Positions 1 to 64,000 of a stretch of 64,000 nucleotides of DNA are shown piece by piece. The notes beneath the pieces are model-generated. The model was not told the DNA's origin. It did not search any database and saw only the letters and a program-made list of their open reading frames with translations. The stretch is from Patescibacteria group bacterium. Its GTDB lineage: Bacteria; Patescibacteriota; JAQUNI01. A program made the position numbers and the translations under genes. The stretch covers positions 71,903 to 135,902 of the forward strand of contig JAQUNI010000002.1 in assembly GCA_028717685.1 (NCBI GenBank), written 5' to 3'. How positions within the stretch are numbered: position 1 is the stretch's first letter; each line of letters starts with the position of its first letter.

Positions 1-1407
1 GAAAAATTAGGTGAAAGGGATTTGGAGGATCTTTTGAGAAGACCATATTTAATTAAGCATTTTCGCAGAACAGAGATTTTGATTATTGATGAGATTTCAA
101 TGCTGCATAGTTTTCAGTTTGATTTGGTAGATCAGATTTGTCGGGCGTTCAAAGAGAATGATGAACCTTTCGGCGGCATGCAGGTTGTTTGTTCGGGCGA
201 TTTTTTTCAGTTGCCGCCTGTGCAAAAAATAGGAAAAGCCGCGAAATTCATTACGGAATCCGATGTCTGGCCAAAGATGGACATTAAGGTTTGTTATCTG
301 GAAGAACAACATCGCCATAAGGACGTTGACCTTCTTTCTTTGCTTGGACATATTCGCGATAATAATTTAAAAGAATCGCATAAAATATTATCCAGCAAAC
401 AGCTCGGAAAGACAGTTTTTTCTTTATCGCCGCCCAAGCTTTATACCCATAACGCGGATGTGGACGTGATTAACAATATGGAGTTAACCAAGATTCCGGG
501 GAAGGAGTTTGCCTATTCAATGCGGGGAAGCGGTCCGAAAAAGTTAGTGCAAGCTTTGCAAGCGGGGTGCCTCGCGCCGGAGCGGTTAAGGCTAAAAAAT
601 GGCGCGAAGGTGATGTTTGTGAAAAATAATTTTGAAAAGGGATATGTGAATGGAACATTGGGTAAAATAATTGGCTTTGATGAACATAAATTTCCGATTG
701 TTGAAACTTGCGCGGGCAAAATGGTAATTGCCTTGCCGGCGAGTTGGACTATTGAAGAGGACGGAAAGGAAAGAGCGGCAATTTATCAATTGCCCCTGCG
801 CTTGGCCTGGGCAATCACGGTGCATAAAAGCCAAGGCATGACCTTGGACGCGGCGGAGGTTGACCTTTCCAAATCTTTCGTGGAAGGGATGGGCTATGTC
901 GCTCTTTCGCGGGTGCGGTCTTTTGACGGCCTCAAATTGTTAGGGATCAATGATCTAGCGCTTCAAGTGAATAAGGAAGTTTTAAGCTTGGATAAAAATT
1001 TAAGGCAGATATCGCGAGAGGCGATGGTTTCTTTACGGGAAGAAATAAACCAAAGAATGAAGTTGAAAGATGACGAGATTGAAGAGGATATTAAAAAGGA
1101 GAATAAAGGTCATCTTTCAACTTACGAGAAAACTAGAATGTTGGTGGCGGAAAGATTGCCGCTGGAAGAGATTGCTTCAAGACGCGGTTTGAAACAAGAG
1201 ACTATCGTGAGCCATTTAGAGAAGCTAGCGCAAAATAATAAAATTAAGGAAATGAGCTTAGATTATTTAAAATTGCCGGAGAGCCGTTTTGAAATTATCA
1301 AGATTGCTTTTCAGCAAACTGGGGAGATGTATTTAAAGCCGGTGCGTGAAATATTAGGCAAAGATTTTTCTTATCAAGAATTAAGATTAGCGCGCTTATT
1401 TCTATGA
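1..1407 (+). CDS. SF1 Pif1/RecD-like DNA helicase, 3' portion (5' end outside window)
   Basis: In-frame from base 1. Motifs DEISM (Walker B), GDFFQLPPV (Pif1 motif III), TVHKSQG (motif V), C-terminal HTH-like tail. TGA stop at 1405-1407. Confidence 0.7.
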   Translation, partial: EKLGERDLEDLLRRPYLIKHFRRTEILIIDEISMLHSFQFDLVDQICRAFKENDEPFGGMQVVCSGDFFQLPPVQKIGKAAKFITESDVWPKMDIKVCYLEEQHRHKDVDLLSLLGHIRDNNLKESHKILSSKQLGKTVFSLSPPKLYTHNADVDVINNMELTKIPGKEFAYSMRGSGPKKLVQALQAGCLAPERLRLKNGAKVMFVKNNFEKGYVNGTLGKIIGFDEHKFPIVETCAGKMVIALPASWTIEEDGKERAAIYQLPLRLAWAITVHKSQGMTLDAAEVDLSKSFVEGMGYVALSRVRSFDGLKLLGINDLALQVNKEVLSLDKNLRQISREAMVSLREEINQRMKLKDDEIEEDIKKENKGHLSTYEKTRMLVAERLPLEEIASRRGLKQETIVSHLEKLAQNNKIKEMSLDYLKLPESRFEIIKIAFQQTGEMYLKPVREILGKDFSYQELRLARLFL

Positions 1408-1625
1408 CCATTTCCTGCAAAGTTATTCCTAACGCCAAGCAGAATAAAATAGCCGTTCTTTCAGACGGTTGTTTTAAGACTTATTTAACCGTGCCAGCAG
1501 TGGAAGGTAAGGCGAATAAAGCCTTAATCAAGATTCTGGCGGATTGTTTTGACGTGGCAAAGGGTAAAATCCAGATTATGCGCGGGGAAAGGGGAAGGAA
1601 CAAAATTGTTCGGGTTCAAAAATAG
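1404..1625 (+). CDS. DUF167 (YggU/UPF0235) family small protein
   Basis: 73 aa; PAVEGKANKALIKILA and GKIQIMRGERGRNKIV match the DUF167 pattern. ATGA start/stop overlap with the upstream helicase. Confidence 0.65.
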   Translation: MTISCKVIPNAKQNKIAVLSDGCFKTYLTVPAVEGKANKALIKILADCFDVAKGKIQIMRGERGRNKIVRVQK

Positions 1626-1742
1626 GAGAGATGGGTTTGTGAAGTCTTCATGGGGGTAGTGAGCAGAGACACGAAGTTTTGATATCTCTACATATTTTTT
1701 AAAAAATGTTATAATAAAATTAAGCCATTAAATTTCATTTTT

Positions 1743-2408
1743 ATGCCTTTAGATCAAAACCAAAATCAGGATAAAACATCTGCTCTCCCTGCTTCACCCC
1801 AAACTTTGCAAGAAGTTAGTGAGCAGAGATTAAAAAAACAAGCTCTTGAGGGGCAAAAAATAGCTGAGGGGGGCGCATCCGAACCCCAAAGCCCGCCCGA
1901 GATAAAACCCGAGTTTGAACAATTATCAGAGAGAAAGGCAATAACATCTCCTCCTCCGTCTCCAGAGGAGGCGCAAGCTGCACCCGCAGAGCATCCTTTA
2001 GTAACCATTCAAAGGGAAAAGGCGCGCCGCGCTTTAGAGGAACAAAATGCCGCCGTGGAAAAATTGGAAATGGCGCGGGAAGCAGTCCAGGGCACGCAGG
2101 AAGAAATTGAAAAGGAAAGTGAAAAGACTGCCGCGAAAGCGGAATTATCCGCGGAAAGAATAGAGAAAGGAAGGCCGCAGGGCGTGGAAGCGGCGCGGCA
2201 AACGCAAACCGCGGCAGGCAAGGCAGAAGAAGCGGCAAAAGACTTAAAGCAAGAAGCACGGGAAGCGGTCGCAGAGCAAAAAGAGGTAGCGGGCGCAGAA
2301 AAGAAAGCGCAGGTTGAAGTGCAAAAATTTAAACAATTACAACGTTTGGATCCTTATGCTCAAAAAGATGCTTTAAGCCAGGGTCGTGGGGAAAAGAAAG
2401 CGGCATGA
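1743..2408 (+). CDS. hypothetical E/A/K/Q-rich low-complexity protein
   Basis: 221 aa, charged, coiled-coil-like. Antisense ORFs inside it are artefacts of the GC-rich repeats. Confidence 0.45.
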   Translation: MPLDQNQNQDKTSALPASPQTLQEVSEQRLKKQALEGQKIAEGGASEPQSPPEIKPEFEQLSERKAITSPPPSPEEAQAAPAEHPLVTIQREKARRALEEQNAAVEKLEMAREAVQGTQEEIEKESEKTAAKAELSAERIEKGRPQGVEAARQTQTAAGKAEEAAKDLKQEAREAVAEQKEVAGAEKKAQVEVQKFKQLQRLDPYAQKDALSQGRGEKKAA

Positions 2409-2451
2409 AAATCGTGTAACTTATAACTTGTAACTTATAACCCAAGAGAGA

Positions 2452-2820
2452 ATGGAACGGACAAATCAATTTCATCAGGAATTAAAGAAGTTTATGGATA
2501 TTTATGCAAATAAAGTTTATGATTATACTCAAGATTTCCCTAAGATAGAGCAATTTGGTTTAACATCGCAGTTACGGAGAGCGGCTTTGTCTGTGATCCT
2601 GAATTATATAGAAGGTTATGCCCGACAGAGCAGAAATACTTTAAGGAACTTTTTAGAAATTTCATATGGATCATTAAAAGAAAGTAAGTATCTTATCTAT
2701 TTTTCTCATCACAGGCAATATTTAAATAAAGAGCAATATTGTGAACTAATTAATCTGGCTGAAAAAATAGGAGCAATGCTTTGGGGGATAATTTCAAAAC
2801 TCAAAGTTCATCGCCCGTAA
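2452..2820 (+). CDS. four-helix-bundle protein (TIGR02436 / 23S rRNA IVS protein / Avd-like family)
   Basis: 122 aa; LRRAALSVILNYIEGY and SYGSLKESKYLIY are typical of the family. Flanked by short tandem repeats. Confidence 0.6.
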   Translation: MERTNQFHQELKKFMDIYANKVYDYTQDFPKIEQFGLTSQLRRAALSVILNYIEGYARQSRNTLRNFLEISYGSLKESKYLIYFSHHRQYLNKEQYCELINLAEKIGAMLWGIISKLKVHRP

Positions 2821-2875
2821 TGTGTTTTATAAATCTTGAGTTACACGTTACACGTTACACGTTACGCTATCTTTA

Positions 2876-5397
2876 TGAATGAAACTAATTTTTCCATCAT
2901 CTATCTTTTATGTGGGATGCTTTTTGTTCTATTGCTTATTTTGATTGCTTATTTTTTGATATTGAGCCAGCGTAAGAAATCCAAAGTGCCTAAGGCTTTC
3001 CAAACAACTTTGTTTTCAATTCGGGTGCCCAAAGAAATAGGCAAGGGGGAGAAAGAGGAAAAACAGGAAGAGAAGGAATTGATCGCGGTGGCGGAACAAG
3101 TGTTCGCCGGCTTCGCGCAACTCAATCGCATGAAAAAAGCCAAGCTTTGGGAGGAAAAAGATTTTGTTTCCTTGGAAATTGTGGCGCATCATAATGAAAC
3201 AAGTTTTTACGTTTGCTGTCCGAATAATCTGGTGGGGCTCGTGGAAAAACAAATCCAGGCGGCTTATCCCAGAGCCGAACTGGAAGAGATGAAGGAATAC
3301 AATTTTTATACTCCCGAGAGTGTGGTGCTCGCGACGAATATGGTTTTGGCGCGCGAAAACGTTTTTCCAATCAAGACTTACAAATACTTGGAAAATGATC
3401 CCCTTTCGGCTCTTGCTAATGCTTTAAGTAAGATGGGAGACCAAGAAGGAGGGGGTATAGAATTGATGATTCGTCCCGCTCCCAAAGGCTGGCAGACCAA
3501 GGGTCTTTCCGCGGCGCGCAAGATTCAGCAGGGCGTGAAAACCGCGGAGGCGGTGGGCGCGAAGGGCGTGGCAGGGAAGCTCGCACGCTTTGCCGGCGAG
3601 GTGGTGACGACAGCGGTTCAAGGAGCCGAGAAGAAGAAAAGAGCGCCGGAAGTGGAAGGGGAAAAACAGATTGAAGCGCCGCCTTCCTTAACCCCCCTGC
3701 AGCAGGAAACGGTAAAGCTTTTGGAAGAGAAAGCGAACAAGGTCGCTTTTGAAACCAATATTCGCTTGGCGGCCGCGAGTCCCACGCGCGAGCAAGCCGA
3801 GATTAAATTGTCCAATTTAATTAACGCTTTCCAGCAGTTTACTTACCCCGAATATAATAGTTTCAAGCCAGATAAGAATAAAAAATGGAGCGCCAAAAAA
3901 ACGATTACTAATTTTAACTTTCGTTTTTTTGATGAGGAAAAAGCGAGCATTTTAAATACCGAGGAGCTGGCGAGCATTTTTCATTTGCCTACGGCTTACA
4001 CCGAAACGCCAGAAGTGAAATGGCTTACCGCCAAGAAGGGCGAGGCGCCCGCCAATCTGCCCCAAGAAGGGATTGTGATTGGCAAGAATGTTTTTCGGGG
4101 CGTGGAGAGATTGGTGCGGATTCAAAGAGAAGATCGGCGCCGCCATTTGTATATTATTGGTCAGACCGGAACGGGCAAAACCACCTTGCTTAAAAATATG
4201 GTGGCGCAGGATTTGCAAAGCGGCGAGGGTGTTTGCGTGGTGGATCCCCATGGCGAACTCATTGAAGAATTATTAGGTCTTATGCCGAGAAACAGAGCAG
4301 AAGATGTCGTGGTTTTTGACCCGGGAGATATTGACCGCCCTTTAGGGCTTAATATGTTGGAGTACAACACGCCCGAACAGAAGGACTTTGTAGTTTCCGA
4401 GATGATTGCTATTTTCCATAAGCTTTTTCCGCCGGAGATTGTGGGTCCGATGTTTGAGCACAATATGCGCAATGTGATGCTGACCTTGATGGCGGATCCG
4501 GACAATCCAGGGACGATTACCGAGATTCCGCGGATGTTCACTGATCCGGAATATCAAAAATACAAGATCGCGAAAGTGACGGATACGGTGGTGCGCGATT
4601 TTTGGGAGAAGGAAATGGCAAAGACCACGGATTTTCATAAATCCGAAATGTTGGGCTATCTAATTTCCAAGATTGGGCAGTTTGTGGAGAATACGATGAT
4701 GCGCAATATTATCGGTCAGCAGCGCTCCGCCTTCAATCTCCGCGAGATTATGGACTCCGGCAAAATTTTACTCGTTAATCTGTCTAAAGGCAAAACCGGC
4801 GAGATTAATTCTTCGTTGCTCGGTCTCATCATTGTTTCTAAAATTCAGATGGCGGCAATGGGGCGGGTGGATATCCCCGAGGAAGAGCGGCGCGATTTTT
4901 ATCTTTACATTGATGAGTTCCAAAATTTCACCACGGATAGTATTATGACGATTTTGTCCGAAGCCCGCAAATACCGCCTGAATTTAACCCTCGCCAATCA
5001 ATATATCGCCCAGCTTCCGGAACAGATTCGCGACGCGGTTTTTGGCAATGTCGGCAGCCTTGCTTCTTTCCGGATCGGACCCAATGACGCCGAGTTTGTG
5101 GAAAAACAAACCGAGCCGGTTTTTTCTGCCCACGATTTAATCAATCTTGGCCAATTCCAAACCTATTTGAAACTTACTATAAATAATACGCCTTCCAAAG
5201 CCTTTAGTATGCAGACCTTGCCGCCCGAGCAAAAGCCTGACCGCGATTTGGCGCAAAGAATAAAAAATTTATCGCGCTTGAAATACGGCAAGGAGCGCGC
5301 GGAAGTGGAAGCGAAGACTATGGAGCAGCTTCAGCCGGAAATGGAACCAGGAAGTGGGGACCAGGAATCAGGAGGAATTATTAATTCTTCTGTTTAA
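2876..5397 (+). CDS. VirD4/TraG/TrwB-like coupling ATPase (T4SS DNA-transfer, AAA_10/DUF87-like) with N-terminal TM segment
   Basis: N-terminal hydrophobic helix, Walker A IIGQTGTGKTT, DPHGE, Walker B LYIDEFQNF. An upstream in-frame start at 2836 is possible. Confidence 0.6.
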
Positions 5398-5449
5398 GTT
5401 TTGGCGTTAATTTTTTACCAACATCGTATTTAATAGATCTGCTATATTT

Positions 5450-6910
5450 TTGACTTTTTGTTTGAGTATCATCGGAGGCATATTTGTTGGTGGGTTAATA
5501 CAGGATTTGAGTGGAGATATAATATGTATTATATTGATTGGCTTGGCAGTTTTAGGAATAATTATCACCAGCGTTTTCTGGTCTGAAAGACTAGGGAAAA
5601 TAATAGGACTCGCGATCCTATTTTTTGTTCTGGGCGTATGGCGCTTTGAGATGAGCGCGCCCGAAATTAACGCCGCGCACATTGCTTATTATAATAATCA
5701 GGAAGAAATGAGCTTTTTGGGTATAGTCAATAAAGAGCCAGACGCGCGGGACATAAATACCAAGCTCACAGTGGAAGCCGTGGGCAATTATCAAGGCAAG
5801 ATACTGGTAACAGTTCTAAATTATCCCCAATACCATTACGGGGATAAACTAAAAATCACCTGCAAATTGCAAACCCCAAAAGAGGAAGAAGATTTTTCTT
5901 ACAAAAATTATTTAAGCCTTTTTGGCATTTATTCGGTTTGCTATCCAAAAGAGGGGGGAGTGCAATTACTGTCTTTCAATAACGGCAATTTTATTTACGC
6001 AGCCATTTTGAAACTAAAAGCAGAAACCAGCAATGTGATTAGCAAAATTTTGCCAGAACCGCAAGCATCATTGTTAGCCGGATTAACCTTGGGCGTGCGA
6101 GGTAATTTTCCGCAAAAAGTTTTGGATGATTTTTCCCGCGTGGGTATAACCCATATCATCGCTGTTTCCGGTTTTAACATCACCTTAATTTCTACGATAG
6201 TGATGTCTATCCTTTTAACCTTAGGTTTATGGCGGAAGCATGCTTTTTATTTCGCGGTTTTGTTTTTGATTTTGTATGTCATCTTGGTCGGCGCGCCCGC
6301 TTCTGCGGTAAGGGCGGGGGTAATGGGATTTCTGTTTTTATTGGCGCAACGTTTGGGTCGCCTGAATTATTCCGCCAACGCGATTGTTTTTGCCGCGGCG
6401 GCGATGCTTGCCATTAATCCCAGGCTATTGCCTTATGATGTCGGCTTCCAGCTTTCCTTCGCGGCGATTCTGGGACTTGTTTATGTTTATCCAATTTTTG
6501 TAAAATGGTTCGCGAAATTACCAGAACTTGGCTTGATTAAAAATATCGTCTTGCTTACCCTTGCCGCCCAAGTCGCCACCTTGCCTTTATTGATGTTTCA
6601 TTTCAGCAAGCTTTCATTAATTTCTCCGATTGCTAACATTTTGGTTGTTCCCTTTATTCCCTTAATTACAATTTTAGGTTTCTGCGGCATTATTTTCGGT
6701 TTTGTTTATTGGCTATTTGGCTGGATATTTAGTTGGCTCATCTGGCCGTTTCTAACCTTGATTCTTAAAGTCAGTGATTATCTAGCTCAAATTCCTTATA
6801 GCTTTTTAGAATTAAAGATGCAATGGTGGATGGTGGTCATTTATTATTTAGTTTTAATAGGATTTTTGGTTTGGTATAATAAGATTGGAATTAGGAAGCA
6901 GGAATTATGA
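5450..6910 (+). CDS. comEC: ComEC/Rec2 N-terminal part (DUF4131 + competence channel domain)
   Basis: Polytopic membrane protein; ITHIIAVSGFNITLI is the conserved ComEC competence-domain motif. Ends with TGA. Confidence 0.7.
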   Translation: MTFCLSIIGGIFVGGLIQDLSGDIICIILIGLAVLGIIITSVFWSERLGKIIGLAILFFVLGVWRFEMSAPEINAAHIAYYNNQEEMSFLGIVNKEPDARDINTKLTVEAVGNYQGKILVTVLNYPQYHYGDKLKITCKLQTPKEEEDFSYKNYLSLFGIYSVCYPKEGGVQLLSFNNGNFIYAAILKLKAETSNVISKILPEPQASLLAGLTLGVRGNFPQKVLDDFSRVGITHIIAVSGFNITLISTIVMSILLTLGLWRKHAFYFAVLFLILYVILVGAPASAVRAGVMGFLFLLAQRLGRLNYSANAIVFAAAAMLAINPRLLPYDVGFQLSFAAILGLVYVYPIFVKWFAKLPELGLIKNIVLLTLAAQVATLPLLMFHFSKLSLISPIANILVVPFIPLITILGFCGIIFGFVYWLFGWIFSWLIWPFLTLILKVSDYLAQIPYSFLELKMQWWMVVIYYLVLIGFLVWYNKIGIRKQEL

Positions 6911-6999
6911 ATCAGGGAGTTCCTCCCCTTTGTAGGGGGAGAGATTTCGGAGGGGCTCATTCCTGATTCCTGATTCATTATTCCTAATTCTATTTTTAA

Positions 7000-7824
7000 A
7001 TGTTGTTTCAAAGATATAAATATTATATCCTCGGATTTTTAGCTGTGCTTGCTATACTTGGTTGGTGGGCAGTTTTGGAGGTGAAAAAGCCCGCGCAATT
7101 TCAGGTTGTCTTTTTTGACGTGGGACAGGGAGACAGTATTTTTATTGAAGATGAAGAGCGGCATCAAATCCTAATTGACGGGGGCGAAGGGAAGGCGGTT
7201 TTAGCAAAACTTGGTAAAGCAATGCCGTTCTTTGACCGTTCATTAGACGCGGTTATCCTTACGCATCCGAATAGAGACCATTTGGGGGGCTTGATAGAAG
7301 TTTTAGAAAGGTACAAAGTGGACAGGGTAATTTATAATGGCGTGGAAAGCGACGATGAATATTACAAAAGATTTAAAGAGATTATCGCCAAGAAAAATAT
7401 CGCAGTTTCATTTCCGCGCTATGGCGAGCATATTATACTCGCCAATAACACCCGTCTTGATTTCTTGTTTCCCTTGGAAGGTTTGAGGGATAAAAAGGTG
7501 AAAGATTTGAATAATACTTCCATTATTTGCCGTCTAGCGCGCGGAGAGAAGGAATATCTCTTGATGGGCGACGCGGGACTAGACGAGGAAGCGGAGTTGA
7601 TTTCTAATAATGTATATCTCAAATCCGATGTTTTAAAAGTAGGACATCATGGCTCAAAGAATTCCACAAGCGAAAATTTTTTGAAAGCCGTTGAACCGCA
7701 AGCCGCGATTATCTCCGTTGGCAAAAATACATATGGTCATCCGAACGAGGCTATTTTAGAAAGGCTTCAGGATTTGGGGACTCAAATTTTGAGGACAGAT
7801 GAAAGAGGGGATATCAGTTATTAA
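7000..7824 (+). CDS. ComEC C-terminal metallo-beta-lactamase domain protein (separate ORF)
   Basis: N-terminal TM; FFDVGQGD, HPNRDHLGG, VGHHGS MBL motifs as in the ComEC C-terminal domain. Confidence 0.7.
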   Translation: MLFQRYKYYILGFLAVLAILGWWAVLEVKKPAQFQVVFFDVGQGDSIFIEDEERHQILIDGGEGKAVLAKLGKAMPFFDRSLDAVILTHPNRDHLGGLIEVLERYKVDRVIYNGVESDDEYYKRFKEIIAKKNIAVSFPRYGEHIILANNTRLDFLFPLEGLRDKKVKDLNNTSIICRLARGEKEYLLMGDAGLDEEAELISNNVYLKSDVLKVGHHGSKNSTSENFLKAVEPQAAIISVGKNTYGHPNEAILERLQDLGTQILRTDERGDISY

Positions 7825-7839
7825 TTTTTAATTTTAAAT

Positions 7840-7965
7840 TTTCATTTGTCATTGCGAGGAGGGCATTTAAGCCCGACGAAGCAATCTCCTAAATCTGTAT
7901 CAATGTAGTTCTATGAGATTGCTTCGTCGTCCGCTTGAGGGCGGACTCCTCGCAATGACAGAATT
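7840..7965. repeat. compound palindromic MITE-like element, copy 1
   Basis: GTCATTGCGAGGAG...GACGAAGCAATCTC // GAGATTGCTTCGTCG...CTCCTCGCAATGAC nested inverted repeats. A second copy lies at 27512-27658. Confidence 0.75.
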
Positions 7966-8390
7966 CAATGTCAATGACTAATTTTAAAACATTACAACCA
8001 AGCGGGATATTTTTAAAATTTTATTTATTGCACTTTATAGGCTATAGTATTAGTGTAATTCGACTGGCTATTTATTAGTATCTTAGTATTGGGGGTGGTA
8101 GAACATTAGTCCTCTTGTTGGTCGTGGGCGCGGTAATACCATCGCTGTTGCTGCCGCGGTCTCTAACACTCGCCATCTATAACAAGTGCCCTAATCAACC
8201 CGTAAAATTTTTCGGGGATATGGTTTTGTGGATGGTCAAAACCATAGAGATTAGGAAGTAGGCTATAAGATGGCTAGATAGAGAGGGGATGAATTTTTTG
8301 TTCATAGTCTCCTCTCCATTTTTTTAATTTTGCTTTTTGTAGTTTTTATGCTAGAATTGAAAAAGATGAATTATTAAATTTTCTAAAATT

Positions 8391-9008
8391 ATGGAGGAAA
8401 AAAATAAGATTAGCGCTGATCATCCGAGCCAAGAGCGCACGGTCGTGATTGTTAAACCCGATGCCGTAGTGCGGGGTTTAGTCGGTGAGATTATTTCCCG
8501 CTTTGAAAAGCGGGGGCTCAAGGTCATTGCCCTGAAGATGGTTTGGCCGACAAGAGAGCACGTGGAAAAGCATTATTCAGGCTCCGAAGAATGGCTCCGC
8601 GGTATGGGTCAAAAAACAATTGACGCCTTTAAAGAGTATGGAATGAATGTTAAAGAAAAAATGGGTACTGATGACTCTTTGGAGATCGGTAAACTTGTCC
8701 AAAAATGGAACGTGAGTTATTTATCTATGGCGCCAGTGGTGGCAATGATTTTAAAAGGGATGCACGCCATTTCCACGGTGCGAAAATTAGTGGGCCATAC
8801 TTTACCGATTTTAGCCCAGCCGGGAACAATCCGCGGCGACTACTCTATTGATACCAACACAGCAGCGAACATTGACCAGCGGGCGATCCACAACATCGTT
8901 CACGCTTCGGGCGATCCCGCCGAAGCGGCACATGAAATTGAACACTGGTTCGCGCCCGAAGAAATTCTTGATTATAAACGGGCAGAGGATGATGTGATGT
9001 TCGCTTAA
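8391..9008 (+). CDS. ndk: nucleoside diphosphate kinase (with internal insertion)
   Basis: ERTVVIVKPDAVVRGLVGEIISRFEKRGLKVIALK and NIVHASGDPAEAAHEIEHWF. RBS-like ATGGAGG context. Confidence 0.85.
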   Translation: MEEKNKISADHPSQERTVVIVKPDAVVRGLVGEIISRFEKRGLKVIALKMVWPTREHVEKHYSGSEEWLRGMGQKTIDAFKEYGMNVKEKMGTDDSLEIGKLVQKWNVSYLSMAPVVAMILKGMHAISTVRKLVGHTLPILAQPGTIRGDYSIDTNTAANIDQRAIHNIVHASGDPAEAAHEIEHWFAPEEILDYKRAEDDVMFA

Positions 9009-9256
9009 AAAATCATATAACGTGTAACTTATAACTTATAACTCAAGGAAGAGAGGCGGGGTTCAATGAAACTCCGCTTTTTTTAATGCTCTTTAGTTTT
9101 AAGATCTTTGCCTTTCTATGTTTGGGCGTCATTACGATATGACGCTTCTTTATTTAATGAAATGAATTTTACAATAAAAACCCCGCGCCAAGATTGACTT
9201 AGAATTTTATAATGAAAAAAGTCGCTAAGTGTTTAGCGACTGTTAGCTTTCTTGTT

Positions 9257-10465
9257 CTATTTTTTAGTATTAATATCCCGATCTTCATTATTATCTTCTT
9301 CAATAATCTCGGGATTTTCTACCACAATTTCGTCTTTGTTTTCTTCTTTATTATCATTGTCTCCATCTGCGCCTATAGGTTTTTTTAAGTCTTTATCACT
9401 AATGTCATGATCAGAAAGTTGGACATTAAACATCCTTTCGACTATGGCTTTCATTGCACTATTTTGGCCTGCTTGGAAAGAGCCAAGTAATTTAACACAC
9501 TCCCTATATACCTTTTCTTTTTCACCTAATTGTGCAATTTTCCATTCCTCTATCTTGTCTAATAATTTAAACATCTGATCAGGATATATTGCGATTTTCC
9601 CGGCCTCATCTTTAACGATATCTGCGATTCCTTTCCGGATATTGAGGTCTATTAGAGCCTTTTCTTCTGTTAATCTGTTAAGCATATCTTCTTGCATCAT
9701 TTTCAATGCGAAATTTGCTTCATCGTTCTTTCTTTTTTGTTCGGCCTCTTTATTTTGTATTTCCAATTTATGTACCGCTTCAGCTTTCGCAAGTATCATT
9801 GTTAGTTCGGCATCACGTTGTTTATTTTTCGCTTCATATTCGTTCTGCACATCTTTGATCTCTAAGCTCTGAATTAGTTCTGCCTTTTCAGTTTCTTTCT
9901 GTTGTTTATCCTTTGCTCTTTGTTCAATAAACGCAACCATTTGTTGATTCTCTGGGCGCATTTCATCAATCGCTATACTGATGACTTCAAAGCAAGATTT
10001 TGTATTGACCAAAAAGTTGTTTATTGCTTTTAGAACTTTTTCGTCAAAATCCTGCGATAAAGGAACGATATCTAAGTAATTAAACAGAGCGATGTTTTTT
10101 CTTAAAACATCACATATCTGATCAGTAAGTGATATTTCTTCTTGTTGGGAATTAACAACGATTCGTTTAATACTCTCATTATCCTCTTTGATTTTTACTT
10201 GGGCGTTAATTTTGCCTCTTAAAGCAATTTTATCTTGCGTGTGAAAATTGCCCACAAACGTAGCTTCCACATTTTGGGGTGTCATCTTGACAAAAGCCAG
10301 TCTGTCATAATTGCGGTTCCATTTCATTGGTATTGCGACTAACCCAATTTTTGCCACTGTGAGGGGAGTATTCCCATTCATAAATGCTAACCTTAATTCT
10401 TTAGTGGAATAATGTTCTTGAAGCCATTTCGGTTCTTTATAAGAAACCCAATTTATACTTGCCAT
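9257..10465 (-). CDS. SPFH/band-7-like N-terminal domain protein with long EA/K-rich coiled coil and acidic tail
   Basis: 402 aa; the N-terminal ~150 aa loosely resemble an SPFH fold, the central part is flotillin-like coiled coil. Weak assignment. Confidence 0.35.
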   Translation of the reverse strand: MASINWVSYKEPKWLQEHYSTKELRLAFMNGNTPLTVAKIGLVAIPMKWNRNYDRLAFVKMTPQNVEATFVGNFHTQDKIALRGKINAQVKIKEDNESIKRIVVNSQQEEISLTDQICDVLRKNIALFNYLDIVPLSQDFDEKVLKAINNFLVNTKSCFEVISIAIDEMRPENQQMVAFIEQRAKDKQQKETEKAELIQSLEIKDVQNEYEAKNKQRDAELTMILAKAEAVHKLEIQNKEAEQKRKNDEANFALKMMQEDMLNRLTEEKALIDLNIRKGIADIVKDEAGKIAIYPDQMFKLLDKIEEWKIAQLGEKEKVYRECVKLLGSFQAGQNSAMKAIVERMFNVQLSDHDISDKDLKKPIGADGDNDNKEENKDEIVVENPEIIEEDNNEDRDINTKK

Positions 10466-10694
10466 CTGAATTTCCTCCTTTTAAGTTGTGAAATGTACGA
10501 TCTATTCTATGCCTTATCAAACTTTAGCGTTTTTCTAGTTTACATGGAATTATAAGACATATATTTAAATTAGTCAATGATTTATATTTGACATAAGTAA
10601 TTTTCTATTATAATATCTAATGAAATCAGATCAAGATGGCACTTTATATAAAATAATATATTTTACTGACGTTTTCAAACTGGAGGTATAGACT

Positions 10695-11246
10695 ATGTCT
10701 GAACAAGATTTAGAGATTCGGGGTATCCACTATATTAAGCGGCCGAGAAGGCAAAAAATTCTTGCCACAATAATACTGCTATTTTGCTCCTTCGCATTTT
10801 TAACAGTGTTCATTTTGGCTAAAAATGTCTATAACAGACTGCATCGGGTTAATCGTCCAAGCACTATATCCTTAGAAAAGCCGGCGAGCTATGTCCCAGA
10901 AGAGGTTAAGGTTATCAGTTTTTCATTAACACCCACAACTAAGGAGGAATTGAAAGCAGAAGTTTATCCGAATAAGAAACTATATACCAAGCATTCGGGA
11001 AAGCATTTTTATCAAGAAGATGACGTTAAATCTGAAGGAAATATTTCAGAAAATAACTTAGAAGACAACGTCAATCAAGAAGACTCATCAGATAATGCTC
11101 AAGACGATACCCAAATTACAGCAGATTCTGTTGAAAGCTCTGCCTTTGATCCAGAATATCGTTCCAATGTTGAAGACAAAACGCAAAAGATCAATGCTTT
11201 ATTGGAAAGTGTTGACCAAAAGCTTCAAAGCGAAGGAGGAGATTAA
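10695..11246 (+). CDS. hypothetical membrane protein (one TM, acidic C-terminus)
   Basis: 183 aa; TM helix ILATIILLFCSFAFLTVFILA. RBS GGAGG upstream. Confidence 0.45.
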   Translation: MSEQDLEIRGIHYIKRPRRQKILATIILLFCSFAFLTVFILAKNVYNRLHRVNRPSTISLEKPASYVPEEVKVISFSLTPTTKEELKAEVYPNKKLYTKHSGKHFYQEDDVKSEGNISENNLEDNVNQEDSSDNAQDDTQITADSVESSAFDPEYRSNVEDKTQKINALLESVDQKLQSEGGD

Positions 11247-11247
11247 G

Positions 11248-12291
11248 ATGAAAAGAGTAATATGTGTTCTAGCTATTGTTTTTGCCTGTTTAACTTTATT
11301 TATTCCAACGTCCTATAGTGTAACTAATCAAGAATTGCAGAAACAAATCAATGATCTTAGAGAAGCGTTAAATAATCATGTTGCGAATTGCGGCAATAAT
11401 AATGCCCAGTTTAAGAAGGATATGGAGTCAGCGCTTTCCCTACTTGAAAAAGCAATGCAACAGGTTGATACTTCGGCAAGTAACATCCAGTTAGTTCAGA
11501 AAGCCGTAGATGATCAGAGTAGGATTGTGCTCGCAGTGCAAAAAAAACAAGGCGAGCAAGATGCTAATGTTAAGAATATCCAAACCCAATATGTGAATCT
11601 TGAAAGTAAGGTGGATGCGTCTAACAGAAACCAGAAAGTAATTGCTGTGCAGGACCTTTTTGCCAAGAAACAGGAAGCTTTGGAAAAAGGGCAGTATGCT
11701 CTTGCGGAGAAATATGATGCTGCGATAGATGCTGCAACGAAAGAAGTTAGGCGGAAAAACCAAGTTGTGCGTTCATCCGATATTTCAGCAAATGTGGCGA
11801 GGACACGAGAGCGAGCAAAACAAGATAGCTTAAAAACCGAGGCAATAATTAGTCAGGCGTTAACTACGGCTGGTTTGAGAGAAGAGGATAGGGAGCTTCT
11901 TTGCCTTTATGATATTTATTCACAGGGATCTAGTTTGGGTCAATATAAAAGGTATCTTAAGGAAATTGATCAGGAGGCAAAGTTTACTCAGTTTGAACAG
12001 GTAGCAAGGCAACTTACTCAAGCGGGTATATTTAAACCAGGAATAGTGCGAATCAGGCTCGGAGAGAATAGTGGTACCGTAGTAGCGGATCCCCTTGATA
12101 TGCCGAGGATCTGCTCGAGAATGATAGCAAATTATAAAGAGAAAAGACTTACTAAACTCGGAGAGCCATATGTTACAAAAGTATCTCAAAAAGATCCGCC
12201 AAGAACTGCTTATAGAATTCAGCGAAAAGGTGCTGACCTCGATGGTTTCTATACAAAGATAGGTCGGAGCGGCAGAGATGATAGAGATTAG
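11248..12291 (+). CDS. secreted coiled-coil protein
   Basis: ATG at 11248 with GAAGGAGGA RBS. Signal peptide MKRVICVLAIVFACLTLFIPTSYS. The long track ORF from 11095 is an upstream in-frame extension. Confidence 0.5.
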   Translation: MKRVICVLAIVFACLTLFIPTSYSVTNQELQKQINDLREALNNHVANCGNNNAQFKKDMESALSLLEKAMQQVDTSASNIQLVQKAVDDQSRIVLAVQKKQGEQDANVKNIQTQYVNLESKVDASNRNQKVIAVQDLFAKKQEALEKGQYALAEKYDAAIDAATKEVRRKNQVVRSSDISANVARTRERAKQDSLKTEAIISQALTTAGLREEDRELLCLYDIYSQGSSLGQYKRYLKEIDQEAKFTQFEQVARQLTQAGIFKPGIVRIRLGENSGTVVADPLDMPRICSRMIANYKEKRLTKLGEPYVTKVSQKDPPRTAYRIQRKGADLDGFYTKIGRSGRDDRD

Positions 12292-12380
12292 GAGGACAAC
12301 ATATATCCAGGCGTCTCTGTTACCTTAGGCTCTTGATTCAAGGCAATTGATATCAAGAGCTATTTTTTTTAATGTCTTTA

Positions 12381-12514
12381 CCCCGTTAGAAACATGCCCC
12401 GCCCCGTTAGAAAATTTTTTCTAACGGGGCACGCAGCTAGGCTAGCGGTTAATATAGAAATATAGATAACTCGTGCGGTTGGGCTTAATGCCCCGCACGA
12501 GTTTCTAACGGGGT
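12381..12514. repeat. REP-like hairpin repeat cluster (CCCCGTTAGAAA / TTCTAACGGGG) with outward sigma70-like promoter
   Basis: Perfect 13-bp inverted repeat CCCCGTTAGAAAA/TTTTCTAACGGGG, second TTCTAACGGGG at ~12503. Followed by TTGACA-16-TAAAAT. Confidence 0.6.
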
Positions 12515-12758
12515 TGACAACCATTGGGGGTTTGGTAAAATAGAATTAAGTATATGACTAATGTGATTTCTAAGTTTAATAATAGTTCAAAAAACCTAGC
12601 CTTATTGTTGGTGGGCGTTTTGTTGCTGCCACTCGCGGGCTAGGTTTTTTCAATGTTTCAAATATCAGAAAATAAAAATCTAGCCCGGGAAAGGCTAGTT
12701 TTTTGTTTTTGTTTTTTTGGTTCTTTACTTAATCAAATTTTGTGATAGGAGGTATAAT

Positions 12759-13145
12759 ATGTACTCTTTGGAGTATCTGCAGGTCCTTGCCGGAACTCAA
12801 ACACCAGTTGTTGTACTGGGTTTAAAGAATGGAGATGAAGTGTTAAAGGAAGCAGCTTGTTGTGGGGATAATCTGTTGGATGCGGTGTTTAAAGCGGTAA
12901 ATAAGATGACGGATATTAATGCTAAGTTTATTGAGTGTTCTTTAAAGGTTTTAATGAAAGGTAGGGATATGATGGCGGAAGCGGTTATACATATCGCAGT
13001 CAATGGCGGAAAAAGCATTGGTCGTGGCACAAGCAAAGATATTGTAGAAGCAAGCACCAAGGCCTATCTTGCCGCTGTTAATAATCTTAATGGGAATAAA
13101 AATTCCCATAGGGGAAAAGGATTCCCGGCCAACTGCAACAGGTGA
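12759..13145 (+). CDS. standalone LeuA allosteric/dimerisation (LeuA_dimer) domain protein
   Basis: CGDNLLDAVFKAVNKM ... GRGTSKDIVEASTKAYLAAVNNL matches the C-terminal regulatory domain of 2-isopropylmalate/citramalate synthase. No catalytic TIM barrel. Alternative start at 12717. Confidence 0.55.
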   Translation: MYSLEYLQVLAGTQTPVVVLGLKNGDEVLKEAACCGDNLLDAVFKAVNKMTDINAKFIECSLKVLMKGRDMMAEAVIHIAVNGGKSIGRGTSKDIVEASTKAYLAAVNNLNGNKNSHRGKGFPANCNR

Positions 13146-13629
13146 TAAAAGCAGTGTCCACTATTACCCCTTCAAAGTAGCAATCATCAAAGCTCACAAA
13201 GAGCGATCCTCTTTGCGGTGCCTAGAGTGTACCCGAGCAGTTATCCTGCACAATTGGGATAGCAGGTGATTCGCCATGTTAAAGAACTTCGTTCTCTAAC
13301 GGGGTTTGCTGCTTTGGGCAGGTTCGCTAAAAAAGAAGTTTTTTCTTTTTATGAACCTGCCTTTTTATTTTTTAGTTGTGTTCCACACTTTATGTTTTAT
13401 CCACAGTTTTATTTGACAAATATTTTTCTTTTAATTAGACTATTAAAGGTATGAATAACCTCAAGTTTCAAAAATATATCCGCACCATTAAATCCGATTT
13501 TCTGGACCGGCTAGTTTTGTGATGTGAAAACACAAATTAATCGTGAAACTAGCTGGTCTTGAAAAACAAGACCAGTTTTATTTTGTTCATTTTCCGGAAT
13601 AATATAACAAATAGAAAGGAGGAAATGGG

Positions 13630-13854
13630 TTGATGTCTAAAGATCCCCTGGAATCGTATCGTATGCAGATTGGCGAAGCATTGCGTTCTTTGCACATAGG
13701 AGAAATGACAGCAGAAGAATTTCGAAGATCCATTGAGAAGATTATTAATCAGGTATACAGCGATCCAGTAGTGCAGAATAATAGTTCTTTACATGTGGAC
13801 GGTTTAAAGCAATATGCCGCCACAGTATCTTCTTCTTGTGCGCCCGGAGAATAA
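13630..13854 (+). CDS. hypothetical small protein
   Basis: 74 aa; AGGAGG 7 nt upstream. Confidence 0.35.
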   Translation: MMSKDPLESYRMQIGEALRSLHIGEMTAEEFRRSIEKIINQVYSDPVVQNNSSLHVDGLKQYAATVSSSCAPGE

Positions 13855-14010
13855 TTTTTTCTTCGGGTTTTTATTTAATTAAAAAATTTTTTCGTTTTAC
13901 ATTTTCATTTTGTTTTTCTCATTTTACATTTTTGATTTTTATAGTTTATCCACAATTTTTTATTTTAAAAACTTTTTTTTTGTTGTATAATAAAAACATC
14001 AAAGGAGGAA

Positions 14011-14061
14011 ATGAAAATAAAAAGAAAAAAGTTCGCAAAAGTTTTTTACCTTCCTGCCTAA
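14011..14061 (+). CDS. tiny basic peptide (16 aa, MKIKRKKFAKVFYLPA)
   Basis: AAAGGAGGAA RBS 3 nt upstream of ATG; TATAAT-like box upstream. Not in the ORF track because of length. Confidence 0.3.
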   Translation: MKIKRKKFAKVFYLPA

Positions 14062-14198
14062 ATTTTTTAAAAAAACTTTGGTGGGAAAGAGAAAATTTTT
14101 GAGGAAAAGTTTTTGAAGAAAGAAATCCTTTTGATTAAAATTATTTTTTTATTTTTTGTCGCAAAGATAAAAAATAATAAGAAGGGAGGTGATCGCAA

Positions 14199-14273
14199 AT
14201 GGCAAAAAAAAAGAAAGCTACAAAGAAGCGCAAAACCACGAAGAAGAAAACTGCGCGAAAGAAGAAACGTTAG
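14199..14273 (+). CDS. tiny highly basic peptide (24 aa, MAKKKKATKKRKTTKKKTARKKKR)
   Basis: AAGGGAGGTGA RBS 7 nt upstream of ATG. Protamine/histone-tail-like composition. Confidence 0.35.
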   Translation: MAKKKKATKKRKTTKKKTARKKKR

Positions 14274-14413
14274 AAAAAATGAATAAAGGGTGGGCTTATG
14301 GTGAGTATATCTTTTATGGTTGATCCGGGGTCGGGCAATTTCTTACTGTTTTTGCAGGATGATTTTTGGGTTAGAAAAAAAATCAATATCAAGATTTGAT
14401 TAAAGAGAGTCCT

Positions 14414-14443
14414 TGACAATATTTTATGGTGAGTTATAATGCT
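14414..14443 (+). promoter_or_regulatory. sigma70-like promoter (TTGACA-16-TATAAT)
   Basis: TTGACAATATTTTATGGTGAGTTATAAT, followed ~130 bp later by a hairpin + T-tract terminator (GACCGGCTAATTAAGCCGGTTTTTTTT at ~14570-14600). Confidence 0.5.
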
Positions 14444-14679
14444 TTTAAGAGCTATGGAAAATAATATTTCACAAAATAATTTATTTTTTGATTTTTGGTT
14501 TTATAACCGACTTTCGCCGGCCTGATTTTTAGCAGAGACAGGTTTAAAACCTGTCTTACACTAGAAACTAGACCGGCTAATTAAGCCGGTTTTTTTTGTT
14601 CTTTGAATTTAATAACGTTTGCAGGGTTTCGGTGGGTTAGTTTGGTAAAATTGACATTTCCAAAAAAGGAGAGATAAGA

Positions 14680-15963
14680 ATGTTGAATTTAGATTTTTTA
14701 GCGGAAAATTATCTTGGCAAATTCCCTCTGGAATTGAAGCGAGGAAAAAGATGGATTGGTGCGGAGCGCGAGTTTCCGGTTATTGATCAAGATGGCCAAC
14801 CTTTTGATGTGCGGAGTATTTTTCCTGTTTTAGTCCAAGGAGGATGGAAGCCTTATTATGATGATTGTTATTCTGATGTGGTCTTGGGGGTTGAGAAAGA
14901 CGGCGTAAACATTACGACCGACGCAGGCTATTGCACTTTAGAAGTTAGCCTTCCTCCTCTCCCAGACTTATGGAAGGTAGTAGGAGCCTTTAATGATTGC
15001 ATGCGCTATATTTGCAAAGTCATTTATAGGCATGGTGGGCTGGTGCTCGGATATGGCATTCAACCTTGCGCTGTTCCCAGTGATCTTTATTGGGTTAAGA
15101 AAGGGCGGCATGAAGTCGTGCGCACAAATTATCCAGAAAGTATTAATAATGTAACGATAACTGCGGCTCATCAAACCCATATTGATATTACGCAGGCGGA
15201 GGTTGTCCAGTTTACAAATGCATATAATGCTTTAGCTGGGTTAATGATTATTTTGTGCGCTAATTCGCCTGTTTGGTCAGGGGGTATTGATAAGAAGGGC
15301 CGACTAGCAGTGAGGGAGGACCATTGGAGTTTTTCTAATGGCGGCAGAGTGGGTGTGCCATATGAAAAGTTTCGGGATATAAATCACCTTATGAGTTATG
15401 TATGCGGTTTAAAGATGCTAGTTACTCAACGAGGCAAGGGCGAATATTTTGCTCCGGGAGTTAATTTTGGACAATATCTTTCTAATGACGGGGGAATAGA
15501 GTCTTTTGAATCTCGTTATCTTTTGCATGAAGGGACAGTTTGGTTTTGCGCGCGGCCGCGCGTGCCTTATGGAACCATAGAGGTGCGTCCTTGCTGCGCT
15601 CAGCCCCAGCAAGAAAACATGACAGTAGATGCTCTGACGCTTGGTATTGCAGAATTGATTGATGAGACAGAACGAGAGATTATTAACGACTTTTCCTGGC
15701 AGGACTGGCGGGCATTAAGAGAAGACGCCATCTTTTCCGGCTTTGACGCTAAGATAGGTGGCAGATCGGTTGTTCCATACCTGTCTAAACTTCTGGATTT
15801 AGCCGCAGAAGGGTTAGCCAAGAGAGGTTTATACGAGAAAAGTTTTTTAGCTCCTCTTTATGGAAGATTGGCAGCGAAACGTAATCCTGCTCACCAAGCA
15901 GTGGCTCTTTTTTCAACTGGCGGGACAAAGGTTTTAATTGATAAGCTTTGTTACCGTTTTTAG
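14680..15963 (+). CDS. glutamate--cysteine ligase-like carboxylate-amine ligase (GCS/glutamine-synthetase fold)
   Basis: IGAEREFPVID, CTLEVSLPP, TIEVRPCCAQP resemble gamma-GCS/YbdK motifs. AAGGAG RBS. Confidence 0.5.
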   Translation: MLNLDFLAENYLGKFPLELKRGKRWIGAEREFPVIDQDGQPFDVRSIFPVLVQGGWKPYYDDCYSDVVLGVEKDGVNITTDAGYCTLEVSLPPLPDLWKVVGAFNDCMRYICKVIYRHGGLVLGYGIQPCAVPSDLYWVKKGRHEVVRTNYPESINNVTITAAHQTHIDITQAEVVQFTNAYNALAGLMIILCANSPVWSGGIDKKGRLAVREDHWSFSNGGRVGVPYEKFRDINHLMSYVCGLKMLVTQRGKGEYFAPGVNFGQYLSNDGGIESFESRYLLHEGTVWFCARPRVPYGTIEVRPCCAQPQQENMTVDALTLGIAELIDETEREIINDFSWQDWRALREDAIFSGFDAKIGGRSVVPYLSKLLDLAAEGLAKRGLYEKSFLAPLYGRLAAKRNPAHQAVALFSTGGTKVLIDKLCYRF

Positions 15964-16058
15964 TAGATGGGGATTTGTTGGGTTATTTTTTCAAGGCAAC
16001 AAATCCCCCTATTTTTAAAAATATTTATTTTTATATATTTAGATTTTATCTTAGTAAC

Positions 16059-17132
16059 ATGGTAAATCCAAAAAGATTACGCAATATATTTTTTAAGCTA
16101 GTTCGTATTGATAGCCCAACAGGCGAAGAGAATGAAGCGATTCGCGAGGTTTTAGATTATTTGCGAAGATTGCGTTTACGTCCGGTAAAAGATAAGGCGG
16201 GTAATATTTTTGTTTCCGTGCCGGGTCGAGGCACGCCTCTGCTTTTAGAAGCGCATTTAGATACAGTAGAGCCGGGACGAGGAATCATTCCTTATCAAAG
16301 GGACGAGTATTTTTATTCCGAGGGCGATAATATCTTGGGTGCGGATGATAAAGCCAGTGTAGCAATAATTTTAGAACTGTTAAATTTAATCCGCGAAAAT
16401 AATTTAAAGTGTCGACCTTTGGAAATTGTTTTTTCCACGGGAGAGGAGGGAGGATCGGTTGGAATTAGCAAATTTAATTTCCGTAAGATAAAAGCGCGGG
16501 AAGCAATTGGTATGGATAGGGCAAAAAGAGTGGGGATTATTACTTCCGCTTCGCCACACATCAAATCTTTTGAATTAACTATTATAGGTAAGTCCTCTCA
16601 TGCCGGAGCGGAGCCAGAAAAAGGGATCAATGCAATTGTACTCGCAGCCAAAGTAATCAGTCGGTTAGTAGTCGGTAGAATTGATCAGGAAACAACTTTT
16701 AATATTGGTTTAATTTCCGGCGGGCAAGGGACGAATATTGTTCCCGAGCAAGTGGTTTTTAAGGGAGATATTCGCAGCTTTAGTAGAGCCAAACTTGAGC
16801 GATCGATAAAGAAAATGAAGAAAGCAGCACAAGATGAATGTATTAAAGAGAAAGCACGCTATAAGTTAAAAATTGTTAGAGAGGTCGCGGGGTACAAACA
16901 CCGACCCTCCGATTCTTTAGTAAAACAAGTTTGTAAAGCGATGCGCAAAGTGGGAATTACTTCTGAACTTACTATTTCTACTGGCGCCTCTGATTTAAAT
17001 ATTATTAACGAGCATCAGATTAAAGCAGTAGAAATTGCAAACGGCGTCAGGGACGCTCATACTAAAAAAGAGCGAGTCAGAATTAAAGATTTAATCAAGA
17101 TAACGGAAATTTTATTAGAAATTATCAAGTGA
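16059..17132 (+). CDS. M20 family metallopeptidase (PepT/ArgE/DapE-like)
   Basis: LLEAHLDTVEPG, GADDKASVA, STGEEGG metal-binding motifs. Start taken at MVNPKRL; the track ORF begins 111 nt upstream. Confidence 0.65.
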   Translation: MVNPKRLRNIFFKLVRIDSPTGEENEAIREVLDYLRRLRLRPVKDKAGNIFVSVPGRGTPLLLEAHLDTVEPGRGIIPYQRDEYFYSEGDNILGADDKASVAIILELLNLIRENNLKCRPLEIVFSTGEEGGSVGISKFNFRKIKAREAIGMDRAKRVGIITSASPHIKSFELTIIGKSSHAGAEPEKGINAIVLAAKVISRLVVGRIDQETTFNIGLISGGQGTNIVPEQVVFKGDIRSFSRAKLERSIKKMKKAAQDECIKEKARYKLKIVREVAGYKHRPSDSLVKQVCKAMRKVGITSELTISTGASDLNIINEHQIKAVEIANGVRDAHTKKERVRIKDLIKITEILLEIIK

Positions 17133-17278
17133 TTTTTGCAAAAAATCATTAGTATTTTAGCTTGGTTTTATTTCCCTTATAAAATAAAAAAGACTCGGCG
17201 CAGATATTGATTTTTTTGAGCCAAGTCTCTATATGAAGTTATTGGACGAGGAGCGGTATTTTTTATGTATCAAAGTTT

Positions 17279-18046
17279 TTATTGTAAAGATTTAATAAAT
17301 TCCTTGGCGATTTTTTCTTGACCCTGCAGGTTGGGGTGCAAGCAGTCATAATCACTGACGTCGTTCTGATTTAAAATAGGATAGAGATCAATAAGGGTGC
17401 AATTATACTCTTCCGCCACATCTTTGATGGTTTGATTCCAAGCTTCAAGATTTTGGGGTGTAAAATTTTCCAGCCTCAAACCAATTTTATTTGTTTGGCA
17501 AGCAGGTCCTCCTCCTTTACGCATTTGATTTATATTCGGTATAGTGGCGAGAAGGATCATAATATCTTCTTTTTTTAACTGCGAAACAATCTGGCGCAGA
17601 TTATTTTTAAATACAGCTAAAGAAACATTGCTCCCTAAATCCGGACCGCCGGTTAATAAAGTAATATAGCGAGGGTGGTAGCTTGAGGCATTGGGCACTT
17701 GTTTTGCGAGAATATCTTTACTGGTGGCGCCTGAAGAGGCTAAGTTGACAGCGGTCAAGTTTTCACCTTTTTCTTTTAAATATTGATAAGCACTATTAAT
17801 TTGCGCGCCTGTAGAAAAACTGTATTCTTCGTGATCTCCTTGAAGAGCGCTGGAAAGATTGTTAGCTTTGGTCATACTGTCACCCAAAGCCACAAATTTA
17901 CGTTCTTGTTCTGGGGTTTGGGTCTGGGGTTTTTCTGAAGGAGGAAGTGAAGTAGGGGTCTGATTTTTAGAGACGCAGCCAGTAAAAAACAAAACGCTTA
18001 CTAGAAAGCAAGATAGAAGCAGAATAGAGGAGAAAATTTTTTTCAT
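17279..18046 (-). CDS. SGNH/GDSL hydrolase family lipoprotein
   Basis: Signal + lipobox FTGC; ALGDS (GDS block), GG block, DCLHPN (DxxH). Confidence 0.65.
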   Translation of the reverse strand: MKKIFSSILLLSCFLVSVLFFTGCVSKNQTPTSLPPSEKPQTQTPEQERKFVALGDSMTKANNLSSALQGDHEEYSFSTGAQINSAYQYLKEKGENLTAVNLASSGATSKDILAKQVPNASSYHPRYITLLTGGPDLGSNVSLAVFKNNLRQIVSQLKKEDIMILLATIPNINQMRKGGGPACQTNKIGLRLENFTPQNLEAWNQTIKDVAEEYNCTLIDLYPILNQNDVSDYDCLHPNLQGQEKIAKEFIKSLQ

Positions 18047-18194
18047 ATTTTTATGTTTCTTTAATATACTGATATTCTGTATATTTCTTGATAGTGAATC
18101 TTAAAGGAAATTCAACGAGAGATCTGTCGGATAGTTTTATTTTACCACAAATTAAGTACTCTTGACACGATTTTAGTCATCAGTTAAGATTGTA

Positions 18195-18223
18195 GTATAC
18201 CCATACCTATGGTATAGGTATAC
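18195..18223. promoter_or_regulatory. candidate CsoR operator (near-palindrome ATACCCATACC/TATGGTATAGGTAT)
   Basis: GTATACCCATACCTATGGTATAGGTATAC located 29 nt upstream of the csoR ATG. CsoR-family operators are ATACC-type pseudo-palindromes. Confidence 0.45.
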
Positions 18224-18251
18224 AGAGAATTTAAAATATTAAATTAAAAAT

Positions 18252-18524
18252 ATGGAGAATATGAAACAGAAAACCCTTATTAACTTTAAAAAGGCACAAA
18301 GCCTTTTGGCAAAAATCGCTCAAATGGTCGAGCAAGATCAATATTGCATTGATATTATGCAGCAGAATTTAGCCGTAATTGGTCTTTTAAGGTCAGCCCA
18401 TGAGATGCTGATGGAAAATCATCTGAACACTTGCTTTAAAAAGGCAATGGAAACCAAAAATGAGGCAAGAAAGCAGGAAATGATTCAGGAGATTTTGAAA
18501 GTCACTAAATTATTCAATAAATAA
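18252..18524 (+). CDS. csoR: CsoR/RcnR/FrmR-family metal-sensing transcriptional repressor
   Basis: 90 aa; DQYCIDIMQQ ... HEMLMENHLNTC carries the C-H-C metal-ligand pattern (DUF156). Confidence 0.75.
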   Translation: MENMKQKTLINFKKAQSLLAKIAQMVEQDQYCIDIMQQNLAVIGLLRSAHEMLMENHLNTCFKKAMETKNEARKQEMIQEILKVTKLFNK

Positions 18525-18556
18525 ATCTCGGGCTAGCCGAGGATAAATAAAAAGAT

Positions 18557-20017
18557 ATGCTTCAAAAAATCAAAATAAAGATTGAGGGTCTGCACTGTTC
18601 AAGCTGTAAAACTTTAATTGAAACCAGGGTTGCCACCTTGCCGGGGGTCAAGAGTATTAATGTAGATTATCAAGCGGGTAGGGGTTATGTTGAATTTAGG
18701 GAAGATGAGATTTCTCAAGAGATTATTTTTAAAACAATTAAACAATTAAATTACAAAGTTAGCGAAGAATTTAATTCTGAAGAATCTTCAGAGCCAAAGA
18801 GAGTAAAAGGGTCTTGGTTTAAAAAATTAACACTCGCTTCGCTTTTTTTGATTCTGTTTTTGTTAGGATATTTTTTAGTCCAAAAATTCGGCGGATGGGA
18901 GCTATTAGCCCGGTTGAATGAAAAAAATTTAAGTTATGGTTTGATTTTTCTGATTGGATTTCTCGCTAGTTTTCATTGCATAGGGATGTGCGGAGGGCTG
19001 GTGGTTGCTTACACGACTCACCAAATCGCTAAAAGCGAAAACCGCAGATTGTCCTCGTCCCATTTACAATATAATTTAGGCAGGTTGATTTCTTACACCG
19101 CAATTGGCGCTATTCTGGGCGGCTTCGGTTCATTTTTCGGTATCAATCCTACTTTCACGGGAATAATGACTTTATCGGCGGCAGGGTTTATGATTATAAT
19201 GGGTTTGTCTTTATTGACTAATTTTCGGTGGCTCCAAAGAGTGAAACTAAAAACCCCTGCTTTTATCGCCAGATTTCTATACCGCCAGAATCAAAGCCGC
19301 AGACCTAAAGGACCTTTTATAATTGGGCTTTTAAATGGTTTAATGCCTTGCGGACCTTTGCAAGCAATGCAACTTTACGCTTTAGCTTCGGGCAGCGCGG
19401 CTAGAGGGGCTTTGAGTCTTGGAATTTATGCTTTGGGTACAATCCCTTTAATGTTTGGCTTGGGAAGTTTTGTTTCTCTTCTTAATCAAGAAAAGATCAA
19501 ATGGATGATGAAATTTTCCGGAGTGGTCGTGATTATTTTAGGCCTTCTGATGTTTAATCGGGGTTTGGCTGGTTTTGGCAAGGAAGTTTCCACGCCGAAT
19601 TCTTCCTCCCCGCTTCAGGAGCCTAAAGTAATGAGTGAAAAGGAAGGGTATCAGACTGTGAAAATGGATTTAACTTACCGCGGCTATGTGCCTAATGTTC
19701 TATATGTTCAAGCCGGTGTCCCTGTGCGTTGGGTAATTGATGTGAAACAAATGAGCGGCTGCACGAAGGAAATTTTGGTAGAAAAGTTAGGCATTAGCAG
19801 AGAATTGCAATATGGTGAGAATGTGATTGAATTTACTCCCCGAGAGGTGGGGGAAATTAAATTTAGTTGCGGGATGAAAATGGTTTGGGGGAAATTTATA
19901 GTAACAAAAGAAGCGGGAGGGGGAGTAAATAGTCCTGATCCCGCAAAAAGCGTAGAAGGAGAATCTTCGGACAATCCCAGGGGGACAGGGGGAGGATGTG
20001 GATGTGGATCTCAATAA
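18557..20017 (+). CDS. copper-handling membrane protein: HMA domain + DsbD_2/TauE-like permease + C-terminal cupredoxin-like domain
   Basis: N-terminal GLHCSSCK (HMA), membrane core with HCIGMCGG and MPCGP motifs, C-terminal beta-rich segment with [13 protein letters not shown]-rich tail. Confidence 0.55.
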
Positions 20018-20075
20018 ATCCAAAATCAATGAAATAAATATTAATATTGCTATTTATAAACCTCACCAAAATATT

Positions 20076-22340
20076 ATGAACAAAAAAATTATTTTGAAAA
20101 TTATAGGGATGCATTGCGCCTCTTGTGTGGCTAAGATTGAGAATACTTTAAAAAAAGAACAGGGGATCACTTCGGCGAGTGTTAATTTTCCTGCAGAAAA
20201 AGCTTATTTAGAATATGATTCCAGCAAGATTGATCTTCGCCAGATTCAAAAAATTATTGAAGGTTTAGGATATCATACCGCGAAAGAGACCGGCGGGGTA
20301 CAGCATAATCATCATCACGCAGTGGAGGCAGGGAACGTCAAAAAACGTTTTTTGCTAGCTCTCATTTTGAGTTTACCCATTCTCTATATGGTGATGGGAG
20401 AGATGCTTCATTGGCCAATGCCGATGGTTTTTGAAAATTATGGAATCTGGATTCAGTTTATTTTAGCCACTGCGATAATTTTGGCTTGTTGGAATATTTG
20501 GGTGAAGGGGTTTGAAGGTTTATTACGTCTTGCTCCCGATATGGATTCCTTGATTTTTATAGGCACAGCTACTGCTTATTTTTATAGCGTGGCGGTTTCT
20601 CTTTTTATCCTTTCAGGCAAAAATGCGGGGGCGCATCTTTATTATGAAAGCGCGGCTTTAATTTTAGTCTTTATCTCTTTAGGTAAATATTTTGAGGCAA
20701 TAACTAAAGGCAGAACCAGCGATGCAATTAAAAAACTAATTGGACTACAACCCCAAGAAGCGACCATTATAAAAGACAACGAGAAAATAAAAATTCCTAT
20801 CTTTAAGGTAAAGGTGGGGGATGTTATTTTGGTTAAACCTGGAGAGAAAATTCCGGTTGATGGAATTGTAGTGGATGGCTATTCCGCAGTTGATGAAAAA
20901 GCGATTACTGGCGAGAGCATTCCCATAGAAAAGAAGAAAGGCGATGAGGTGATTGGCGCCACGATCAATAAAACCGGGGTTTTGAAATTTCGGGCCAGCC
21001 GCGTCGGCAAGGATACAATGCTGGCCCAGATTATTAAAGTTGTGGAGGAAGCAATGGGGGCGAAGGCGCCGATTCAACTTTTAGCAGACAAGGTTGCTTT
21101 ATATTTTGTGCCGGGGGTGATTTGCATCGCCCTGCTGGCATTTATTATTTGGTTTGTGGCGGGACAATCTTTAGCTTTTGCGTTGTCGGTTTTTGTTGCA
21201 GTTTTAATTATTGCTTGCCCTTGTGCCTTGGGTTTAGCCACCCCCACCGCCGTGATGGTGGGCACGGGACTGGCTGCACAAAACGGAATTCTGATAAAAA
21301 GCGCCAAGGCGCTGGAGATGGCGCGCAAAGTCAACGTCGTTGTTTTTGATAAAACCGGCACGCTCACAAAAGGCGAACCGAAAGTGCAAGGAGTAATCAG
21401 TAACCCTAAATATGGTTACCCAGCTGAGAAAATTCTTAAATTGGCGGGGTCTCTCGCACAAAACTCCCATCATCCCTTGTCTAAAGCAGTATTTGAATAT
21501 GCTAGAAAGAAAAATATTGAATTTAAAAAATTAAAAAAATTTCAAGAGTTGCCCGGTAGGGGGATTATTGCAATATGCGAGCATAATTTATACATAGGGC
21601 TTGGCAATAAAAGATTATTATCTGAAAGAAAAATCGACACTTCCTTTGCGGATAGTTTAATGGAAAAAGGAATGGCTAGTATATATTTATTTGTTTTCCA
21701 TCACGATGAGAAAGTTATCGGGGCTATTTTATTAGCGGACGAAATAAAAAATTATACAAAACAAACGATAGAAATGCTCCGGCGCATGGGTAAAAAATCG
21801 GCCATGATTACCGGCGACAATAAGCGGGTGGCGGACGCCGTCGCTAAACAAGTTGGCATTGATTACGTTTTAGCCGAAGTCCTCCCACAAGATAAGGCGG
21901 GAGCAATTAGACAATTGCAAATGGGCGGAAAAATTGGAAATTGGAAATTAGAAATTAGAAATTCCCGCCAAGGGCGGGTTGTGGCTATGGTCGGTGACGG
22001 CATCAATGACGCGCCCGCTTTAGCCCAGGCGGATTTGGGCATCGCTTTGGGGGGCGGCACGGATATAGCAATGGAGACCGGGGAAATAATTTTGATTAAG
22101 GATGATATAAGGGATGTCGTGAAAGCAATTCTTTTGAGCGGATATGTTTTAAAAAAAATCAAGCAAAATTTGTTTTGGGCTTTCTTTTATAATATTGTCA
22201 GTATTCCTATAGCCGCGGGTATTTTTTATCCTTGGACAGGTTGGCTGTTAAACCCCGCGATCGCGGCGGCCGCAATGGCTTTTTCTTCGGTCAGCGTGGT
22301 TTTGAACGCGCTTTCAATGAAGAGATATAAAGCGCGATAG
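20076..22340 (+). CDS. copA: copper-translocating P1B-type ATPase
   Basis: [38 protein letters not shown]. The track ORF is extended upstream to 19998. Confidence 0.9.
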
Positions 22341-22436
22341 AGCCAGGTTTTGAACCAGTTTTAAAAACTTTTCAAAAACAAAAATCTTGTCCCCCGTGAG
22401 GGACAAGATTTTTTATCTTATTGAAGTTCTGATAGA

Positions 22437-22781
22437 TTACCAACCACGGTCTCTGTTGCCGCCGCCATATCCGCCTCTGTCGTCTCCGCGTCCGCCGCCA
22501 AAGCCGCCGCCGCCGCTTCTTCGCGGCCGATCGCTCATTGGTCTCGCTTCATCTATTCTTAGGCTGCGTCCGTCCAACTCTTGGCCATTTAAAGTTTCGA
22601 TCGCTTTCTGCGCGTCTTCGTCGCTTGCCATTTCCACGAATCCGAATCCCTTGGAGCGGCCAGACATTTTGTCTGTGATAATCATCGCTGATTCCACCGC
22701 GCCTGCTTGGGAAAAGAAATCTTTCAAGGTTTCCTCAGTGGTATTGTAGGACAAACCACCGACGTATAATTTTTTTGCCAT
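22437..22781 (-). CDS. RRM-domain glycine-rich RNA-binding protein
   Basis: KLYVGGLSY (RNP2), KGFGFVEM (RNP1), RGG/GGY tail. Shares a bidirectional hairpin terminator with copA at ~22385-22420. Confidence 0.8.
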   Translation of the reverse strand: MAKKLYVGGLSYNTTEETLKDFFSQAGAVESAMIITDKMSGRSKGFGFVEMASDEDAQKAIETLNGQELDGRSLRIDEARPMSDRPRRSGGGGFGGGRGDDRGGYGGGNRDRGW

Positions 22782-22972
22782 TTTGAGATTATTTTGCTTG
22801 ATTAAATTTTCGTAGGACGACTTAACTTCTCACTTGAGGTCTTTTATTTTGGAGAGACGCAAGATTTTACGTCTCTACTACTTTAGAAATACCACTTTGG
22901 AGAAAACCCTACTTATGTTTGTATTATAACATTATGTGTATAAAAAGGCAATAGTTTTTTAGAAACCTGCCT

Positions 22973-23680
22973 TTACTGCATTTCAAGATAATGTTGAATG
23001 CTTTTGCGGCAGCCGTCAGCTAAGTCAAGTTTTAATGCCTTTTCTGGCAGCACCCATTTAGCTTTGGATAATTCGTTTTTCTCTAATTTCAGTTTGCCCC
23101 TGACAAATTCAAAGAGACAATCATAATAAACAACATGGCTGGGACGGTGAAAATCCGGAGAGTTAATAAGTTCGTTGGAATCAATAATCTTAATTGGTTT
23201 TACTTTAAGACCTGTTTCTTCTTCCGCTTCTCTTTGCGCGCTAGCTAAGAGATTTTCGCCGGGCTCCAAATGGCCGCCGGGGAGAGTCCATTTGTTTGAC
23301 CATTTGGGCGAGCGGGCAATCAGGATTTCGCCCTTTTTATTTTTGATAATTGCCGTATTAACTATTTCTACGCCGCGGGGGAAATGATGATGCGAAGACA
23401 CAAGATTTTGCGTTTTCGCGAGTTCAAATTGAATGATTTGCAGACCATATTTTTTAATTTCTGTTTCTGAATGGAAAGGCAAGCCTTTTGTTTTCAAGAC
23501 ATAGGTCGCGCGTGTTTTAATCTCGCGTCCGGTGTATTTTTGAGTCTTTGGATCCCATTCCGCAAGAAGTAAAATATCGCCTTCTTTGATTTTAAAATCC
23601 GCTAAGCGCAATTCAAATTTTTTTCTGCCGCTCGCGATTTTTTCAAAATACGCTGGCCATGTTTTCTTTTTGATGGTCAT
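22973..23680 (-). CDS. DUF3850/ASCH-like domain fused to NUDIX hydrolase
   Basis: N-terminal YFEKIASGRKKFELRLADFKIKEGDILLL (DUF3850); C-terminal NUDIX box GGHLEPGENLLASAQREAEEETGL. Confidence 0.65.
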   Translation of the reverse strand: MTIKKKTWPAYFEKIASGRKKFELRLADFKIKEGDILLLAEWDPKTQKYTGREIKTRATYVLKTKGLPFHSETEIKKYGLQIIQFELAKTQNLVSSHHHFPRGVEIVNTAIIKNKKGEILIARSPKWSNKWTLPGGHLEPGENLLASAQREAEEETGLKVKPIKIIDSNELINSPDFHRPSHVVYYDCLFEFVRGKLKLEKNELSKAKWVLPEKALKLDLADGCRKSIQHYLEMQ

Positions 23681-23684
23681 AGGA

Positions 23685-24272
23685 TTAAATATATAAATTT
23701 TCTATGTTATTTCTATCCTTTTTCCAGTTCGGGGGATTGTCAATAATATATTCTTGAATTTGTTGCAGGGCGTGTTCATTACGAATAATGTGGTCATAGA
23801 AACGGGATTGTCATTGAAAATGTAGATGATTTTGATATTTGTTAATTTCACGTGTGCAAATTGATTTGTATGAACGAATAATAACCGATAGCGATTGTGG
23901 CTTGGGTGATATCATAGACATTTGGTAATTTTTTGGACGTTGTTTATTCCTATGGTAGAGACGTTGCATTGCAACGTCTCTACGCGGATTATTATAATAA
24001 TTGTGGTTGATTATAATAATCCCATGCATATGGTTCGGCATCACAATATATTCGTCCAAAATCGCAAACGGAAAATGTTTGGGAATTTCTCGCCAATATT
24101 TATCCACAACGATTCCTATTCTGGATAATTGTATTACATTATTAATGACCTGGCCAAAGCATTCTTTCCGCTCTTTTGTGCAAACGGTCACGAAATACGC
24201 TCCTTCCATTGAATAATCATATTCTTGCAGTCTGGCCGATTCTGCGCGGAATTTATCTTGAAATAATACCAT
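23685..24272 (-). pseudogene. REP-associated tyrosine transposase (RAYT, Y1 HuH) interrupted by an in-frame TGA at 23811-23813
   Basis: N-terminal ORF (23811-24272) has YFVTVCTKERKECFG and MPNHMHGIII (HuH). After the TGA the same frame continues QSRFYDHIIRNEHALQQIQEYIIDNPPNW (catalytic-Tyr motif) to a TAA at 23685-23687. The TGA sits where RAYTs have a conserved Trp (WQRxFYDH). Confidence 0.65.
23955..23983. repeat. 29-bp perfect palindrome GTAGAGACGTTGCATTGCAACGTCTCTAC (inside RAYT coding sequence)
   Basis: Read directly; encodes RRDVAMQRLY in the RAYT frame. A near-identical copy is at 25007-25031. Confidence 0.8.
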
Positions 24273-24313
24273 TTATTTGATTAGAATTTGCGTTTCATTT
24301 TCCTGACCGTTTA

Positions 24314-24373
24314 CCTCGTTAGAGAAAACCACAGTCAGTGGAAACCGTTGGAGAACGAAGTTCTCTAATGGGG
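24314..24373. repeat. REP-like hairpin (CCTCGTTAGAGAA ... GTTCTCTAATGGGG) immediately 5' of the RAYT gene
   Basis: Inverted repeat arms with a ~35-nt loop. Same family as 12381-12514, 48417-48493 and 39404-39470. Confidence 0.6.
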
Positions 24374-24374
24374 T

Positions 24375-24992
24375 TTATATTTTCCGCACAAAATAGCAAA
24401 GCCAATTTGTATCTTCTTCTTGATGAATATGGTTTCTTAAAATTTTAAATCCATTCTGTTCTAGAATTTTTTGGAATTCTACTTTAGTGTAAAAAGCGAA
24501 ATACCGTTCAATCCCGCCGTGTTTTTTTTCTTTGATGATGCCCTCGTCAAGATGTCTTTTTTCTTTGAGGGCGATAAATCCTATGCCTTGGGATTTGATA
24601 ATTTTTCTGATGGCGCGGAGGACCTTGGCGACGCGGCGTTTGGGGATATGCAGGAGGGAAGCAGCAGCCCAAAAGCCGTCAAAATGATTCTGGGGAAATT
24701 TCAATTTGTAGAAATTCATCAAAATAAATTTGCCGCTTTTTACGAACTTGCGCGCTTCGTGAAGCAATCCAGAAGAGGCATCAATGCCAATATAATCAAA
24801 TTTGTTCTTTATAAACAGCAATGCATCTTTGCCTGACCCGCATCCAATGTCTATAACCCTTTTCCCCGAAATCAATTTTTGAAAAATTTTAAATTCCCTG
24901 TGCCAAAAAAGCGGGTTATTATAACCGCGGGCGGCATATTCTTTGGCGATTTTATTGTATGTTTTAATTGTTCTTTGACTAGGGTTCAACAT
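24375..24992 (-). CDS. class I SAM-dependent methyltransferase
   Basis: VIDIGCGSGKD (motif I), GIDAS. Start taken at MLNPSQ; the track N-terminal extension reads through the palindrome. Confidence 0.7.
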   Translation of the reverse strand: MLNPSQRTIKTYNKIAKEYAARGYNNPLFWHREFKIFQKLISGKRVIDIGCGSGKDALLFIKNKFDYIGIDASSGLLHEARKFVKSGKFILMNFYKLKFPQNHFDGFWAAASLLHIPKRRVAKVLRAIRKIIKSQGIGFIALKEKRHLDEGIIKEKKHGGIERYFAFYTKVEFQKILEQNGFKILRNHIHQEEDTNWLCYFVRKI

Positions 24993-25006
24993 ATATATTG
25001 CCGCAT

Positions 25007-25031
25007 AGAGACGTTGCATTGCAATGTCTCT
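25007..25031. repeat. second copy of the AGAGACGTTGCATTGCAA(C/T)GTCTCT palindrome
   Basis: One mismatch relative to copy 1. Lies between the methyltransferase start and the CYTH gene stop. Confidence 0.75.
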
Positions 25032-25036
25032 GCCAA

Positions 25037-25603
25037 TCATTTCATTTTTTTTAAAAGCAAAACCGGGTATCCAGTTTTAATCTGTTGTTTTTGCCAATCT
25101 TTGATTCCTAATTTTTGGGTTAAAAAGCGAGCACAACCCGCTCTTGCTATTTTAGCATTTAAAAAATTGCCTTGGGCTTCCACTTCTATGAAAAAGCCGA
25201 GATTTTTGACTTGATCCAAAGCAATTTCGAAATCTTCACATTGCCAATATTCTCTTTGTTTATCAACAGTGACGATTTTTTTGAAATCCAAAAATTTTAG
25301 AATTTTTCTAAGGTTCTCGGGTTGTTTTACTTCTACTTCATATTCTTCAGCATAATCTTGGGCGCTATCTTTGCGGCAGACAATAGATTTGTCGTATTCA
25401 AAAATCGCGCTGTCGGGATTTTGCCTTACGCGGAGCCATTCAATGGGACAGGGTTTGCGCGCGAAAAAATCGCGGTGGCAGGGGACATAATATTCATCAA
25501 TTTGGCGCAGAGATTTTTTTAGACTGCCTCCAAGAGTCCTTAATTTTTTGCGCGCCATCTCCAGATTGTCAAATTGAATTTTGATTTCCACTTCAATATT
25601 CAT
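25037..25603 (-). CDS. CYTH-domain protein (CyaB-like class IV adenylate cyclase / triphosphate tunnel metalloenzyme)
   Basis: Starts NIEVEIKIQF (EXEXK signature). ~188 aa. Start taken at the internal Met. Confidence 0.55.
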   Translation of the reverse strand: MNIEVEIKIQFDNLEMARKKLRTLGGSLKKSLRQIDEYYVPCHRDFFARKPCPIEWLRVRQNPDSAIFEYDKSIVCRKDSAQDYAEEYEVEVKQPENLRKILKFLDFKKIVTVDKQREYWQCEDFEIALDQVKNLGFFIEVEAQGNFLNAKIARAGCARFLTQKLGIKDWQKQQIKTGYPVLLLKKMK

Positions 25604-25724
25604 ATGGATTATTATAACAAAAATCATAAAAAAGTGCGATTTTGCAATATTGGCAATGCAGTATATAATAAGAACATCAGACTAGAATTTGTAATGGAAT
25701 AAACTTTCTCTAATGAGGTAAAAT

Positions 25725-26696
25725 ATGAATATTATTGAAGTCCAAAATTTAACCAAGAGATTCGGCGAGGTTACAGCGGTTAACGACCTTTCTTTTAATG
25801 TCCAAAAAGGGGAAATTTTTGGTTTCTTGGGGCCTAATGGCGCGGGCAAGTCCACGACGATTAATATTCTCTCTACGCTCCTTGTTCCTACGAAAGGGAA
25901 GGCGTTTATCAATAATTTTAATGTTCTTTCGGAGAGGGACAAGGTGCGCAAATCCATAGGGCTCGTTTTTCAAGACCCTTCTTTGGACGATCATCTGACC
26001 AGCGAGGAGAATCTGCGTTTTCACGCCAAGCTTTATGGCGTGCCAAAAGAAGAGTATAAAAAACGGATGGAAGAAGTGTTGCGCCTCGTGGACCTTTGGG
26101 ACCGCCGCAAAGAAGTGGTCAAAAATTTTTCCGGGGGAATGAAGCGCCGTTTGGAGATCGCGCGGGGTTTAATCCATTATCCGCAAGTGCTTTTTTTAGA
26201 TGAGCCGACGATAGGTCTTGATCCTCAAACGCGGGCGCATTTTTGGGAATACATTTTGAAATTGAAAAAAGAGCGAGCAATGACCATTTTTATGACCACC
26301 CATTATATGAATGAAGCGGAATATTGCGACCGGATCGGGATTATTGATTATGGCAAGCTGGTGGCTCTAGACACGCCATCCAATTTAAAGAAGAAAGTGG
26401 GATGCGATATTATTGAAATGAAAAGTGGGGATAAAGAGAAATTAAAAGAAGAACTGCAAGCGCGATATCAAGCTAAGATTAAAGAAAAGGATCATATTTT
26501 GCAGATGGAAGTGCAAGACGGCGAAAGATTTTTGCCGCGTCTTTTTAATGAACTCACGACTAAGATTGACGCGATTGCGCTTCGCAAGCCCACTTTGGAG
26601 GATGTTTTTCTGCGCCTGACTGGCCGCGCCATTCGGGAGAGACAAGCATCTTCGCAAGAGCTGATGCGCGCTCGCGGTAGGATGCACAGACATTAA
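25725..26696 (+). CDS. ABC transporter ATP-binding protein (ABC-2 type)
   Basis: GPNGAGKST, LSGGMKRRLEIA, LFLDEPTIGLD. Confidence 0.85.
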   Translation: MNIIEVQNLTKRFGEVTAVNDLSFNVQKGEIFGFLGPNGAGKSTTINILSTLLVPTKGKAFINNFNVLSERDKVRKSIGLVFQDPSLDDHLTSEENLRFHAKLYGVPKEEYKKRMEEVLRLVDLWDRRKEVVKNFSGGMKRRLEIARGLIHYPQVLFLDEPTIGLDPQTRAHFWEYILKLKKERAMTIFMTTHYMNEAEYCDRIGIIDYGKLVALDTPSNLKKKVGCDIIEMKSGDKEKLKEELQARYQAKIKEKDHILQMEVQDGERFLPRLFNELTTKIDAIALRKPTLEDVFLRLTGRAIRERQASSQELMRARGRMHRH

Positions 26697-26722
26697 AAAA
26701 GCCCTATTAAAATAAAGCTTTT

Positions 26723-27505
26723 ATGTATTTTATTCAACCTATCATTACAATTTGGCAGCGCGAAATTATCCGCTATTGGCGGGATAAAACCAGGATTTTT
26801 TCTACTCTTTTCCAGCCTTTGATGTTTTTGGTGATTTTTGGCGCGGGTTTAGGCAGCACTTTGGCGCGGGGAGATTTTGGCGTGGATTTTATCCAGTTTA
26901 TGTATCCGGGGATTATCGCAATGAGCGTAATGGGAGTGGCGTTTTTTTCCACCATTTCCACGGTCTGGGATCGGGAATTTGGTTTTTTAAAAGAGATTTT
27001 GGTCGCTCCGGTTTCGCGCACGGCGATCGCGATTGGCAAAACTTTGGGGGCGACGACCATCGCCGCTTTGCAGGGGCTGATTTTATTGGTGATTGCTCCT
27101 TTCATTGGACTCAATTTGCATCTTGTGATGATTCCCGAGATTTTTTCATTAATGCTTCTTCTTTCTTTTGCCGTGGCGGGGATGGGTTTGTTTATTGCTT
27201 CTTTAATGAAGACTACGGAGAGCTTTGGACTTTTAATGCAGGTCTTGGTTTTCCCGATGTTTTTCCTTTCGGGTGCTTTCTTTCCACTGACGAGCGTGCC
27301 TAGCTGGATGATGGCTTTATCGCGCTTAAATCCCTTAACCTATGGCGTGGACGCGATGCGGCAGATTTTTTTGCATAACCATATCTCGCCCGAGGTCAGC
27401 CATCGCCTTATCCTGCACCCCATTTATATTAATGTATTGTTTTTAGTTGTCTTTTCCGCAGTTTTAGTCTCCGCCGCCGTGATCGCGTTTAACAAGAAGA
27501 ATTGA
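26723..27505 (+). CDS. ABC-2 family transporter permease
   Basis: 6-TM protein directly downstream of the ATPase. Confidence 0.75.
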   Translation: MYFIQPIITIWQREIIRYWRDKTRIFSTLFQPLMFLVIFGAGLGSTLARGDFGVDFIQFMYPGIIAMSVMGVAFFSTISTVWDREFGFLKEILVAPVSRTAIAIGKTLGATTIAALQGLILLVIAPFIGLNLHLVMIPEIFSLMLLLSFAVAGMGLFIASLMKTTESFGLLMQVLVFPMFFLSGAFFPLTSVPSWMMALSRLNPLTYGVDAMRQIFLHNHISPEVSHRLILHPIYINVLFLVVFSAVLVSAAVIAFNKKN

Positions 27506-27511
27506 CCCTAT

Positions 27512-27658
27512 GAATTACGAAATGCATTTTTGTCATTGCGAGGGAGGCATTTGATGCCGACCGAAGCAATCTCCTAAATCTATATAAATACAGCTCGATG
27601 AGATTGCTTCGTCGGGCTTAAAAAGCCCTCCTCGCAATGACGACGCATTTCGTAATTC
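27512..27658. repeat. compound palindromic MITE-like element, copy 2
   Basis: GAATTACGAAATGC...GTCATTGCGAGGGAGG...CCTCCTCGCAATGAC...GCATTTCGTAATTC. Same family as 7840-7965. Confidence 0.75.
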
Positions 27659-27773
27659 AAGGTACATAAAAAACAACCCCCGAGCTTTAGGGAGGTTGTT
27701 TTTTTATTTAAGACAAATCAAACAAAGATATAAAAAAGCGGCTGATGCTTAAGAGCCGCTATAGAGCAATTTA

Positions 27774-29006
27774 TTAATATTGGCATAAGATTTCCGGAGC
27801 GCACCCCATTTTGATATAGGGAAAATTTTTCTGGACAAAATCCATTCGTCTCGGATAATTTTTTTGCAGATAGGATGGGTTTAATGTAGATATCCGTACT
27901 GCTTCAGCTAAATCTTCATTAACAACATTTTCTGGTTTGTTTTTATAAATAACCGCTTGTCTTAAGACATAGTCTGTGACATATTTTTCTCTTAAGGGAC
28001 TGATTTCGGACTCAACAATGTTACTATATTGTCCGGTTGTTGTTTGTTCTAGAATACTGAATAGATGATGTCCAATTTCATGTCCGATGGTACTCAAGAT
28101 ATAAGCTTTCATTTTATCTTCTTCGGATTGAAGAGATATATTTTGCAGATAGTCGAAGTCAATTGATTTTTCTACTCCAAAACTAAGCAATATAATTTTG
28201 TTGTTGTTTGAATGACCAGCATGAGCGCGAGTTTTATAGATATGTTGCAATTTTTCCGGGCTATCCACTTTTTCTAAAATCATTGCCGCTTCTAAATATT
28301 TTTCTTTGCTTTCAGCTATAAATCCGAACTTTTGGTCATGAATTAAAATTCCACGTTCACAGAGATCATCAATTTGATTAAAAAGCTCTTTGTTATAACG
28401 CGTCCAAGCTATCTTGTATTGGTCACTTTTGGTAATTTTTCCCACCTTTAGCAGTCTAAGAATATCGGGAGTGAAGCTTCGCAGAAGAAATTCACGGATT
28501 AAGGAGTTTGGTATGGGATAATCTTGGGTTGTGTCAAATCCTTGAGCAATAGGACCGATGGTGAGTATTTCTTCAGCCTCTTTAAAATTATCTGCGGTGT
28601 TGCTTAGAATTAACTCCTCGACATATTTTTGAATTTCCAATACTCCCAGTGCGGTTTGATTTTGAATTGCAGAAACAATTAACTCAAGTTTTTTTTGTCT
28701 TTTTTCAAAGATTTGAGTTTCTTTATTATTGATTATCTTTAGTTCTGAGAGTATTTTTGCTCGCTTTATTTTTAGGACTAAGTTTTGGGAAGGATTTACC
28801 GAATAGCGATGGCGGAAATTATAGCCATATTTTTTTTCCGCTTCTACGATAGCTTGATAAGATTGGAGTAGGGACAGATTTGGATTCGCCGACATCGTTG
28901 CTTCCGCCATTGTTAAATATTTTTCTAGATCTTCGGTGGTTATATTTCTTTCATTATTTTCGATTGCAGTAATAACTTTCGCTTTTTCATTTTGCTGTTC
29001 GGACAT
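27774..29006 (-). CDS. HExxH zinc-metallopeptidase-like protein (ImmA/IrrE-like motif HEIGHH)
   Basis: 410 aa, cytoplasmic. ILSTIGHEIGHHLFSIL is the only recognisable motif. Confidence 0.45.
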   Translation of the reverse strand: MSEQQNEKAKVITAIENNERNITTEDLEKYLTMAEATMSANPNLSLLQSYQAIVEAEKKYGYNFRHRYSVNPSQNLVLKIKRAKILSELKIINNKETQIFEKRQKKLELIVSAIQNQTALGVLEIQKYVEELILSNTADNFKEAEEILTIGPIAQGFDTTQDYPIPNSLIREFLLRSFTPDILRLLKVGKITKSDQYKIAWTRYNKELFNQIDDLCERGILIHDQKFGFIAESKEKYLEAAMILEKVDSPEKLQHIYKTRAHAGHSNNNKIILLSFGVEKSIDFDYLQNISLQSEEDKMKAYILSTIGHEIGHHLFSILEQTTTGQYSNIVESEISPLREKYVTDYVLRQAVIYKNKPENVVNEDLAEAVRISTLNPSYLQKNYPRRMDFVQKNFPYIKMGCAPEILCQY

Positions 29007-29284
29007 TGTTAGCCTCCTTATGATATTTTTTGGAATTTAAGCCAATTTGGGGTGAGTTGGGAAAAGAACATTAAGAATAAAATGGATGGTTTCAAAACCA
29101 TCCATTTTATTTAACTTGTTTTTTCGTTCTTTGTCAATATTTTGCGAGACTTTAGCGAATAGTTATACGTTGATCTGTCGCAATTGCCAAACCTAAGGCT
29201 TGAGAAATACACTTTTTTCTGCCGTGCTTTTGCAGTATTTTAATCAAATCGTTAATTATTCCTCCCAATCATATTCCTAAAAGT

Positions 29285-31135
29285 TTAAGGCGTCAGAGGC
29301 ACTAGATCGGGTATGCCGTCGCCATTTTGATCACCTTGAGGCGTCAGCGGCACAACATCGGGCAAACCGTCGCCATTCTGATCGTTGCTGGTTGCGGGAT
29401 TTTGATTTCCTTCCGGGGTCAAAGGCACGAGGTCGGGCAAGCCATCGCCGTCCTGGTCGTTGGAGGAGGAAGTGTTATCGCCCGGTTTCCACTCGGAAGT
29501 TAGCACAATGCGCAAGGGTTCTTGTTTATCGCAACTTAAACCCTTAAGATTGCCCTCCGCGTCATAAAGGTTTTTCAACTCCGCCGGCAGATTGTATTGT
29601 TGCGCCATTTCCCGCACTTTTTTGGTTGCTTCCTTGTAAGCGGCCATTCCTTCTTCTGAAGGCTCGAAGGAAATAACGGCTCCATTTTGACCATTATCTC
29701 GGATAAGTTTACCGCTGCCCACCATTTGGATTCCAGGCGCGATCGTTTCCGTGGATTCGGGTGTATAGGTCTCTGACCAGTGCCAGTTGCTATCAGGCGA
29801 AATGTGTAAAGCTTTCGCTGTTTGTTCTGGTCCAGCAAGGCTGGATTGATAATTGCCCGCTCGTGCTGCCCAAATTGGAAAGCTTTCACCCTCGCGAATC
29901 CCCGCTAAAGAAAAGGTGGTCAACATCAGATCCGTGGATTTTCCCTTAACATTATGCATTGGGATGTCAAGTAAGTAATAAGAATCAATCGTACGCGACT
30001 CTTTATGTATCAGGGCATCTAGGTCGGTATCAGTGGTGTAATACTGATAGACGCGCCAATCCGTGCGCCAGGCAGGTTCGCCAACGGCGGCATCGTCCGT
30101 ATGAAGTCCTTCCGAAAGAACCATTGTTTTTGACTGCGCGCTTTCCTGAAAAAATCCGCCGGCTAAGTTCATATTAAAAGTGCAGCCATAAGAGTCTGAT
30201 TGGCGGATGATATATTTTCCTGAAGTCTTTTCCTCTTCGCAATCGTTCGTGAACGCCTTTTCAGTCTTCAGCGCCAAGTCTGGGTAAGGAAAAAATTGCA
30301 TCATCTGCCAAGCCGTAACCAAATCCGTCAAAGCGTCCGGCGTTTCGTTCGGGCAATAATCTTGAATTACTTTATTGGTTAATTCTTCGGCAATTTGGGA
30401 AGCGCGCTCCCAGCTGGCATCGTTATATTGCTTGGCTTTGCCTGTGGCATCATCAACCGCGATTTTGCTCATCTCCGCCTCGAATTCTTGATACATACTT
30501 TGATTTTCAGGATCCTTAAAAGTGAATTCGAACCCATTGGGCGTTCCGCCGCCGACATAACTCGCGTGCGTTAATACGGTTTGATAGACGTTGTTCCCGA
30601 GATTTATCGTCGGCAGCCACTCCCATTCTTTTTTCACAGTATCCCAGTAACCCAAGGCAAAATCCTTTTTTGGCGCTTCATTTAAAGTGATTTTAAAAAT
30701 GAGTCCGCGCTTGAAATCTTTTTCACTAATTGAAATTTCAAATAAACCCCCGATCACCCCTTGGGGCCAGATGGATTCCGCGGCTTCCTTGATTGTGATT
30801 TTCGGTTTTTTTGTAAAAGCCGCTTGGGGAACAATAAGCTCCGCCTTGCCGCCCGCGGCGCTAGCCTGAAGAATATCGGGACGATCCGCCGCGCTTTGTT
30901 CACTAGCGCCCCGTTCCAAGAGGGCGGAAATCATAATCCCCGGATTAGGCAAGAAGAAAAGGAAGGAAGAGGCAACCAGCCAAAGCACAAGGAGCACTCC
31001 GGGTAAACAAAATAAAGCCACCAAGAGAATAATTAATTTTTTGTGGGATTTTTTGGGTGGAGCGGGGGAGGGGGTGTTTGCCACTGGCGGGGCAGGCGGA
31101 TTAGGCGGGACAGGGGGTAAGTTTTGTGTTTCCAT
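29285..31135 (-). CDS. membrane-anchored surface protein with Pro-rich N-terminus and C-terminal thrombospondin-type-3-like Ca-binding repeats
   Basis: PPVPPNPPAPP, a TM helix, and three NDQDGDGLPDLVPLTP-type repeats at the C-terminus. Confidence 0.5.
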   Translation of the reverse strand: METQNLPPVPPNPPAPPVANTPSPAPPKKSHKKLIILLVALFCLPGVLLVLWLVASSFLFFLPNPGIMISALLERGASEQSAADRPDILQASAAGGKAELIVPQAAFTKKPKITIKEAAESIWPQGVIGGLFEISISEKDFKRGLIFKITLNEAPKKDFALGYWDTVKKEWEWLPTINLGNNVYQTVLTHASYVGGGTPNGFEFTFKDPENQSMYQEFEAEMSKIAVDDATGKAKQYNDASWERASQIAEELTNKVIQDYCPNETPDALTDLVTAWQMMQFFPYPDLALKTEKAFTNDCEEEKTSGKYIIRQSDSYGCTFNMNLAGGFFQESAQSKTMVLSEGLHTDDAAVGEPAWRTDWRVYQYYTTDTDLDALIHKESRTIDSYYLLDIPMHNVKGKSTDLMLTTFSLAGIREGESFPIWAARAGNYQSSLAGPEQTAKALHISPDSNWHWSETYTPESTETIAPGIQMVGSGKLIRDNGQNGAVISFEPSEEGMAAYKEATKKVREMAQQYNLPAELKNLYDAEGNLKGLSCDKQEPLRIVLTSEWKPGDNTSSSNDQDGDGLPDLVPLTPEGNQNPATSNDQNGDGLPDVVPLTPQGDQNGDGIPDLVPLTP

Positions 31136-31454
31136 GTTTTTGTGTTTATTTGCTAATTTTATTTTTGTGAAAAGTGCTAAAATTTTTGGATTCTTTTAGA
31201 TTTTATGAATCTTACTTGAACTATTTTCAAGTCCCGCAGTTGAATGCAGGATAAATTCCAGAGCGCGTCAGCTTTGCTGGCACGCCGTTTAAATTCTTAA
31301 TTAAAGAATATCACAATTCGTAAACAATTGCATCTTTTAAAGACTGATTTTTGAAATCTGTCTTTTCTCCTATTTTTTGCCTTCTATTTTAAGCCGGTGG
31401 CATTTTTAGAGATTTCGGAGAGCTTTTGATGAGAATAGATTTTTTTAGTAATAA

Positions 31455-31490
31455 AATAAAAAGGTGAGGGCTGAAAAACCTTCACCTTCG
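31455..31490 (-). terminator. rho-independent terminator of the RT gene
   Basis: Minus strand AAGGTGAAGGTTTTTCAGCCCTCACCTTTTTATTTT, preceded by a second hairpin. Confidence 0.6.
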
Positions 31491-31528
31491 CGTTCTTAAA
31501 CTTACACGGGTTTGACCTGCGTAAGTTT

Positions 31529-32791
31529 TTATTTCTCTTCGGTTTGAATCTCGCGAAGCAACTTATAATAAGGTCCCGTAATTTGTGCTGGTAGATCATT
31601 GTAATTAAAATCAAACGACCCATTGGTGCCAAGCTTTCCATAGATGGGCTTCAATGAAGCAATAAACCCCTTTACTTTGGGTCGCAAAGATAGATCGGAA
31701 ATCGCCCGGTAGATGATTCCCCGCCAGCGGCGCACTGTCTTTTTCGGCAGAACGATTTTACTATTGCCTTCCTTATCTTTGATAATCCGCAGACCGGTAA
31801 TAAGTGGCGCTTCGTGAATAATACCGCGGTGCGACACCTTTTTGGCATTGGGTTTAAAACCGTATTTTTCAATAGTCTCGTAAAATTTTCCTTGAACATC
31901 TTCAGGAATTGGCTTTTGCGCTGACACCACAATATTATCAACATACATTCCCGCTTCAAATCGGAATTTGTCTTGACGTTTATTGTCAGCGAGGAAAACA
32001 AAGAATGGGGACGGACACAGCGAACAAAGTTCGCTAAAAAATCCGCTTTCTGTTAAATAGATATAAAACAGAAAAGGCGCGGTGGGCGTGCCTTGCGGCA
32101 AAATATAGTTCCAGGTTGTCAACTTGATAATGAGCTCGGTGAGCGCCTTGGCAATTTTTGCCTTACCGGCCAGAAGCCACCGGTCATCGTCTTCAAACAG
32201 CCAGCCGTCCAATATACTTGAAGCCCTGTAAAAGAAGGAAAAACTTAAATGTTTCTTTGCGTCTTCAAGGTCCCGAGCATAGGAAGATATTTCATCCTCT
32301 TCTTTTATAAGCTTCATTCTTTCTGTAAGTGCTCGGCAATGGCTAACATCAAGCTCGTATGCTTCTAGTTCGCTGATTATCCGGTTGAAAACAATCTCTT
32401 CTAAATTCCGGACGCTCGTTGACGGAAAGGCATCTGCCAAATCTAACTGCCAAAACCATTTAGCGTCTTTGTGGCGATGAGCATGCCATACGTAAGACGT
32501 TAATTCTCCTCCCGGATACAAGCCATATAGACCATCGTGAAGCATATTCCACATTTTGTGAAGAAATCTTCGGAGGATTTTTTTCTGTATCGCTTTCAGT
32601 TCTTCAGATGGAATAAAAAGAGTGCGAAAACCGTCTGATTTCTTCGGAACTTCAAGTACACGATAATCCGGCGTGAGCAATGATATGCGGCAGACATCTA
32701 CCTTTAATATACTAGCTAAAACCGCTTCAGCCTTTGGCAAGCCAAATTGCTGGAGCATTTCGGCTTCTCTTTCTTCTCGCGATTTTCGCAC
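31529..32791 (-). CDS. stand-alone reverse transcriptase, retron/Abi lineage, with non-canonical YVDN in place of YADD
   Basis: RT domains: FRTLFIPS (1), WFWQLDLADAFPS (3), LPQGTPTAPF (4, QGxxxP type), MYVDNIVV (5), PLITGLRII (VTG-like thumb). GTG start at 32791 with AAGGAGG RBS; the track uses the upstream TTG at 32827. Confidence 0.75.
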   Translation of the reverse strand: MRKSREEREAEMLQQFGLPKAEAVLASILKVDVCRISLLTPDYRVLEVPKKSDGFRTLFIPSEELKAIQKKILRRFLHKMWNMLHDGLYGLYPGGELTSYVWHAHRHKDAKWFWQLDLADAFPSTSVRNLEEIVFNRIISELEAYELDVSHCRALTERMKLIKEEDEISSYARDLEDAKKHLSFSFFYRASSILDGWLFEDDDRWLLAGKAKIAKALTELIIKLTTWNYILPQGTPTAPFLFYIYLTESGFFSELCSLCPSPFFVFLADNKRQDKFRFEAGMYVDNIVVSAQKPIPEDVQGKFYETIEKYGFKPNAKKVSHRGIIHEAPLITGLRIIKDKEGNSKIVLPKKTVRRWRGIIYRAISDLSLRPKVKGFIASLKPIYGKLGTNGSFDFNYNDLPAQITGPYYKLLREIQTEEK

Positions 32792-33170
32792 TTTACTTCC
32801 CTCCTTTTTGAAATTGGGAACGAACAAAAGTGTGGGGACTCATTTTTGCACAGCTTCTTGATTTCCGCTGAAAATAGCGCAATTTTACAACCAGCCGTCA
32901 GATACTGACGACCGCCGTACTTTGGTTGGAGTTAACCGCCCAGCTTGTACGATTTATTCAAGCCGCGTTTGACCCCACTGGTTTCAGCATATCGCTATAA
33001 AGATAATTTGACAAGTAGAAATAAAAAAGGCGGCATATGAAGCGCGTCCCCTGAAGTTTTGGATGGATAATATTATAATTCCCGAAGTAAAGTGATCTGG
33101 TTTGTGGAAAGTTTGGTCAAAGGCAAATGGTTTTATTGGTTTAATTTTAAGAGTTTTTTGTAATTTTAGT

Positions 33171-33695
33171 TTAATCGGTTTTTTCATTCTCTAACTTTTC
33201 TGGCCAAGGATAAGGCATTGACTCTGAAATTGGTATTTGCTTTATTTTCCCTTCTTCTTCCATAATAACCACAACATCTAGTCCTGAGCGCAAGCTGCTT
33301 TCGTAAATCAGTTGCTTGCAGATATGGCAATTTGGTCCGGTAATCGCCACAATATCCTTTTCGCCGTGAATAGCGGCGTGAGCCAACGCCGTTGCTTCCG
33401 AATGCATAGTTAAAGTTTCCGTGTCTGAAAGATAAGAAACGCCAGTATAGATATTTCCTTTTTTTGTCATCAAGGCAACGGCATACCCATCGCCACTTTT
33501 GGGATAAGTATTTTTCAACGCTTCATTGCTTAACCTTAAAAGATTTTTACATTCTTCATCGGTTAGCTCGTAGTATGTTTTGTTGCCTAAAGTTTTTGCT
33601 TTCATAATTGTTTTGCGGCGCTTGTCCGCAGGGAGGAGAGCATAAGTGGGGTGCGGAACAAAGCGGAACAGAGTAGGTTCAGAATGAATCCACAC
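33171..33695 (-). CDS. cytidine/deoxycytidine deaminase family protein (CDA fold)
   Basis: HSEATAL (HxE) and PNCHICKQ (PCxxC) zinc ligands, collinear with tetrameric Cdd over ~125 aa. GTG start 1 nt after the PP2C stop; an internal ATG at 33605 is possible. Confidence 0.65.
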   Translation of the reverse strand: MWIHSEPTLFRFVPHPTYALLPADKRRKTIMKAKTLGNKTYYELTDEECKNLLRLSNEALKNTYPKSGDGYAVALMTKKGNIYTGVSYLSDTETLTMHSEATALAHAAIHGEKDIVAITGPNCHICKQLIYESSLRSGLDVVVIMEEEGKIKQIPISESMPYPWPEKLENEKTD

Positions 33696-33696
33696 A

Positions 33697-34473
33697 TTAG
33701 AATTTAATTATTACTATACTTCTGTCATCCTTGGATTTAGTTGATTTATATTTTTTCCATTTATCTGGATCTTCTTTTTCAACTTTTTCAAAAATTTTTT
33801 CCCATGCTTCAATTGAAACTTCTTGAGGTATATCGAAATAACCATCAGTAAATAGTTCAATTATTTTTATTTTATCTTGATTATATTCAAAAATTTTTAC
33901 AAATTTAGATGGTGTTTTAGTGCCATCAATGACTCCATAACCAAGAAGTTCTTGAGGATTGTTTTGATATTCAAATTGTTTTAAAAGTAAAGGCATTATG
34001 TGCTCTCTGCTCCCTTTAATATCATTTGTTTCTCTAATATATTTTGCTCTTTCTTCTGAATTATCAATATCAATCTGTTTTGTTTCCTGATAAACTTCAG
34101 TTCCATTAATCCTCATGCCTGAATCTCCTAAATAGGTGATTATTATTTTATTATTAATGAGCCTTACGCAAATAAATCCACAGGTAAACCTATGTTTTGG
34201 GTCTTTAGTTTCTTCCAAAATTTTTAATTTGCCATATAATTCCTTGGTTTTTTGGTTAAGATAATTGACTAATTCAATTCCATTTAGATTAGCTGATAAG
34301 CACTCATTTACGACAATTCGAGAAACAAGTTCTCCTCCTGTTTTGTCATTATATTTTTTGCCACTTTTATCTGTGGCGCCATCGGCTATAGCAAAACAAT
34401 TCTTATTATAGGCAAAATAATCTTCATTTCTATCTCTGGTTTTTCCTTTTGAAAAAGTTCGAACTTGCGCCAT
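33697..34473 (-). CDS. PP2C-family (PPM) serine/threonine phosphatase
   Basis: RDRNEDYF, AIADGATD, LGDSGMRI, FTDGYFD, KDDRSIVII correspond to PPM motifs 1, 2, 5, 8 and 11. Confidence 0.6.
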   Translation of the reverse strand: MAQVRTFSKGKTRDRNEDYFAYNKNCFAIADGATDKSGKKYNDKTGGELVSRIVVNECLSANLNGIELVNYLNQKTKELYGKLKILEETKDPKHRFTCGFICVRLINNKIIITYLGDSGMRINGTEVYQETKQIDIDNSEERAKYIRETNDIKGSREHIMPLLLKQFEYQNNPQELLGYGVIDGTKTPSKFVKIFEYNQDKIKIIELFTDGYFDIPQEVSIEAWEKIFEKVEKEDPDKWKKYKSTKSKDDRSIVIIKF

Positions 34474-34756
34474 GATTTTTTGTTTCAGAGAAATGCGATT
34501 AAATTAGAAGCGAGGTTCATTCTCAATTTCACTTAACAATTTTTAAATGCACTTATTTAAAATCCACGCACTAAGGAAAAGCTTAGTGCGGGAAAAACTG
34601 CCCGCAAAATCCGCGATGTTTAGGTTCGTCGGGGATGTCTGCCTTAGGTCATTCAGGCGTTCGTCCCGAGGACTCAGCCCCGAGGGACTCTGATGAGTCT
34701 TTAAGACCCGAAGAGCGGACGGTCTCGCACACCCCCGCCCTCGCTTTCATAAATTA

Positions 34757-35314
34757 CTAAAATTTTAACCTTTTTCTTAACTCCGTAGACGACAAAAGTT
34801 TTTTCGACCATTCTTTGTAATGTCTAGTATCTTCAATTAGTCCACCATGATAAACCTGCATGTAAACAAGATTGTTCTCGTAGAAGATTTTTTCCTCGCC
34901 TTCTACAAATCCTCTTTTTTTTGTAAATCTGTTTCTATACAAAAACTTATTTTCTCGGAAACCGTCTAATCCTCGGTGAGTTGTTTTTCCTGCTCCTGCA
35001 CGCAATGCCTTTTTCAGAAAATCAAAGACCACTTTTGGCCCTAATTTTCTACCTGCGCCTATAAGGATTCCATAGTAGTTAACTCCGTATATAGGATGCT
35101 TCCGATAGAAAGTTATTGTTTGCCCCATATTCAACTCTTCTCCGCTATAGCGGTCAATCACTACATAAGGTCCTTTCCGGTAGGTTATAACCTTAAACCA
35201 AGGCAAAAATGGGTCCAAAAATTTCTGTGGGCTTCCGCCGTAACCTTTGGTTTTATCTTCTCTCAAAGATATTTCTCGTAATTTTTTTAAATGATTTTGT
35301 AGGTTTTTACTCAT
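34757..35314 (-). CDS. hypothetical protein (possible toxin partner of upstream HTH)
   Basis: 186 aa, basic; ATGAGTAA start/stop overlap with the HTH gene. No recognisable domain. Confidence 0.4.
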   Translation of the reverse strand: MSKNLQNHLKKLREISLREDKTKGYGGSPQKFLDPFLPWFKVITYRKGPYVVIDRYSGEELNMGQTITFYRKHPIYGVNYYGILIGAGRKLGPKVVFDFLKKALRAGAGKTTHRGLDGFRENKFLYRNRFTKKRGFVEGEEKIFYENNLVYMQVYHGGLIEDTRHYKEWSKKLLSSTELRKRLKF

Positions 35315-35459
35315 ATTTAAGTAATTCCTTTGGTTCAACACCAAGTGCTTTCGTCATTTTTTTAATAGTGAGTAAGGAAGGGTTTCTCTTACCTCGTTCT
35401 AGTCTGCTTATATATATAACTTTGGTGGACGCTAAGCGTTCTTGCCATGTACTACACAT
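35307..35459 (-). CDS. XRE-family helix-turn-helix fragment (50 aa, lacks helix 1)
   Basis: QERLASTKVIYISRLERGKRNPSLLTIKKMTKALGVEPKELL matches XRE helices 2-3. The ORF starts 14 nt from the tRNA 3' end; the track extension over the tRNA is spurious. Confidence 0.45.
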   Translation of the reverse strand: MCSTWQERLASTKVIYISRLERGKRNPSLLTIKKMTKALGVEPKELLKYE

Positions 35460-35473
35460 ACAGCACTCTTTAG

Positions 35474-35547
35474 TCGGGGATGTGGGACTTGAACCCACGG
35501 CCTCGCGCACCCCATGCGCGCGCGCTAGCCAACTGCGCCAATCCCCG
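35474..35547 (-). tRNA. tRNA-Pro (anticodon GGG)
   Basis: 74-nt cloverleaf: acceptor CGGGGAT/ATCCCCG, D-arm GCGC-AGTTGGCTA-GCGC, anticodon stem CGCGC/GCGCG with loop ATGGGGT, T-arm GTGGG-TTCAAGT-CCCAC, discriminator A, no encoded CCA. Confidence 0.85.
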
Positions 35548-35622
35548 TAATTGTAATTTTCAATTTTTAATTTCTAATTTTCAATCAATTTTTAATAATT
35601 CAATTTTTAATTTCAAAAAGGG

Positions 35623-35877
35623 TTAAATTTTTTTCTTAACCATAAAGTAGTAAATCAGCGCGCCGAGCCAGTAGGTGAACACCAGAACCAAGACCCAGAC
35701 AATTTTTTCATTTTCTTTTGCGGTTGGAAAATCTCTTTTTAGAAGGTCAACGAGCATCCAAATCCAAAAAATCGCTCCGCCGATAAAGAATAGAGCGATT
35801 ACGCTCCAGATGAAGAAGACAAAAATAATTGGTAGGAAGAAAAGGGGGAGGGGGTTGAAGCTTAGAATAGTTTTCAT
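35623..35877 (-). CDS. PLDc_N-domain small membrane protein
   Basis: 84 aa, 2 TM; IWMLVDLLKRDF ... LGALIYYF is the PLD-nuclease N-terminal motif. Confidence 0.6.
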   Translation of the reverse strand: MKTILSFNPLPLFFLPIIFVFFIWSVIALFFIGGAIFWIWMLVDLLKRDFPTAKENEKIVWVLVLVFTYWLGALIYYFMVKKKI

Positions 35878-35980
35878 AAATAAATTGATTTATTTAGAAA
35901 ATTATGATAAGATAAGCTGTTCTTTTGTGTCGTTCCTTGAATCTACATTTTTCTCATTTTTTGCGAAAGGAGTTTTAAGA

Positions 35981-36676
35981 ATGTCAGCGGAATATTTAGA
36001 CTTGGTGGCTACGGGGTTGGTAAGGGAAGAACTGAGCTCTGATTATCGCGATCATCTTCCGGAAGCGCTTCTGGATTTAGTGGAGAAGCCCTTTTATTGT
36101 TTCATTCCCGATGGTTTTGCTTTTGGCAGTGTGGGCGGCGCGGCGGTAATTGACGAAATTTACATTGATTCCGAGCATAATGTCTACATTTTTTCTGAAG
36201 GTTTTTCCACTTGGAGGGGGTTTTTCTTTCCCGCCTTGAAATTTCCCTGTCGCGGGAAGAGATGGCAGTTTGTGTATCATACAAGTCCCTTTGGCGCGGA
36301 AGAGCAGAGGCTTTCTTCAGATGTTCATTTCGGCGATCAGCCAAAGATGGAAATCTATGAATCGAAAGACATTCAGGGATTAGGAAATAATCTTTCTCGG
36401 CGTTATTTCTATTGCCTTTATCGGCTTTCTATTTCGGGTAAAACGATTGCGGGAATGTTCCGAAGCCGCGTGACGCAGGTGGCGTGCGATGGAGAGCATG
36501 GGCATCTGCTCTTAAATTTCGCGCCTAAAATCCAGAAGCCCACAATGTTTTTCCAATATTTAAGTTTATACAAAGGAAGCAATCCTCATATGAGTTTGTG
36601 CTATTATTATTCTCCCTATTTAGAAAAACCTTTTGAGGAGGACGTGGAAATTCATTTTTATACTCTCGCAATTTAA
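35981..36676 (+). CDS. hypothetical protein
   Basis: ATG at 35981 with AAAGGAG RBS; the upstream track extension is unlikely. Hairpin terminator AACCCTAATAAAAATAGGGTTTTTTTT follows. Confidence 0.45.
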   Translation: MSAEYLDLVATGLVREELSSDYRDHLPEALLDLVEKPFYCFIPDGFAFGSVGGAAVIDEIYIDSEHNVYIFSEGFSTWRGFFFPALKFPCRGKRWQFVYHTSPFGAEEQRLSSDVHFGDQPKMEIYESKDIQGLGNNLSRRYFYCLYRLSISGKTIAGMFRSRVTQVACDGEHGHLLLNFAPKIQKPTMFFQYLSLYKGSNPHMSLCYYYSPYLEKPFEEDVEIHFYTLAI

Positions 36677-36814
36677 CCCTAATAAAAATAGGGTTTTTTT
36701 TATCCCGCACCTTTAGAAGAATACCCTGCCAGTCTAGTTAGCGATGATGAATGAGTATCAAAAAGGTCCTTATCTTCCGAGGTCTTTATACTCCGCTAAG
36801 TAAAGGTGCAGGAT

Positions 36815-36985
36815 TTATTTTACCTTTGCCATTGTTTTGACACATTTCGCGCAAGCTAAAATTTGCTTGTCTTTCAAAGTAATTTTTTGCAAATTTAATT
36901 TTTGCATTCTTTTGGTCGCGATATTGGAATGGCTGCGGGTGTAACCCATGCGGGGTTTGCGTCCGCAAATCTGGCAGAACATCAT
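36815..36985 (-). CDS. rpmB: 50S ribosomal protein L28
   Basis: MMFCQICGRKPRMGYTRSHSNIATKRMQKLNLQ...CAKCVK (56 aa), read by hand on the minus strand. The track lists a spurious ORF in another frame here. Confidence 0.75.
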   Translation of the reverse strand: MMFCQICGRKPRMGYTRSHSNIATKRMQKLNLQKITLKDKQILACAKCVKTMAKVK

Positions 36986-37110
36986 AAAATTATTCTTTTA
37001 TAGAGTAAGATACTAAAGTTAAATTAACATTCTTTTGCCCAATTTGCAAGGCTTATTCCTTTATGTTAAAATAAAGACTATCTTTCTTCGCTTTTTAATT
37101 ATTTTTTTAT

Positions 37111-37764
37111 TTGATGTTTTTATTTTCTTTTTTATCTGAACCGATTGTGTTTTTGGCTTGGCTGGTCGCGATGGCAATTTCGGTAACCCTCCATGAATTT
37201 GCCCACGCCCTCTCCGCCTATCTTCAGGGGGACGCAACCGCAAAATACAGCGGACGCTTGAGCCTCAATCCCTTAAAACATCTTGATTTATGGGGGACAT
37301 TGATGCTGCTTTTGGTTGGTTTTGGCTGGGGTAAGCCCGTGCCTTACAATCCTTACAATTTAAGAAACCAGAAGTGGGGACCCTCTATTGTCGCTCTCGC
37401 GGGTCCGGGAGCCAATCTTTTTTTGATTCTTTTTTTTGGTTTGATCCTAAAAATATTGGTGGTGGGCGGAGTTTTAGATGTGGGCAATATGCTCTATATT
37501 TTGATAGAAATGATTATTATTTTAAACGCGGTTTGGTTTACGTTTAATCTTATTCCGATTCCCCCTCTGGATGGTTCTAAATTGCTTTTTGCGATTTTGC
37601 CTCGCCGTTTTGACCATTGGAAAATATTTCTGGCTGTAAGAGGTCCTTTGATTCTAATCTTTTTGATTATTTTGGATCGCCTGCTTAATTTTTCTTTGTT
37701 GGAATCGCTTTTCAATTTGGTAATCCGCGTTGTGGCGGGTATGTTTGGGTTATCTCTATTATAG
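37111..37764 (+). CDS. site-2 protease family (M50B) membrane metalloprotease
   Basis: LHEFAHAL HExxH in TM1, LNPLKHLD, polytopic. Confidence 0.7.
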   Translation: MMFLFSFLSEPIVFLAWLVAMAISVTLHEFAHALSAYLQGDATAKYSGRLSLNPLKHLDLWGTLMLLLVGFGWGKPVPYNPYNLRNQKWGPSIVALAGPGANLFLILFFGLILKILVVGGVLDVGNMLYILIEMIIILNAVWFTFNLIPIPPLDGSKLLFAILPRRFDHWKIFLAVRGPLILIFLIILDRLLNFSLLESLFNLVIRVVAGMFGLSLL

Positions 37765-37871
37765 GATTTGACTCTTATATTTTCTTATGCTATTTTTGAT
37801 ATAGGATTCGCTTTTTTAGCGCAAGGTTTTAGTTTACCTTTTATAATTTTTGAATCCACTATCTATTTTTT

Positions 37872-38306
37872 ATGCCCACCATTTCCCAATTAGTGCGCAA
37901 AGGGCGCAAAACTAAAATAAGGAAATTTAAAACGCCGGCTCTGCATCGGACTTTTAATGCTATTCGCCGTCGGGGAAGAATGGAACCTATTGGCAGTCCA
38001 TTTAAAAGAGGGGTTTGCGTTAAGGTTTTTACCACTACTCCCAAAAAACCAAACTCGGCTTTGCGCAAGGTAGCGAGAGTGCGTTTGACTAATGGAATGG
38101 AAGTGGCCGCTTATATTCCGGGCGAGGGCCATAATCTACAGGAACACTCTATAGTTTTAATCCGCGGCGGCAGAGTGAAAGATTTGCCCGGCGTGCGTTA
38201 TCACGTTGTGCGGGGGATTTTAGACACGGAAGGCGTGCAAGGTCGCAAACAAGGTCGCTCCCGCTACGGCGCCAAGAAGATAAGCGAGACAAAGAAAGAA
38301 GAATAA
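37872..38306 (+). CDS. rpsL: 30S ribosomal protein S12 (with internal insertion)
   Basis: [29 protein letters not shown]. Confidence 0.95.
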
Positions 38307-38342
38307 TCTTAATTCACTTTTTACTTTTAACTTTTTTATATC

Positions 38343-38810
38343 GTGCCTCGGAGAAAAAGAAAATTCAAAAGAGATATTTTACCTGATCCAAAGTATAGCA
38401 GCGTTACGGTCGCGCGCTTTGTTAATCATTTGATGGAGAGAGGAAAGAAATCCGTAGCAGAGGGAATACTTTATCGCGCTTTGGATATTGTGGCGGAGAA
38501 AACCAAGAAAGATTCCTTGGAGATTTTTGATTTAGCGCTTAAAAATGTAGCTCCGGTTTTAGAAGTGAAATCCAAAAGAATTGGAGGGGCGAATTATCAA
38601 ATTCCCGTGGAGGTGAGGATGCCGCGCAAGATGACTCTTGCGATGCGTTGGATTATCGGTGTTGCTCGCTTGCGCAAAGGAAAGCCAATGGCTGAAAAAC
38701 TCGCTGAGGAACTCATTACCGCGTCCAAGCGCGAAGGCGAGGCAATGCGGAAACGGGAAAATATTCAAAGAATGGCCGATGCCAATCGTGCCTTTGCCCA
38801 TTTCGCTTAA
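38343..38810 (+). CDS. rpsG: 30S ribosomal protein S7
   Basis: ILPDPKY ... NRAFAHF. Confidence 0.95.
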   Translation: MPRRKRKFKRDILPDPKYSSVTVARFVNHLMERGKKSVAEGILYRALDIVAEKTKKDSLEIFDLALKNVAPVLEVKSKRIGGANYQIPVEVRMPRKMTLAMRWIIGVARLRKGKPMAEKLAEELITASKREGEAMRKRENIQRMADANRAFAHFA

Positions 38811-38891
38811 TTATTTAAGGTTTCCCGTAAAAGCGAAGCTTTTATGGGTATCTTATAAAAGGGGGATTTTAAAAAAATTAAAAAGAAAAAA

Positions 38892-39305
38892 ATGAAACAG
38901 AGAATCTTATCTTGCCTCTCCGCAAGCGTGGTCGCGCTCGCGGGGAACACTGCCTTAGCGCAATCTACAAGTTATGATTATGAAAATACCGTCGGAAATA
39001 CCGTCGCGACGGGCATGGGTGTTGGACTGATAATTTTCTGGATTGTGGGTATGATTATTGGCTTGTTGCTTTTCATCTTGTGGATTTTGATGCTCATTGA
39101 CTGCATTAAGCGGGATTTTTCCCAAAAGACTTTGTGGATTATTCTCCTCATTGTTTTGGGTTGGATTGGTGCCGTGGCTTACTACTTTGCCGTCAAAAGA
39201 AAGAACATTACTGGCGGACCGGCGACTCCTTCGCAAACTACGCCACCTCAAGCATCTTCTGAACCTCAATCACCACCATCTTCTCCTGCCGCGCCTACGG
39301 TTTAA
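38892..39305 (+). CDS. PLDc_N-domain membrane protein with signal peptide and Pro/Ser-rich tail
   Basis: ILMLIDCIKRDF ... GAVAYYF. Paralog of 35623-35877. Sits between rpsG and fusA. Confidence 0.55.
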   Translation: MKQRILSCLSASVVALAGNTALAQSTSYDYENTVGNTVATGMGVGLIIFWIVGMIIGLLLFILWILMLIDCIKRDFSQKTLWIILLIVLGWIGAVAYYFAVKRKNITGGPATPSQTTPPQASSEPQSPPSSPAAPTV

Positions 39306-39403
39306 TTGATGTTTAAACAGAAAGAGGATAAATTTTGAGGTAATGGCGGGTTTTATAGAATTTTAAAATTCTTGAGTTTTTTGAATTGATTTTCGGATTG
39401 ACC

Positions 39404-39470
39404 TTGTTAGAAACACGCCCCGCAACTGGGCTAGTGGTTGGGTTTTATGTTCCGCATGAGTTTTGATGGG
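39404..39470. repeat. variant copy of the GTTAGAAACAYGCCCCGC repeat family
   Basis: GTTAGAAACACGCCCCGC ... GGGCTAGTGGTTGGG ... CCGCATGAGTTT aligns with 12381-12514. Confidence 0.5.
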
Positions 39471-39471
39471 A

Positions 39472-39499
39472 TTGACTTTTTGGTACTTATCGGTTAAAT
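39472..39499 (+). promoter_or_regulatory. sigma70-like promoter (TTGACT-16-TTAAAT) upstream of fusA
   Basis: Read directly; lies at the end of the repeat element, ~110 nt before the fusA GTG. Confidence 0.4.
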
Positions 39500-39610
39500 T
39501 ATCTTTTGGGTATTTTTGTTTTGCAAAAAATTTAAATTGCAACTTTTAACTTTTTCAGCCCAAGGCTGATCGGCCTCGGGCCGAAACTTTTCACTTTTAA
39601 CTTATCTTTC

Positions 39611-41734
39611 GTGCCTCGTCTGACACCTATAGAGAGAATTCGCAACATCGGCATCATTGCTCATATTGATGCCGGAAAGACAACCGTTTCGGAACGGATT
39701 CTTTATTATACGGGTAAAAAACACAAAGTAGGGGAGGTACATGAAGGAAAAGCAGAAATGGATTGGATGGCGCAAGAAAAAGAAAGGGGTATTACTATTA
39801 CTTCCGCGGCAACTACTTGCGCTTGGAAGGCGGGAGCGAAGGGCGAGATCCATCAGATTAATTTAATTGATACGCCGGGACATATTGATTTCACGGCCGA
39901 GGTGCAACGTTCTTTGCGCGTGTTGGACGGCGGCATTGTGGTTTTTGACGGTGTGGCGGGCGTAGAGCCGCAATCGGAAACCGTTTGGCATCAGGCGGAG
40001 AAATTTCAGGTGCCGCGGATGTGCTTTATTAATAAAATGGACCGCACCGGCGCTGATTTTAAAGCTGACCTTAGTTCCATTCGCGAACGGCTGACCAAAG
40101 ATATTGCCGTGATTCAGATTCCTATCGGAGAGGAAGACAAATTTGAAGGCGTGATTGATTTAATTAAAAATAAAGCCATTTATTTTAAAGGGGACTTGGG
40201 CGAAAAGTTAGAGGAAGGGGAGATTCCCCCTGCTTGGGCAGAGGAGGCTAAACAATATCGGCAAGAGATGGTGGAAAAGATTGCCAGCGAGGATGATGTT
40301 TTAATTGAAAAGTTTTTGGAGGGCGGGGAAATTACAGAAGAAGAATTAAAGAAAACTTTGCGCCAAGCAACAATCGCGGGCAGACTGGTACCGGTGCTTT
40401 GCGGTTCGGCTTTAAAAAATAAAGGGATTCAGCCTCTGCTTGACGCCGTCATCTTTTATCTTCCTTCTCCCTTAGACTTGCCTCCTGTTGCCGGATATGA
40501 GCCTAAGGTATTAATAGAGCAGGGTGAGCGAGCGGAAAAATCCGAAGAGCGCAAGGCGGATGACAACGCACCTTTTGCCGCTCTCGCTTTTAAGATTGCC
40601 AGCGATCCTTTCGTGGGCAAGCTGATCTTTTTTCGCATTTACTCCGGCCATTTAGAGGCTGGATCTTATATTTTAAACACTTCTTCCGGCAAGAAAGAGA
40701 GATTGGGAAGGATTTTAAGAATGCACGCGAATCATCGGGAAGAAGTAAAGGAGATGTTTACCGGCGAAATCGCCGCCGCGGTGGGTTTAAAAGAGACCAC
40801 CACCGGCGATACCTTATGCGATTCTGATCATCCCATTGTCTTGGAAAAGATTACTTTTCCCGAGCCCGTGATTTCCATTGCCATTGAACCAAAGACCAAA
40901 GCCGACCAAGAGAAGATGGGTTTATCCTTGCACACTCTATCGGAAGAGGATCCCACTTTTCGCGTGCGGAGCGACGAAGAGACGGGCCAGACGATTATTT
41001 CAGGAATGGGAGAATTGCATTTGGATATTATTGTGGATCGGATGAAAAGAGAATTTAATGTCGCGGCTAATGTCGGCAAGCCTCAAGTCGCTTATCGCGA
41101 AACCATCCGCAAGAAGGCGGAGGCAGAAGGAAAGTATATCCGTCAGTCAGGAGGCCGCGGTCAATATGGTCATGTTTGGTTGCGCGTGGAGCCCCTCCCA
41201 AGCGGCAAGGGCTTTGAATTTGTGAACGCGATCAAAGGCGGCGTCATTCCTCAAGAATTTATTCCCGCAGTGGGAAAAGGCGTCAAGGAAGCGTTAGGGA
41301 ACGGAGTGCTCGCGGGTTATCCAGCGGTGGATCTTTCGGTTACGCTTTATGACGGTTCATTTCACGAGGTGGACTCTTCGGAAGCCGCTTTTCACATCGC
41401 GGGTTCTATCGCGGTGCAGGAGGCGGTGAGGCGAGCGGATGTTCACCTTTTGGAACCGATTATGAAGATAGAAGTGGTGACGCCAGAGAAATTTATGGGT
41501 GATGTGATTGGCGATTTGAATTCCAGGCGCGCTCATATCGCGGAGATGTCGGACCGCGGGCAGGCAAAGGTTATTGACGCGCTTGTTCCCTTGGCAGAAA
41601 TGTTTGGTTATGCTACGATATTAAGATCTTTAACCCAGGGTCGCGCTAATTACACAATGGAATTTGATCATTACGCGGAGGTGCCGCGCCACGTCGCGGA
41701 ACAGATTATTGGGGAGAAGAGCGAGAAGAAATAA
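39611..41734 (+). CDS. fusA: elongation factor G
   Basis: GTG start; [21 protein letters not shown]. Confidence 0.95.
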
Positions 41735-41736
41735 CT

Positions 41737-42126
41737 ATGTTTAAAAATATGCCTGATTTCAAAAAGATTGCCGAGACGCTCAAGGAAAAAAATACCCGAG
41801 AACGTTATGTAATTGTGGAGAGTGGAGAGCCGAGGTGGGTAGTTTTGAGTATGCAGGATTACGAAGATTTAACCCGAAAAAAAGACGCGGTTCACGATCA
41901 AGAAGATCAAATAGTTGTTGAAGAGAAAATTGAGGAGGAACTTGCCTCTTATCAAGCCGAGACAGAACAAGAAGAAGGAATGATGTCCAAAGGCGCTTCA
42001 GCAGAAATTCAAGAACCCGAGTTTTATTTTGAGATAGTAGAGGAGAAAGAGGTGCCAGGGTGCTCGGATTTATCCACAACTTCGGAAGCAAAGAGGAAAA
42101 TGGAATGGAATGATATTCCATTTTAA
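41737..42126 (+). CDS. hypothetical acidic protein with Phd/YefM-like N-terminus
   Basis: RERYVIVESGEPRWVVLSMQDYEDL resembles the YefM antitoxin fold. No toxin partner follows. Confidence 0.4.
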   Translation: MFKNMPDFKKIAETLKEKNTRERYVIVESGEPRWVVLSMQDYEDLTRKKDAVHDQEDQIVVEEKIEEELASYQAETEQEEGMMSKGASAEIQEPEFYFEIVEEKEVPGCSDLSTTSEAKRKMEWNDIPF

Positions 42127-42355
42127 GGGAAGGGCTAAGATTAGGCAAAAAATAAGAAACTCTTTTTATTTTTGGCTAAAATTAGGCAAAAACAGTTGAA
42201 GATTTAGGATAGAAACAACCCTTCTTGACATTGAGAGCAATTTGGTTTAAAATGATTTTAGATTTGCATCCTTCCAAGTATGGATGGCGGATTTCAAGCC
42301 TCATAAAAAAATTAATACTGCACCCTCTTTCATATTTTTTAAGAAGAGGGCAGAA

Positions 42356-43564
42356 ATGAAACAAATGACGGAAAAATTTGAACGCACTAAACCCCATGTG
42401 AATGTGGGTACGATTGGTCACGTTGACCATGGTAAAACTACCTTGACTGCCGCGATATTGAAATGCCTTGCGGCGGCAGGATTTAAAGCCCAGCAAAAAT
42501 CAGTAGATCAGATTGACAACGCGCCGGAAGAAAAGGAGCGGGGGATTACAATTGCCACCGCCCATGTGGAGTATGAATCAGAGAAAAGGCATTATGCCCA
42601 TGTTGATTGTCCGGGTCATGCTGACTATATTAAAAATATGATTACGGGCGCGGCGCAGATGGATGGAGCAATTTTGGTTGTTTCCGCCGCTGATGGTCCG
42701 ATGCCTCAAACGCGGGAGCATATTTTACTTGCTCGTCAGGTAGGCGTGCCCAATATCGTCGTCTTTTTGAATAAAATAGATATGGTGGATGAAAAGGAAT
42801 TAATAGATCTTGTGGAGGAGGAAGTGCGGGAGCTTTTAACTAAATATGAATTTGATGGGACAAATATATCCGTGATCAGAGGGAGCGGATTGAAAGCTTT
42901 AGAGTGCGGTTGCGGCAAGAAGGAATGCGAGTGGTGCGGTCCTATATTGGAACTGGTAAAAACAATGGATGAAAAAATCCCCGAGCCTGTCCGCGAGACA
43001 GACAAGCCTTTTCTAATGGCTGTGGAAGATGTTTTTTCCATTGAGGGCCGGGGAACGGTGGTGACAGGAAAAATTGAACGCGGTATTGTCAAATTAAACG
43101 ACGAGGTGGAGATAGTAGGCATTAAACCGACCCAGAAGACAGTAGTGACAGGCATTGAGATGTTTAATAAAACTCTAGACGAAGGTCGTGCCGGAGATAA
43201 CGCGGGTATCCTTTTGCGAGGGACCAAGAAAGAAGATGTGGCGCGGGGACAGGTGGTGGCGAAACCGGGCTCAATTACTCCTCATACCGAGTTTGAAGGA
43301 GAGGTTTATGTGCTCACTAAAGAGGAAGGAGGACGGCACACCGCCTTTGCGAAAGGTTACAAACCCCAACTCTATATTCGCACTACTGATGTGACAGGCG
43401 AACTCTTTTTGCCTGAAGGGACGGAGATGGTTATGCCCGGCGATACTATAACCTTGAAGGTAAAACTTATTGCTCCGGTGGCTTTGGAAGAGAAACAACG
43501 TTTCGCAATCCGCGAGGGTGGACATACAGTTGGAGCAGGGTTTGTAATGAAAATTATCAAGTAA
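42356..43564 (+). CDS. tuf: elongation factor Tu (with Cys4 insertion)
   Basis: [29 protein letters not shown]. The track N-terminal extension is unlikely. Insert [15 protein letters not shown]. Confidence 0.95.
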
Positions 43565-43615
43565 TTTTAAAATACCTATTACCCCTCCCATCTTTTGGGG
43601 GTAAGTCCATTTAAA

Positions 43616-43963
43616 ATGGCTACTCAAAGCAGTAGAGAGATAACGGAGGAGGAAGCTTCTTCCCCCAGAATTCGCATTAGGATTAAGGCTTATGACCATA
43701 AGGTAATTGACGAGTCTGCTCGTCAGATTGTGGAAACAGCGGAACGGACAGGGGCTATTGTTTCTGGTCCCGTGCCTTTGCCGATTGAAAAGACACGTTA
43801 CACAGTAATGCGTTCCCCTTTTGTTCATAAAGATTCCCGGGAACAATACGAAATGCGAGTCCACAAAAGATTGATTGATATCAATAAGCCCACACCTAAA
43901 ACAGTAGACGCCTTGATGGATTTGAATTTACCCGCGGGTGTTGATGTAGAGATTAAAATGTAA
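43616..43963 (+). CDS. rpsJ: 30S ribosomal protein S10
   Basis: [17 protein letters not shown] ... VDVEIKM. Confidence 0.9.
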
Positions 43964-44468
43964 GATACTCTTTTTTTCCGCGAATAGAAAGGGGAAGGTA
44001 TTTTCTTTTTTGGGTGTATCTTTTTGGAGACGGATTCTGTTATTCATATCTTTGATTATATTTATAGATCTTTTGCAAAATAATCCTTTCTCCTGTAATT
44101 GCCAGATTTCGGGCAAAAGATTATTTCGCGAAAGGTCTTAAGTTATTTTTTCCATTATTAAAAATAGGAGCTGAATCAAAAGCCAGCTATTTCAATCCTG
44201 CGCGATGGGTTTTTCATGGAGTCCGCAAGCTTTCATGGTATTCCTTTATAGGATACTCTTCTTAACGCGGGGTAAAGGATTTTTTCTCCAGCCACCCTTT
44301 TTTTAAGGAGAAGGGGAAGGGCGAAGAATCTCGAAAACCGGGAGTTTTTTCAAAAACCGGTGAGCTCTTTCACTCCTTACTTTTAAGGTAAAAGTGAAGG
44401 ATGAGGGGGCGAGAACAAAACTGGTTTTTGGCAAAACTTTCGGTTTTTGTTTTAAATTGCCATTCTCT

Positions 44469-45074
44469 ATGCCAAAATTTATCCTAGGACGAAAATTAGG
44501 AATGACTCAGATTTTTGACCAAAAGGGAAAAATAATTCCCGTTACTGTTATAGAAGCGGGTCCTTGTTTTGTATCAGCGATTCGTACACCGGAAAAACAT
44601 GGCTATTCCGCTTTACAGCTTAATTTTACCCTCAAGGTTCATAAAGGGCTTAAAAAGCATCCCAAGAAGAATGATATTCTGCTGCGGGAGTTTCGCTTGC
44701 CAGAAGCAGAAGCAAAGAAGTATAAAGTGGGAGACCAAATCGCGGTTGCGAGTTTTCAAGAGGGGGAACAAGTTAAGACCGCGGGAGTGAGCCATGGGAA
44801 GGGTTTTCAAGGCGTGGTGAAAAGATGGGGATTTAAAGGTTCGCCGGCTACCCATGGCCATAAGCACGATGAGAGAGCGCCAGGTTCAATCGGCGCCACA
44901 TTTCCGGAAAAAGTCATCAAGGGGATGAGGATGGCTGGTCGGATGGGCGGAAAGAGAATTACAGCGAAAGGACTGACCATTATTAATATTGATGCTGGGA
45001 ATAATTTGATGGCGGTAAAGGGGGCGGTGCCGGGCGTTAGGGGAGGTTTAGTGGAAGTGAGGGGCGAGGAATAA
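44469..45074 (+). CDS. rplC: 50S ribosomal protein L3
   Basis: MPKFILGRKLGMTQIFD; the track N-terminal extension is unlikely. Confidence 0.9.
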   Translation: MPKFILGRKLGMTQIFDQKGKIIPVTVIEAGPCFVSAIRTPEKHGYSALQLNFTLKVHKGLKKHPKKNDILLREFRLPEAEAKKYKVGDQIAVASFQEGEQVKTAGVSHGKGFQGVVKRWGFKGSPATHGHKHDERAPGSIGATFPEKVIKGMRMAGRMGGKRITAKGLTIINIDAGNNLMAVKGAVPGVRGGLVEVRGEE

Positions 45075-45084
45075 AGCTAAAATT

Positions 45085-45813
45085 ATGAAATTACCAATTT
45101 ACAATTTAGATGGCAGTAAGTCCGGTAAGTTTGTCAATCTCGCGCCAGAAATTTTTGGCGTGGCAGTGAATCCAGTTTTAGTGAATCAGGCTGTGGTGGC
45201 TCAACGCGCGAAGAGTCGCCATCCTATTGCCCATACGAAGACGCGGTCCGAGCGCCGCGGCGGCGGAGCGAAACCCTGGAAACAGAAAGGAACGGGGCGG
45301 GCGAGAGCAGGTTCCCGCCGCAGTCCCTTATGGCGCAAGGGAGGAATAGTTTTTGGGCCGAGAAATGAAAGAAATTTTACAAAGAGGATCAATAAGAAAG
45401 CAAGACGCAAAGCTATTCTGATGGTTCTTTCCAATCGGGTGAAGACGGGCGATGTTGTTGTCGTTAAAGAGTTGAAGATTCCAGAAGTTCGGACGAAGCA
45501 AATGGCTATCTTCCTTGAAAAATTTCCTTTACAATCCAAGCCCTTGATTTTACTTTCTGAAAAAGACGAAAAAATTCGCAGGGCGAGCCGTAATTTATCC
45601 TCTCTCAAGGTTTTATCCGCGAACAGTTTAAATGTGGTTGACCTTTTGGATCGCAATTGTATTTTAATGCCCCTCGCAGCAGTAAAAATCATTGAGAAAA
45701 CCTACTCTTCAAATATTGCAAATTCCACCCCCCACCTTTTAAAAAAAGCGAGTGACGCTCCACTGGTTCGGCAGGCTTACCATCCTATGGTTCGGCAGGC
45801 ACTTCGGCCATGA
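45085..45813 (+). CDS. rplD: 50S ribosomal protein L4 (C-terminal ~35 aa read into a repeat element)
   Basis: KPWKQKGTGRARAGSRRSPLWRKGG; C-terminal tail ...LVRQAYHPMVRQALRP. Confidence 0.9.
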   Translation: MKLPIYNLDGSKSGKFVNLAPEIFGVAVNPVLVNQAVVAQRAKSRHPIAHTKTRSERRGGGAKPWKQKGTGRARAGSRRSPLWRKGGIVFGPRNERNFTKRINKKARRKAILMVLSNRVKTGDVVVVKELKIPEVRTKQMAIFLEKFPLQSKPLILLSEKDEKIRRASRNLSSLKVLSANSLNVVDLLDRNCILMPLAAVKIIEKTYSSNIANSTPHLLKKASDAPLVRQAYHPMVRQALRP

Positions 45814-45861
45814 GGGCTTCGACTGAGCTCAGCCGAATGTCCTTAGTGCCGAATAGCTCAC
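45786..45861. repeat. ~75-bp repeat, copy 1 (ATGGTTCGGCA..CACTTCGGCCATGAGGGCTTCGACTGAGCTCAGCCGAATGTCCTTAGTGCCGAATAGCTCAC)
   Basis: Near-identical copy at 49965-50040. Confidence 0.75.
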
Positions 45862-45935
45862 TGTTCTAGAAATCCCATTATAAAAAGGATGCCTCGGGTG
45901 TGTGAATCCGTGAAACTTCATAAGTTATAAGAATT

Positions 45936-46337
45936 ATGCCTCTCTCAAGAAGGAAAAAAATTAAAACTCCGGCAGTTAGGAAGGTCCGAGGAAGCAAGGT
46001 TAAAGCTTTCAAGACAACCCCTCATCAGAAGAAAAGACAAGTTTCACCTAGAAACCAAACTTTTAGGGTTTTAAAACAGCCTCGCGTGACAGAGAAAGGG
46101 ACCATCCTTCAAGCCCTCAATCAATATATATTTGAAGTGAATTTAAAGGCGAACAAAAATGAAGTTAAAAAGGCGATTGAAGAATTATATGAAGTGAAGG
46201 TCGTGAAAGTGAATATTATTAATTTTATGGGCAAGCAAAGGAGATATGGCCGTATCCAAGGCAAAACGAGAGCGTGGAAAAAGGCGATTATAACTTTGCG
46301 GCAGGGGGATACGATTAAATTGTTTGAAGGAGTATAA
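45936..46337 (+). CDS. rplW: 50S ribosomal protein L23 (N-terminal ~40-aa basic extension)
   Basis: RVTEKGTILQALNQYIFEVNLKANKNEVKKAIEELYEVKVVKVN. Confidence 0.85.
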   Translation: MPLSRRKKIKTPAVRKVRGSKVKAFKTTPHQKKRQVSPRNQTFRVLKQPRVTEKGTILQALNQYIFEVNLKANKNEVKKAIEELYEVKVVKVNIINFMGKQRRYGRIQGKTRAWKKAIITLRQGDTIKLFEGV

Positions 46338-46370
46338 GGATCAGCAACAAATAACAAGCTTAAAAAGTTT

Positions 46371-47198
46371 ATGAAATTTTATAAACCTACTACGCCGGGG
46401 AGAAGACAAATGACAGGGAGCGATTTTTCCGATCTAACGCGGGGCAGAAAACCGACAAAAAAATTGGCGGCGGGTTTAAAGCAAAAGGCAGGCAGGGATC
46501 GATTGGGTCATATTTCGATTCGGCACCGCGGCGGAGGTCATAAGAGGACATACCGCCTTATTGATTTTAGGCAGGACAAGTTTGATATACCGGGGAGAGT
46601 TGCTTCCATTGAATATGATCCCAACCGTACGGCATGGATTGCTTTGATTCACTATGCCGATGGAGAAAAACGTTATATTCTTGCCCCTCAAAGAATAAAG
46701 GCGGGGGATATGGTTTTAGCAAGCCAGAAAAAGATTGAAGCGCGGGTAGGCAACCGGATGCCTCTTGCTGAAATTCCTGACGCGAGTCCTGTTCACAATT
46801 TAGAGTTAAACCCAGGGCGGGGTGGTCAAATCGTGCGGGCGGCAGGCGGGAGCGCGATCTTAATGGGTAAGGAAGGAAAATACGCCCAGATTAAACTCCC
46901 CTCGGGAGAGATCCGCAATATTTTAAAAACTTGTTTAGCCAGCATGGGTAGTTTAAGCAATCCAGAACATGATAATATTAATATAGGCAAAGCAGGACGC
47001 ACGCGTTGGTTGGGGATCAGACCCACAGTAAGGGGGAAAGCGATGAATCCAGTAGATCATCCTCATGGCGGAGGGGAGGGTAACCAGCCGATTGGTTTAA
47101 AATATCCCAAGACTCCTTGGGGCAGACCAGCTTTGGGGGTGAAAACGCGGCGGAAGAAGAAATACTCGGACAGATTGATTGTGAAGAGGAGAAGATAG
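46371..47198 (+). CDS. rplB: 50S ribosomal protein L2
   Basis: [23 protein letters not shown] core, [10 protein letters not shown]. Confidence 0.95.
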
Positions 47199-47391
47199 TG
47201 TAAAATTTTAAATTCTAAATTTTAATTCAATTTTAAAATCCTAATTTTAAATTTTAAAACCAAGGGAAATAAGAAAGGGTTTTAAAATTAAAAAATTTAA
47301 AATTTGGATTTGATTGAAAATTTCAAATTAGAAATTTTCATAGATAATAGCCCTTGTAATTAAATTTTACCAAAATTCAAGTTCAAAAATT

Positions 47392-47739
47392 ATGTCAAGG
47401 TCTCTTAAAAAGGGTCCCTTCTGCGATCCTAAACTGCTTGCTAAAATCAGAAAGCTGAAAGCCGGAGAAAAAACCATTATTAAAACTTGGTCGCGAGACT
47501 CAATAATTTTTCCAGAGATGGTGGGTTTTACTATTGGAGTGCATAATGGTCGGGAACATATTTCCGTTTTTGTCACCGAAGACATGGTGGGCCATCGCCT
47601 CGGTGAATTCGCGCCCACCCGTAAATTCATCGTGCATGGCGGTCGGATTGCGCGGGAAGAGGCGGCTCAAAGAGCTGAAGCAGATCGTAGCAAGGTAGAA
47701 GCAGGCCAGAAAGAGGCAGTGAAAAAAGAAAATATATAG
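47392..47739 (+). CDS. rpsS: 30S ribosomal protein S19 (C-terminal extension)
   Basis: [22 protein letters not shown]. Confidence 0.95.
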
Positions 47740-47815
47740 CTTGCAAGGAGTGGCTTGCAATTCAAGGAAAATTATCCTTGGGCGGCACGTTACGAGTTTC
47801 AAGTTATAAGAATCC

Positions 47816-48415
47816 ATGGAAGCGAAAGCGAAACTTAGATATTTACATATTGCGCCGCGTAAGGTAAGATTGGTTATTAATTTAATTCGCGGCTTAGAAG
47901 TGGGCAGAGCCTTGGAACAACTTTCTGTAATAAAGCAAAGGGCGGCAAGGCCAGTGTTTAAACTGTTAAAGTCGGCTATTGCGAACGCGGAGCACAATTT
48001 TAACTTAGATAAGAATAATTTATATATCAAAGAAATTCGGGCAGATGAAGGACCAACTTTAAAGCGTTGGCAGCCGCGGGCCTTTGGCCGCGCTTTTCCT
48101 ATAATGAAGAGAGCGAGCCACATATCCATTATTTTAGAGGAAAGGGTTGTTGGTCGCAGAAAGACTAAGTCAGGAGGAGAAGCTCCCGAGCTTATTGCCA
48201 GCCCTAAGATGGCAGGAAAGAGCGCGTTGAAGGTTGGGAAGAGCAGAGTTGTGCCCACTCCGAAGATACCGCAGGGCAGCGAGACAACCCTGAAACCATG
48301 GGATCCTCGCCGAGAAGCCGGTCGCCGAAACAAGCAACATCAGGATAAGAAGAAACTAGCTCAAGGCAAAGCTTTGAGCGGTCTTAAACGTTTTTTCCAA
48401 CGTAAATCGGTGTAA
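47816..48415 (+). CDS. rplV: 50S ribosomal protein L22 (long basic C-terminal extension)
   Basis: MEAKAKLRYLHIAPRKVRLVINLIRG. The long antisense track ORF 47500-48333 is spurious. Confidence 0.9.
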   Translation: MEAKAKLRYLHIAPRKVRLVINLIRGLEVGRALEQLSVIKQRAARPVFKLLKSAIANAEHNFNLDKNNLYIKEIRADEGPTLKRWQPRAFGRAFPIMKRASHISIILEERVVGRRKTKSGGEAPELIASPKMAGKSALKVGKSRVVPTPKIPQGSETTLKPWDPRREAGRRNKQHQDKKKLAQGKALSGLKRFFQRKSV

Positions 48416-48416
48416 A

Positions 48417-48493
48417 CCCCTTTAGAGAACTTTGTTTTCTAACGGTTCTCTCGGCTTATATTCTGCCTGCCGTCAAGCAGGTCTCTAACGGGG
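48417..48493. repeat. REP-like hairpin (CCCCTTTAGAGAAC ... GTCTCTAACGGGG)
   Basis: Same arms as 24314-24373 and 12381-12514. Sits between rplV and rpsC. Confidence 0.6.
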
Positions 48494-48682
48494 TAAAATG
48501 GAGCCCTTCAGGTTGTTCAGGTCGTTCAGACTCTTAAAGAGCTCAAAGAGCTCTGAGAATGACCCCTTTTCAAATCCTTCGCGAGAGGCTGATTTGCGAA
48601 GAGCTCCAAATATAGGACATGAGTCATGAAGCCTGAAACGGGTAAAGTTATAAGTTTAATGTTTTAAGTTTTAAGCAAGCAT

Positions 48683-49348
48683 ATGGGACAAAAAGTTTCA
48701 CCTACTGCGCTACGGTTAGGCTATCTTTATTCTTGGAAGTCTAAGTGGGTAGCGAATAAAAAGAATTACCGAAAATTTCTTGAGGAAGATATCCGTCTGC
48801 GCAATTATATAATGGAAAAATTAAAAGAGATGGGTATTGCCCGCGTTGAGATTGAACGTTCGGCGAATTTGATTAATATCATCATTTTAACTTCGCGTCC
48901 GGGTATGATTATCGGTCGTGGGGGTACGGGTGTTGAGGATTTGAAAAAGGAATTAGCAAAGTTTACCGGGAATAAATCTTTTAAGGTCACGATTGAAGAA
49001 ACCAAAAATCCAGAAGCTAATGCTCAACTTGTGGCGCGGACAATCGCCGAAGCACTAGAGAAAAGGATTCCTTTTCGGCGTGTTGTGAAACAATCTTTGG
49101 AAAGGGTGAAAGAGAATCGGGGAGTTTATGGCGTGAAGATTATGGTGGCAGGGCGTTTGAATGGGGCGACAATGAAGCGGCGCGAGTGGGTTGCCTGGGG
49201 ACAAATCCCATTACATAATTTGAGAGCGGATATTGATTTTGCCCAAGATATTTCCAAAACCACTTATGGAATTATCGGGATCAAGGTTTGGATTTACAAG
49301 GGAGAAGTTTTTGAACAAAAGAAGGAAGACAAAGCAACCAGTAATTAA
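48683..49348 (+). CDS. rpsC: 30S ribosomal protein S3
   Basis: [15 protein letters not shown] domain. Confidence 0.95.
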
Positions 49349-49350
49349 AT

Positions 49351-49755
49351 ATGTTAATTCCTAAAAAGGTAAAACATCGTAAACATCAACGCGGACGTCT
49401 CGCGGGTAAGGCTAAAGGGGGAGATTTTCTTGCCTTTGGCGCTTTTGGTTTAAAGGCGCAGGAGAGTGTTTGGCTTACGTCTCGTCAGATTGAAGCAGCG
49501 CGGCGAGCGATGACTAGGTTTGTCCAGAGGGGGGGCAAGATTTGGATTAGGGTGTTTCCAGATAAGGCTGTGACTAAAAAGGCAGCGGAAGTAGGAATGG
49601 GCGGTGGCAAGGGAGCAGTGGATCACTTTGTCGCCGTCGTCAAACGGGGGCGGATTATTTTTGAAATGGATGGCGTGCCATTGAAGATTGCTCGGGAGGC
49701 TATGCGCTTGGCTAGCCATAAACTGCCTATTAAAACTAAATTCGTGCAGGATTAA
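49351..49755 (+). CDS. rplP: 50S ribosomal protein L16
   Basis: [16 protein letters not shown]. Confidence 0.95.
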
Positions 49756-49773
49756 CCCCACTTAATAAATTTT

Positions 49774-49977
49774 ATGGAAATGAAAGAATTAAAGCAAAAG
49801 AGCATATCAGAATTACAACATGAGCTTGCTTTTCAGAGAGACGAAATGCGAGAGTTTAATTTCAAGTTGGTCCAGGGCGAGGTGAAAAATGTGCGCGCTT
49901 TGCGCAAGGTGAAAAAGGAGATTGCGCGAATTTTAACCCTTTTGAATATTCGCAGAAAAATTAATGGTTCGGCATAG
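49774..49977 (+). CDS. rpmC: 50S ribosomal protein L29
   Basis: ELKQKSISELQHELAFQRDEMREFNFKL. Confidence 0.9.
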   Translation: MEMKELKQKSISELQHELAFQRDEMREFNFKLVQGEVKNVRALRKVKKEIARILTLLNIRRKINGSA

Positions 49978-50040
49978 CACTTCGGCCATGAGGGCTTTGA
50001 CTGAGCTCAGCCAAATGTCCTTAGTGCCGAATGGCTCACC
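49965..50040. repeat. ~75-bp repeat, copy 2
   Basis: ~95% identical to 45786-45861. Overlaps the rpmC stop. Confidence 0.75.
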
Positions 50041-50089
50041 ATTAATCCTTAAGTTTTGCCGAAGGATTAAGCCTTAAATATGCATTATT

Positions 50090-50341
50090 ATGGAAGGTAA
50101 AAAAATAATTAAGCGGATTCTTCAGGGGATCGTTGTTTCGGATAAAATGAATAAAACCAGAGTGGTTGCCGTGGTTCGCACCAAGACCCATTCTAAATAT
50201 CTTAAAAGATATAAGGCGACTCGAAGATATAAGGCGCACGATGAAAAGAATGAGTATCATACGGGAGACAAAGTAATTATTGAAGAGTGCCGACCTCTTT
50301 CACGGGAGAAACGATGGCGGGTGATTAATAAACTCACCTAA
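50090..50341 (+). CDS. rpsQ: 30S ribosomal protein S17
   Basis: GIVVSDKMNKTRVVAVVR ... HDEKNEYHTGDKVIIEECRPLSREKRW. Confidence 0.9.
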   Translation: MEGKKIIKRILQGIVVSDKMNKTRVVAVVRTKTHSKYLKRYKATRRYKAHDEKNEYHTGDKVIIEECRPLSREKRWRVINKLT

Positions 50342-50437
50342 ATTATCATTGTTCAATTGTTTTATTGTCTTGTCCGATTGTGTTTATGGATCAAAATTGA
50401 TCAGAAAAACAATCGAACAATTGAGCAATAGAATTTT

Positions 50438-50812
50438 ATGATCCAGGAACAGACTCGTTTAAAAGTCGCCGATAACACTGGCGCGAGGATAATTAAATGC
50501 ATTAAAGTTTTAGGCGGCTCGTGGCGCCGATTTGGTCGTTTGGGCGATGTGATCATCGCGAGCGTGAAGGTCGCGTTTCCCCATGGCACCGTAAAGGAGC
50601 ATGCCAAGGTTTACGCGGTGATTGTGCGTCAGAGAAAGGAATATCGTCGCGAAGACGGATCTTATATTCGTTTTGATGATAATGCCGCCGTGATTTTACA
50701 GAGCAGAGAGAGCAAGGATCCTTTGGGAACACGGATTTTCGGGCCGATTCCTCGGGAACTCAGAGAGCGTGGTTTTAATAAAATTATTTCTTTAGCCAAA
50801 GAAGTTTTGTAG
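50438..50812 (+). CDS. rplN: 50S ribosomal protein L14
   Basis: [17 protein letters not shown]. Confidence 0.95.
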
Positions 50813-50821
50813 CATAATATT

Positions 50822-51130
50822 ATGAGGCTTAAAAAAGGTGATAATATCATTGTGACGAGCGGCAAGGACCGCGGCAAGAAAGGAAAAATTGTGCGCATTT
50901 TTCCGCAAAGAGATAAGATTATTGTGGAGGGCGCAAATCTTGTGATTCGGTATACGCGGCCTAAAAAGCAGGGCGAAAAAGGGCAACGCGTGGAGGTCAA
51001 CGCGCCGATTCATATTTCTAACGCGAAATTGATTTGTCCAAAGTGCGGCAAGGGGACAAGGGTGGGCGTAAAAATTTCACCGCAAGGTAAAAAAAGGTTG
51101 TGTAAAAAATGCGGAGAAGCCTTCTTATAA
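50822..51130 (+). CDS. rplX: 50S ribosomal protein L24
   Basis: KKGDNIIVTSGKDRGKKGKI (KOW). Confidence 0.9.
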   Translation: MRLKKGDNIIVTSGKDRGKKGKIVRIFPQRDKIIVEGANLVIRYTRPKKQGEKGQRVEVNAPIHISNAKLICPKCGKGTRVGVKISPQGKKRLCKKCGEAFL

Positions 51131-51153
51131 AGACGCATCAGAAATTTAAATCT

Positions 51154-51702
51154 ATGACGCGATTAAGCAAAAAATACAGGGAAGAAGTAATTTTGAAAAT
51201 GAAGGAATTTTTTGATTATAAGAATAATCTGGCAATACCTAAAGTGGATAAGGTAACTATTAATATCGGCACTTCCCGCGCCATTAAAGAACCTAAGCTT
51301 TTGGATATTATGCAAGAAAATCTAGCCAATATCGCCGGACAAAAGCCAGTATTGAGATATGCTCGCAAGTCTGTCTCCGGTTTTAACGTGAAAGAAGGAA
51401 TGGTGGTGGGGCTAAAAGTGACCCTGCGGGGAAAGAGGATGGAAGAATTTTTAGACAAGTTAATTAATATTACCTTGCCGCGGGTGAGGGACTTTCGGGG
51501 GCTGTCTGTCGAGTCTTTTGATAAACAGGGAAATTTGACTATTGGTTTTAAGGAATGTTCGGTTTTTCCGGAGATTGATCCAAATAAAGCGGAAATGATT
51601 CATGGTTTAGAGGTTTGTATCAGCACTACCGCTCGAACGCGCGAAGAAGGGATTAAATTATTAAAGCTATTGGGTTTTCCTCTGGTAGAAAAAGAATCTT
51701 AA
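51154..51702 (+). CDS. rplE: 50S ribosomal protein L5
   Basis: MTRLSKKYREEVILKMKEFFDYKNNLAIPKVDKVTINIG. Confidence 0.9.
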   Translation: MTRLSKKYREEVILKMKEFFDYKNNLAIPKVDKVTINIGTSRAIKEPKLLDIMQENLANIAGQKPVLRYARKSVSGFNVKEGMVVGLKVTLRGKRMEEFLDKLINITLPRVRDFRGLSVESFDKQGNLTIGFKECSVFPEIDPNKAEMIHGLEVCISTTARTREEGIKLLKLLGFPLVEKES

Positions 51703-51800
51703 TCATTTGAAACTTAAAATGTTAAGCATGGGGTTTGCCTGCGAGATGATTATGGTATATGGCAATTATGCATTTTAGGTTTCATATTTTAACGAAGTAT

Positions 51801-51986
51801 ATGGCGAAAAAATCTTGGATCGCTAAAGCAAAAAGGAAACCAAAGTTTAAGACGCGTGTCGTGAGACGTTGTTGGCGTTGCGGTCGGAGACGGGGGTATA
51901 TGCGCGATTTTGGCTTATGCCGGATTTGCTTTAGGGAATTAGCGAATAAAGGAGAGATTCCGGGGATCCGTAAGGCCTCTTGGTAA
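51801..51986 (+). CDS. rpsZ: 30S ribosomal protein S14 type Z (zinc-binding)
   Basis: [16 protein letters not shown] ... [20 protein letters not shown]. Confidence 0.85.
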
Positions 51987-52021
51987 TAAAATTAATTTTT
52001 AATTTTAAGTTTTTAACTATA

Positions 52022-52414
52022 ATGACCGACCCTATAGCTGACCTATTTACTAAAATTCGCAACGCCCTTGCCGCTTCCAGAAAAGAAGTGATTTTAGTGT
52101 CTTCCAAAATGAAGCTCGCGATTGCGGAAATTTTAAAGAGGGAAGGTTATATTACAGATTATGTCACAGAAAATGGTTCTGTCTTTGAAAAATTAAGAAT
52201 AATTTTGAAATATACTGAAGGGAATAAACCGGCAGTTAAAGAGATAGCGCGGGTGAGTAAGCCGGGCCGCCGCATTTATCAAAACTACAAAGATTTAAAA
52301 GCAGTAAAAGGGGGCTTGGGAATCGCGATTGTTTCCACATCGCAGGGTTTAATGACGAGTCGGGAGGCGAGGAAGAAAAGGCTGGGCGGGGAAGTGATCT
52401 GCGAAATATTTTGA
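52022..52414 (+). CDS. rpsH: 30S ribosomal protein S8
   Basis: MTDPIADLFTKIRNA. Confidence 0.9.
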   Translation: MTDPIADLFTKIRNALAASRKEVILVSSKMKLAIAEILKREGYITDYVTENGSVFEKLRIILKYTEGNKPAVKEIARVSKPGRRIYQNYKDLKAVKGGLGIAIVSTSQGLMTSREARKKRLGGEVICEIF

Positions 52415-52490
52415 AAAGGTAGGGCGAAAAGCGTAAAACAACAATATTTAGGTTTTGCACTTTGCGCTTTACACTTTTAGCTTTATTTTT

Positions 52491-53048
52491 ATGTCTCGCG
52501 TGGGTAAAAAATTTATTCTTGTTCCGGAAGGAGTGGAGGTGAATGTTCAAGATAACCATCTGAATATTAAAGGGCCTAGAGGATTTTTAGAGTTAGATTA
52601 TGATTCTCGCTTGAAAGTGGAGAAGCAAGAGAATATGATTTCTGTTTTACGGCGCAATCCCAAGGATAGAGCAAGGCAAACCAAGGCTCTTTGGGGATTG
52701 ACGCGTAATTTGATTAATAATATTATTCTGGGTGTTTCAGAGGGTTTTAAGAAGAAACTGGAAATTCAGGGAGTGGGTTATCGGGCGAATGTTCAGGACA
52801 AGAAGTTAGTTTTAGATTTAGGTTTTTCCCATGCCGCGGAATACCCCATACCCGACGGCATTGAAATCAAGGTAGAGAAGAATATTGTTTCTGTGTCTGG
52901 CATTGATAAACAAGAGGTAGGACAGGTTGCGGCGGAAATTAGGTTTTTGCGCCCGCCTGAGCCTTATAAAGGGAAAGGCATTCGTTATATGGATGAATAT
53001 GTGCGCCGTAAGGTTGGCAAGAAAGCGACTACAGAGGGCAGCAAATAA
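52491..53048 (+). CDS. rplF: 50S ribosomal protein L6
   Basis: MSRVGKKFILVPEGVEV. Confidence 0.9.
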   Translation: MSRVGKKFILVPEGVEVNVQDNHLNIKGPRGFLELDYDSRLKVEKQENMISVLRRNPKDRARQTKALWGLTRNLINNIILGVSEGFKKKLEIQGVGYRANVQDKKLVLDLGFSHAAEYPIPDGIEIKVEKNIVSVSGIDKQEVGQVAAEIRFLRPPEPYKGKGIRYMDEYVRRKVGKKATTEGSK

Positions 53049-53133
53049 ACCCCAAAAAGCTAATGCTTTTTGGGGGATCCCGCTGCCTTCTGGAATAATT
53101 GGATTATTTAAAAATTTATTTTAAGCGCACGCT

Positions 53134-53538
53134 ATGCGGATTAAAGAAAAAAGAGAAAAATTATATCGGCGCCGGATGCGCGTTCGGGCAAAAGTTAAAG
53201 GGACGAGCAAAGTGCCCCGTCTTTCGGTTTATCGCAGTCTGAAGCATATTTACGCTCAAATTATTAATGATGAGAAGGGAATAACCTTAATAAGCGCGAG
53301 TGATCGGGAGGCGAACGTGGACGTCAAGATAGAAAAGAAGAGCAAAGCGAAGGAACAGACAGAGAACAATCAATTTTCAAAAGGATTGATATTGGCTTTT
53401 GCCGTTGGCAAGCTTGTTGCTGAAAAGACTTTAAAGAAAAAAATTAAAAGAGTAGTCTTTGATCGTGGCGGGAGAGTTTATCATGGACAAATTAAGGCTG
53501 TAGCCGAAGGAGCGCGCGCCGGAGGTTTAAAATTTTAA
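53134..53538 (+). CDS. rplR: 50S ribosomal protein L18
   Basis: [18 protein letters not shown]. Confidence 0.9.
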
Positions 53539-53544
53539 ATAGAT

Positions 53545-54147
53545 ATGGCAAAAAGTTTCAACAAAAGAACATCTCAAAGAATCCCAAAAGAGTATGAACA
53601 AAAACTCGTTGATTTAGCGCGGGTTACCAGGGTTGTAGCCGGGGGAAGACGTTTTAGATTTCGCGCCACGGTAGTGATTGGCAATAAGAAGGGGACAGTA
53701 GGAATGGGCGTAGCTAAAGGGGCGGATGTCTCAACAGCCGTGGAGAAAGCGGTTAAGCGGGCGCAAAAGAATTTAATCAATATTCCATTTTCCGGGAGCA
53801 CCATTCCTCATGAGATAGAGGTGAAATATAAGGGAGCGCGGGTTCTGTTAAAACCGGCTCGGGAAGGAACAGGGGTTATTGCTGGCGGTTCTATCCGGGC
53901 TGTAGTAGAGTTGGCAGGAATAAGGGATATCTTAAGCAAGATGTTAGGCAGTCAGAATAAAATCAGCAACGTACGGGCAACACTGCAAGCTTTACAGAAT
54001 TTGGAGACAGCGGACGATATTTTAAAAAGAAGAGGGAAGGAAAGAAGTCCTCAAAATGGAGCCCTTCTCCAGCCCCTCGCGAAGGGCTGGATTCGCGAAG
54101 CCAGCCTCTCCAATCCGAAGAAAGACTCCAAAAAGGCAAAAGAATAA
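53545..54147 (+). CDS. rpsE: 30S ribosomal protein S5 (C-terminal extension)
   Basis: VTRVVAGGRRFRFRATVVIGNKKG. Confidence 0.9.
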   Translation: MAKSFNKRTSQRIPKEYEQKLVDLARVTRVVAGGRRFRFRATVVIGNKKGTVGMGVAKGADVSTAVEKAVKRAQKNLINIPFSGSTIPHEIEVKYKGARVLLKPAREGTGVIAGGSIRAVVELAGIRDILSKMLGSQNKISNVRATLQALQNLETADDILKRRGKERSPQNGALLQPLAKGWIREASLSNPKKDSKKAKE

Positions 54148-54203
54148 TTAAGAAGCGCGTATTGGCGCCTCATTTATCCAGGATGTAATTAAAAGTTATT
54201 TTT

Positions 54204-54746
54204 TTGGTTATGCAGAAGAAAGTTCTAATTATTGTTTCTCCGCGCGATTTTAGAGATGAAGAGTATTTTATCCCGAAGGGTCTTTTTGAAAAGGCAGCCT
54301 TGACCGTAGATACAGCAAGCACGGCTTTAGGTATTGCTTACGGGGTGATGGGGGGCGAGGCGGAAGTGAATCTCCTTTTGGAAAAAGTGGAAGTCAAGGA
54401 TTATGCCGCGGTTGTGTTTATCGGCGGTCCGGGAGCGAGCAGCTATTTCGATCACCCTGAAGTTCATCGAATCGCCCAAGAAGCGGCAAAGATGAAGATG
54501 GTTTTAGCCGCAATTTGTATCGCGCCGGTGATTCTGGCGAGGAGCGGAGTGCTGGCGGGAAGGCGCGCTACTGTCTGGACTTCAGCATTAGACAAAAGCG
54601 CGGTGCGGGATTTAGAGCGGGGAGAGGCTACTTATTCGGCTGAAGAACTGGTGGCAGATGATAATATCTTTACTGCTCAAGGTCCGGCTGCAGCTTCCGA
54701 GTTTGCCGCGGCGATAATCCGTAAATTACAATCTTCTAATTTATAA
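54204..54746 (+). CDS. DJ-1/PfpI family protein
   Basis: VVFIGGPGA ... LAAICIAPVILARSGVLAGRRATVW with the nucleophile-elbow Cys. Inserted between rpsE and rplO where rpmD (L30) normally lies. Confidence 0.7.
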   Translation: MVMQKKVLIIVSPRDFRDEEYFIPKGLFEKAALTVDTASTALGIAYGVMGGEAEVNLLLEKVEVKDYAAVVFIGGPGASSYFDHPEVHRIAQEAAKMKMVLAAICIAPVILARSGVLAGRRATVWTSALDKSAVRDLERGEATYSAEELVADDNIFTAQGPAAASEFAAAIIRKLQSSNL

Positions 54747-54758
54747 TTTTTAAGTTTT

Positions 54759-55205
54759 ATGCCTTTAAATTTGCATAGTTTAAAATCTACTCCTCATAGT
54801 AAGAAAAAGCGCGTAGGTCGCGGCAATGCCTCGGGACACGGCACCTATAGCACGCGGGGAATGAAGGGGCAGCGGGCGCGTTCAGGGGGAAGGCCGCGTC
54901 CCGCTTTTGGTTCACATCTCGCTCACCATTTGCCTAAAATGATAGGATTTAAATCTCAAGTCCCTAAGATGAATATTGTGAATCTTCAAGACATCAATCG
55001 TTTTTTCCAAGACGGAGCGTTGGTTAATCCTCGCACATTGCTGAAAGCCAAATTAGTTGATAATATTAAAAGAGGAGTGAAAATTTTAGGACAAGGGGAA
55101 CTAAAATTGAAGAATCTTAAAGTAGAGGGGTGTCATTTCTCCGCATCGGCGAAAATACAGATTGAGAAAAAGGGAGGGAAAATAAAAAACAAAATTTCTA
55201 ATTAA
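54759..55205 (+). CDS. rplO: 50S ribosomal protein L15
   Basis: KKKRVGRGNASGHGTYSTRGMKGQ. Confidence 0.9.
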   Translation: MPLNLHSLKSTPHSKKKRVGRGNASGHGTYSTRGMKGQRARSGGRPRPAFGSHLAHHLPKMIGFKSQVPKMNIVNLQDINRFFQDGALVNPRTLLKAKLVDNIKRGVKILGQGELKLKNLKVEGCHFSASAKIQIEKKGGKIKNKISN

Positions 55206-55403
55206 CCTATAACAAAATTATTCTAATTAACCTAATTATTCTAATTATTCTAAATAAATCTCCAATGACCAATGTCTAAAAATTAATTTTAGTCATTGGA
55301 ATTTAGTCATTGGTCATTTCTTAGGTTAATTAGGTCAATTAGAATAATTAGAATAATTTTTACTCTGGGTCAATTAGAGCAGTCAGATATTTTTCTTTAT
55401 TTT

Positions 55404-56687
55404 ATGGCTAACAACTGGGAAAAATTGATTTCCATATTTAAAATTCGTGATTTGCGCAAGAAGATTTTTTTTGTCTTAGGCATGCTCGTGCTTTTTCGGG
55501 TCGCCGCGCATATTCCTGTCCCCGGGGTTGATGTGGAGGCGCTGCGCCAATTTTTTACCGGGAACCAGTTTTTTGGTTTATTGGACATTTTTTCCGGTGG
55601 CGGATTGTCCAATTTTTCCGTGGTGATGCTGGGAGTAGGCCCTTATATTACCGCCTCTATCGTTTTCCAACTCCTCACAATGATTATCCCCAGGCTTGAG
55701 GAATTAGCCAAAGAGGGAGAGAGCGGAAGGCAGAAAATTAACCAATGGACCCGTTATTTAACCGTGCCGCTTGCCCTTCTGCAGACTTATAGCACAATTA
55801 ATCTTCTTAATCGCGGAGGGAGAATGATTATTACCGATGTTTCTCCTTTGAATATAGCGACCATAGTCTTGACCGTCACAGCGGGTACATTATTTTTAAT
55901 GTGGATTGGGGAATTGATTTCCGAGAAGGGGATTGGCAATGGTGTCTCTTTAATTATTTTCGCGGGTATCGTAGCGCGTATCCCTAGCGACATCGTCCGC
56001 ACTTTCAAGGTTTTTGACACTTCTCAAATGATTAACCTTGTTGTTTTTTTAGGGATTGCCATTTTAGTAATCGGAGGAATTGTGTTTGTAACGGAGGGAC
56101 AGCGTAATATTCCAGTCGCTTACGCGAAAAGAGTGCGAGGAATGCGGATGTATGGCGGCACTTCCACCCATCTTCCTTTACGGGTAAATCAAGCGGGCGT
56201 AATCCCAATTATTTTTGCTCTTTCTATTATGCTTTTTCCGGGTATGATCGCGAATTTTTTGGTTGGCTCTGGTGTTCTCTGGCTTTCTCATTTTGCGCAG
56301 AGCATCGCTAATCTTTTTCAAAACCAGATTTTCTACGGCAGCCTTTATTTTGTTATGGTCATTCTCTTTACTTATTTTTACACTGCGGTTACTTTTAACC
56401 CTCCCCAGATTGCGGAGAATATTCAAAAACAAGGCGGCTTTGTGCCGGGGATTAGGCCCGGAAGGGCTACCGCGGAGTATCTCCATAAGGTTTTAAATCG
56501 CATTACCTTGGCAGGGGCGTTTTTCTTAGGTTTTGTCGCCATTTTGCCGTTTATTGCCCAAAGTCTTACCAAAATCCAGACCTTAACTATTGGAGGGACG
56601 GGAATTTTGATTGTGGTGAGCGTGGTTTTAGAAACAATGAAACAGATTCGCAGCCAGATGCAGATGAGGGATTATGACGCGTTTTAA
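55404..56687 (+). CDS. secY: preprotein translocase subunit SecY
   Basis: 10-TM protein, MANNWEKLISIFKIRDLRKKIFF. The track N-terminal extension runs into the palindromic spacer. Confidence 0.9.
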   Translation: MANNWEKLISIFKIRDLRKKIFFVLGMLVLFRVAAHIPVPGVDVEALRQFFTGNQFFGLLDIFSGGGLSNFSVVMLGVGPYITASIVFQLLTMIIPRLEELAKEGESGRQKINQWTRYLTVPLALLQTYSTINLLNRGGRMIITDVSPLNIATIVLTVTAGTLFLMWIGELISEKGIGNGVSLIIFAGIVARIPSDIVRTFKVFDTSQMINLVVFLGIAILVIGGIVFVTEGQRNIPVAYAKRVRGMRMYGGTSTHLPLRVNQAGVIPIIFALSIMLFPGMIANFLVGSGVLWLSHFAQSIANLFQNQIFYGSLYFVMVILFTYFYTAVTFNPPQIAENIQKQGGFVPGIRPGRATAEYLHKVLNRITLAGAFFLGFVAILPFIAQSLTKIQTLTIGGTGILIVVSVVLETMKQIRSQMQMRDYDAF

Positions 56688-56767
56688 ATTTCCACGCCGA
56701 CTTGGCAGGCGGTTATACGGAGACGCATAATAATGCATTTTTATTATGGGAATAAACAAGTTTATTT

Positions 56768-57418
56768 ATGTTAAATATTATCATCACCGGTCCGCAAGGC
56801 TCGGGCAAGGGAACACAAGCGAAACTTTTGGCGAAAAGATATAATTTAGAACACATTGAAGCGGGGAAGCTTTTACGCGATTTAGTGAAGATGGGCAATC
56901 CGGCAGGGCAGAAAATTAATCCCTATCTTTTACGAGGCACTCTCGTGCCCACGCGTATTTTGATTGAGGAGGTTCTAAAACCAAGATTAAGTAAAGTACC
57001 TTCGGAAAAAGGCTTGGTTTTTGACGGGATTCCCCGCCGTCTGCGTGAAGCGAAAGCCTTGGAAGAAATTCTTGCCTCCTTAGGGAGAAAAATTAGCTAT
57101 GTGTTCTATATAGAGATATCCGAGAAAGAGACATACAAACGTTTAGGCAAACGATTGACTTGCAAGGGGTGTAGCCGATCCTTTATTTTAGGCGTAGATG
57201 TCGCAGATCCCAAGGAGCAATGTCCTCATTGCGGCAGTGTTTTATACCAAAGGGAGGATGACACAGAAGCGGCGATTAGAAAGCGCCTGGAGATTTTTAA
57301 ATGTGACACAATACCTGTTATTGAGTATTTTCGGAAAAAGAATCTTGTAACTCGGATTAATGGTGAGCAATCTATTAAAAAAGTACACGAGGATATTATA
57401 GCTGTAATTGGTAAGTGA
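56768..57418 (+). CDS. adk: adenylate kinase (zinc-lid type)
   Basis: GPQGSGKGTQA; CKGCSRSF...CPHCG lid. Confidence 0.9.
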   Translation: MLNIIITGPQGSGKGTQAKLLAKRYNLEHIEAGKLLRDLVKMGNPAGQKINPYLLRGTLVPTRILIEEVLKPRLSKVPSEKGLVFDGIPRRLREAKALEEILASLGRKISYVFYIEISEKETYKRLGKRLTCKGCSRSFILGVDVADPKEQCPHCGSVLYQREDDTEAAIRKRLEIFKCDTIPVIEYFRKKNLVTRINGEQSIKKVHEDIIAVIGK

Positions 57419-57454
57419 GCAACGGATATTTTTGCCTATTACTAATTATTATCA

Positions 57455-58204
57455 TTGATGTTTAGTTTGAAGAATCCGGAGGAGATTCGGATTATGCGTG
57501 AAGGAGGAATAATTCTCGCACGCATTTTAAAAAAAATAAGTCGTGAAACGCGAGCCGGCGTTAGCGCCATTTATTTAAATGAGCTTGCGGAATCTGAAAT
57601 TAAGAAAGAGGGAGGAGAGCCTGCCTTTAAAAATTATGAGGGTTTTCCGGCATCGCTTTGTGTTTCCGTAAACAGCGAGGTAGTGCATGGCGTGCCTCAA
57701 GGCAAAGTCATTCGGAAGGGAGACGTGGTTGGTCTGGATTTGGGGTTGAAATACAAGAGTTTACACACAGATGCCGCCGTGACTGTGGTTGTGGGAGAGG
57801 CGAGCAGAGAAATTCAAAAATTCGTGCAGGATTGCCGCCAAGCGCTTTATTTAGGCATTAGGCAGGTAAAAAGCGGTCATCATATCGGTGATATTTCTTC
57901 AGCGGTTCAGAGCTTTGTGGAACAAAACGGGTATTCCGTGGTGAGACAATTAGTGGGCCATGGAATTGGCTACCAAGTTCATGAGGAGCCACGCGTTCCT
58001 AATTATGGAGAGAAGGGCAAGGGTCTGCTCTTGTGTACCGGCATGACTTTTTGCATTGAACCAATGATTAATATGGGAGAAGCGCAAGTGGAAATAAAAG
58101 AGGATGGCCACACCTTTCGGACTGCGGATAGGAGTTTATCGGCGCATTTTGAACACACCGTGGCGATTACAGATAGGGGGTGTCTCATTTTAACAGAAGA
58201 CTAG
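57455..58204 (+). CDS. map: type I methionine aminopeptidase
   Basis: Pita-bread fold motifs: DLGLKYKSLHTDAAVT, HGIGYQVHEEP, FCIEP. Confidence 0.9.
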   Translation: MMFSLKNPEEIRIMREGGIILARILKKISRETRAGVSAIYLNELAESEIKKEGGEPAFKNYEGFPASLCVSVNSEVVHGVPQGKVIRKGDVVGLDLGLKYKSLHTDAAVTVVVGEASREIQKFVQDCRQALYLGIRQVKSGHHIGDISSAVQSFVEQNGYSVVRQLVGHGIGYQVHEEPRVPNYGEKGKGLLLCTGMTFCIEPMINMGEAQVEIKEDGHTFRTADRSLSAHFEHTVAITDRGCLILTED

Positions 58205-58319
58205 CATTCTCCAAAAGAGCGTTTTTAGCTATTTTAGTTATTGTTCGATTGATCGATTGTTCAATTGTTGGCGCAGACTGTTATTTTTTTCAGCAACAGA
58301 GCAATCAAACAATTGAACA

Positions 58320-58724
58320 ATGGAATATATGTCTATTCTCGGTTTAGATTATGGCGAGAAGCGCGTTGGTTTAGCTATTAGCGACCCGGAAGATCGGATT
58401 GCCTTAAAATATAAAACCATTCTTTTAGAAGACGCAAGAGAGCTTTTATTAGAAGAATTGAAAAAAGTTTGCCAAGAAGAAGAGGTAAAGCGCGTTGTTA
58501 TCGGTTTGCCGATTTCTTTATCTGGTCAGGATTCAAAACAAACAAAAGCCGTGCGTGAATTCGCGGAATATGTTAGAATGAAATTAAACTTAGATGTTCA
58601 ATTGGAGGATGAACGTTTAACGAGCGTGGAAGCGGAAAGAACGCAGGCGAAGGACATAGATGAAGAGAGCGCGCGTTTAATTTTACAAACCTATTTAGAC
58701 AGACGAAAAAAATTTCGCAGATAA
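58320..58724 (+). CDS. ruvX: Holliday junction resolvase-like nuclease YqgF/RuvX
   Basis: ILGLDYGEKRVGLAISD. Confidence 0.8.
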   Translation: MEYMSILGLDYGEKRVGLAISDPEDRIALKYKTILLEDARELLLEELKKVCQEEEVKRVVIGLPISLSGQDSKQTKAVREFAEYVRMKLNLDVQLEDERLTSVEAERTQAKDIDEESARLILQTYLDRRKKFRR

Positions 58725-58766
58725 ATTTTCTCCTTGTTAGCTTTATATTAACTAATTTTTTGTTTT

Positions 58767-59486
58767 ATGCCTGAAATCCATCTTTCAGTGATTATTCCCG
58801 CTTATAATGAAGAGAAAAGGATTGCCGCGACCTTGAGAGATATTTATGATTATTTAAAAAAACAGAGCTTTGAAAGTGAAATTTTGCTTTTAGATGATGG
58901 TTCTCGCGATAAGACGGTAGAGGTGGCCCGATCCTTAGATATTCCGAATCTTAAAGTTATTGACAATTCAGAGAATCACGGCAAGGGTTATGTTGTGCGG
59001 CAGGGAATGTTGGAGGCTCGAGGCTCTTATCGTTTGTTTACGGATGCGGATAATTCCACCAAAATTTCCGAATTGGAAAAATTTTGGCCTTATTTTCAAA
59101 ATGGTTTTGATGTCGTGATTGGTTCTATTGAAATTAAAGGCAGCATAGTTCATGAAAGGGCAGCTTGGTATCGCCGGACCTTGGGGAAACTCGCCAAAAT
59201 TTTAATCCGCATGGTTCTGATTTGGGAGATTCACGACACCCAAAGAGGCTTTAAGTGTTTTACAGCCGAGAGCGCTGTGAAGATTTTTCCGAAACAAACA
59301 ATTGAGCGTTGGGGTTTTGATATGGAAATTCTGCAGATTGCCAAAAAGCAGGGGTTTAAAATTAAGGAATTGCCTGTATCTTGGGAGAATCCCGCGGGGA
59401 GCAAGGTAACCTTAGGGTCTTATCTTTCCTCATTTCGAGAGTTAATGAGGATTAAATGGAACAGCTTAAGAGGGAAGTACAAATAA
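58767..59486 (+). CDS. family 2 glycosyltransferase (Dpm1/polyprenol-phosphate sugar transferase-like)
   Basis: VIIPAYNEEKRI, LLDDGSRDKT, DAD. Confidence 0.75.
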   Translation: MPEIHLSVIIPAYNEEKRIAATLRDIYDYLKKQSFESEILLLDDGSRDKTVEVARSLDIPNLKVIDNSENHGKGYVVRQGMLEARGSYRLFTDADNSTKISELEKFWPYFQNGFDVVIGSIEIKGSIVHERAAWYRRTLGKLAKILIRMVLIWEIHDTQRGFKCFTAESAVKIFPKQTIERWGFDMEILQIAKKQGFKIKELPVSWENPAGSKVTLGSYLSSFRELMRIKWNSLRGKYK

Positions 59487-59595
59487 TAATTTCTAATTTT
59501 TAATTTCTAATTTTTATTAAATTTCTAATGACCAAATTTTTAAACCGTTTAGAAATTGATTCATTGAAAATTTAATAAAAATTAAAAATTGATAA

Positions 59596-60624
59596 TTGAA
59601 AATTTCTTTAATGACAGATAAAAATAGAAATCAAATCTTAAAATCAGAACTACGTCAAGATCTAGTGACGGGGGAATGGGTGGTGATTTCGCCTAAAAGG
59701 AAAAAGCGGCCAAGTACACCTTTTATTGAAGCCCATTACCGATATAAAGAACAAGCGGAATGTATATTTTGTGATCCAGTGAAATCAAATCAAGAAAAGG
59801 ATGTTCTGATTTACTATGATAAGAATAAAAGATGGGTTGTTCGGGTTTTTCCCAATAAATATCCTGCTTTTCAGAGGAGAAACAGCTTAAATAAAAAGCT
59901 GCACGGTCCTTACCTTACGGAAGATGCCATTGGTTTTCATGAAGTTGTGGTGACGCGCGACCATAAGCGCTCTTTGGCTTCTCTTAACGTCAGCGAAGTA
60001 GCGGGGGTTTTACGAGCCTATCAGGAGAGATACATTAAATTAATGAACAAGAAATTCGTAGATTATATTCTGGTTTTTTATAATCATGGACGCACTGCCG
60101 GCGCTTCGGTGGCCCATCCCCATTCTCAACTGATTGCTATGCCGTTTGTTTCTATGGATATTCAGAAAGAAATACGGGGAGCAGAGGATTATTTTTTGAG
60201 GAATCGGGAATGCGTTTTTTGCCGGATGGTGGATCAAGAATTAACAGAGAAAAAGAGAATAGTTTTTCAAAATGAGTATTTTGTGGTTTTTTGCCCTTTT
60301 GCCTCCCGAATGGGGTATGAGATGTGGCTCGTGCCCAAAGAACACCATCCTTATTTTGAAAGGTTGGAGCAGGGAGGAAGGGATAAGGCAGCCGAGGCTT
60401 TAAAAGAAGCTCTCTCGCGGCTGGATAAGCTACTAGAAGAACCTGACTACAATTTTTATCTCCACACTTCCCCTTGCGATGGTCACATCCATTCTTATTA
60501 TCATTGGCATATTGAGATCTTGCCTAAATATTCCACTTGGGCAGGGTTTGAACTAGGTACAGGTATAGAGATTAATACCGTATTACCAGAAAATGCAGCA
60601 GAAGAGTTAAGATTGATAGTTTAA
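59596..60624 (+). CDS. galT: galactose-1-phosphate uridylyltransferase-like (GalT/HIT superfamily)
   Basis: CIFCDP zinc site, HPHSQLIAMP (HxHxQ). GC-rich hairpin terminator follows (60640-60700). Confidence 0.7.
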   Translation: MKISLMTDKNRNQILKSELRQDLVTGEWVVISPKRKKRPSTPFIEAHYRYKEQAECIFCDPVKSNQEKDVLIYYDKNKRWVVRVFPNKYPAFQRRNSLNKKLHGPYLTEDAIGFHEVVVTRDHKRSLASLNVSEVAGVLRAYQERYIKLMNKKFVDYILVFYNHGRTAGASVAHPHSQLIAMPFVSMDIQKEIRGAEDYFLRNRECVFCRMVDQELTEKKRIVFQNEYFVVFCPFASRMGYEMWLVPKEHHPYFERLEQGGRDKAAEALKEALSRLDKLLEEPDYNFYLHTSPCDGHIHSYYHWHIEILPKYSTWAGFELGTGIEINTVLPENAAEELRLIV

Positions 60625-60768
60625 AGTTCAAAGTTAGAAGTGCCCGCCCGCCTCGCACTCCCGCGAAGCTTGTGAGCGGGCGCGGCAAAGTTGTAGTTAA
60701 GAGTTAAAAGTTAAAAAATTTTTAATCTTGAACTTAACTTTAAACTTTGAATTTTGAATTTTTAACTA

Positions 60769-61266
60769 ATGTTTAATTATTCCTCTTGGTTTTCCAATTT
60801 TCCTCCTGAGTTGGCGACATTTTTAATTGCCGCATTGCCTATTTCGGAATTGCGCGGCGCGTTGCCTTTGGGTTATACTGTTTATCATTTATCTCTCTGG
60901 TCAGCTTTTTTGTGGTCGCTTTTCGGCAATGTAGCAAGCGCTGTAATTTTTTTGGTTATTTTGGAACCCGTTTCTTCATTCTTGAGCAATCATTTCCGTT
61001 TTTTTCAAAGATTTTTCCGGTGGCTTTTTGAACGCACCCGCAAGAAACACTCCCAAAAATTTGAAAAATGGGGGGCACTTGCTCTTATTACGTTTGTCGC
61101 AATTCCCTTGCCTTTGACCGGCGGTTGGAGCGGGGCAATAGCCGCCTTTGTGTTTAGGATTCCTTTTAAAAAGGCCGCTCTCTCTATATCAATGGGAATT
61201 TTTCTGGCTGGGGTTATTGTGGCGCTTGTAACATTGGGCGGAGTAAGAGGCTGGCAGGCTCTCTAA
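60769..61266 (+). CDS. small membrane protein (COG2426-like)
   Basis: 4 TM; PISELRGALPLG. Confidence 0.5.
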   Translation: MFNYSSWFSNFPPELATFLIAALPISELRGALPLGYTVYHLSLWSAFLWSLFGNVASAVIFLVILEPVSSFLSNHFRFFQRFFRWLFERTRKKHSQKFEKWGALALITFVAIPLPLTGGWSGAIAAFVFRIPFKKAALSISMGIFLAGVIVALVTLGGVRGWQAL

Positions 61267-61317
61267 TTTTAATAATGAAAAGCTATTTTTATAGAGGGGT
61301 GCGGCTTCATCAATTTT

Positions 61318-62073
61318 ATGCCTAATGGCGCGAAAAAAAATCTCATCGTGGGTAATTGGAAAATGCAAACCTTTTTAAAGGAGGGGAGAGAATTAGCGCG
61401 TACGCTAGAGGGTGAAATTACAGGAGAAGAAGGGGAAATTGTGATTTGTCCTCCTTTCACGCAGTTAGCGATTGTAAAGGCGAATATCCATAAAATTCAT
61501 TTGGGCGCGCAGGATCTATTTTGGGAAACAGAGGGGGCTTATACAGGCGAAATTTCCGGGAGGATGCTTCAAGAAATTGGCTGCGAATATGTGATTGTCG
61601 GTCATTCGGAGAGAAGGAAATATCTTGGCGAGACTGACGCAATGATTAACAAAAAGATGCTTGCGGCTTTTGGGAGCGGTTTGGTACCTATTCTGTGCGT
61701 GGGCGAGAGTCTGGAGCAAAAAGAGAAAGACAAAACTTTAGAGATTGTTGAAAAGCAGTTGCTCTTCTCTTTCGCCGGGGTCAATGCGCCCGATAATTTT
61801 GTTATTGCCTATGAGCCGATATGGGCTATTGGCACGGGACAAACGATGGAACCGAAGGAAGCGGAAATAGTCGCGCGCTACCTGCGCCAGCTTATATCCA
61901 AAAGATATAGCGAGAGCGTTGCCAGTCAAGGTAAAATGTTGTACGGAGGCAGTGTGGATGGGCAAAATGTCGTTCACTTCGCGCAACAAGAGAATATTGA
62001 TGGGATTTTAGTAGGGGGCGCCAGCGTGGATGCCGCGGAATTTATTAAGATTGTGAAAGCGGTAGGTAGATAA
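61318..62073 (+). CDS. tpiA: triosephosphate isomerase
   Basis: GNWKM, IVGHSERR, AYEPIWAIGTG, YGGSV. Confidence 0.9.
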   Translation: MPNGAKKNLIVGNWKMQTFLKEGRELARTLEGEITGEEGEIVICPPFTQLAIVKANIHKIHLGAQDLFWETEGAYTGEISGRMLQEIGCEYVIVGHSERRKYLGETDAMINKKMLAAFGSGLVPILCVGESLEQKEKDKTLEIVEKQLLFSFAGVNAPDNFVIAYEPIWAIGTGQTMEPKEAEIVARYLRQLISKRYSESVASQGKMLYGGSVDGQNVVHFAQQENIDGILVGGASVDAAEFIKIVKAVGR

Positions 62074-62343
62074 TGCAGAATGTAAAGATTAAAATGTAAA
62101 ATAACAATATGAAGTTCTAAGAATTCATGGAATACCATGTAGTGTATACCGTTATTGCGCCTATGGCTTTCTGGTGTGTGGGTAAAAAATTCTAAACTCA
62201 AAATCTCAATTTCCAAATAAATTACAATTTTCAAAATCTAAAATTCTAAACACCACTCTATCTCTACATTTTGAATTTTTAAAAATTGGAATTTGGAATT
62301 TATTTAGGATTTGGAATTTTGAATTTGAGATTTACTTAAAATT

Positions 62344-63213
62344 ATGTTAGCCAGACTTAGAGATTTAATTGAAAAAGCGCGGGAGGAGGTTTATGCCTTA
62401 GGTGCGTTTAATACCTGCAATTTGGAGATGACCCAAGGGATTATTCGCGCCGCCTCTAGTATGAAATCTCCCCTTGTGGTTCAGGTTTCTGAAACGACCA
62501 TTAGCTACGCAGGCTTGAAGGCAATTACGCGGATTGTGCGGAGCGTAGTGGAAACGGAGGGGAAGGATGCGCCTATTGCTTTACACCTTGACCATGGTCG
62601 GAGTTTTCGCTCCATCGTGGAATGTATTAAAGCGGGCTTTTCCTCCGTGCAAATTGACGCGGCGGATTTAAGCTTTGAAGAGAATGTGGCTCTCACCCGT
62701 CAGGTGGTGGAATTCGCCCATTCCAAGGATATTTTCGTGCAGGGTGAACTGGGCACTATCCCGGGATTACACGGACAATCAAAGAATAATCATAAGAACC
62801 ATGCTATCGAATATACTGATCCCCTGCAGGCGAAGGAATATGTGCAACGGACAGATATAGATTCTTTGGCTGTTTCCGTGGGCACTTCTCATGGTCTCTA
62901 CCGCACGGAGATCAGATTTGATATTTTGGACGAAATCAGGAGCTTAGTGGATATTCCTTTAGTTTTGCATGGCGCTTCCGGAGAAACGCGTCAAGATGTC
63001 AGGAAGGCAATTCAAAGCGGCGTGAATAATATTAATATTGATACAGAACTTCGTTTTGCTTTCATTAAAGCTTTAAAGGATTTTTTCTTAAAGGATAAAG
63101 AGGAAATTGATCCTCGGAAAGTTCTCGCTTGTGGTCGTGATGCTGTCCAGAAAGTAGTAGAAGAGAAATTGGATTTAGTTGGCAGTGTGGGTCAGGCTCG
63201 TTTAATAGTTTAA
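62344..63213 (+). CDS. fba: class II fructose-bisphosphate aldolase
   Basis: ALGAFN, LHLDHG, LHGASG. Confidence 0.85.
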   Translation: MLARLRDLIEKAREEVYALGAFNTCNLEMTQGIIRAASSMKSPLVVQVSETTISYAGLKAITRIVRSVVETEGKDAPIALHLDHGRSFRSIVECIKAGFSSVQIDAADLSFEENVALTRQVVEFAHSKDIFVQGELGTIPGLHGQSKNNHKNHAIEYTDPLQAKEYVQRTDIDSLAVSVGTSHGLYRTEIRFDILDEIRSLVDIPLVLHGASGETRQDVRKAIQSGVNNINIDTELRFAFIKALKDFFLKDKEEIDPRKVLACGRDAVQKVVEEKLDLVGSVGQARLIV

Positions 63214-63313
63214 CTTGTCTGAAAGATCCTTCTGGACTGAAAGTCCATTAGGATTGAAGTTTTGCAGGCAATATAGCGATACTTTATAATAAGAATCCAT
63301 AAATTTTAAAAAT

Positions 63314-64000
63314 ATGAAACCACAAAATTCTTCCCCAGTTATTGACTCTGCGAAAATCAAAATTGCGATAAATGGTTTTGGAAGAATTGGTCGGGCTGCT
63401 TTTCAGGTCTCTTTAGAAAAGAAAAATTTGGAAGTAGTCGCTATTAACGATTTAGGCGATCCGGAGAACTTAGCCTATCTTTTAAAGTATGATTCGGTTT
63501 ACGGTCGTTATTCAAAAAAAGTGGAAAGAGAAGGAGACCAAATCAAGGTGGATGGCAGGAGATACAGATGTTACAGTGAAAAAGATCCGACAAAGCTTCC
63601 TTGGAAAACTCTGGATGTTGATATTGTTTTGGAATGCACGGGATTTTTCACGGAAAGGGAAGGGGCGGAAAAACATCTCCAAGCGGGAGCTCGAAGGGTG
63701 ATTATTTCGGCTCCCACCAAGTCTGAAGATGTACCCACCTATATTATCGGCGTGAATCATCAAGAATATAAAAAAGAAGACCTGATTATTTCTAACGCTT
63801 CCTGCACAACCAACGCTTTAGCGCCGCTCCTTAAGGTGCTAAACGATTCCGTGGGTGTTGAAAAATCTCTGATGACGACTGTGCATAGCTATACTTCCAC
63901 CCAGAGTTTGGTGGATAGTCCGGCAGCAAAAGATTTTCGGCGTGGTCGGGCAGCGGCTTTAAATATGGCGCCTTCCACGACTGGCGCCGCCATAGCCGCG
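63314..64000 (+). CDS. gap: glyceraldehyde-3-phosphate dehydrogenase (3' end outside window)
   Basis: Hand-translated: INGFGRIGR, SNASCTTNALAP. Open to the window end. The track ORF 63489-63701 is an alternative frame inside it. Confidence 0.9.
   Translation, partial: MKPQNSSPVIDSAKIKIAINGFGRIGRAAFQVSLEKKNLEVVAINDLGDPENLAYLLKYDSVYGRYSKKVEREGDQIKVDGRRYRCYSEKDPTKLPWKTLDVDIVLECTGFFTEREGAEKHLQAGARRVIISAPTKSEDVPTYIIGVNHQEYKKEDLIISNASCTTNALAPLLKVLNDSVGVEKSLMTTVHSYTSTQSLVDSPAAKDFRRGRAAALNMAPSTTGAAIAA

Follow-up and report, generated by a model that had tools for sequence, protein, structure and literature searches.

A probable MITE-like family of very small hairpin elements in Patescibacteria, further bacterial phyla and phage contigs

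Hairpin elements in the window

The window analysed here is a stretch of 64,000 nucleotides from contig JAQUNI010000002.1 of a Patescibacteria group bacterium. Among its genes are fusA, the ribosomal genes rplV and rpsC, a methyltransferase gene and a RAYT-like transposase pseudogene, and at five loci it carries a total of six elements of a hairpin family with the ends CCCCGTTAGARA...TYTCTAACGGGG:

12381-12513, no strand assigned: long-form element B, 133 nt in all and 101 nt once the nested insert is subtracted, termini CCCCGTTAGAAAC...GTTTCTAACGGGG
12402-12429, no strand assigned: 28-nt minimal hairpin CCCCGTTAGAAAA-TT-TTTTCTAACGGGG, nested in element B at CCCG
13274-13304, no strand assigned: degenerate 31-nt minimal hairpin CCATGTTAAAGAAC-TTC-GTTCTCTAACGGGG, flanks TTCG and TTTG
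24314-24373, plus strand: 60-nt internal-deletion derivative of long form A, duplication TTTA (24310-24313) and TTTA (24374-24377)
39402-39471, no strand assigned: decayed element B copy of 70 nt, inserted in the fusA promoter at its -35 box, duplication TTGA (39398-39401) and TTGA (39472-39475)
48417-48493, minus strand: reverse-oriented copy of long form A, 77 nt, duplication TAAA (48413-48416) and TAAA (48494-48497)

The arms of these elements are far more frequent than expected by chance. Allowing up to two mismatches, the arm CCCCGTTAGAGAA matches the window 11 times against an expectation of 1.41, a count reached in none of 100 shuffles, and inverted arm pairs no more than 170 nt apart occur at five loci, compared with about 0.1 pairs per Markov-simulated window. 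The dispersed hairpin family at five or more loci that the original prediction had described for this DNA is thereby borne out. Two single arms with two mismatches, at 25706-25718 and 29900-29912, are partnerless and probably chance matches.

Each element is made up of two terminal inverted repeats of 12-14 bp that flank between 3 and about 90 nt of interior sequence, with a total length of 27-133 nt and no coding capacity. The ends are symmetric (CCCC...GGGG, termini CCCCGTTAGARA) and fully paired. The family includes minimal elements of 27-33 nt, two intermediate size classes (40 and 53 nt) and long forms, which measure 98-114 nt and have internal hairpins that are conserved; the modal size among the matches listed is 29 nt. 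The canonical 31-nt unit, CCCCGTTAGAGAAC-GAA-GTTCTCTAACGGGG, is found with exactly the same sequence in Omnitrophota genomes (L029, L115); the mini-palindrome GAGAAC-nnn-GTTCTC, previously noticed as a separate motif, is present and forms the apex of this unit. The hairpins are stable, with z-scores from -3.6 to -9.4 for three window copies. At the gathering score, an Rfam search of the window returned a tRNA-Pro alone and no match to the hairpins, a permissive Rfam search with both long forms (E up to 10) gave nothing credible, and BLAST with the long forms against annotated phages and plasmids gave no match.

The predicted coordinates of the copies at 24314-24373 and 48417-48493 were correct, while those of the others had to be redrawn. 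A copy does lie at 12381-12514, where two stems had been described, but it ends at 12513 and contains the nested 28-nt hairpin. The supposed half-site at 13293-13312 belongs to the complete but degenerate hairpin at 13274-13304, downstream of an ORF with a LeuA dimer domain. The variant placed at 39404-39470 exists, but extends over 39402-39471 and is a decayed paralogue of the element at 12381.

Element B illustrates how the copies are built. It is flanked by TTTA (12377-12380) and TTGA (12514-12517), which match at three of four positions, and its nested hairpin is flanked by CCCG (12398-12401) and CACG (12430-12433). Excision of 12402-12429 together with 4 nt restores ...CATGCCCCGCAGCTAGG..., as in the paralogue at 39402-39471 and in a copy from a Candidatus Doudnabacteria MAG (L084, 3359-3459). 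The latter copy is uninterrupted, flanked by TTGA on both sides and surrounded by DNA unrelated to that of the window. As judged by sequence comparison, one and the same 101-nt copy is thus 95% identical between two different CPR lineages.

The copy at 24314-24373 lies between the stop codon of the methyltransferase gene and the start of the RAYT-like ORF, and alignment groups it with 98-114-nt copies from Omnitrophota, Doudnabacteria and Planctomycetia. The methyltransferase stop codon itself (TAA, minus strand, 24375-24377) falls inside the TTTA duplication. The copy at 48417-48493, whose minus orientation was assigned by eye from a reverse-complement comparison with L029 rather than by formal alignment, lies between rplV and rpsC, and its insertion point is the stop codon of rplV (GTG TAA A).

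Target duplications, empty sites and insertion contexts

To the window copies, an exact-pattern genome scan added at least 120 loci, spread over Omnitrophota, CPR, Planctomycetota, Nitrospirota and Desulfobacterota and also present on phage contigs, the taxon labels being those of the MAG records. Because the scan demanded perfect arms, this sample is biased toward young or conserved copies. Many of the loci hold two to five elements per 8 kb.

All six window elements are bordered by direct repeats of 4 nt, three of them perfect (TTTA, TTGA, TAAA) and three matching at three of four positions. The same was seen in the larger sample: among the matches listed, 70 of 125 hairpins are flanked by a perfect direct repeat of 4 nt and a further 25 by one that agrees at three of four positions, compared with 12.5 of 125 perfect repeats expected from flank shuffling (maximum 23). 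Flank repeats of 5-8 nt, or offset ones, are close to zero among these 125 listed hairpins. No recognisable duplication was found in 30 of the 125 listed copies, some of which are composite or decayed. In a hand tally of the perfect duplications among the matches listed, T occupies position 1 in 84% and A occupies position 4 in 77%; the target is TNNA in 69% of the listed copies, with TAAA/TTTA, TTGA and TCAA favoured and TTAA accounting for only 2 of the 70 duplications.

A filled and an empty site could be compared between rplV and rpsC. Relatives with 88% L22 identity read GGTG-TAAA-ATGGAGCCC at this point, where the window reads GGTG-TAAA-(77 nt)-TAAA-ATGGAGCCC; the empty-site sequences are GGTGTAAAATGGAGCCC in L131 and GGTGTAAGATGGAGCCC in L127 and L128. 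Across about 55 kb of syntenic relatives, no convincing hairpin copy was found. A check for polymorphism within the strain found its Logan contigs identical to the window, elements included. The hairpins are insertions that duplicate exactly 4 bp of target, preferentially TNNA. Terminal inverted repeats, a lack of coding capacity, a duplication of fixed length, and filled as well as empty sites are the attributes of a MITE, and we regard the CCCCGTTAGARA...TYTCTAACGGGG hairpins as probably a non-autonomous, MITE-like DNA transposon family.

The elements have inserted into one another and, in frame, into housekeeping genes; between genes they occupy signals that include stop codons and -35 boxes. 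Two of the window copies adjoin promoter sequences:

12514-12541, plus strand: promoter-like site TTGACA-16-TAAAAT beside element B, 11 of 12 consensus matches, its TTGA being the right flank of the element
39472-39500, plus strand: native fusA promoter TTGACT-17-TAAATT, outside the element, -35 box intact via the right-hand copy of the duplication

The promoter hexamers reported to follow two copies are therefore present, but the fusA promoter is native, as the relative L129 conserves the promoter region GATTGACTTTT...TAGATT and has no element there. By analogy with fusA, the promoter at 12514-12541 is presumed to be native to the target site and not element-borne. The copies in L044 and L084 likewise abut TTGAC(A). 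Insertions into TAA-A stop codons and the TTGA of -35 boxes would be tolerated because the duplication regenerates the signal, so that TNNA duplication lets the element hit such sites without destroying them.

The stability of the hairpins and the promoters beside two window copies could also suggest that they are immobile cis-regulatory elements of the host that selection maintains in each genome, for example as terminators, attenuators, mRNA stabilisers or protein-binding sites. Some copies elsewhere do precede T-runs and resemble bidirectional terminators (L004). In contrast, a by-eye check found no T-run 3' of the hairpin at two transcribed window copies, making a terminator role unlikely there, and Rfam gave no match. 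The empty sites in close relatives, the lack of convincing copies in syntenic DNA, the nesting, the duplications, and the in-frame copies within uvrA and other genes likewise speak against this explanation, which we consider exceedingly improbable. Of the earlier suggestion that the hairpins are mobile and carry terminators or promoters, the mobility holds; the fusA promoter is not carried by its element, the one at 12514-12541 presumably is not either, and termination is unlikely in the two contexts checked. No host function of the element is demonstrated.

The RAYT-like pseudogene and its own palindromes

The region around the copy at 24314-24373 contains the RAYT-like gene together with palindromes of a second, distinct family, GTAGAGACG...CGTCTCTAC, which carries a GTAG tag:

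22852-22878, minus strand: third GTAG-type palindrome, GTAGAGACGTAAAATCTTGCGTCTCTC, with a variant apex, about 810 nt downstream of the RAYT; the variant also occurs in L133
23685-24272, minus strand: Y1/RAYT-like transposase pseudogene; its HUH motif reads HMH, and TGG has become TGA in frame at 23811-23813
23955-23983, no strand assigned: GTAG palindrome GTAGAGACGTTGCA-A-TGCAACGTCTCTAC inside the RAYT ORF, encoding RDVAMQRLY; candidate REP
25005-25033, no strand assigned: second GTAG-type palindrome, ATAGAGACGTTGCA-T-TGCAATGTCTCTGC, in the gap that separates the CYTH gene from the methyltransferase gene, some 730 nt upstream of the RAYT

One hairpin copy does lie directly 5' of the RAYT-like ORF, as predicted, at a distance of 42 nt. 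The hairpins had accordingly been proposed as cognate REPs or BIMEs of this gene, that is, as REP/REPIN elements mobilised by the adjacent RAYT through Y1/HUH cleavage and rejoining of a single-stranded hairpin. Besides the position of this copy, the proposal is favoured by the short, palindromic and dispersed nature of the elements, which are sometimes clustered or nested like BIMEs, and by the hairpin size of the minimal forms, which would suit recognition of a folded single strand.

Several lines of evidence contradict it. To our knowledge, the chemistry of IS200/IS605, RAYT and other HUH/Y1 enzymes makes no target duplication, and 70 of the 125 listed copies have a 4-bp duplication of variable sequence, with a clean empty site in addition. 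The paper PMC3733652 makes no mention of a duplication. The conserved GTAG-like tetranucleotide that was to be looked for is found on the other palindrome family, whereas none of the 125 listed hairpins has an unpaired GTAG or CGTC tag. In the window, a single hairpin of the CCCCGTTAGARA type flanks the RAYT, on one side only. Furthermore, tblastn of the RAYT against 836 kb of listed hairpin loci (120 loci) detected no RAYT homologue, and 18 loci of RAYT homologues (72 kb) contain only one hairpin, 2 kb away.

The window RAYT itself also appears to be broken. Its TGA replaces a conserved Trp upstream of the Tyr helix WQSRFYDHIIR, and all eight translated RAYT homologues have W at this position. 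Against Pfam Y1_Tnp (cutoff 23), the gene scores 19.8 bits as annotated and 28.4 bits with the TGA read through; against NF047646 it scores 62 bits, with a cutoff of 80. The ORF is not on record. By homology it belongs to the family, and it is probably inactive.

The GTAG-tagged palindromes, on the other hand, track this RAYT clade. They surround and sit in both the window RAYT and a 65%-identical homologue, and the palindrome GTAGAGACGTTGCA-A-TGCAACGTCTCTAC recurs inside and upstream of the homologue in L133/L134. Judged by their sequence and arrangement, these palindromes are likely the window RAYT's own REPs. The position of the CCCCGTTAGARA-type hairpin beside the RAYT is coincidental, and its reading as a REP is largely refuted and, in our view, very improbable.

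Distribution, transposition and comparison with known systems

The termini of the family are common to at least five bacterial phyla and to phage contigs. Subfamilies have conserved interiors that are common to different phyla, and the internal hairpin is retained through compensatory changes, with one-sided changes mostly giving G-U or G-T pairs on one strand. One contig that carries the element encodes a terminase, and another belongs to a Mu-like phage. We rejected chance as an explanation for four viral matches, as L003 and L005 are phage contigs with several elements each. Phages would carry the element between hosts. Two contigs labelled archaeal encode a che operon and a TonB-domain protein and are probably mis-binned bacterial DNA, so archaeal hosts were set aside.

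Most of the listed copies are intergenic. Among the matches listed, 22 of 125 (about 18%) lie in frame within genes, uvrA for example, and 21 of these 22 have a length of 3n+2. The encoded peptides read PVRN..ISNGV or PLE..(F/S)LTG, and in the uvrA of L051 the element-encoded peptide coincides exactly with an 18-residue gap in solved UvrA structures. Since genic copies are constrained to frame, they would be translated and not spliced, and archaeal BHB introns were rejected as a model. Integron attC sites were rejected on sequence alone: GTTAGA and TCTAAC within the arms resemble the core sites GTTRRRY and RYYYAAC, but come in the opposite order with respect to the loop, and a duplication is present.

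The 4-bp duplication and the MITE-like behaviour imply a transposase that would act in trans and make a 4-bp staggered cut in the target. Its chemistry would be of the DDE/DDD rather than the HUH/RAYT type, and the CCC termini, together with the T..A pattern of the 4-bp duplication, would make an IS1380/piggyBac-like enzyme the best candidate. A search for an autonomous parent in about 840 kb of listed loci found none: paired arms were never separated by more than 200 nt, solo arms were unconvincing, and no transposase recurred. Within the hairpin loci, arm pairs 300-7000 nt apart with matching flanks and generic pairs of TIR plus 4-bp duplication 600-3500 nt apart yielded nothing relevant. 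All-against-all clustering of 1587 ORFs from these loci returned generic families only (PAS/GGDEF, ABC, glycosyltransferase, TPR, pilin, radical SAM, RpoC), and a Pfam search of the window ORFs between about 1 and 31 kb detected no transposase. MAG assemblies typically break at multi-copy IS elements, and the absence of a parent is therefore weak evidence.

The missing parent could also point to a less conventional route, in which a folded single strand or snap-back hairpin is integrated at a staggered nick by a host or unknown enzyme and gap repair yields the 4-bp repeat. A conventional synapse of two ends on duplex DNA needs more length than the 27-33 bp of an element, so the real mechanism may involve a folded single strand. 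In line with this, the commonest form of 29 nt corresponds to about one duplex end plus a loop, the identity of the termini across several phyla speaks for recognition by a conserved protein, and the internal hairpins show the compensatory changes and the one-strand G-U/G-T bias noted above. However, no such enzyme is known or has been identified, and terminal inverted repeats combined with a fixed-length duplication and a T..A target preference are the classical signature of a DDE transposon. We consider this route rather unlikely, and retain the MITE-like transposon as the preferred explanation.

A broader proposal is offered more tentatively, as possible rather than probable. The hairpins may represent an undescribed superfamily of ultra-small hairpin transposons, with a minimal form of about 29 nt, that circulates in CPR and Omnitrophota, as bacteria that are ultra-small or episymbiotic, in neighbouring Planctomycetota, Nitrospirota and Desulfobacterota, and in the phages of these bacteria. 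They might be moved by a prokaryotic piggyBac/IS1380-like or unknown enzyme via a folded-hairpin intermediate, and be routinely translated as an insert of 11-19 residues in essential proteins, UvrA, IF-2 and ProRS among them.

The family shows that hairpins beside a RAYT can mimic a REP system without being one, with the 4-bp duplication as a simple discriminator. Few transposable units that duplicate their target seem to be smaller, which would make the element a test case for minimal transposase needs. The occurrence of the same termini in several phyla as well as on phage contigs makes it a possible marker of horizontal DNA flow in groundwater and sediment communities with CPR and Omnitrophota. 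It also creates spurious ORF extensions as well as real in-frame peptide inserts in housekeeping proteins, which bear on annotation, protein-family alignments and structure prediction of MAG proteins.

Literature searches with the strings CCCCGTTAGA, TCTAACGGGG, CCCGTTAG and CTAACGGG returned only primers and chance matches, searches combining Omnitrophota or CPR with MITE or REP gave no description of the family, and an Omnitrophota survey paper leaves repeats and transposases unmentioned. Among known systems, bacterial MITEs (Correia/NEMIS of Neisseria, RUP, ERIC, Nezha) share with the family terminal inverted repeats, a fixed-length duplication, a non-coding nature and many dispersed copies, as well as insertion beside or inside genes, hairpins in transcripts, and nesting. 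Their size is usually quoted as 70-300 bp (PMC3733652). The family described here is much smaller (mode 29 nt), duplicates 4 bp of TNNA instead of TA, and has termini in at least five phyla where those MITEs are found in one genus.

REP/REPIN-RAYT systems are similarly short, dispersed palindromes, sometimes clustered, and one hairpin copy here lies beside a RAYT-like gene. In contrast to REPs, the hairpins have target duplications, have no GTAG or CGTC tag and are unlinked to RAYT genes. It is the GTAGAGACG...CGTCTCTAC family of the window that has REP properties, namely the GTAG tag and sites around and inside the RAYT, here and at the homologous locus.

The termini also resemble those of piggyBac and IS1380 elements, in which CCC(C) is followed by ..TAGA.., as in the piggyBac terminus CCCTAGAAAG and the ISEcp1 terminus CCTAGATT, and the 4-bp duplication with T first and A last is shared as well. 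We know of no IS1380-derived MITEs this small or spread over this many phyla. The TIRs of piggyBac begin with a conserved CCC and its 4-bp duplication is TTAA, with the variants TAAA, CTAA and TCAA, and IS1380 is its prokaryotic sister family (PMC10813416, PMC5718144). The hairpins differ in their target, which is relaxed to TNNA with TTAA rare, and no DDD/DDE transposase was found in the listed loci. The link to piggyBac/IS1380, drawn by analogy, is a lead.

Finally, Rickettsia palindromic elements (RPEs) are another case of palindromic selfish DNA that sits in frame in apparently functional housekeeping genes and adds a short peptide. RPEs are about 100-150 bp long and occur only in Rickettsia, and no 4-bp duplication is known for them. 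Compared with them, the hairpins described here are unrelated in sequence and mostly intergenic.

Hairpin elements and their flanking repeats

With up to two mismatches allowed, the 13-nt arm CCCCGTTAGAGAA matched the window 11 times against 1.41 expected, a number reached in 0 of 100 shuffles, and inverted arm pairs no more than 170 nt apart occurred at five loci, compared with 0.1 pairs per simulated window. In canonical form, the unit reads CCCCGTTAGAGAAC-GAA-GTTCTCTAACGGGG. The GAGAAC-nnn-GTTCTC mini-palindrome of the original prediction is present, but as the apex of this unit rather than as a separate feature, and the supposed half-site near 13274-13304 turned out to be a complete, degenerate hairpin. 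Folding far exceeded that of shuffled sequences at three of the five loci (z -3.6 to -9.4 for 12381-12513, 24314-24373 and 48417-48493). The gain was modest for the 13274 hairpin (z about -2 to -3) and absent for the decayed 39402 copy.

Hairpin elements in the window, with the 4 nt on their left and right
12381-12513, element with a second hairpin nested inside; TTTA, TTGA
12402-12429, the nested hairpin; CCCG, CACG
13274-13304, complete, degenerate 31-nt hairpin; TTCG, TTTG
24314-24373, element; TTTA, TTTA
39402-39471, decayed copy, paralogue of the 12381 element; TTGA, TTGA
48417-48493, element; TAAA, TAAA

Each copy has the 4 nt preceding CCCC repeated directly after GGGG, either perfectly or in three of four positions. 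An exact-pattern scan for CCCCGTTAGARA-N2-32-TYTCTAACGGGG in one genome per GTDB species returned at least 120 loci with 125 hairpins; as perfect 12-nt arms were demanded, these counts are lower bounds and skewed toward intact copies. A perfect 4-nt direct repeat flanks 70 of the 125 hairpins and a three-of-four match 25 more, whereas 1000 flank shuffles gave 12.5 perfect repeats on average and 23 at most. Longer repeats (5-8 nt) and offset ones were essentially absent from this set. The duplicated tetranucleotide differs from copy to copy and favors TNNA, with T first in 84% and A last in 77% by hand tally.

Insertion, anatomy and distribution

The window belongs to a Parcubacteria-group CPR bacterium, whose L22 shares 88% identity with that of 'Parcubacteria group bacterium LiPW_72'. 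It was compared with contigs of three relatives that are syntenic to it. In the relative L131, the rplV stop codon lies in GGTG-TAAA-ATGGAGCCC, and the window reads GGTG-TAAA-(77-nt element)-TAAA-ATGGAGCCC there. Similarly, upstream of fusA, the promoter GATTGACTTTT...TAGATT is preserved in the relative L129 without an element, and the window copy sits within the TTGA of the same -35 box, with TTGA on both sides. In the syntenic relatives, about 55 kb yielded no convincing copy, the sole match being a single two-mismatch arm in L127. Furthermore, a Candidatus Doudnabacteria MAG (L084, 3359-3459) carries a 101-nt copy that is 95% identical to the window 12381 element, flanked by TTGA on both sides in DNA unrelated to the window. 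This copy has no inner hairpin; its sequence is regained when 12402-12429 plus 4 nt are taken out of the window. The elements insert with an exact 4-bp duplication, prefer TNNA and nest.

The 125 hairpins cluster at lengths of 29 nt (29 copies), 53 nt (15), 31, 40 and 33 nt; orientation is undefined for minimal copies. Long forms of 98-114 nt share a conserved interior common to Omnitrophota, Doudnabacteria and Planctomycetia copies. In alignment, the window 24314 copy is a shortened derivative of this form, and the 48417 copy, from our reading of its sequence, another in reverse orientation. The first internal hairpin of the long forms is 93.5% paired in eight copies, and compensatory changes in two of eight pairs lend it modest covariation support in this small sample. 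Several long forms carry an extra 29-nt hairpin that has inserted at TTAG within their own inner arm.

By the record titles of the MAGs, the matches listed fall into Omnitrophota (36), CPR/Patescibacteria (29), Planctomycetota (21), Nitrospirota (14), Desulfobacterota and 'delta' (12) and others (8). Contigs of 130 kb to 2.2 Mb hold several of them, and a complete genome holds one. Four IMG/VR viral contigs also carry the element. Two of these have more than one copy each: L003, with a terminase gene, and L005, with genes for a Mu-like transposase and a MuB-like ATPase. Two contigs with archaeal labels, one with a CheB/CheY/CheD/CheR/MCP operon (L040, Aenigmatarchaeota) and one with a gene for a TonB C-terminal-domain protein (L048, Methanosarcinales), are probably of bacterial origin and were mis-binned into archaeal MAGs, so we claim no archaeal occurrence. 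The family spans several phyla and phages, with near-identity between unrelated genomes and in-frame copies within genes.

The window holds other repeats. A second hairpin or MITE-like family with termini GGAGCCCTTC...GAAGGGCTCC occurs at ~48498-48612 and 54057-54100, at L084 172-230 and in the rplV-rpsC spacer of the syntenic relatives L127/L128. In the window, whose rplV-rpsC spacer exceeds that of L131 by about 190 nt, it makes up most of the rest of this spacer, lengthens the 3' end of ORF 53545-54147, and includes a 44-nt stretch 97.7% identical to a Doudnabacteria MAG. Ribosomal-protein and translation operons are usually tightly packed; here, AT-rich long spacers of AATTTCTAATTTTTAA-like units, many of them long imperfect inverted repeats, separate their genes (35549-35610, 47190-47340, 55214-55360, 59480-59604, 60602-60791, 62187-62333). 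A dispersed 63-nt repeat (GCACTTCGGCCATGAGGGCTTCGACTGAGCTCAGCC...) is intergenic in the ribosomal-protein operon (45799-45861 and 49977-50039, 95% identical). Two copies of a large imperfect palindrome (GTCATTGCGAGGGAGGCATTTGATGCCGACCGAAGCAATCTCC...; 7858-7929 and 27532-27641) are 81% alike, one having 54-nt arms 2 nt apart. A 44-nt direct repeat (AAAATCGTGTAACTTATAACTTGTAACTTATAACC...) lies at 2408-2451 and 9009-9052, one copy directly upstream of ORF 2452-2820, which encodes a 23S-rRNA-intervening-sequence/bAvd-like four-helix-bundle protein.

Copies within genes and signals, and the route of mobilization

Long ORFs contain 22 of the 125 hairpins, and 21 of these 22 have a length of 3n+2, which with the 4-bp duplication preserves the reading frame; the genic-copy test itself partly selects such lengths, and non-genic copies have them in 49% of cases versus 33% expected. 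Genic copies translate as PVRN..ISNGV or PLE..(F/S)LTG. By eye, the host genes include uvrA and others resembling miaB, proS, infB and nadE. When solved UvrA structures are aligned with one such uvrA (L051), they show an 18-residue gap precisely where the peptide encoded by the element lies.

Within signals, copies would be harmless because the duplication regenerates the signal: it would restore the TTGA in the -35 box of fusA and the TAA-A stop codons of rplV and of a minus-strand methyltransferase gene. The promoter at 12514 looks like the same case. Downstream of this strong promoter (12514-12541), the region 12554-12700 holds a 29-codon ORF (MTNVISKFNNSSKNLALLLVGVLLLPLAG), followed by a bidirectional terminator-like hairpin (12680-12698) before a stand-alone LeuA-dimerisation-domain ORF. 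The region may form a leader/attenuator arrangement or encode a small membrane peptide.

The hairpins would be mobilized in trans by a transposase that cuts its target with a 4-bp stagger; to our knowledge, HUH/Y1 enzymes make no such cut. Neither a transposase gene nor an element longer than about 160 nt was found in 840 kb, which is weak evidence since MAG contigs often end at IS copies. As a lead only, the CCC(C) termini and 4-bp T..A duplication point to a piggyBac/IS1380-like enzyme. piggyBac has conserved CCC ends and a TTAA duplication with the variants TAAA, CTAA and TCAA, and IS1380 is its prokaryotic sister family (PMC10813416, PMC5718144). An unconventional route, in which the folded hairpin itself moves, seems improbable to us; we retain it because a classical two-end synapse would struggle to accommodate a 29-nt element, and favor the trans-acting transposase.

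The RAYT gene, its palindromes and known systems

An HUH motif and weak Y1_Tnp and NF047646 matches mark the RAYT ORF (23811-24272, minus strand). It stops at a TGA (23811-23813, within 23685-24272), beyond which the frame continues as QSRFYDHIIRNE... and stays open over a further 41 codons that include the catalytic-Tyr helix. Read through the TGA, it passes the Pfam cutoff (28.4 bits, cutoff 23) and stays below that of NF047646 (62 bits, cutoff 80). A metagenome scan gave 18 loci with RAYT homologues, and all eight homologues translated have Trp at the TGA position (xWQxRFYDH), which makes the window RAYT a TGG>TGA pseudogene, barring readthrough of the TGA. A nonsense pseudogene is more likely than UGA recoding, as table 11 gives a normal reading of other window genes, such as that for the 707-aa EF-G.

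The original prediction cast the hairpins as candidate cognate REPs or BIMEs of this RAYT, a proposal that fails on three defining REP/RAYT features: an unpaired GTAG or CGTC tag at one end, linkage to RAYT genes, and insertion with no target duplication. The 72 kb of the 18 homologue loci contain only one hairpin, 2 kb from the gene, and tblastn of RAYT against 836 kb of hairpin-bearing loci gave no match. A GTAG-tagged family, GTAGAGACG...CGTCTCTAC, which encodes RDVAMQRLY where it lies inside ORFs, is the better candidate for the cognate repeat and likely the true REP of this RAYT clade. The locus of a 65%-identical RAYT homologue from another metagenome (L133/L134) has the same palindromes and the same variant, clustered upstream of and inside the gene.

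Palindromes at the RAYT loci
23955-23983, window, GTAGAGACGTTGCA-N-TGCAACGTCTCTAC inside RAYT
25005-25033, window, same palindrome about 730 nt upstream of RAYT
22852-22878, window, apex variant about 810 nt downstream of RAYT
814-842, L133, GTAG-tagged palindrome
~903-930, L133, GTAG-tagged palindrome
1143-1193, L133, GTAG-tagged palindrome
1552-1599, L133, GTAG-tagged palindrome

A scan of viral contigs found no member of this GTAG-tagged family. The family matches the published definition of REPs (PMC3733652). Separately, a 736-bp segment at L022 (4419-5154) has 20-nt inverted repeats (GGGGACACATCCC...) at its ends and AATT on both sides; its start, GGGGACAC, fits the GGGGWSAS motif reported for TIRs flanking RAYT-like 'TIRYT' genes (PMC3733652).

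We found no description of the hairpin family in Rfam or the searchable literature, which does not prove it undescribed. Structurally it is a MITE: it has TIRs and a duplication, lacks coding capacity, and is seen at both filled and empty sites. Four points set it apart from described bacterial MITEs, namely the 29-nt modal size, the TNNA duplication of 4 bp, the wide spread across phyla and the absence of any known parent; the three features named separate it from REP/RAYT systems. With Rickettsia palindromic elements, it has in-frame genic insertion in common.

Follow-up and report, generated by a model that had tools for sequence, protein, structure and literature searches.

The locus considered here raises a simple question: what does an in-frame TGA mean when it falls on a tryptophan codon that is conserved throughout a transposase family? 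The gene in question encodes a RAYT-type Y1 transposase and belongs to an uncultured Patescibacteria MAG. The window, meaning the whole 64-kb stretch of DNA that was analysed, is ordinary chromosome. It encodes EF-G, SecY, adenylate kinase, ComEC and a P-type ATPase, and it holds one RAYT copy. The original prediction offered two readings of the TGA, either a recent pseudogenisation by a TGG-to-TGA change or a transposase controlled by readthrough. As described below, the gene most probably carries a recent, real nonsense mutation, and would then be a young or nascent pseudogene or at most a hypomorph.

Translation of positions 23681-24272 places the gene on the minus strand, which corrects the strand on which it was first described. 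The open reading frame extends from an ATG at 24272 to the TGA at 23813-23811, which is codon 154. The 153 codons before the stop (MVLFQD...NHLHFQ) are followed by 41 codons in the same frame, QSRFYDHIIRNEHALQQIQEYIIDNPPNWKKDRNNIENLYI, with no frameshift and no second stop before a TAA at 23687-23685. When the two halves are joined, the full product is 195 amino acids long. Only four nucleotides (TCCT) separate this TAA from the ATG at 23680 of a DUF3850-NUDIX gene, and the same arrangement of RAYT TAA and NUDIX gene is found on a contig from a sister strain (L001). The prediction of 153 N-terminal codons and of a continuing frame that ends 4 nt before the NUDIX start is therefore borne out by translation. 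The sequence around the stop reads ...CATTTTCAATGACAATCCCGTTTC..., such that the base 3' of the TGA is a C (TGA-CAA). Both of the remaining Trp codons in the gene are TGG. The parts of the gene that are referred to below are as follows.

23814-24272, minus strand: RAYT/TnpA_REP codons 1-153, the N-terminal HuH part as translated under the standard code (open reading frame list, Pfam Y1_Tnp, Y1 fold).
24024-24032, minus strand: HuH motif, codons 81-83 (H-M-H in MPNHMHGI), with invariant H81 and H83 and aligned with the HMH of 4ER8.
23811-23813, minus strand: in-frame TGA, codon 154, at the conserved Trp of the WQ motif (W in 16/16 aligned homologues; aligned with W94 of 4ER8).
23688-23810, minus strand: codons 155-195, comprising the W-motif strand (QSRFYDHII) and helix alpha-D (homologue alignment, 4ER8 alignment, model).
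23748-23750, minus strand: Y175 codon; this residue, in EYIIDNP, is predicted to be the catalytic tyrosine by alignment with Y115 of 4ER8.
23685-23687, minus strand: TAA that closes the full-length RAYT frame, from translation.

No ATG, GTG or TTG occurs in frame after the TGA. The C-terminal part of the protein would therefore be obtainable solely by readthrough, and separate translation of this part is rejected for want of any such codon.

Several comparisons assign the joined frame to the RAYT family. With Trp placed at the stop, the 195-residue protein scores 28.4 bits against the Pfam Y1_Tnp model (PF01797; cutoff 23 bits), and the 153-residue fragment alone falls under the cutoff at 19.8 bits. 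The best-matched stretch, residues 122-177, crosses the stop. Among NCBIfam models, the equivalog REP_Tyr_transpos (NF047646) is by far the top match, with a score of 62 bits that lies below its cutoff of 80; the IS200 model reaches only 15 bits. When 5.8 billion proteins were searched, 1477 relatives were recovered, and many of them are titled 'REP element-mobilizing transposase RayT'. In an alignment of 17 of these homologues (A1), the stop occupies a column of nearly invariant Trp followed by Gln, and there is no variation at H81, H83, Y175 or N179.

A sequence-profile search recovered a single solved structure, that of E. coli TnpA_REP (PDB 4ER8; E 6e-7). Its alignment to the RAYT protein pairs W154 with W94, Y175 with Y115 and N179 with N119. 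In 4ER8, Y115 is the catalytic tyrosine, H59/M60/H61 form the HuH motif and N119 is a metal ligand (Messing et al. 2012, PMC3479197). Because Y175 aligns with Y115, the predicted nucleophile is Y175 in the EYIIDNP sequence, 21 residues beyond the stop, and not the tyrosine of RFYDH. The latter position varies between Y, H and W across homologues, unlike the invariant Y175. N179 is likewise predicted to be a metal ligand. The segment after the stop had been described as the catalytic-tyrosine block. This block does lie downstream of the TGA, but the WQxRF(Y/H/W)DH sequence singled out at the time corresponds to the W motif and the strand that follows it, with the nucleophile being assigned to Y175 instead.

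An AlphaFold model of the protein (pLDDT 73, pTM 0.70) has the Y1 fold. The top 30 Foldseek matches in the PDB are all IS608, IS200, ISDra2 or TnpA_REP transposases, with E values down to 3e-6. Past the stop, the model contains a strand (158-163) and a helix (166-178). Three features expected of a RAYT protein can be compared with this arrangement. The YIxxNP sequence that separates RAYTs from IS200 proteins (Y..NQ) is present as EYIIDNP. The W motif (WQ or WE) before the tyrosine helix lacks its Trp since the codon is TGA, and the catalytic tyrosine on helix alpha-D is absent from the translated product since Y175 sits after a TGA that is read as a stop. Because the Y1_Tnp match spans the stop, the stop falls on a near-invariant Trp and the codon is TGG in 79 of 80 homologous loci (see below), the block after the TGA is, on sequence comparison, clearly homologous to RAYT C-termini. 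The identification of a RAYT-type Y1 transposase with an in-frame TGA at its conserved Trp is upheld by the same observations, and the proposed alignment with other RAYTs gives the expected result. The 153-residue fragment would be incapable of DNA cleavage or of any active nuclease role, because the W-motif strand, helix alpha-D, Y175 and N179 are all located past the stop.

The gene also has a recognizable place within the family. TnpA_REP subclass 2.4 (Quentin et al. 2018, PMC6006769), which is group 4 of the RAYTs of Bertels et al. 2017, is defined by the motifs NH[IFV]H, WQ and YIxNNP, a mean length of 194 amino acids and a REP sequence within the gene; a motif table is given in the same study (PMC6006769). 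The corresponding features of the window gene are NHMH, (TGA)Q, YIIDNP and 195 amino acids, which is near to this definition and not exact. By its motifs, the gene thus probably belongs to subclass 2.4 (group 4), which it matches in the NHxH type of its HuH motif, the position of the WQ motif, the YIxxNP sequence and its length. A distribution over Bacteroidota, Cyanobacteria and various other phyla is a further point of likeness. It differs in having TGA for the Trp of WQ, Met as the middle residue of the HuH motif where the subclass has I, F or V, and a Patescibacteria MAG as its host. The E. coli protein (YafM, 4ER8) is a more distant relative that belongs to subclass 2.2 (group 2). It shares the Y1 HuH fold and the equivalents of W94, Y115 and N119 with the window protein. 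However, the two are only about 19% identical, and E. coli TnpA_REP has a C-terminal extension carrying E161 and lacks a REP-encoded loop, unlike the window protein.

The TGA is a real allele, and in this population it is the consensus. Two per-run Logan assemblies, SRR22315509 and SRR22315506 (contigs L103 and L104), were reached through the exact protein sequence of the neighbouring NUDIX gene. Both have the TGA, and neither differs from the window anywhere in the final 300 nt of the RAYT gene. A one-off assembly error is unlikely because two independent assemblies of the same strain repeat the TGA, and the sequencing error that had been named as a way to overturn the observation is correspondingly improbable.

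Comparison with the sister strain is informative about the age of the stop. The nearest protein homologue (P0001, 95% amino acid identity) is encoded on the syntenic contig L001 (RAYT-NUDIX-RRM) from SRR22387967. This copy has TGG at codon 154, one G/A difference from the window, which is the result anticipated when an inspection of sister genomes was proposed. Over the 41 codons after the TGA, the window and sister sequences differ with a dS of 0.42 and a dN of 0.041 (omega 0.10). The flanking genes have diverged by a dS of 0.36 (NUDIX) and 0.17 (RRM). The C-terminal part therefore appears to have been under purifying selection for essentially all of the time since the strains split, and this implies that the stop arose recently or, as the less parsimonious reading, that translation of the C-terminal part continues. 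The N-terminal part has a lower dS of 0.059 and a dN/dS of 0.35, a pattern that is taken up below.

Two further lines of evidence concern the status of the gene in this group. The genes that flank the RAYT gene carry the consecutive NCBI accessions MDD5627126 and MDD5627127. Because these accessions are consecutive, the RAYT gene was presumably issued no NCBI protein, as expected if it was flagged as a pseudogene. In addition, a close relative (L106, labelled Ca. Doudnabacteria) that differs by about 7% in the NUDIX and RRM genes has no RAYT gene. Its methyltransferase and NUDIX genes are 18 nt apart, and the segment corresponding to window positions 24372-23701, which contains a 66-nt MITE-like element and the RAYT gene, is missing. 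The RAYT gene is dispensable in this group, because this close relative lives without it. Strain variants could not be located by exact DNA patterns, which had no match in GTDB genomes or JGI metagenomes, and the 153-residue product has no record as a called gene; it was the NUDIX protein next door that led to such variants.

A broader view of this codon is provided by 80 RAYT loci from GTDB species representatives, of which 79 have TGG. In-frame stops occur in only two of these loci. One of them (L074) has four TGAs, none of which falls on a Trp codon. In the second (L017), which comes from a Ca. Uhrbacteria MAG whose long open reading frames otherwise look standard, a single TGA is found at the same Trp codon, again in the context TGA-CAA. 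A scan of 241 million metagenome records for TGA plus the motif gave 15 matches, eight of which are RAYT-like. Three of the eight are otherwise intact: L088, from TARA; L095, from a contig with approximately 2x coverage; and L097, whose sequence is identical to that of L017. The remaining five contigs represent four degraded elements (L089/L098, L091, L099 and L102), L089 and L098 being one degraded element seen in two samples. Among these metagenome matches there is no clade of diverged sequences that share the TGA; the cases are scattered, and about half are in degraded copies. When the 120 homologues nearest to the N-terminal 153 amino acids were examined, not one was truncated just before the Trp, and three were frameshifted or truncated elsewhere. 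A scan of viral contigs for the motif gave no matches.

The coincidence of stops on one codon can be evaluated by counting the routes to a stop. There are 99 one-step nonsense paths in the RAYT gene, of which 21 are transitions and only four are GC-to-AT transitions to TGA. The chance that the stop in the Ca. Uhrbacteria copy would fall on the same codon is approximately 1% if all 99 paths are equal and approximately 25% if only the latter four are available. Given AT-biased mutation, a second stop on this codon is only mildly surprising. Overall, the distribution is consistent with TGG-to-TGA mutations that arise sporadically across a very large family, with some copies seen early after mutation and some already decaying.

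These observations can be combined into the following explanation. A G-to-A transition at Trp-154 would have recently converted TGG to TGA and become fixed in this population. Translation would end after 153 residues to yield a HuH-only fragment that, with the W-motif strand, helix alpha-D, Y175 and N179 missing, would not cleave DNA. At most, low background misreading of UGA by tRNA-Trp(CCA) might produce trace amounts of a full-length protein whose sequence is wild type, which would make the allele a hypomorph. Any such leak would reflect the generic leakiness of UGA in a weak UGA-C context and not a programmed or regulatory device. The allele is probably young because the 41 downstream codons are intact and bear the mark of past purifying selection. 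The sequence itself, its homology, the use of TGA as a stop, the TGG of the sister strain, the recurrence of the TGA in independent assemblies and the lack of a stimulatory structure are direct observations; that activity is lost, that the mutation is young and that some readthrough may persist are inferred from them. The pseudogenisation that had been put forward as one of two readings agrees with the TGG of the sister strain, with an omega near 0.10 at a dS like that of the flanks and with the apparent lack of an NCBI protein. The locus also resembles ordinary nonsense pseudogenes of mobile-element genes in that it involves a single transition, an intact close relative, no issued protein and a dispensable gene. 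There is no substantive difference from such pseudogenes, except that background misreading restores the wild-type sequence after only one kind of nonsense change, namely UGA in place of a Trp codon.

Several points count against this explanation. The RAYT gene is otherwise flawless, and a gene with programmed readthrough would look alike. The stop in the Ca. Uhrbacteria copy is on the same codon, and L088 and L095 are also otherwise intact. Termination at UGA is, moreover, weak when a C comes next.

The first alternative to be considered is that the UGA is a selected, leaky stop. Low-level decoding by tRNA-Trp would keep the RAYT protein at a very low and non-toxic level, and the abundant 153-residue HuH fragment might exert regulation by binding REP sequences. 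A Trp codon is the one place where readthrough by the near-cognate tRNA-Trp restores the wild-type protein. Work in E. coli indicates that termination at UGA is weak when the next base is C. Endogenous tRNA-Trp gives background readthrough of UGA in E. coli (PMC13092985). The intact downstream frame with its omega of 0.10 and the independent, otherwise intact TGA copies at the same codon in L017, L088 and L095 could be accommodated in the same way. However, the stop is not conserved in orthologues as a functional stop should be: the sister strain and 79 of 80 homologues have TGG, no clade maintains the TGA, about half of the TGA cases are degraded and none of the 120 nearest N-terminal homologues ends here. 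Neither a stimulatory structure nor a special context was found. Over the 100 nt around and downstream of the TGA, the predicted minimum free energy is -4.5 kcal/mol, which is no better than that of shuffled sequences (z = +0.92), and there is no Rfam match in the TGA region. The C after the UGA is there because the conserved Gln codon (CAA or CAG) of the WQ dipeptide dictates it, and this context is therefore automatic. A leaky stop maintained by selection is improbable on this evidence, and the readthrough-controlled transposase of the original prediction gains no positive support from an unconserved stop, a region devoid of RNA structure, a window without a suppressor tRNA and homologues that never end at this point.

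Known examples of stop codon recoding provide a useful contrast. Phage Q-beta produces its A1 protein by programmed UGA readthrough in which Trp is inserted. To our knowledge, the stop is conserved in known cases of programmed UGA readthrough, and the extension is an added function. Decoding of UGA by tRNA-Trp would extend the RAYT product in a similar manner. In contrast to these systems, the RAYT stop falls in the middle of a conserved catalytic core, and neither the sister strain nor the family at large shares it. A selenoprotein, with UGA encoding Sec, was also considered and is rejected: there is no structure 3' of the UGA and no Rfam match, and the homologues have Trp at this position and not Cys.

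A related proposal is that TGA at the core Trp of RAYTs could be a recurrently tolerated 'dimmer' allele, in which misreading of UGA-C remakes the wild-type protein at a low percentage. If true, this would mean that lineages can throttle a domesticated nuclease without losing its gene. It would also explain the flawless TGA copies in at least four unrelated lineages, namely this MAG, the Ca. Uhrbacteria MAG, the TARA contig and one further metagenome contig. We regard this proposal as a long shot.

It is also conceivable that the truncation has been neofunctionalised. The product would then be a 153-residue, HuH-only binder of REP sequences or hairpins without nuclease activity, and the downstream part would be a decaying remnant. 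The N-terminal part is unusually conserved relative to the sister strain, with its dS of 0.059 to be set against 0.36-0.42 in the flanks, but its dN/dS of 0.35 is not especially low. Because of this ratio, the low divergence looks like the result of recent recombination and not of constraint. Moreover, the sister gene with a near-identical N-terminal part is full length, and the downstream part exhibits no decay. There is accordingly little to recommend this alternative, which is quite improbable.

Altered decoding would make the TGA effectively a sense codon. [quoted passage not shown] Reassignment of UGA to Trp has recently been reported in one family of Patescibacteriota, tRNA-Trp with a 4-bp stem is widespread (PMC13092985), and both the tRNA-Trp and the prfB genes of this MAG lie outside the 64-kb window. 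However, the RAYT gene is the only gene in the 64 kb with a mid-gene TGA; EF-G, SecY, the P-type ATPase and an 853-residue ATPase have none, and the longest genes (855, 795, 733 and 637 amino acids) are likewise free of internal TGA. TGA closes at least five genes (encoding a PIF1 helicase, ComEC, an M20 peptidase, an ABC-2 permease and adenylate kinase) at the point where the match to the Pfam profile stops, and the other Trp codons of the RAYT gene are TGG. TGA is a genuine stop in this genome because long genes lack it internally and profile-matched genes end with it. Genome-wide recoding, whether of UGA to Trp (table 4) or of UGA to Gly (table 25), is rejected for the same reasons, in agreement with the earlier argument that wholesale recoding is unlikely when the helicase and ComEC genes end in TGA. 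No suppressor tRNA is encoded within the 64-kb window, whose sole tRNA is tRNA-Pro. Altered decoding is very improbable, and nothing at the locus points to a departure from standard decoding in this Patescibacteria genome.

A sequencing or assembly artefact, with a true base of G and a codon of TGG, could be imagined from the single-base difference to the sister strain, the fact that consensus errors do occur in MAGs and the origin of another TGA case (L095) in a contig with approximately 2x coverage, but it is extremely unlikely given that the TGA is present in the window and in both per-run assemblies, which are otherwise identical over the region.

With a recent nonsense mutation as the preferred reading, the appropriate annotation for the locus is that of a RAYT (TnpA_REP subclass 2.4) pseudogene interrupted by a stop, and not that of a recoded or readthrough gene. 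Beyond correct annotation, the finding matters little. It does show, in a clean natural case, how RAYT decay begins, and both an allele that is intact in the sister strain and a relative without any RAYT are available for comparison. Since a UGA at a Trp codon is repaired by background misreading, alleles of this type may outlast other nonsense alleles.

The gene and its surroundings contain several repeats, including the palindromes with which RAYTs are associated.

23955-23983, either strand: perfect palindrome with arms of 14 + 14 bp, GTAGAGACGTTGCA-N-TGCAACGTCTCTAC, in the RAYT coding sequence (GTAG-tagged REP).
25005-25031, either strand: second copy of the REP palindrome with one mismatch, at the CYTH / methyltransferase junction, approximately 730 nt upstream of the RAYT gene.
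23986-24022, either strand: AT-rich perfect inverted repeat (I4) with 13-nt arms placed 11 nt apart, adjoining the REP inside the coding sequence.
24310-24375, minus strand: MITE-like element of 66 nt, bounded by the terminal inverted repeats ACCCCATTAGAGAA...TTCTCTAACGAGGT and located after the methyltransferase stop and before the RAYT start.

Copies related to the MITE-like element occur at other sites of the window and also in L106, and a terminator-like hairpin is located within it at 24345-24371. Within the one 64-kb window, the RAYT gene is associated with GTAG-tagged REP sequences (GTAGAGAC...GTCTCTAC), and one of these resides inside the gene, as the definition of subclass 2.4 calls for. 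The whole gene-internal palindrome, GTAGAGACGTTGCAATGCAACGTCTCTAC, encodes RRDVAMQRLY. The loop that it specifies, residues 94-109, is predicted to be disordered in the AlphaFold model.

Gene-internal palindromes of this kind are common in the family. A perfect example is found in 68 of 91 RAYT family genes, including the window gene, mostly near relative position 0.5, and nearly all of the 68 have stems of at least 9 bp. The GTAGAGAC/GTAGGGAC foot is kept, and the inner stem varies with full compensation. The possibility that a gene-internal palindrome with such compensatory variation is new was considered and rejected, as insertion of REP sequences inside tnpAREP genes has already been described for subclass 2.4 (PMC6006769). 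Across the family, the internal REP is read in at least two frames, to encode either RDVAMQRLY or ETLQCNVST.

The RAYT gene, whose conserved Trp codon 154 is an in-frame TGA in the window, has diverged unevenly from its counterpart at the syntenic sister-strain locus L001. Across the N-terminal two-thirds of the gene (window 23814-24252), dS between the two is 0.059, with 8 differences in 396 nt. The values are much higher elsewhere, reaching 0.42 in the part of the RAYT that follows the TGA, 0.36 in the NUDIX gene and 0.17 in the RRM gene. The switch from low to high divergence is located no more than ~20 nt from the TGA, and upstream of codon 8 the homology with L001 stops abruptly. Together, the dS contrast, the position of the switch and the abrupt end of homology in these alignments suggest that the 5' part of the RAYT is covered by a recent recombination or gene-conversion tract.

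Independent, otherwise intact RAYTs also carry TGA at this Trp codon.

RAYTs with TGA at the same Trp codon
L017 (= L097), 3517-3519: Ca. Uhrbacteria MAG (UBA12432)
L088: TARA Oceans contig
L095: low-coverage ENA contig

L074, from a MAG with the label Ca. Peribacteria, carries a RAYT (3001-3540) containing four in-frame TGAs, none of them at a Trp position; in the window protein, the aligned residues are E17, Q126, S137 and L169. These codons reflect either a recoded genome that reads TGA as sense or a decayed gene copy.

In L106, a close relative labelled Ca. Doudnabacteria with ~7% nucleotide divergence from the window, the RAYT is absent, and the methyltransferase and NUDIX genes are separated by 18 nt (L106 2984-3000). 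A segment of 672 nt (window 23701-24372) is common to the window and L001 and is absent from L106. Similar short repeats border this segment, GGAAAATATAAAC on the left and AGAAAATTTATATAT on the right. The difference is either a gain or a loss of the segment; the three taxa compared are too few to polarise it.

REP insertion inside the gene is already known for subclass 2.4, the TnpA_REP subclass of this RAYT (PMC6006769). The mid-gene REP covaries across phyla in a textbook pattern (loci L008-L087, L001-L007 and L088). Its outer clamp, GTAGAGAC/GTCTCTAC, is kept across RAYT loci, and its inner stem is fully swapped between them (GTTGCA/TGCAAC, GCAAAA/TTTTGC, GCCCAA/TTGGGC, CTTCCA/TGGAAG and others). 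The longest gene-internal stems at these loci are 28 bp, and additional copies of the REP arms flank many RAYT loci. De Bruijn assemblies are broken by the REP within the gene; position 1 of both L103 and L104, Logan contigs of the window's own strain, is exactly the internal palindrome (window ~23983). Adjoining the REP inside the coding sequence is a perfect AT-rich inverted repeat of 13 nt, GGATTATTATAAT ... ATTATAATAATCC, 11 nt apart (window 23986-24022), which may belong to a compound ('double foot') REP.

Small repeats of a second family carry the terminal inverted repeats ACCCC(A/G)TTAGAGAA...TTCTCTAACG(A/G)GGT.

Copies of the terminal-inverted-repeat family
window 24310-24375: directly upstream of the RAYT
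window 48413-48498: further copy
window 13279-13307: further copy
window 12403-12429: further copy
L106 2505-2613: ~110 nt, within the methyltransferase gene

The L106 copy keeps the methyltransferase frame and adds ~37 residues.

In the window, the first residues of the longest methyltransferase open reading frame (25005-25040), MIGRDIAMQRLY, are the extragenic REP copy read as codons. The gene probably starts further downstream, since the NCBI record gives 214 aa versus 221 aa for this reading frame. The RRM and P-type ATPase genes converge on a perfect 14-bp hairpin with A/T runs on both sides (window 22380-22413), which looks like a bidirectional intrinsic terminator.

What the first reader, a model, noticed from the sequence alone, without database searches (positions are those of the whole stretch)
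23955..25031. Two copies of a 29-bp perfect palindrome bracket a 1.05-kb segment carrying the RAYT 5' two-thirds and a SAM methyltransferase; one copy lies in-frame inside the RAYT gene
GTAGAGACGTTGCATTGCAACGTCTCTAC (23955-23983) lies within the RAYT reading frame and encodes RRDVAMQRLY. The loop between the HuH and the SVIIRSYKS block is ~10 aa longer here than in canonical RAYTs, which is about the size of a hairpin insertion. A second copy (25007-25031, 1 mismatch) sits just upstream of the methyltransferase start, in the gap before the CYTH gene. Y1/HuH transposases act on exactly this kind of DNA hairpin. A REP inserted into its own transposase gene, or a hairpin-bounded cassette, would be unusual.
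Basis: seen in the sequence. Interest (0 to 1): 0.55.

Follow-up and report, generated by a model that had tools for sequence, protein, structure and literature searches.

The report
REP hairpin inside its own transposase
A 29-bp palindrome lying in frame inside a now broken REP-associated transposase (RAYT) gene is that enzyme family's own target hairpin; this arrangement is already documented as typical of the subclass, so the locus is an ordinary, decaying example and not a new mobile cassette.

Summary
Positions 23955-23983 are GTAGAGACGTTGCA-T-TGCAACGTCTCTAC, with perfect 14-nt arms, in frame inside a minus-strand RAYT gene. A degenerate copy lies at 25005-25033, between the CYTH stop and the methyltransferase start.

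The element is a "double-foot" GTAG REP. The gene belongs to TnpAREP subclass 2.4 (Bertels RAYT group 4). Quentin et al. 2018 (PMC6006769) already reported in-frame REP insertions between the HuH and Tyr motifs as a predominant feature of this subclass.

- **Family census:** 60 of 80 homologous genome loci carry a palindrome at the same loop. It is read in either of the two stop-free frames. Ten of 14 stem pairs covary, and REP conservation far exceeds that of synonymous sites.
- **Dispersal:** the exact palindrome is dispersed in metagenomes, with 135 copies retrieved and only 12 of them inside RAYTs.
- **Cassette idea refuted:** a ~92%-identical Doudnabacteria contig (L216) has the same CYTH-MTase-NUDIX synteny and the orthologous upstream REP but no RAYT. 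The variable unit is 23701-24372, and neither palindrome bounds it.
- **Decay here:** the RAYT has a TGG-to-TGA nonsense codon at the invariant Trp (23811-23813). Copy 2 has lost both GTAG feet, and two further REP remnants lie nearby.

The locus is a new member of a known kind. Why the internal REP is maintained remains open.

The parts
23955..23983 (.). Intragenic double-foot REP (GTAG...CTAC, 14-nt arms, 1-nt centre), in frame in the RAYT gene; encodes RRDVAMQRLY on the minus strand
   Evidence: Identical in the related contig L081. Homologues carry 28/29-nt GTAG palindromes at the same loop.
23685..24272 (-). RAYT / TnpAREP subclass 2.4 gene, 195 codons plus stop; a pseudogene in this genome
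   Evidence: Pfam Y1_Tnp 28.4 bits against a cut-off of 23. NCBIfam REP_Tyr_transpos 62 bits, below its cut-off of 80. 1477 homologues of about 190 aa. Motifs NHMH, (W)Q and YIIDNP.
23811..23813 (-). In-frame TGA replacing the invariant Trp of the WQxRFYDH motif; truncates the protein before the catalytic Tyr (Y175)
   Evidence: W154 is nearly invariant (>=90%, listed next to invariant Q155) in the alignment of 41 sequences. L081 has TGG at this position. The TGA is present in the 100%-identical contigs L088 and L089 from two other sequencing runs. TGA is a normal stop in this genome, ending 10 of 41 long ORFs.
25005..25033 (.). Degenerate REP copy in the CYTH-methyltransferase spacer; both feet mutated (ATAG on the plus strand, GCAG on the minus strand); 11 of 14 arm pairs
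   Evidence: -8.9 / -7.4 kcal/mol. An orthologous REP is present in the RAYT-less contig L216.
22851..22878 (-). Degenerate REP of a sister subfamily (GTAGAGACGTAAAATCTTGCGTCTCTCC) in the NUDIX-RRM spacer
   Evidence: The orthologue in L216 is GTAGAGACGTAAAATTTTGCGTCTCTGG.
22963..22976 (-). Left-arm remnant of a REP at the NUDIX 3' end (GTAAAGGCAGGTTT); the right arm is deleted here
   Evidence: The alignment with L081, which has the full GTAGAGACAGATTTTAAACCTGTCTCTAC, shows a 19-nt deletion in the window. L216 also has the full hairpin.
23701..24372 (-). 672-nt presence/absence unit (RAYT gene plus 100 nt upstream), absent from the ~92%-identical contig L216
   Evidence: blastn of the window against L216 and boundary sequences. 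The boundary is approximate: the last ~16 nt of the RAYT ORF (23685-23700) fall in the stretch that BLAST aligns to L216, so the exact right edge is uncertain.
24311..24373 (.). Copy of a second, lineage-specific palindromic repeat (inverted ends CCCCGTTAGAGAA / TTCTCTAACGGGG) at the upstream edge of the RAYT unit
   Evidence: Its fold is only weakly better than shuffles (z -1.6).
24375..24992 (-). Class I SAM methyltransferase, a conserved neighbour and not part of the REP/RAYT system; the true start is probably MLNPSQ
   Evidence: Pfam. Homologues are 200-208 aa and start at the equivalent position. The same CYTH-MTase-NUDIX synteny occurs without a RAYT.
25037..25603 (-). CYTH-domain protein, a conserved neighbour
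   Evidence: Pfam CYTH 59 bits. Called as 188 aa in Logan contigs. Syntenic in L216.

Best explanation
**Identity.** The 29-bp palindrome is a double-foot GTAG REP, with 5' GTAG on either strand. It is the cognate single-strand DNA hairpin of a subclass 2.4 TnpAREP, an HuH/Tyr single-strand nuclease-ligase also called RAYT group 4.

**Position in the gene.** The copy at 23955-23983 is the family-typical intragenic REP. It sits in the variable loop that follows the HuH strand, predicted to be a disordered surface coil. It is read through in one of the two frames that avoid the TAG stop.

**History.** The REP is inherited with the gene within clades. It is kept as a near-perfect hairpin far beyond neutral expectation.

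**Copy 2.** The copy at 25005-25033 is an independent, older dispersed REP at a gene boundary. It is conserved at the orthologous site in a relative that lacks the RAYT. The two copies do not delimit a mobile unit.

**State in this genome.** The system is decaying. The RAYT carries a nonsense codon at the invariant Trp, upstream of the catalytic Tyr. Copy 2 has lost both GTAG feet, and two neighbouring REPs are degenerate or half-deleted.

**Shown versus inferred.** Shown here: identity, position, frames, covariation, dispersal, synteny and the nonsense codon. Inferred: that the enzyme binds or cleaves this hairpin (by homology with E. coli TnpAREP), and why the internal copy is retained.

**Preferred reading of retention.** The internal copy stays a functional RAYT-binding hairpin that is physically linked to its enzyme. 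It could act as a self-regulatory site or as a protected source copy. It is less likely to be a merely tolerated passenger.
For: - **Palindrome and frame:**
- **Family assignment:** Pfam Y1_Tnp; homologues named RayT; match to PDB 4ER8 TnpAREP over the HuH and WQxRF..YIxxNP regions.
[quoted passage not shown] The window gene has 195 codons with NHMH, (W)Q, YIIDNP and a GTAG...CTAC REP after the HuH motif.
- **Publication:** PMC6006769 states that REP insertions within tnpAREP genes, in frame between HuH and Y, predominate in subclass 2.4.
- **Census of 80 genome loci:** 60 have a palindrome with arms of at least 9 nt in the loop. 36 have an intact GTRG...CYAC element, of length 28 (23 loci) or 29 (12 loci). 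The phase is 0 in 25 loci and 1 in 11, and never 2, which would create a TAG stop.
- **Peptide census:** 50 homologues read the RDxA frame and 39 the VETx frame.
- **Covariation:** 10 of 14 stem pairs show double changes, the GTAG foot is essentially invariant (one GTGG among 30), and 0 of 500 shuffles reach the observed score.
- **Frame is clade-specific**.
- **Conservation beyond neutral:** pairs with identical 28-mers have only 52-63% core amino-acid identity and 22-46% identity at four-fold sites.
- **Structure model:** the AlphaFold model of the 95%-identical P0001 has a core pLDDT above 90, while the REP-encoded residues 76-85 are coil at pLDDT about 50-58.
- **Dispersal:** 135 exact copies in 123 metagenome or viral stretches; 12 lie inside RAYT loops and 83 have no RAYT nearby.
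- **No cassette:** L216 synteny without a RAYT but with orthologous REPs.
- **Decay:** TGA here against TGG in L081; feet of copy 2; REP remnants.
Against: - No biochemical evidence exists for this enzyme or this hairpin.
- The NCBIfam REP_Tyr_transpos score (62) is below the curated cut-off of 80.
- Only 2 copies plus 2 remnants occur in 64 kb, so high copy number in this genome is not shown.
- The 36 elements used for covariation were selected for complementarity (at most 3 arm mismatches). The 98% pairing figure is therefore partly built in.
- Some close homologues have a decayed REP yet an intact ORF (P0043 and P0112 against P0032). Several relatives have short loops with no palindrome. 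The internal REP is therefore dispensable for the protein.
- Conservation could come from gene conversion with dispersed copies and not from a function of the internal copy itself.
Confidence: 0.88

Rival explanations
1. Hairpin-bounded mobile cassette. The two palindromes would be the left and right ends of a 1.05-kb unit (RAYT 5' part plus methyltransferase), moved in the manner of IS200/IS605 elements.
For: Two related hairpins lie 1.02 kb apart. Y1 transposases use subterminal hairpins (PMC6006769).
Against: - L216, ~92% identical, has CYTH-MTase-NUDIX and the orthologous upstream REP but no RAYT. The unit that differs is 23701-24372 and has other ends.
- The methyltransferase is a conserved neighbour in RAYT-less genomes.
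- Such a cassette would split the transposase gene.
- Copy 2 lacks GTAG on both strands.
- Further REP remnants lie outside the bracket.
- Homologous RAYTs carry the internal REP irrespective of their neighbours.
Confidence: 0.02
2. Recent, accidental insertion of a mobile REP into this particular RAYT gene, tolerated because it landed in a loop. This is a one-off event and not an inherited family feature.
For: - REPs do land inside genes: 18 of the 30 deep-intragenic exact copies in the metagenome sample are in genes other than RAYTs; see also PMC3733652.
- Relatives with short, palindrome-free loops exist.
- The internal copy is still perfect.
Against: - The same element sits at the same loop in P0001 (95% identity), P0002 (65%) and most homologues across phyla.
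- The frame is shared by 56 of 57 pairs at 70% or higher identity.
- 12 of 107 evaluable exact copies lie in this one loop of one small gene family. That is far more than random landing would give.
Confidence: 0.05
3. The conserved object is the peptide (RRDVAMQRLY), a functional protein motif. The DNA palindrome would be a by-product.
For: The REP-encoded stretch is the only conserved part of the loop in the protein alignment (consensus xRDxAxxRLY).
Against: - Homologues read the same DNA in two different frames. This gives unrelated peptides (VETLHCNVST against RRDVAMQRLY) and hybrids such as GRDVACNVST and VETLHATSLH.
- The stem covaries.
- The same palindrome is mostly extragenic elsewhere.
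- The region is predicted to be a low-confidence coil.
Confidence: 0.02
4. Purely neutral passenger. The internal REP has no role and persists only because dispersed REPs keep overwriting it by gene conversion or re-insertion, and the loop tolerates anything without a stop codon.
For: - Quentin et al. consider the insertions likely to have little impact on activity.
- Decayed internal REPs occur in intact close homologues.
- Loop lengths are highly variable, and tandem half-REP duplications are seen.
- Internal and flanking REPs share exact 12-nt cores in about 11 loci and in L082.
Against: - Conservation of the internal copy is extreme: 28 of 28 identical at saturated synonymous divergence.
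- The length is fixed at 28 or 29 nt.
- The frame is clade-stable.
- The occupancy is very high for one loop.
None of these points excludes conversion-driven maintenance.
Confidence: 0.35

Closest known systems
TnpAREP subclass 2.4 with intragenic double-foot REPs (Quentin, Siguier, Chandler, Fichant 2018, BMC Genomics 19:475, PMC6006769); equals RAYT group 4 of Bertels et al. 2017 (PMC5581495)
   Same: - Protein length about 194 aa, with NHxH, WQ and YIxxNP motifs.
- A variable insertion after the HuH strand.
- A REP with 5' GTAG and 3' CTAC (double foot).
- The REP inserted in frame between HuH and Tyr.
- Scattered phylum distribution (my loci).
   Different: - The host is a Patescibacteria (Doudnabacteria-like) MAG. 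This phylum is not named in the paper.
- The gene is a pseudogene here.
- Flanking REPs are degenerate and do not immediately abut the gene.
- HuH is NHMH (M instead of I/F/V), and the Tyr motif is YIIDNP.
E. coli TnpAREP with REP/BIME (PDB 4ER8; Messing et al. 2012, PMC3479197; Ton-Hoang et al. 2012; Corneloup et al. 2021, PMC8266576)
   Same: HuH/Tyr core, the WQxRF region implicated in GTAG recognition, and a GTAG-footed hairpin substrate.
   Different: - It belongs to a different subclass (2.2).
- Its REPs are single-foot with bulged stems, extragenic and in hundreds of copies.
- It has no REP inside the gene.
- The window protein has about 40 extra residues between HuH and the next helix.
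IS200/IS605 TnpA elements (IS608, ISDra2)
   Same: Y1 HuH enzyme acting on subterminal ssDNA hairpins with a guide tetranucleotide.
   Different: In those elements the hairpins bound the mobile unit and the gene lies between them. Here the palindromes do not coincide with the only presence/absence boundaries seen.
In-frame palindromic insertions in ordinary genes: intragenic GTAG/CGTC REPs (Di Nocera et al. 2013, PMC3733652) and Rickettsia palindromic elements cited there
   Same: Short palindromic repeats tolerated in frame inside coding regions. REP termini supply stop codons to neighbouring ORFs; here the NUDIX stop lies in a REP foot.
   Different: Those insertions are scattered over unrelated genes. 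Here one loop of the cognate enzyme's own gene is occupied in most family members.

Membership tests
TnpAREP subclass 2.4 / RAYT group 4 | Y1/HuH core detectable by profile (PF01797 or a TnpAREP profile) | tested here: met
   PF01797 scores 28.4 bits against a cut-off of 23. phmmer hits 4ER8 TnpAREP over both half-domains. Note that NCBIfam REP_Tyr_transpos scores 62, below its equivalog cut-off of 80.
TnpAREP subclass 2.4 / RAYT group 4 | Key motifs HuH = NH[IFV]H, W = WQ, Y = YIxNNP; median length 194 aa (Table 1 of PMC6006769) | tested here: inconclusive
   The gene has 195 codons. HuH is NHMH, a conservative departure. The Tyr motif is YIIDNP, with D in place of N. The WQ Trp codon is TGA in the window but TGG in L081. 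The pattern fits; the exact consensus is not matched at two positions.
TnpAREP subclass 2.4 / RAYT group 4 | Variable-length insertion between beta3 (HuH) and alphaC that carries a REP in frame | tested here: met
TnpAREP subclass 2.4 / RAYT group 4 | Clusters with group 4 / subclass 2.4 reference sequences in a phylogeny | not tested
   The reference sequences of the papers were not available to the tools. The assignment rests on motifs, length, REP type and the taxa of homologues.
GTAG-type REP (double-foot variant) | 5' GT[AG]G tetranucleotide at the foot of a stem-loop, and its complement C[TC]AC at the 3' end | tested here: met
   Copy 1 is GTAG...CTAC. Copy 2 is ATAG...CTGC, so both feet are lost there. 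The foot is essentially invariant in the 30 family elements (one GTGG).
GTAG-type REP (double-foot variant) | Repeated and dispersed, mostly extragenic, in the host genome | tested here: inconclusive
   Only 2 copies plus 2 remnants occur in 64 kb. The exact sequence is dispersed across metagenomes: 135 copies, of which 44 are intergenic-like and 33 at ORF ends. The rest of the source genome could not be scanned.
GTAG-type REP (double-foot variant) | Bound and cleaved as ssDNA by the cognate RAYT | not testable with these tools
   Inferred from E. coli TnpAREP work (PMC3479197, PMC8266576).
IS200/IS605-like hairpin-bounded transposon (cassette reading) | Hairpins at both ends of a unit that is present or absent as a whole between genomes | tested here: not met
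   L216 lacks 23701-24372 only and retains the upstream REP.

The most novel reading that the evidence does not exclude
The REP inside subclass 2.4 RAYT genes would be a selected cis-element of the system, not a tolerated passenger. It could be a binding site through which the enzyme senses or limits its own gene or mRNA. It could also be a protected master copy that keeps enzyme and substrate genetically linked.

This would explain several features:
- It occupies one loop in most members across phyla.
- It keeps a fixed length of 28 or 29 nt.
- It covaries.
- It stays identical where synonymous sites are saturated.

The published description notes the insertions but proposes no role.
Probability: 0.3. 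Interest if true: 0.6.

Novelty: new member of a known kind. Interest (0 to 1): 0.27.

Why it matters
**For this window.** It matters little. The locus is a degraded example of a documented arrangement. Its practical lessons concern annotation and assembly.
- Gene callers extend the methyltransferase ORF into the REP.
- The RAYT is a pseudogene.
- Short-read contigs break at the palindrome.

**For the family.** How REPs and RAYTs stay matched over long times is still open, as is what domesticated RAYTs do. A substrate copy embedded in the enzyme's own gene offers a direct experimental handle on that question. This copy is inherited with the gene and conserved far beyond neutral expectation.

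The trio of window, L081 and L216 gives a natural series within one conserved neighbourhood: nonsense allele, intact allele, and no RAYT.

Tried and rejected
- **First regex census.** The first loop extraction missed about half of the loci. It was replaced by tblastn anchoring of the two half-domains.
- **Structure prediction on alignment A1.** I used P0001, 95% identical, instead.
- **Conserved flanking tetranucleotide or target site.** Around 135 exact copies there is only a weak T/C preference at position -1 and no motif.
- **Whether the 9 nt of L216 (TTACACATC) are a remnant of the 672-nt unit, or mark a TTAC-type IS608 target.** The 9-mer is not found in the unit, and the window junction lacks TTAC. 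BLAST aligns the last ~20 nt of the RAYT ORF region with the L216 spacer at 15 of 20 positions. I judged this too weak, in AT-rich sequence, to decide between insertion and deletion. The direction of the RAYT gain or loss stays unresolved.
- **Fourth GTAGAGAC hit at 62894.** It is not part of a palindrome and was dismissed as chance.
- **Recoding of TGA.** Rejected, because TGA ends 10 of 41 long ORFs, including the neighbouring CYTH gene.
- **Rfam.** No family matches either repeat.
- **Viral contigs.** Only 3 stretches carry the palindrome and none has a RAYT. They were not pursued.
- **The AT-rich inverted repeat next to the REP (GGATTATTATAAT...ATTATAATAATCC).** I considered it a possible second structure. 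It is probably a composition effect, because ATT (Ile) and AAT (Asn) codons are reverse complements.
Full report
**1. The observation**

- Positions 23955-23983 read GTAGAGACGTTGCA-T-TGCAACGTCTCTAC. The arms are 14 nt and perfectly complementary, around one central base.
- No match appeared in 100 dinucleotide-preserving shuffles.
- It is one of only two perfect 14-nt hairpin-type inverted repeats in the window.
- As single-stranded DNA either strand folds at about -14 kcal/mol, z about -7.8.
- The second copy, 25005-25033 (ATAGAGACGTTGCATTGCAATGTCTCTGC), has 3 differences over 29 nt. It folds less well, at -8.9 / -7.4 kcal/mol.
- A half-site search finds no other copy of this palindrome in the 64 kb.

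**2. Gene context**

All genes here are on the minus strand.

| Gene | Coordinates |
|---|---|
| NUDIX/DUF3850 | 22973-23680 |
| Y1_Tnp/RAYT | 23685-24272 |
| Class I SAM methyltransferase | 24375-24992 |
| CYTH | 25037-25603 |

- The first palindrome is in frame in the RAYT gene and encodes RRDVAMQRLY.
- The second lies in the 44-nt CYTH-methyltransferase spacer.
- Gene callers run the methyltransferase ORF into it, giving 221 aa in Logan and 214 aa in NCBI. Homologues are 200-208 aa and start at the position of MLNPSQ.

**3. The RAYT is broken**

- Translation shows an in-frame TGA at 23811-23813.
- It falls exactly at the Trp of WQSRFYDH, which is nearly invariant (at least 90%) in 41 aligned sequences.
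- It lies upstream of the conserved Tyr (Y175).
- The related contig L081 is about 90% identical overall and 95% identical at the protein level. It has TGG at this position.
- The TGA is present in the 100%-identical contigs L088 and L089, assembled from two other sequencing runs.
- TGA is an ordinary stop in this genome, ending 10 of 41 long ORFs.
- This is therefore a recent nonsense mutation and not recoding.

**4. The palindrome is conserved as DNA, not as peptide**

- 1477 homologues were found, mostly 180-220 aa and often named RayT.
- At the same loop after the HuH motif they show RRDVA(L/M)QRLY, CRDEALPRLY, GRDVACNVST, VETL(H/Q)CNVST, VETRHCLVST or VETLHATSLH. These are readings of one palindrome type in different frames.
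- I fetched 80 genome loci from Patescibacteria, Bacteroidota, Cyanobacteria, Chlorobiota, Ignavibacteria, Planctomycetota, Chloroflexota, Proteobacteria and others.
- 60 of them have a palindrome with arms of at least 9 nt in that loop.
- 36 have an intact GTRG...CYAC element. Its length is 28 nt in 23 loci and 29 nt in 12.
- The G of GTAG is in codon phase 0 in 25 loci and phase 1 in 11. It is never in phase 2, which would create a TAG stop.
- Among the 120 best protein hits, 50 read the RDxA frame and 39 the VETx frame.
- Loci without a palindrome tend to have much shorter loops.

**5. Structure and constraint**

- On 30 distinct elements, 10 of 14 stem pairs show compensatory double changes. 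The GTAG foot is essentially invariant (one element reads GTGG). No shuffle or slid register approaches the observed score.
- One caveat applies: the elements were chosen for having at most 3 arm mismatches, so the 98% pairing is partly by construction. The diversity of stems is not.
- The frame is clade-specific. It is the same in 56 of 57 pairs at 70% or higher core identity, but in only 24% of pairs at 40-49% identity. The REP is therefore inherited with the gene and not frequently re-inserted.
- Eight locus pairs have 28 of 28 identical REPs. Their core amino-acid identity is only 52-63%, and their identity at four-fold sites is 22-46%.
- Over all pairs, REP identity averages 72% against 31% at four-fold sites.
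- The AlphaFold model of P0001 is confident in the core (pLDDT above 90). It places the REP-encoded residues 76-85 in a coil of pLDDT about 50-58.

**6. Dispersal**

Viral contigs gave 3 more.
- Of the 135 copies, 12 lie inside RAYT loops, about 13 lie next to a RAYT or a half-RAYT, and 83 have no RAYT in the stretch.
- Of 107 evaluable copies, 44 are intergenic-like, 33 lie within 40 codons of an ORF end and 30 lie deep in ORFs.
- No flanking motif emerges.
- This is REP behaviour, with a striking excess in one loop of one small gene family.

**7. The cassette idea fails**

- The methyltransferase homologue P0122 lies on a Candidatus Doudnabacteria contig, L216 (GCA_041644975.1). L216 is about 92% identical to the window in DNA.
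- L216 has the same order, ABC transporter-CYTH-MTase-NUDIX-RRM-Cu-ATPase, but no RAYT. MTase and NUDIX are 18 nt apart there.
- The window's extra DNA is 23701-24372, that is the RAYT plus 100 nt upstream. This unit is not bounded by either palindrome.
- L216 keeps REPs at three orthologous sites.
  - In the CYTH-MTase spacer it has GTAGAGACGTTATATTACAACGTCTCTAT.
  - At the NUDIX 3' end it has GTAGAGACAGGTTTTAAACCTGTCTCTA. This one is half-deleted in the window at 22963-22976.
  - In the NUDIX-RRM spacer it has a REP whose counterpart in the window, at 22851-22878, is degenerate.
- Copy 2 therefore predates the split of these genomes and is independent of the RAYT.
- Whether the RAYT was gained or lost could not be decided.

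**8. Comparison with the literature**

- Quentin et al. 2018 (PMC6006769) define TnpAREP subclass 2.4, which equals Bertels group 4.
[quoted passage not shown] It suggests they have little effect on activity.
- Bertels et al. 2017 describe group 4 as rare in Proteobacteria and common in Cyanobacteria, Chlorobia and Caldilineae. They report only modestly repeated flanking 16-mers.
- Di Nocera et al. 2013 describe GTAG REPs, intragenic REPs and REP feet that supply stop codons.
- The window locus fits subclass 2.4 on every feature I could test. The exceptions are two conservative motif departures and the nonsense codon.

**9. Verdict**

- The reading 'REP inside its own transposase gene' is right but already described.
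- The cassette reading is refuted.
- This copy is a decaying member of the kind.
- The analysis goes beyond the published description on five points:
  - use of two frames, with the TAG phase excluded;
  - the fixed length of 28 or 29 nt;
  - stem covariation;
  - clade-stable frames;
  - conservation beyond synonymous saturation.
- Together these argue that the internal hairpin is actively maintained. Whether this is by selection on a cis role or by conversion from dispersed copies remains open.

Noticed in passing
window 12381-12513, 13283-13305, 24311-24373, 25706-25718, 48417-48493; L216 5271-5299 and 6254-6367: A second, lineage-specific palindromic repeat family (core ACCCCGTTAGAGAAC-TTC-GTTCTCTAACGGGGT). 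The inverted end has 11 hits in the window against 1.4 expected. All window copies are intergenic. In L216 a 114-nt copy is inserted in frame inside the methyltransferase gene, adding 38 aa. The family is absent from the other 215 fetched loci and matches no Rfam family.
   Followed up: partly
window 23811-23813: The RAYT carries TGA where the related contig L081 has TGG, at a nearly invariant (>=90%) Trp. The gene is a pseudogene here, although the ORF is otherwise intact.
   Followed up: yes
window 23955-23983; L088-L092: Five independent Logan short-read contigs from three sequencing runs are 100% identical to the window. All end or begin exactly at the 29-bp palindrome, and each contains it. 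This could be an assembly-graph break at a repeat or hairpin, or real heterogeneity at the site.
   Followed up: partly
window 23701-24372 against L216 6733-6750: There is a RAYT presence/absence difference between genomes about 92% identical in DNA, within an otherwise collinear block. 672 nt in the window correspond to about 9 nt in L216. The direction (gain or loss) is unresolved.
   Followed up: partly
window 24993-25040: Prodigal-type and PGAP gene calls extend the methyltransferase N-terminus into the REP (MIGRDIAMQRLYAAIY... and MQRLYAAIY...). Homologues start at the MLNPSQ position. This is an annotation artefact typical of REPs, which are open in two frames.
   Followed up: yes
window 22963-22976; L081 1320-1350; L216 7459-7489: A REP abuts or overlaps the NUDIX stop codon. 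In L216 and L081 a TAG just before the GTAG foot ends the ORF. In the window the right arm is deleted (19 nt), the ORF ends 14 codons earlier than in L081 (235 vs 249 aa) and the stop is a TAA inside the mutated foot.
   Followed up: partly
window 23986-24022 (minus-strand sense GGATTATTATAATCAACCACAATTATTATAATAATCC); L082 1580-1603: An AT-rich inverted repeat (13-14-nt arms) lies immediately upstream of the internal REP and spans the GIIIINHNYYNN codons. A similar repeat occurs in the 65%-identical Torokbacteria homologue. It may only reflect that Ile (ATT) and Asn (AAT) codons are reverse complements.
   Followed up: no
L082 873-901, 1223-1251, 1629-1657 (also L087); P0002; L009; L027: The Torokbacteria homologue has two more copies of the same 29-mer within 440 nt upstream of its RAYT, in addition to the internal one. 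Several homologues show tandem duplications of half-REPs within the loop (for example HRDVAVRRDVAVQRLY and GRDVAADDGRDVAADDGRDVACNVPT). This suggests slippage or repeated processing at the hairpin.
   Followed up: partly
L041, L070, L023, L051 (loop of the RAYT gene): In some homologues the palindrome extends well beyond the GTAG feet, with 20-28-nt arms and lineage-specific sequence. Part of the flanking coding sequence is therefore itself inverted-repeated.
   Followed up: no

Follow-up and report, generated by a model that had tools for sequence, protein, structure and literature searches.

Seven Genes beside tRNA-Pro(GGG)

Seven minus-strand genes lie between an ABC-2 permease gene and tRNA-Pro(GGG) in the 64,000-nt stretch of Patescibacteria DNA analysed here (the window), which raises the question of whether they entered the chromosome together. 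A sequence-only reading had taken the whole block for one decayed island. Its description of the layout, with co-oriented genes from 27774 to 35459 ending 14 nt from the tRNA, holds in coordinates and strand for all seven ORFs (27774-29006, 29285-31135, 31529-32827, 33171-33695, 33697-34473, 34757-35344 and 35307-35510). It was also right that an integrase is absent, no integrase domain being found in any block protein by Pfam and NCBIfam profile searches, and the intergenic gaps of the 27774-35547 block are too short for an integrase gene. The locus is an ordinary variable region with a small decayed islet at the tRNA and a notable retron-like module. The interval from the permease to tRNA-Pro in Candidatus Doudnabacteria is probably composed of at least five independent units rather than a single integrated element.

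The accessory and variable nature of the interval is supported by comparison with one sister species (~92% nucleotide identity) and one more distant relative, all MAGs. Sister contigs L098, L099 and L100 align with the window at 89-94% nucleotide identity over 27666-31151, 31164-33086 and 33080-34538. The PP2C-like, deaminase, RT, 616-aa and 410-aa genes, five of the seven, are kept in the same order and strand with 86-94% amino acid identity (94-96% for the 616-aa gene), but three discrete and separate indels interrupt the shared order. First, in place of window positions 34539-35468 the sister has 1.43 kb of unrelated DNA with a gene for a 435-aa methyltransferase, and the junction coincides exactly with the 3' end of the tRNA. 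Second, 1.96 kb that the window lacks (DUF711, 84-aa and 326-aa proteins) separates the deaminase and RT genes of the sister. Third, a repeat-flanked cob (cobalamin) operon of 7.56 kb in the sister separates the 410-aa gene from the permease. In the more distant relative (~78% nucleotide identity) the genes right of the ABC permease are wholly different; among them are an rve transposase and a HepT/MNT toxin-antitoxin (TA) pair. A set of 80 M50-anchored Patescibacteria loci contained none of the seven block genes, despite the widespread linkage of tRNA-Pro, L28, M50 and S12. Relatives bear out variability at tRNA-Pro, but not the loss or gain of the block as one unit.

The composition of the block is mixed. 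GC3 is uneven among its genes (z -4.2 for the PP2C-like gene, -2.2 for the 410-aa gene, +1.4 for the 616-aa gene, and about 0 for the RT and deaminase genes), and the tetranucleotide distance is normal. A consensus scan found separate promoter-like and terminator-like signals, which point to several transcription units.

Entry of the whole 7.7-kb block at tRNA-Pro as one island, followed by loss of the integrase, would account for co-oriented genes that abut the tRNA 3' end, for an HTH gene truncated at the junction, for the absence of the block genes from the 80 syntenic M50 loci and for the other genes found in the ~78% relative. We disfavour this history as improbable, because the sister species shows synteny broken by internal indels, GC3 is uneven, there are several transcription units, the RT unit is autonomous elsewhere, the distal palindrome occurs in the window only, and no tRNA-like repeat is present at the distal end or beyond. 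In addition, the 410-aa gene adjoins the cob operon in the sister species, not the permease. The variability and a tRNA-proximal remnant are what stands of the single-island proposal.

In the preferred reading of independent units, these would have been gained and lost separately: the tRNA-proximal remnant, the PP2C-like and cytidine-deaminase-like gene pair, an autonomous retron-type unit, and, as the fourth and fifth, two lineage-restricted genes, one for a membrane protein with repeats and one for an HExxH protein. The apparent left border would then reflect the absence of the cobalamin operon together with a MITE-like insertion.

The tRNA-proximal islet

The tRNA-Pro(GGG) gene (35473..35547, minus strand) is intact according to ARAGORN and Rfam (tRNA, 59.8 bits), and the evidence supports its 3' part as a recombination or attachment point. 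The tRNA-Pro genes of the window and the sister share only 83.5% identity, versus ~90% in the flanks, the T-arm having been swapped compensatorily. Next to it lies a 5'-truncated XRE-type HTH remnant of ~50 aa, read from the ATG at 35459 (35307..35459, minus strand; Pfam HTH_3, 8.7e-9). Helix 1 is indeed missing, as had been noticed from the sequence, since only positions 25-55 of the 55 in the HTH_3 profile are matched. The complete five-helix domain of XRE/Cro-C1 proteins is absent, and its N-terminal part would extend into the tRNA gene. The HTH stop codon overlaps the ATG of a 185-aa protein (34757..35314, minus strand), the cargo of the islet, which had been described as an unknown protein of 186 aa and is now identified as DUF5680 (Pfam, 2.8e-17). 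Both genes are absent from the sister species, and no relative of the DUF5680 protein was found on viral contigs.

Beyond this pair, local alignment detected a degenerate copy of the tRNA-Pro body and 3' part (GAAAGCGAGGGCGGGGGTGTGCGAGACCGT ... ACATCCCCGAC; 34625..34745, minus strand), an attR-like remnant with an internal insertion of ~60-85 nt. None of 500 shuffles and none of the 890 other window tiles reached its score against the tRNA (29.5); it matched no Rfam family. The sister homologue is a clean copy of the tRNA-Pro 3' half, from the anticodon loop to the 3' end, located 33 nt downstream of the tRNA. A terminator-like hairpin found by consensus scan (34567..34590, minus strand) closes the segment, and the window-specific sequence ends at 34539 (blastn against L099). 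The truncated HTH and DUF5680 genes, which have the intact tRNA on one side and the tRNA-like remnant on the other, are the only bracketed part of the block, and this part is polymorphic between the sister species. An outward search for a repeat of the tRNA 3' end, as had been advised, found none at or beyond the far end of the block; instead, the remnant lies inside it, just ~0.8 kb from the tRNA, which also argues against a single island.

Of 33 loci, 7 have a partial copy of the tRNA-Pro 3' end after the tRNA, which exceeds the reverse-strand null. At locus L081 the tRNA 3' end and its flank are duplicated around an insert of ~180 nt, loci L087 and L066 have tandem copies, and two related MAG assemblies break at most ~85 nt from the tRNA. 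Several lineages have a half-copy 18-40 nt after the tRNA and no cargo. Leftover copies of the tRNA 3' part are kept in both the window and the sister, and similar half-copies recur in other Patescibacteria, which suggests that tRNA-Pro has repeatedly been used for integration. The cargo-free half-copies could, on the other hand, be a functional RNA element involved in processing or termination, and not att scars.

The latter possibility can be extended to a history without integration, in which a lineage-specific chromosome diverged by local indels and the tRNA-like sequence has no connection with mobile DNA, being an RNA element that is either functional or duplicated. The cargo-free half-copies, an integrase found nowhere, the normal tetranucleotide signature and the sharing of most of the block with the sister species are compatible with it. 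However, it is unlikely in view of a content swap whose position is exactly that of the tRNA 3' end, the HTH gene cut precisely at the tRNA, the compensatory T-arm replacement between genomes ~90% identical in the flanks, the duplication at L081 and tandem copies at L087 and L066, and the TA pair and rve transposase in the same interval of a relative.

Only the ~0.7-0.9 kb nearest the tRNA, containing the truncated HTH and DUF5680 genes, looks like a decayed integration remnant. An integrase-bearing element may have recombined with the 3' portion of tRNA-Pro, and a later deletion would have taken out the integrase together with the 5' end of the HTH gene, with selection keeping the tRNA. What would be left is the truncated XRE HTH, translationally coupled to DUF5680, between the tRNA and a leftover 3' copy.

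Islands and integrative elements that target tRNA genes can leave integrase-less, CIME-like remnants, which are formed by site-specific accretion and decay. The islet resembles these islands and remnants in its position at a tRNA 3' end, in the succession of intact tRNA, cargo and displaced partial 3' copy, in a content that is polymorphic between close relatives, and in the recurrence of partial tRNA copies in the phylum. It differs in that neither an integrase nor an excisionase nor a donor element can be detected at this locus; no donor element with attP, empty site or integrase was found, viral-contig probes being negative. Furthermore, the bracketed segment is only ~0.8 kb long and contains just two genes, of which the HTH gene is truncated. 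Its distal repeat is interrupted as well as degenerate, and the large block proposed as an island lies outside the bracket.

The PP2C-like and deaminase genes

A very AT-rich gene (GC3 0.18; 33697..34473, minus strand) encodes a 258-aa PP2C-like protein. The PP2C label given earlier is kept in this qualified form, as the profile match is weak (NCBIfam Stp1 family, 4.6e-6, far below cutoff) and is joined by motifs recognised by eye (RNED, DGATD, GDSG, TDG and DDRS). Directly next to it is the gene for a cytidine-deaminase-like protein (33171..33695, minus strand), for which the cdd-like label agrees with matches to Pfam dCMP_cyt_deam_1 (7e-6) and to solved cytidine deaminases in PDB (1.4e-6). 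Amino acid identity with the sister species is 88% for the PP2C-like protein and 88.7% for the deaminase. The true start of the deaminase may lie further in, the sister gene being called as 171 aa in L099 and as 144 aa in L100.

A retron-type reverse transcriptase and its RNA

The RT gene (31529..32791, minus strand) starts at a GTG at 32791, with AGGAGG 8 nt upstream, and encodes 420 aa, as annotated in the source record. Its identification as an RT is confirmed by Pfam RVT_1 (5e-12) and by retron-type models (down to 1.5e-22). All 20 members of the family match retron RT models, the best being RT_VI (5e-39). The best 25 PADLOC matches are all retron-type RT models, one of them the CRISPR-associated RT, and none is DRT/UG-named. 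In the family alignment (n=20), Y295 and D297 are invariant in a Y-x-D-[N/G] box (YVDN in the window); the second catalytic Asp is replaced in 20/20, and RT activity is therefore uncertain. Region X has an invariant H115-A-x-x-H119, and region Y has LITGL with T344 and G345.

Directly upstream, covariation supports a conserved structured RNA of ~160 nt (32825..32984, minus strand), preceded by a promoter-like TTGTCA-17-TATGCT found by consensus scan (32986..33014, minus strand). The RNA is closed by a stem, GUGGGG(Y)C / G(R)CCCCAC, and contains a hairpin, GGCGGyyGkCAG-nAn-CUGmc..CUGG, that is invariant. In an alignment of 10 loci, 32 pairs are 96% paired and 13 of them are compensatory, against 6.1±1.5 in shuffles (0/500) and 1-3 in slid controls. 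A covariance model built for the RNA matches only RT-upstream sites in 1.23 Mb, and the RNA has no Rfam match. The unit comprises a promoter-like site, the RNA, the RT and a terminator. The RT with its own structured RNA is an undescribed retron-type module.

A retron consists of an RT, a contiguous msr-msd ncRNA and an effector, and its RT is recognised by NAxxH in region X and VTG in region Y (Mestre et al. 2020, PMC7736814). The window RT matches all retron-type RT profiles and shares xAxxH in region X and (V/I)TG in region Y, with H in place of N and I in place of V. The upstream RNA lies on the same strand, and its 5' and 3' ends form a closing stem similar to a1/a2; this RNA belongs to no Rfam family. 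By analogy with retrons, the unit may reverse-transcribe part of its own RNA. Unlike retrons, it has a YxD[N/G] box and not YxDD, scores far below the NCBIfam retron cutoffs, has no clear fit to types I-XIII, and has neither a conserved effector gene nor an effector domain fused to the RT. The RT protein has no extra domain. Outside the lineage its homologues are solo genes amid housekeeping genes, in eight distinct and unrelated contexts, where no deaminase, PP2C, HTH or conserved effector neighbour was found.

A diversity-generating retroelement was also considered and rejected: RT motif B is QGxxxAP, the best matches are retron-type models, and the only long repeat pair in 24000-40000 is the tandem repeat inside the 616-aa gene.

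Another reading would unite the RT and its RNA with the deaminase and the PP2C-like protein, and perhaps the HTH, in one tripartite retron-type defence system, which would make the block core a single functional system. Retron type VI gives the best RT model, and in that type a small Cro/C1 HTH is the partner (PMC7736814); the truncated HTH weakly matches HTH_VI (3e-5); and in the window and the sister alike the deaminase and PP2C-like genes lie upstream of the RT in the same orientation. However, we regard such a system as very improbable: the RT homologues lack these neighbours in all eight contexts, the sister has three other genes between deaminase and RT and no HTH, a promoter-like site and a terminator belong to the RT unit itself, and the HTH profile matches are generic XRE.

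The module is better seen as separate from its neighbours. Solo defence RTs of the DRT2/DRT9 type (UG/Abi class) combine one RT with one structured upstream ncRNA and have no separate effector gene. The window unit appears alike in all three respects, but its RNA is shorter (~160 nt) and the best 25 PADLOC matches include no DRT/UG-named model. Quite possibly, and we advance this tentatively, the unit represents a new Patescibacteria-restricted class of effector-less retron-like modules, lone among housekeeping genes, in which an RNA-templated product and not a toxin carries the function, while, throughout the phylum, small integrative elements land at tRNA-Pro(GGG) in streamlined genomes.

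The distal genes and the palindrome

The 616-aa protein (29285..31135, minus strand) is predicted from its translation to be membrane-anchored, with three C-terminal DxDGDGxPD repeats. Its earlier description as a Ca-repeat surface protein is plausible given the N-terminal TM segment and the tandem repeats that contain this motif. A hairpin of 16-17 bp (29076..29111), terminator-like on both strands, separates it from the gene for a 410-aa protein (27774..29006, minus strand). This protein belongs to a family of 154 representatives with a common C-terminal region, and is 92.7% identical at the amino acid level in the sister species. Only the invariant HExxH motif speaks for the ImmA-like label, which had to be dropped: neither the protein nor 10 remote relatives match Peptidase_M78 or any other Pfam family. 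Searches of PADLOC, PHROG and PDB gave no match for it, and its AF2 model (pLDDT 69.6) had no Foldseek match below E 0.2.

The compound palindrome reported beyond this gene is real (27510..27665, ~156 nt), with 54-nt arms at 27532-27585 and 27588-27641 that are 76% complementary, plus outer arms. It is not an island border, being a window-specific, multi-copy, MITE-like insertion that is unrelated to the tRNA and is represented by 13 nt at the same site in the sister. Unlike in MITEs and REP-like repeats, neither a partner transposase nor a duplicated target site was identified. It resembles these in its intergenic position after the permease stop codon, in its presence or absence between sister genomes, in a second, partial copy in the window (7845-7929, 86%), and in breaking short-read assemblies, two short-read contigs ending inside it.

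Gene content of the interval

The window is part of a Candidatus Doudnabacteria (Patescibacteria) chromosome, and the M50 peptidase in the flank of the interval has 98% identity to the homologue in a Doudnabacteria MAG. Between 27774 and 35510 every sizeable ORF lies on the minus strand, as does tRNA-Pro(GGG) (35473-35547). The proteins of the block, seven genes at 27774-35459, were labelled by profile searches. From the tRNA outward there are a 5'-truncated XRE HTH gene (ΔHTH), which matches only positions 25-55 of HTH_3 and whose stop codon overlaps the following ATG; a gene for a DUF5680 protein (profile match 2.8e-17); a PP2C-like gene (33697-34473) with weak profile likeness; a gene for a cytidine-deaminase-like protein; a retron-type reverse transcriptase (RT) gene (31529-32791, minus strand); a 616-aa membrane protein with three DxDGDGxPD repeats; and a 410-aa HExxH protein of no recognisable family. 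No integrase was found in the block by profile searches. The sequence-only reading, which described minus-strand genes beside tRNA-Pro with a truncated HTH and no integrase, was accurate except for its label "ImmA-like" for the 410-aa protein. This label is unsupported by sequence, profile or predicted fold; the predicted model is of moderate quality and gave no fold match. The single-sequence AlphaFold model of the DUF5680 protein reached a pLDDT of only 36, too low for use, and a literature search on DUF5680 found nothing relevant.

Comparison with relatives

An M50-anchored search yielded 80 Patescibacteria loci. Because tRNA-Pro(GGG) lies a few kb or less from the M50 gene in 32 of these and synteny of L28 and S12 is widespread among them, the right flank is ancestral. 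All seven block genes are missing from every one of the 80 loci. A distant relative (L042) was rejected as an informative comparison: its ABC-to-tRNA spacing is equal, but ordinary genes lie between. In two independent MAG assemblies of relatives (L010 and L011) the contigs begin no more than about 85 nt from tRNA-Pro (window ~35629-35632). Breaks of this kind are what a repeat or a strain-variable junction would tend to produce. Since these contigs start beside the tRNA, the far side of the interval was reached through permease homologues. A relative with ~78% nucleotide identity (GCA_964459815.1 and matching metagenome contigs) keeps synteny with the window until the permease stop codon. Beyond it, a HepT/MNT pair and a 174-aa gene accompany genes for cobalamin salvage and transport, and some contigs also have an rve transposase.

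The sister species (~92% nucleotide identity; GCA_041644975.1, together with an independent ENA contig of 134 kb that covers the whole region) largely retains the block. Its 410-aa, 616-aa, RT, deaminase and PP2C-like genes share 86-94% identity with those of the window and keep their order and strand. Three clean indels separate it from the window. First, window 34539-35468, with ΔHTH, DUF5680, a tRNA-like remnant and a terminator, is replaced by 1.43 kb of unrelated sequence with a gene for a 435-aa methyltransferase, the swap point being the exact 3' end of the tRNA. Second, the sister has an additional 1.96 kb, absent from the window, between the deaminase gene and the RT unit (L099 7636-9716), with genes for 326 aa, 84 aa and a DUF711 protein (248 aa). 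Third, a cobalamin salvage/transport (cob) operon of 7.56 kb separates the permease from the 410-aa gene in the sister.

The interval is accessory, as had been proposed, and variable, but the block is not one unit, with five genes kept in order in the sister. The earlier idea of a decayed island holds in spirit for the ~0.9 kb nearest the tRNA and for the accessory interval, and fails for the block as a whole. Composition, proposed as a further check, gave an unremarkable tetranucleotide signature, and GC3 ranges from 0.18 (PP2C-like gene) to 0.50 (616-aa gene), a spread more in keeping with a mosaic than with one acquisition event. The PP2C-like gene has a GC content of 0.29 and a GC3 z-score of -4.2 against 52 window genes; this AT-richness suggests an origin different from that of its neighbours.

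Bacteria of the Candidate Phyla Radiation carry very small genomes, in which few mobile elements or defence systems are known. The locus is a sequence-level example of variation persisting in such a genome, with modules exchanged singly at a hotspot that conserved flanks enclose. Its island side is genome variation of an ordinary kind; the parts that merit further study are the embedded retron-type RT and RNA unit and the phylum-wide tRNA-Pro half-copies described below.

Left border and cob operon

The compound palindrome at 27510-27665 (156 nt), first taken as the border of an island, corresponds to 13 nt at the same place in the sister species. A second partial copy lies at window 7845-7929, and the element breaks assemblies, with two short-read contigs ending within it. 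It is a multi-copy MITE-like insertion and not an island edge. The cob operon of the sister is bracketed by a ~125-nt direct repeat (L098 10697-10821 and 18352-18476), composed of the permease 3' end and a terminator, whose copies are 90/91 identical. At the 27509/27510 junction the window has a single repeat copy and no cob operon, consistent with deletion between the flanking repeats.

The tRNA-Pro junction

The sequence-only reading had suggested looking outward from the block for a longer repeat of the tRNA 3' end. The best tile lies inside the block: in the non-coding stretch that follows DUF5680 (34745-34625, minus strand), the tRNA-Pro body and 3' end recur as a degenerate copy containing an exact ACATCCCCGAC. 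Its alignment score exceeds 500/500 shuffles and 890/890 other window tiles; no Rfam family matched it. The sister homologue is a clean tRNA-Pro copy that spans the anticodon loop through the discriminator and carries a compensated T-stem of its own. It follows the real tRNA at a distance of 33 nt, and the methyltransferase ATG comes immediately after it. Given this homology, the window's ΔHTH-DUF5680 stretch sits between the tRNA and its half-copy. Between flanks of ~90% identity, the tRNA-Pro genes of window and sister agree at only 83.5%, their T-arms differing by a compensatory swap; replacement of the 3' part of the tRNA would yield such a divergent gene between similar flanks.

In 7/33 loci, above the reverse-strand null, tRNA-Pro(GGG) has partial copies of its own 3' part downstream. 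They belong to unrelated Patescibacteria (L087, L081, L070, L066, L025, L032 and the sister locus L099) and vary in form: tandem in L087 and L066, split in L070, and in L081 a duplication of tRNA end and flank around a ~180-nt insert. L013, L014 and L042 have a plain terminator where others have half-copies. We read this pattern as the outcome of recurrent site-specific integration at tRNA-Pro, followed by decay, the ΔHTH-DUF5680 islet probably being one such remnant. The gene would then carry scars of repeated integration in several lineages. No integrase-bearing donor was found: viral-contig probes with DUF5680 and with the tRNA 3' half as attP were negative. For this reason a functional role of the half-copy, rather than an integration scar, is a live alternative.

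The retron-type RT and its RNA

The non-coding stretch directly upstream of the RT (32984-32825, minus strand) contains a conserved structured RNA of ~160 nt. It occurs upstream of each RT in the window and in nine other loci (L001, L002, L004, L006, L007, L008, L099, L101 and L103). The RNA has 32 predicted pairs, with 96% of cells paired and compensatory changes in 13 pairs, against 6.1±1.5 in shuffles (0/500) and 1-3 in slid controls. Its covariance model matched exclusively upstream of RT genes in 1.23 Mb, and it has no Rfam counterpart. A promoter-like TTGTCA-17-TATGCT precedes the RNA and hairpin terminators lie 3' of the RT.

Retron-type RT models were matched by 20/20 aligned family members. 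The family shares with retrons the region-X (HAxxH) and region-Y (ITG) motifs, as defined by Mestre et al. (PMC7736814). It differs from the canonical YxDD box, having Y-x-D-[N/G] throughout the 20 aligned sequences (YVDN, residues 295-298, in the window); Asp is invariant at the first of the two positions and absent from the second (0/20). The searched literature contained no relevant report on retrons in Patescibacteria and described no retron-like system for the phylum.

The RT has only 46 relatives in a word-indexed database, and the source-named matches are exclusively Patescibacteria. It is also present in the window's closest relative. In eight distinct contexts outside the window's lineage the RT gene stands alone amid unrelated housekeeping genes, with ~200-530 nt of non-coding sequence upstream. 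The deaminase and PP2C-like genes are not RT partners: no other RT locus has them, and three genes intervene in the sister. An HTH-RT link as in type VI retrons was rejected because no HTH is present in the sister and the RT stands alone elsewhere, and a DGR because a TR/VR pair is absent. No effector gene is conserved beside the RT. Only in the sister does an 86-nt direct repeat (L099 9662-9747 and 11425-11510; 79% identical, promoter-like) surround the unit. The window retains just the inner part of the upstream copy, and no flanking repeats were found at other RT loci; no general mobility signature was therefore found for the unit. Neither the RT family nor the RNA core motif, whose search pattern recovers the known copies, matched in viral contigs. 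This self-contained RT with its own RNA and no effector partner is the most useful lead from the locus, being compact, testable and unusual in its catalytic box.

Variation in the flanks

The 221-aa methyltransferase gene (24284-25038) is inserted relative to the ~78% relative and present in the sister at 76% amino acid identity. A 231-aa ORF to which no function was assigned (35927-36813) is absent in L011, of the ~78% relative, and present in the sister. Its true start lies near 35981; read as a longer ORF of 333 aa, it overlaps the opposite-strand PLDc_N gene. The 153-aa minus-strand ORF at 23811-24272 has a weak match to IS200-like Y1 transposases (Pfam Y1_Tnp, 8.8e-4) and 43% amino acid identity in the ~78% relative.
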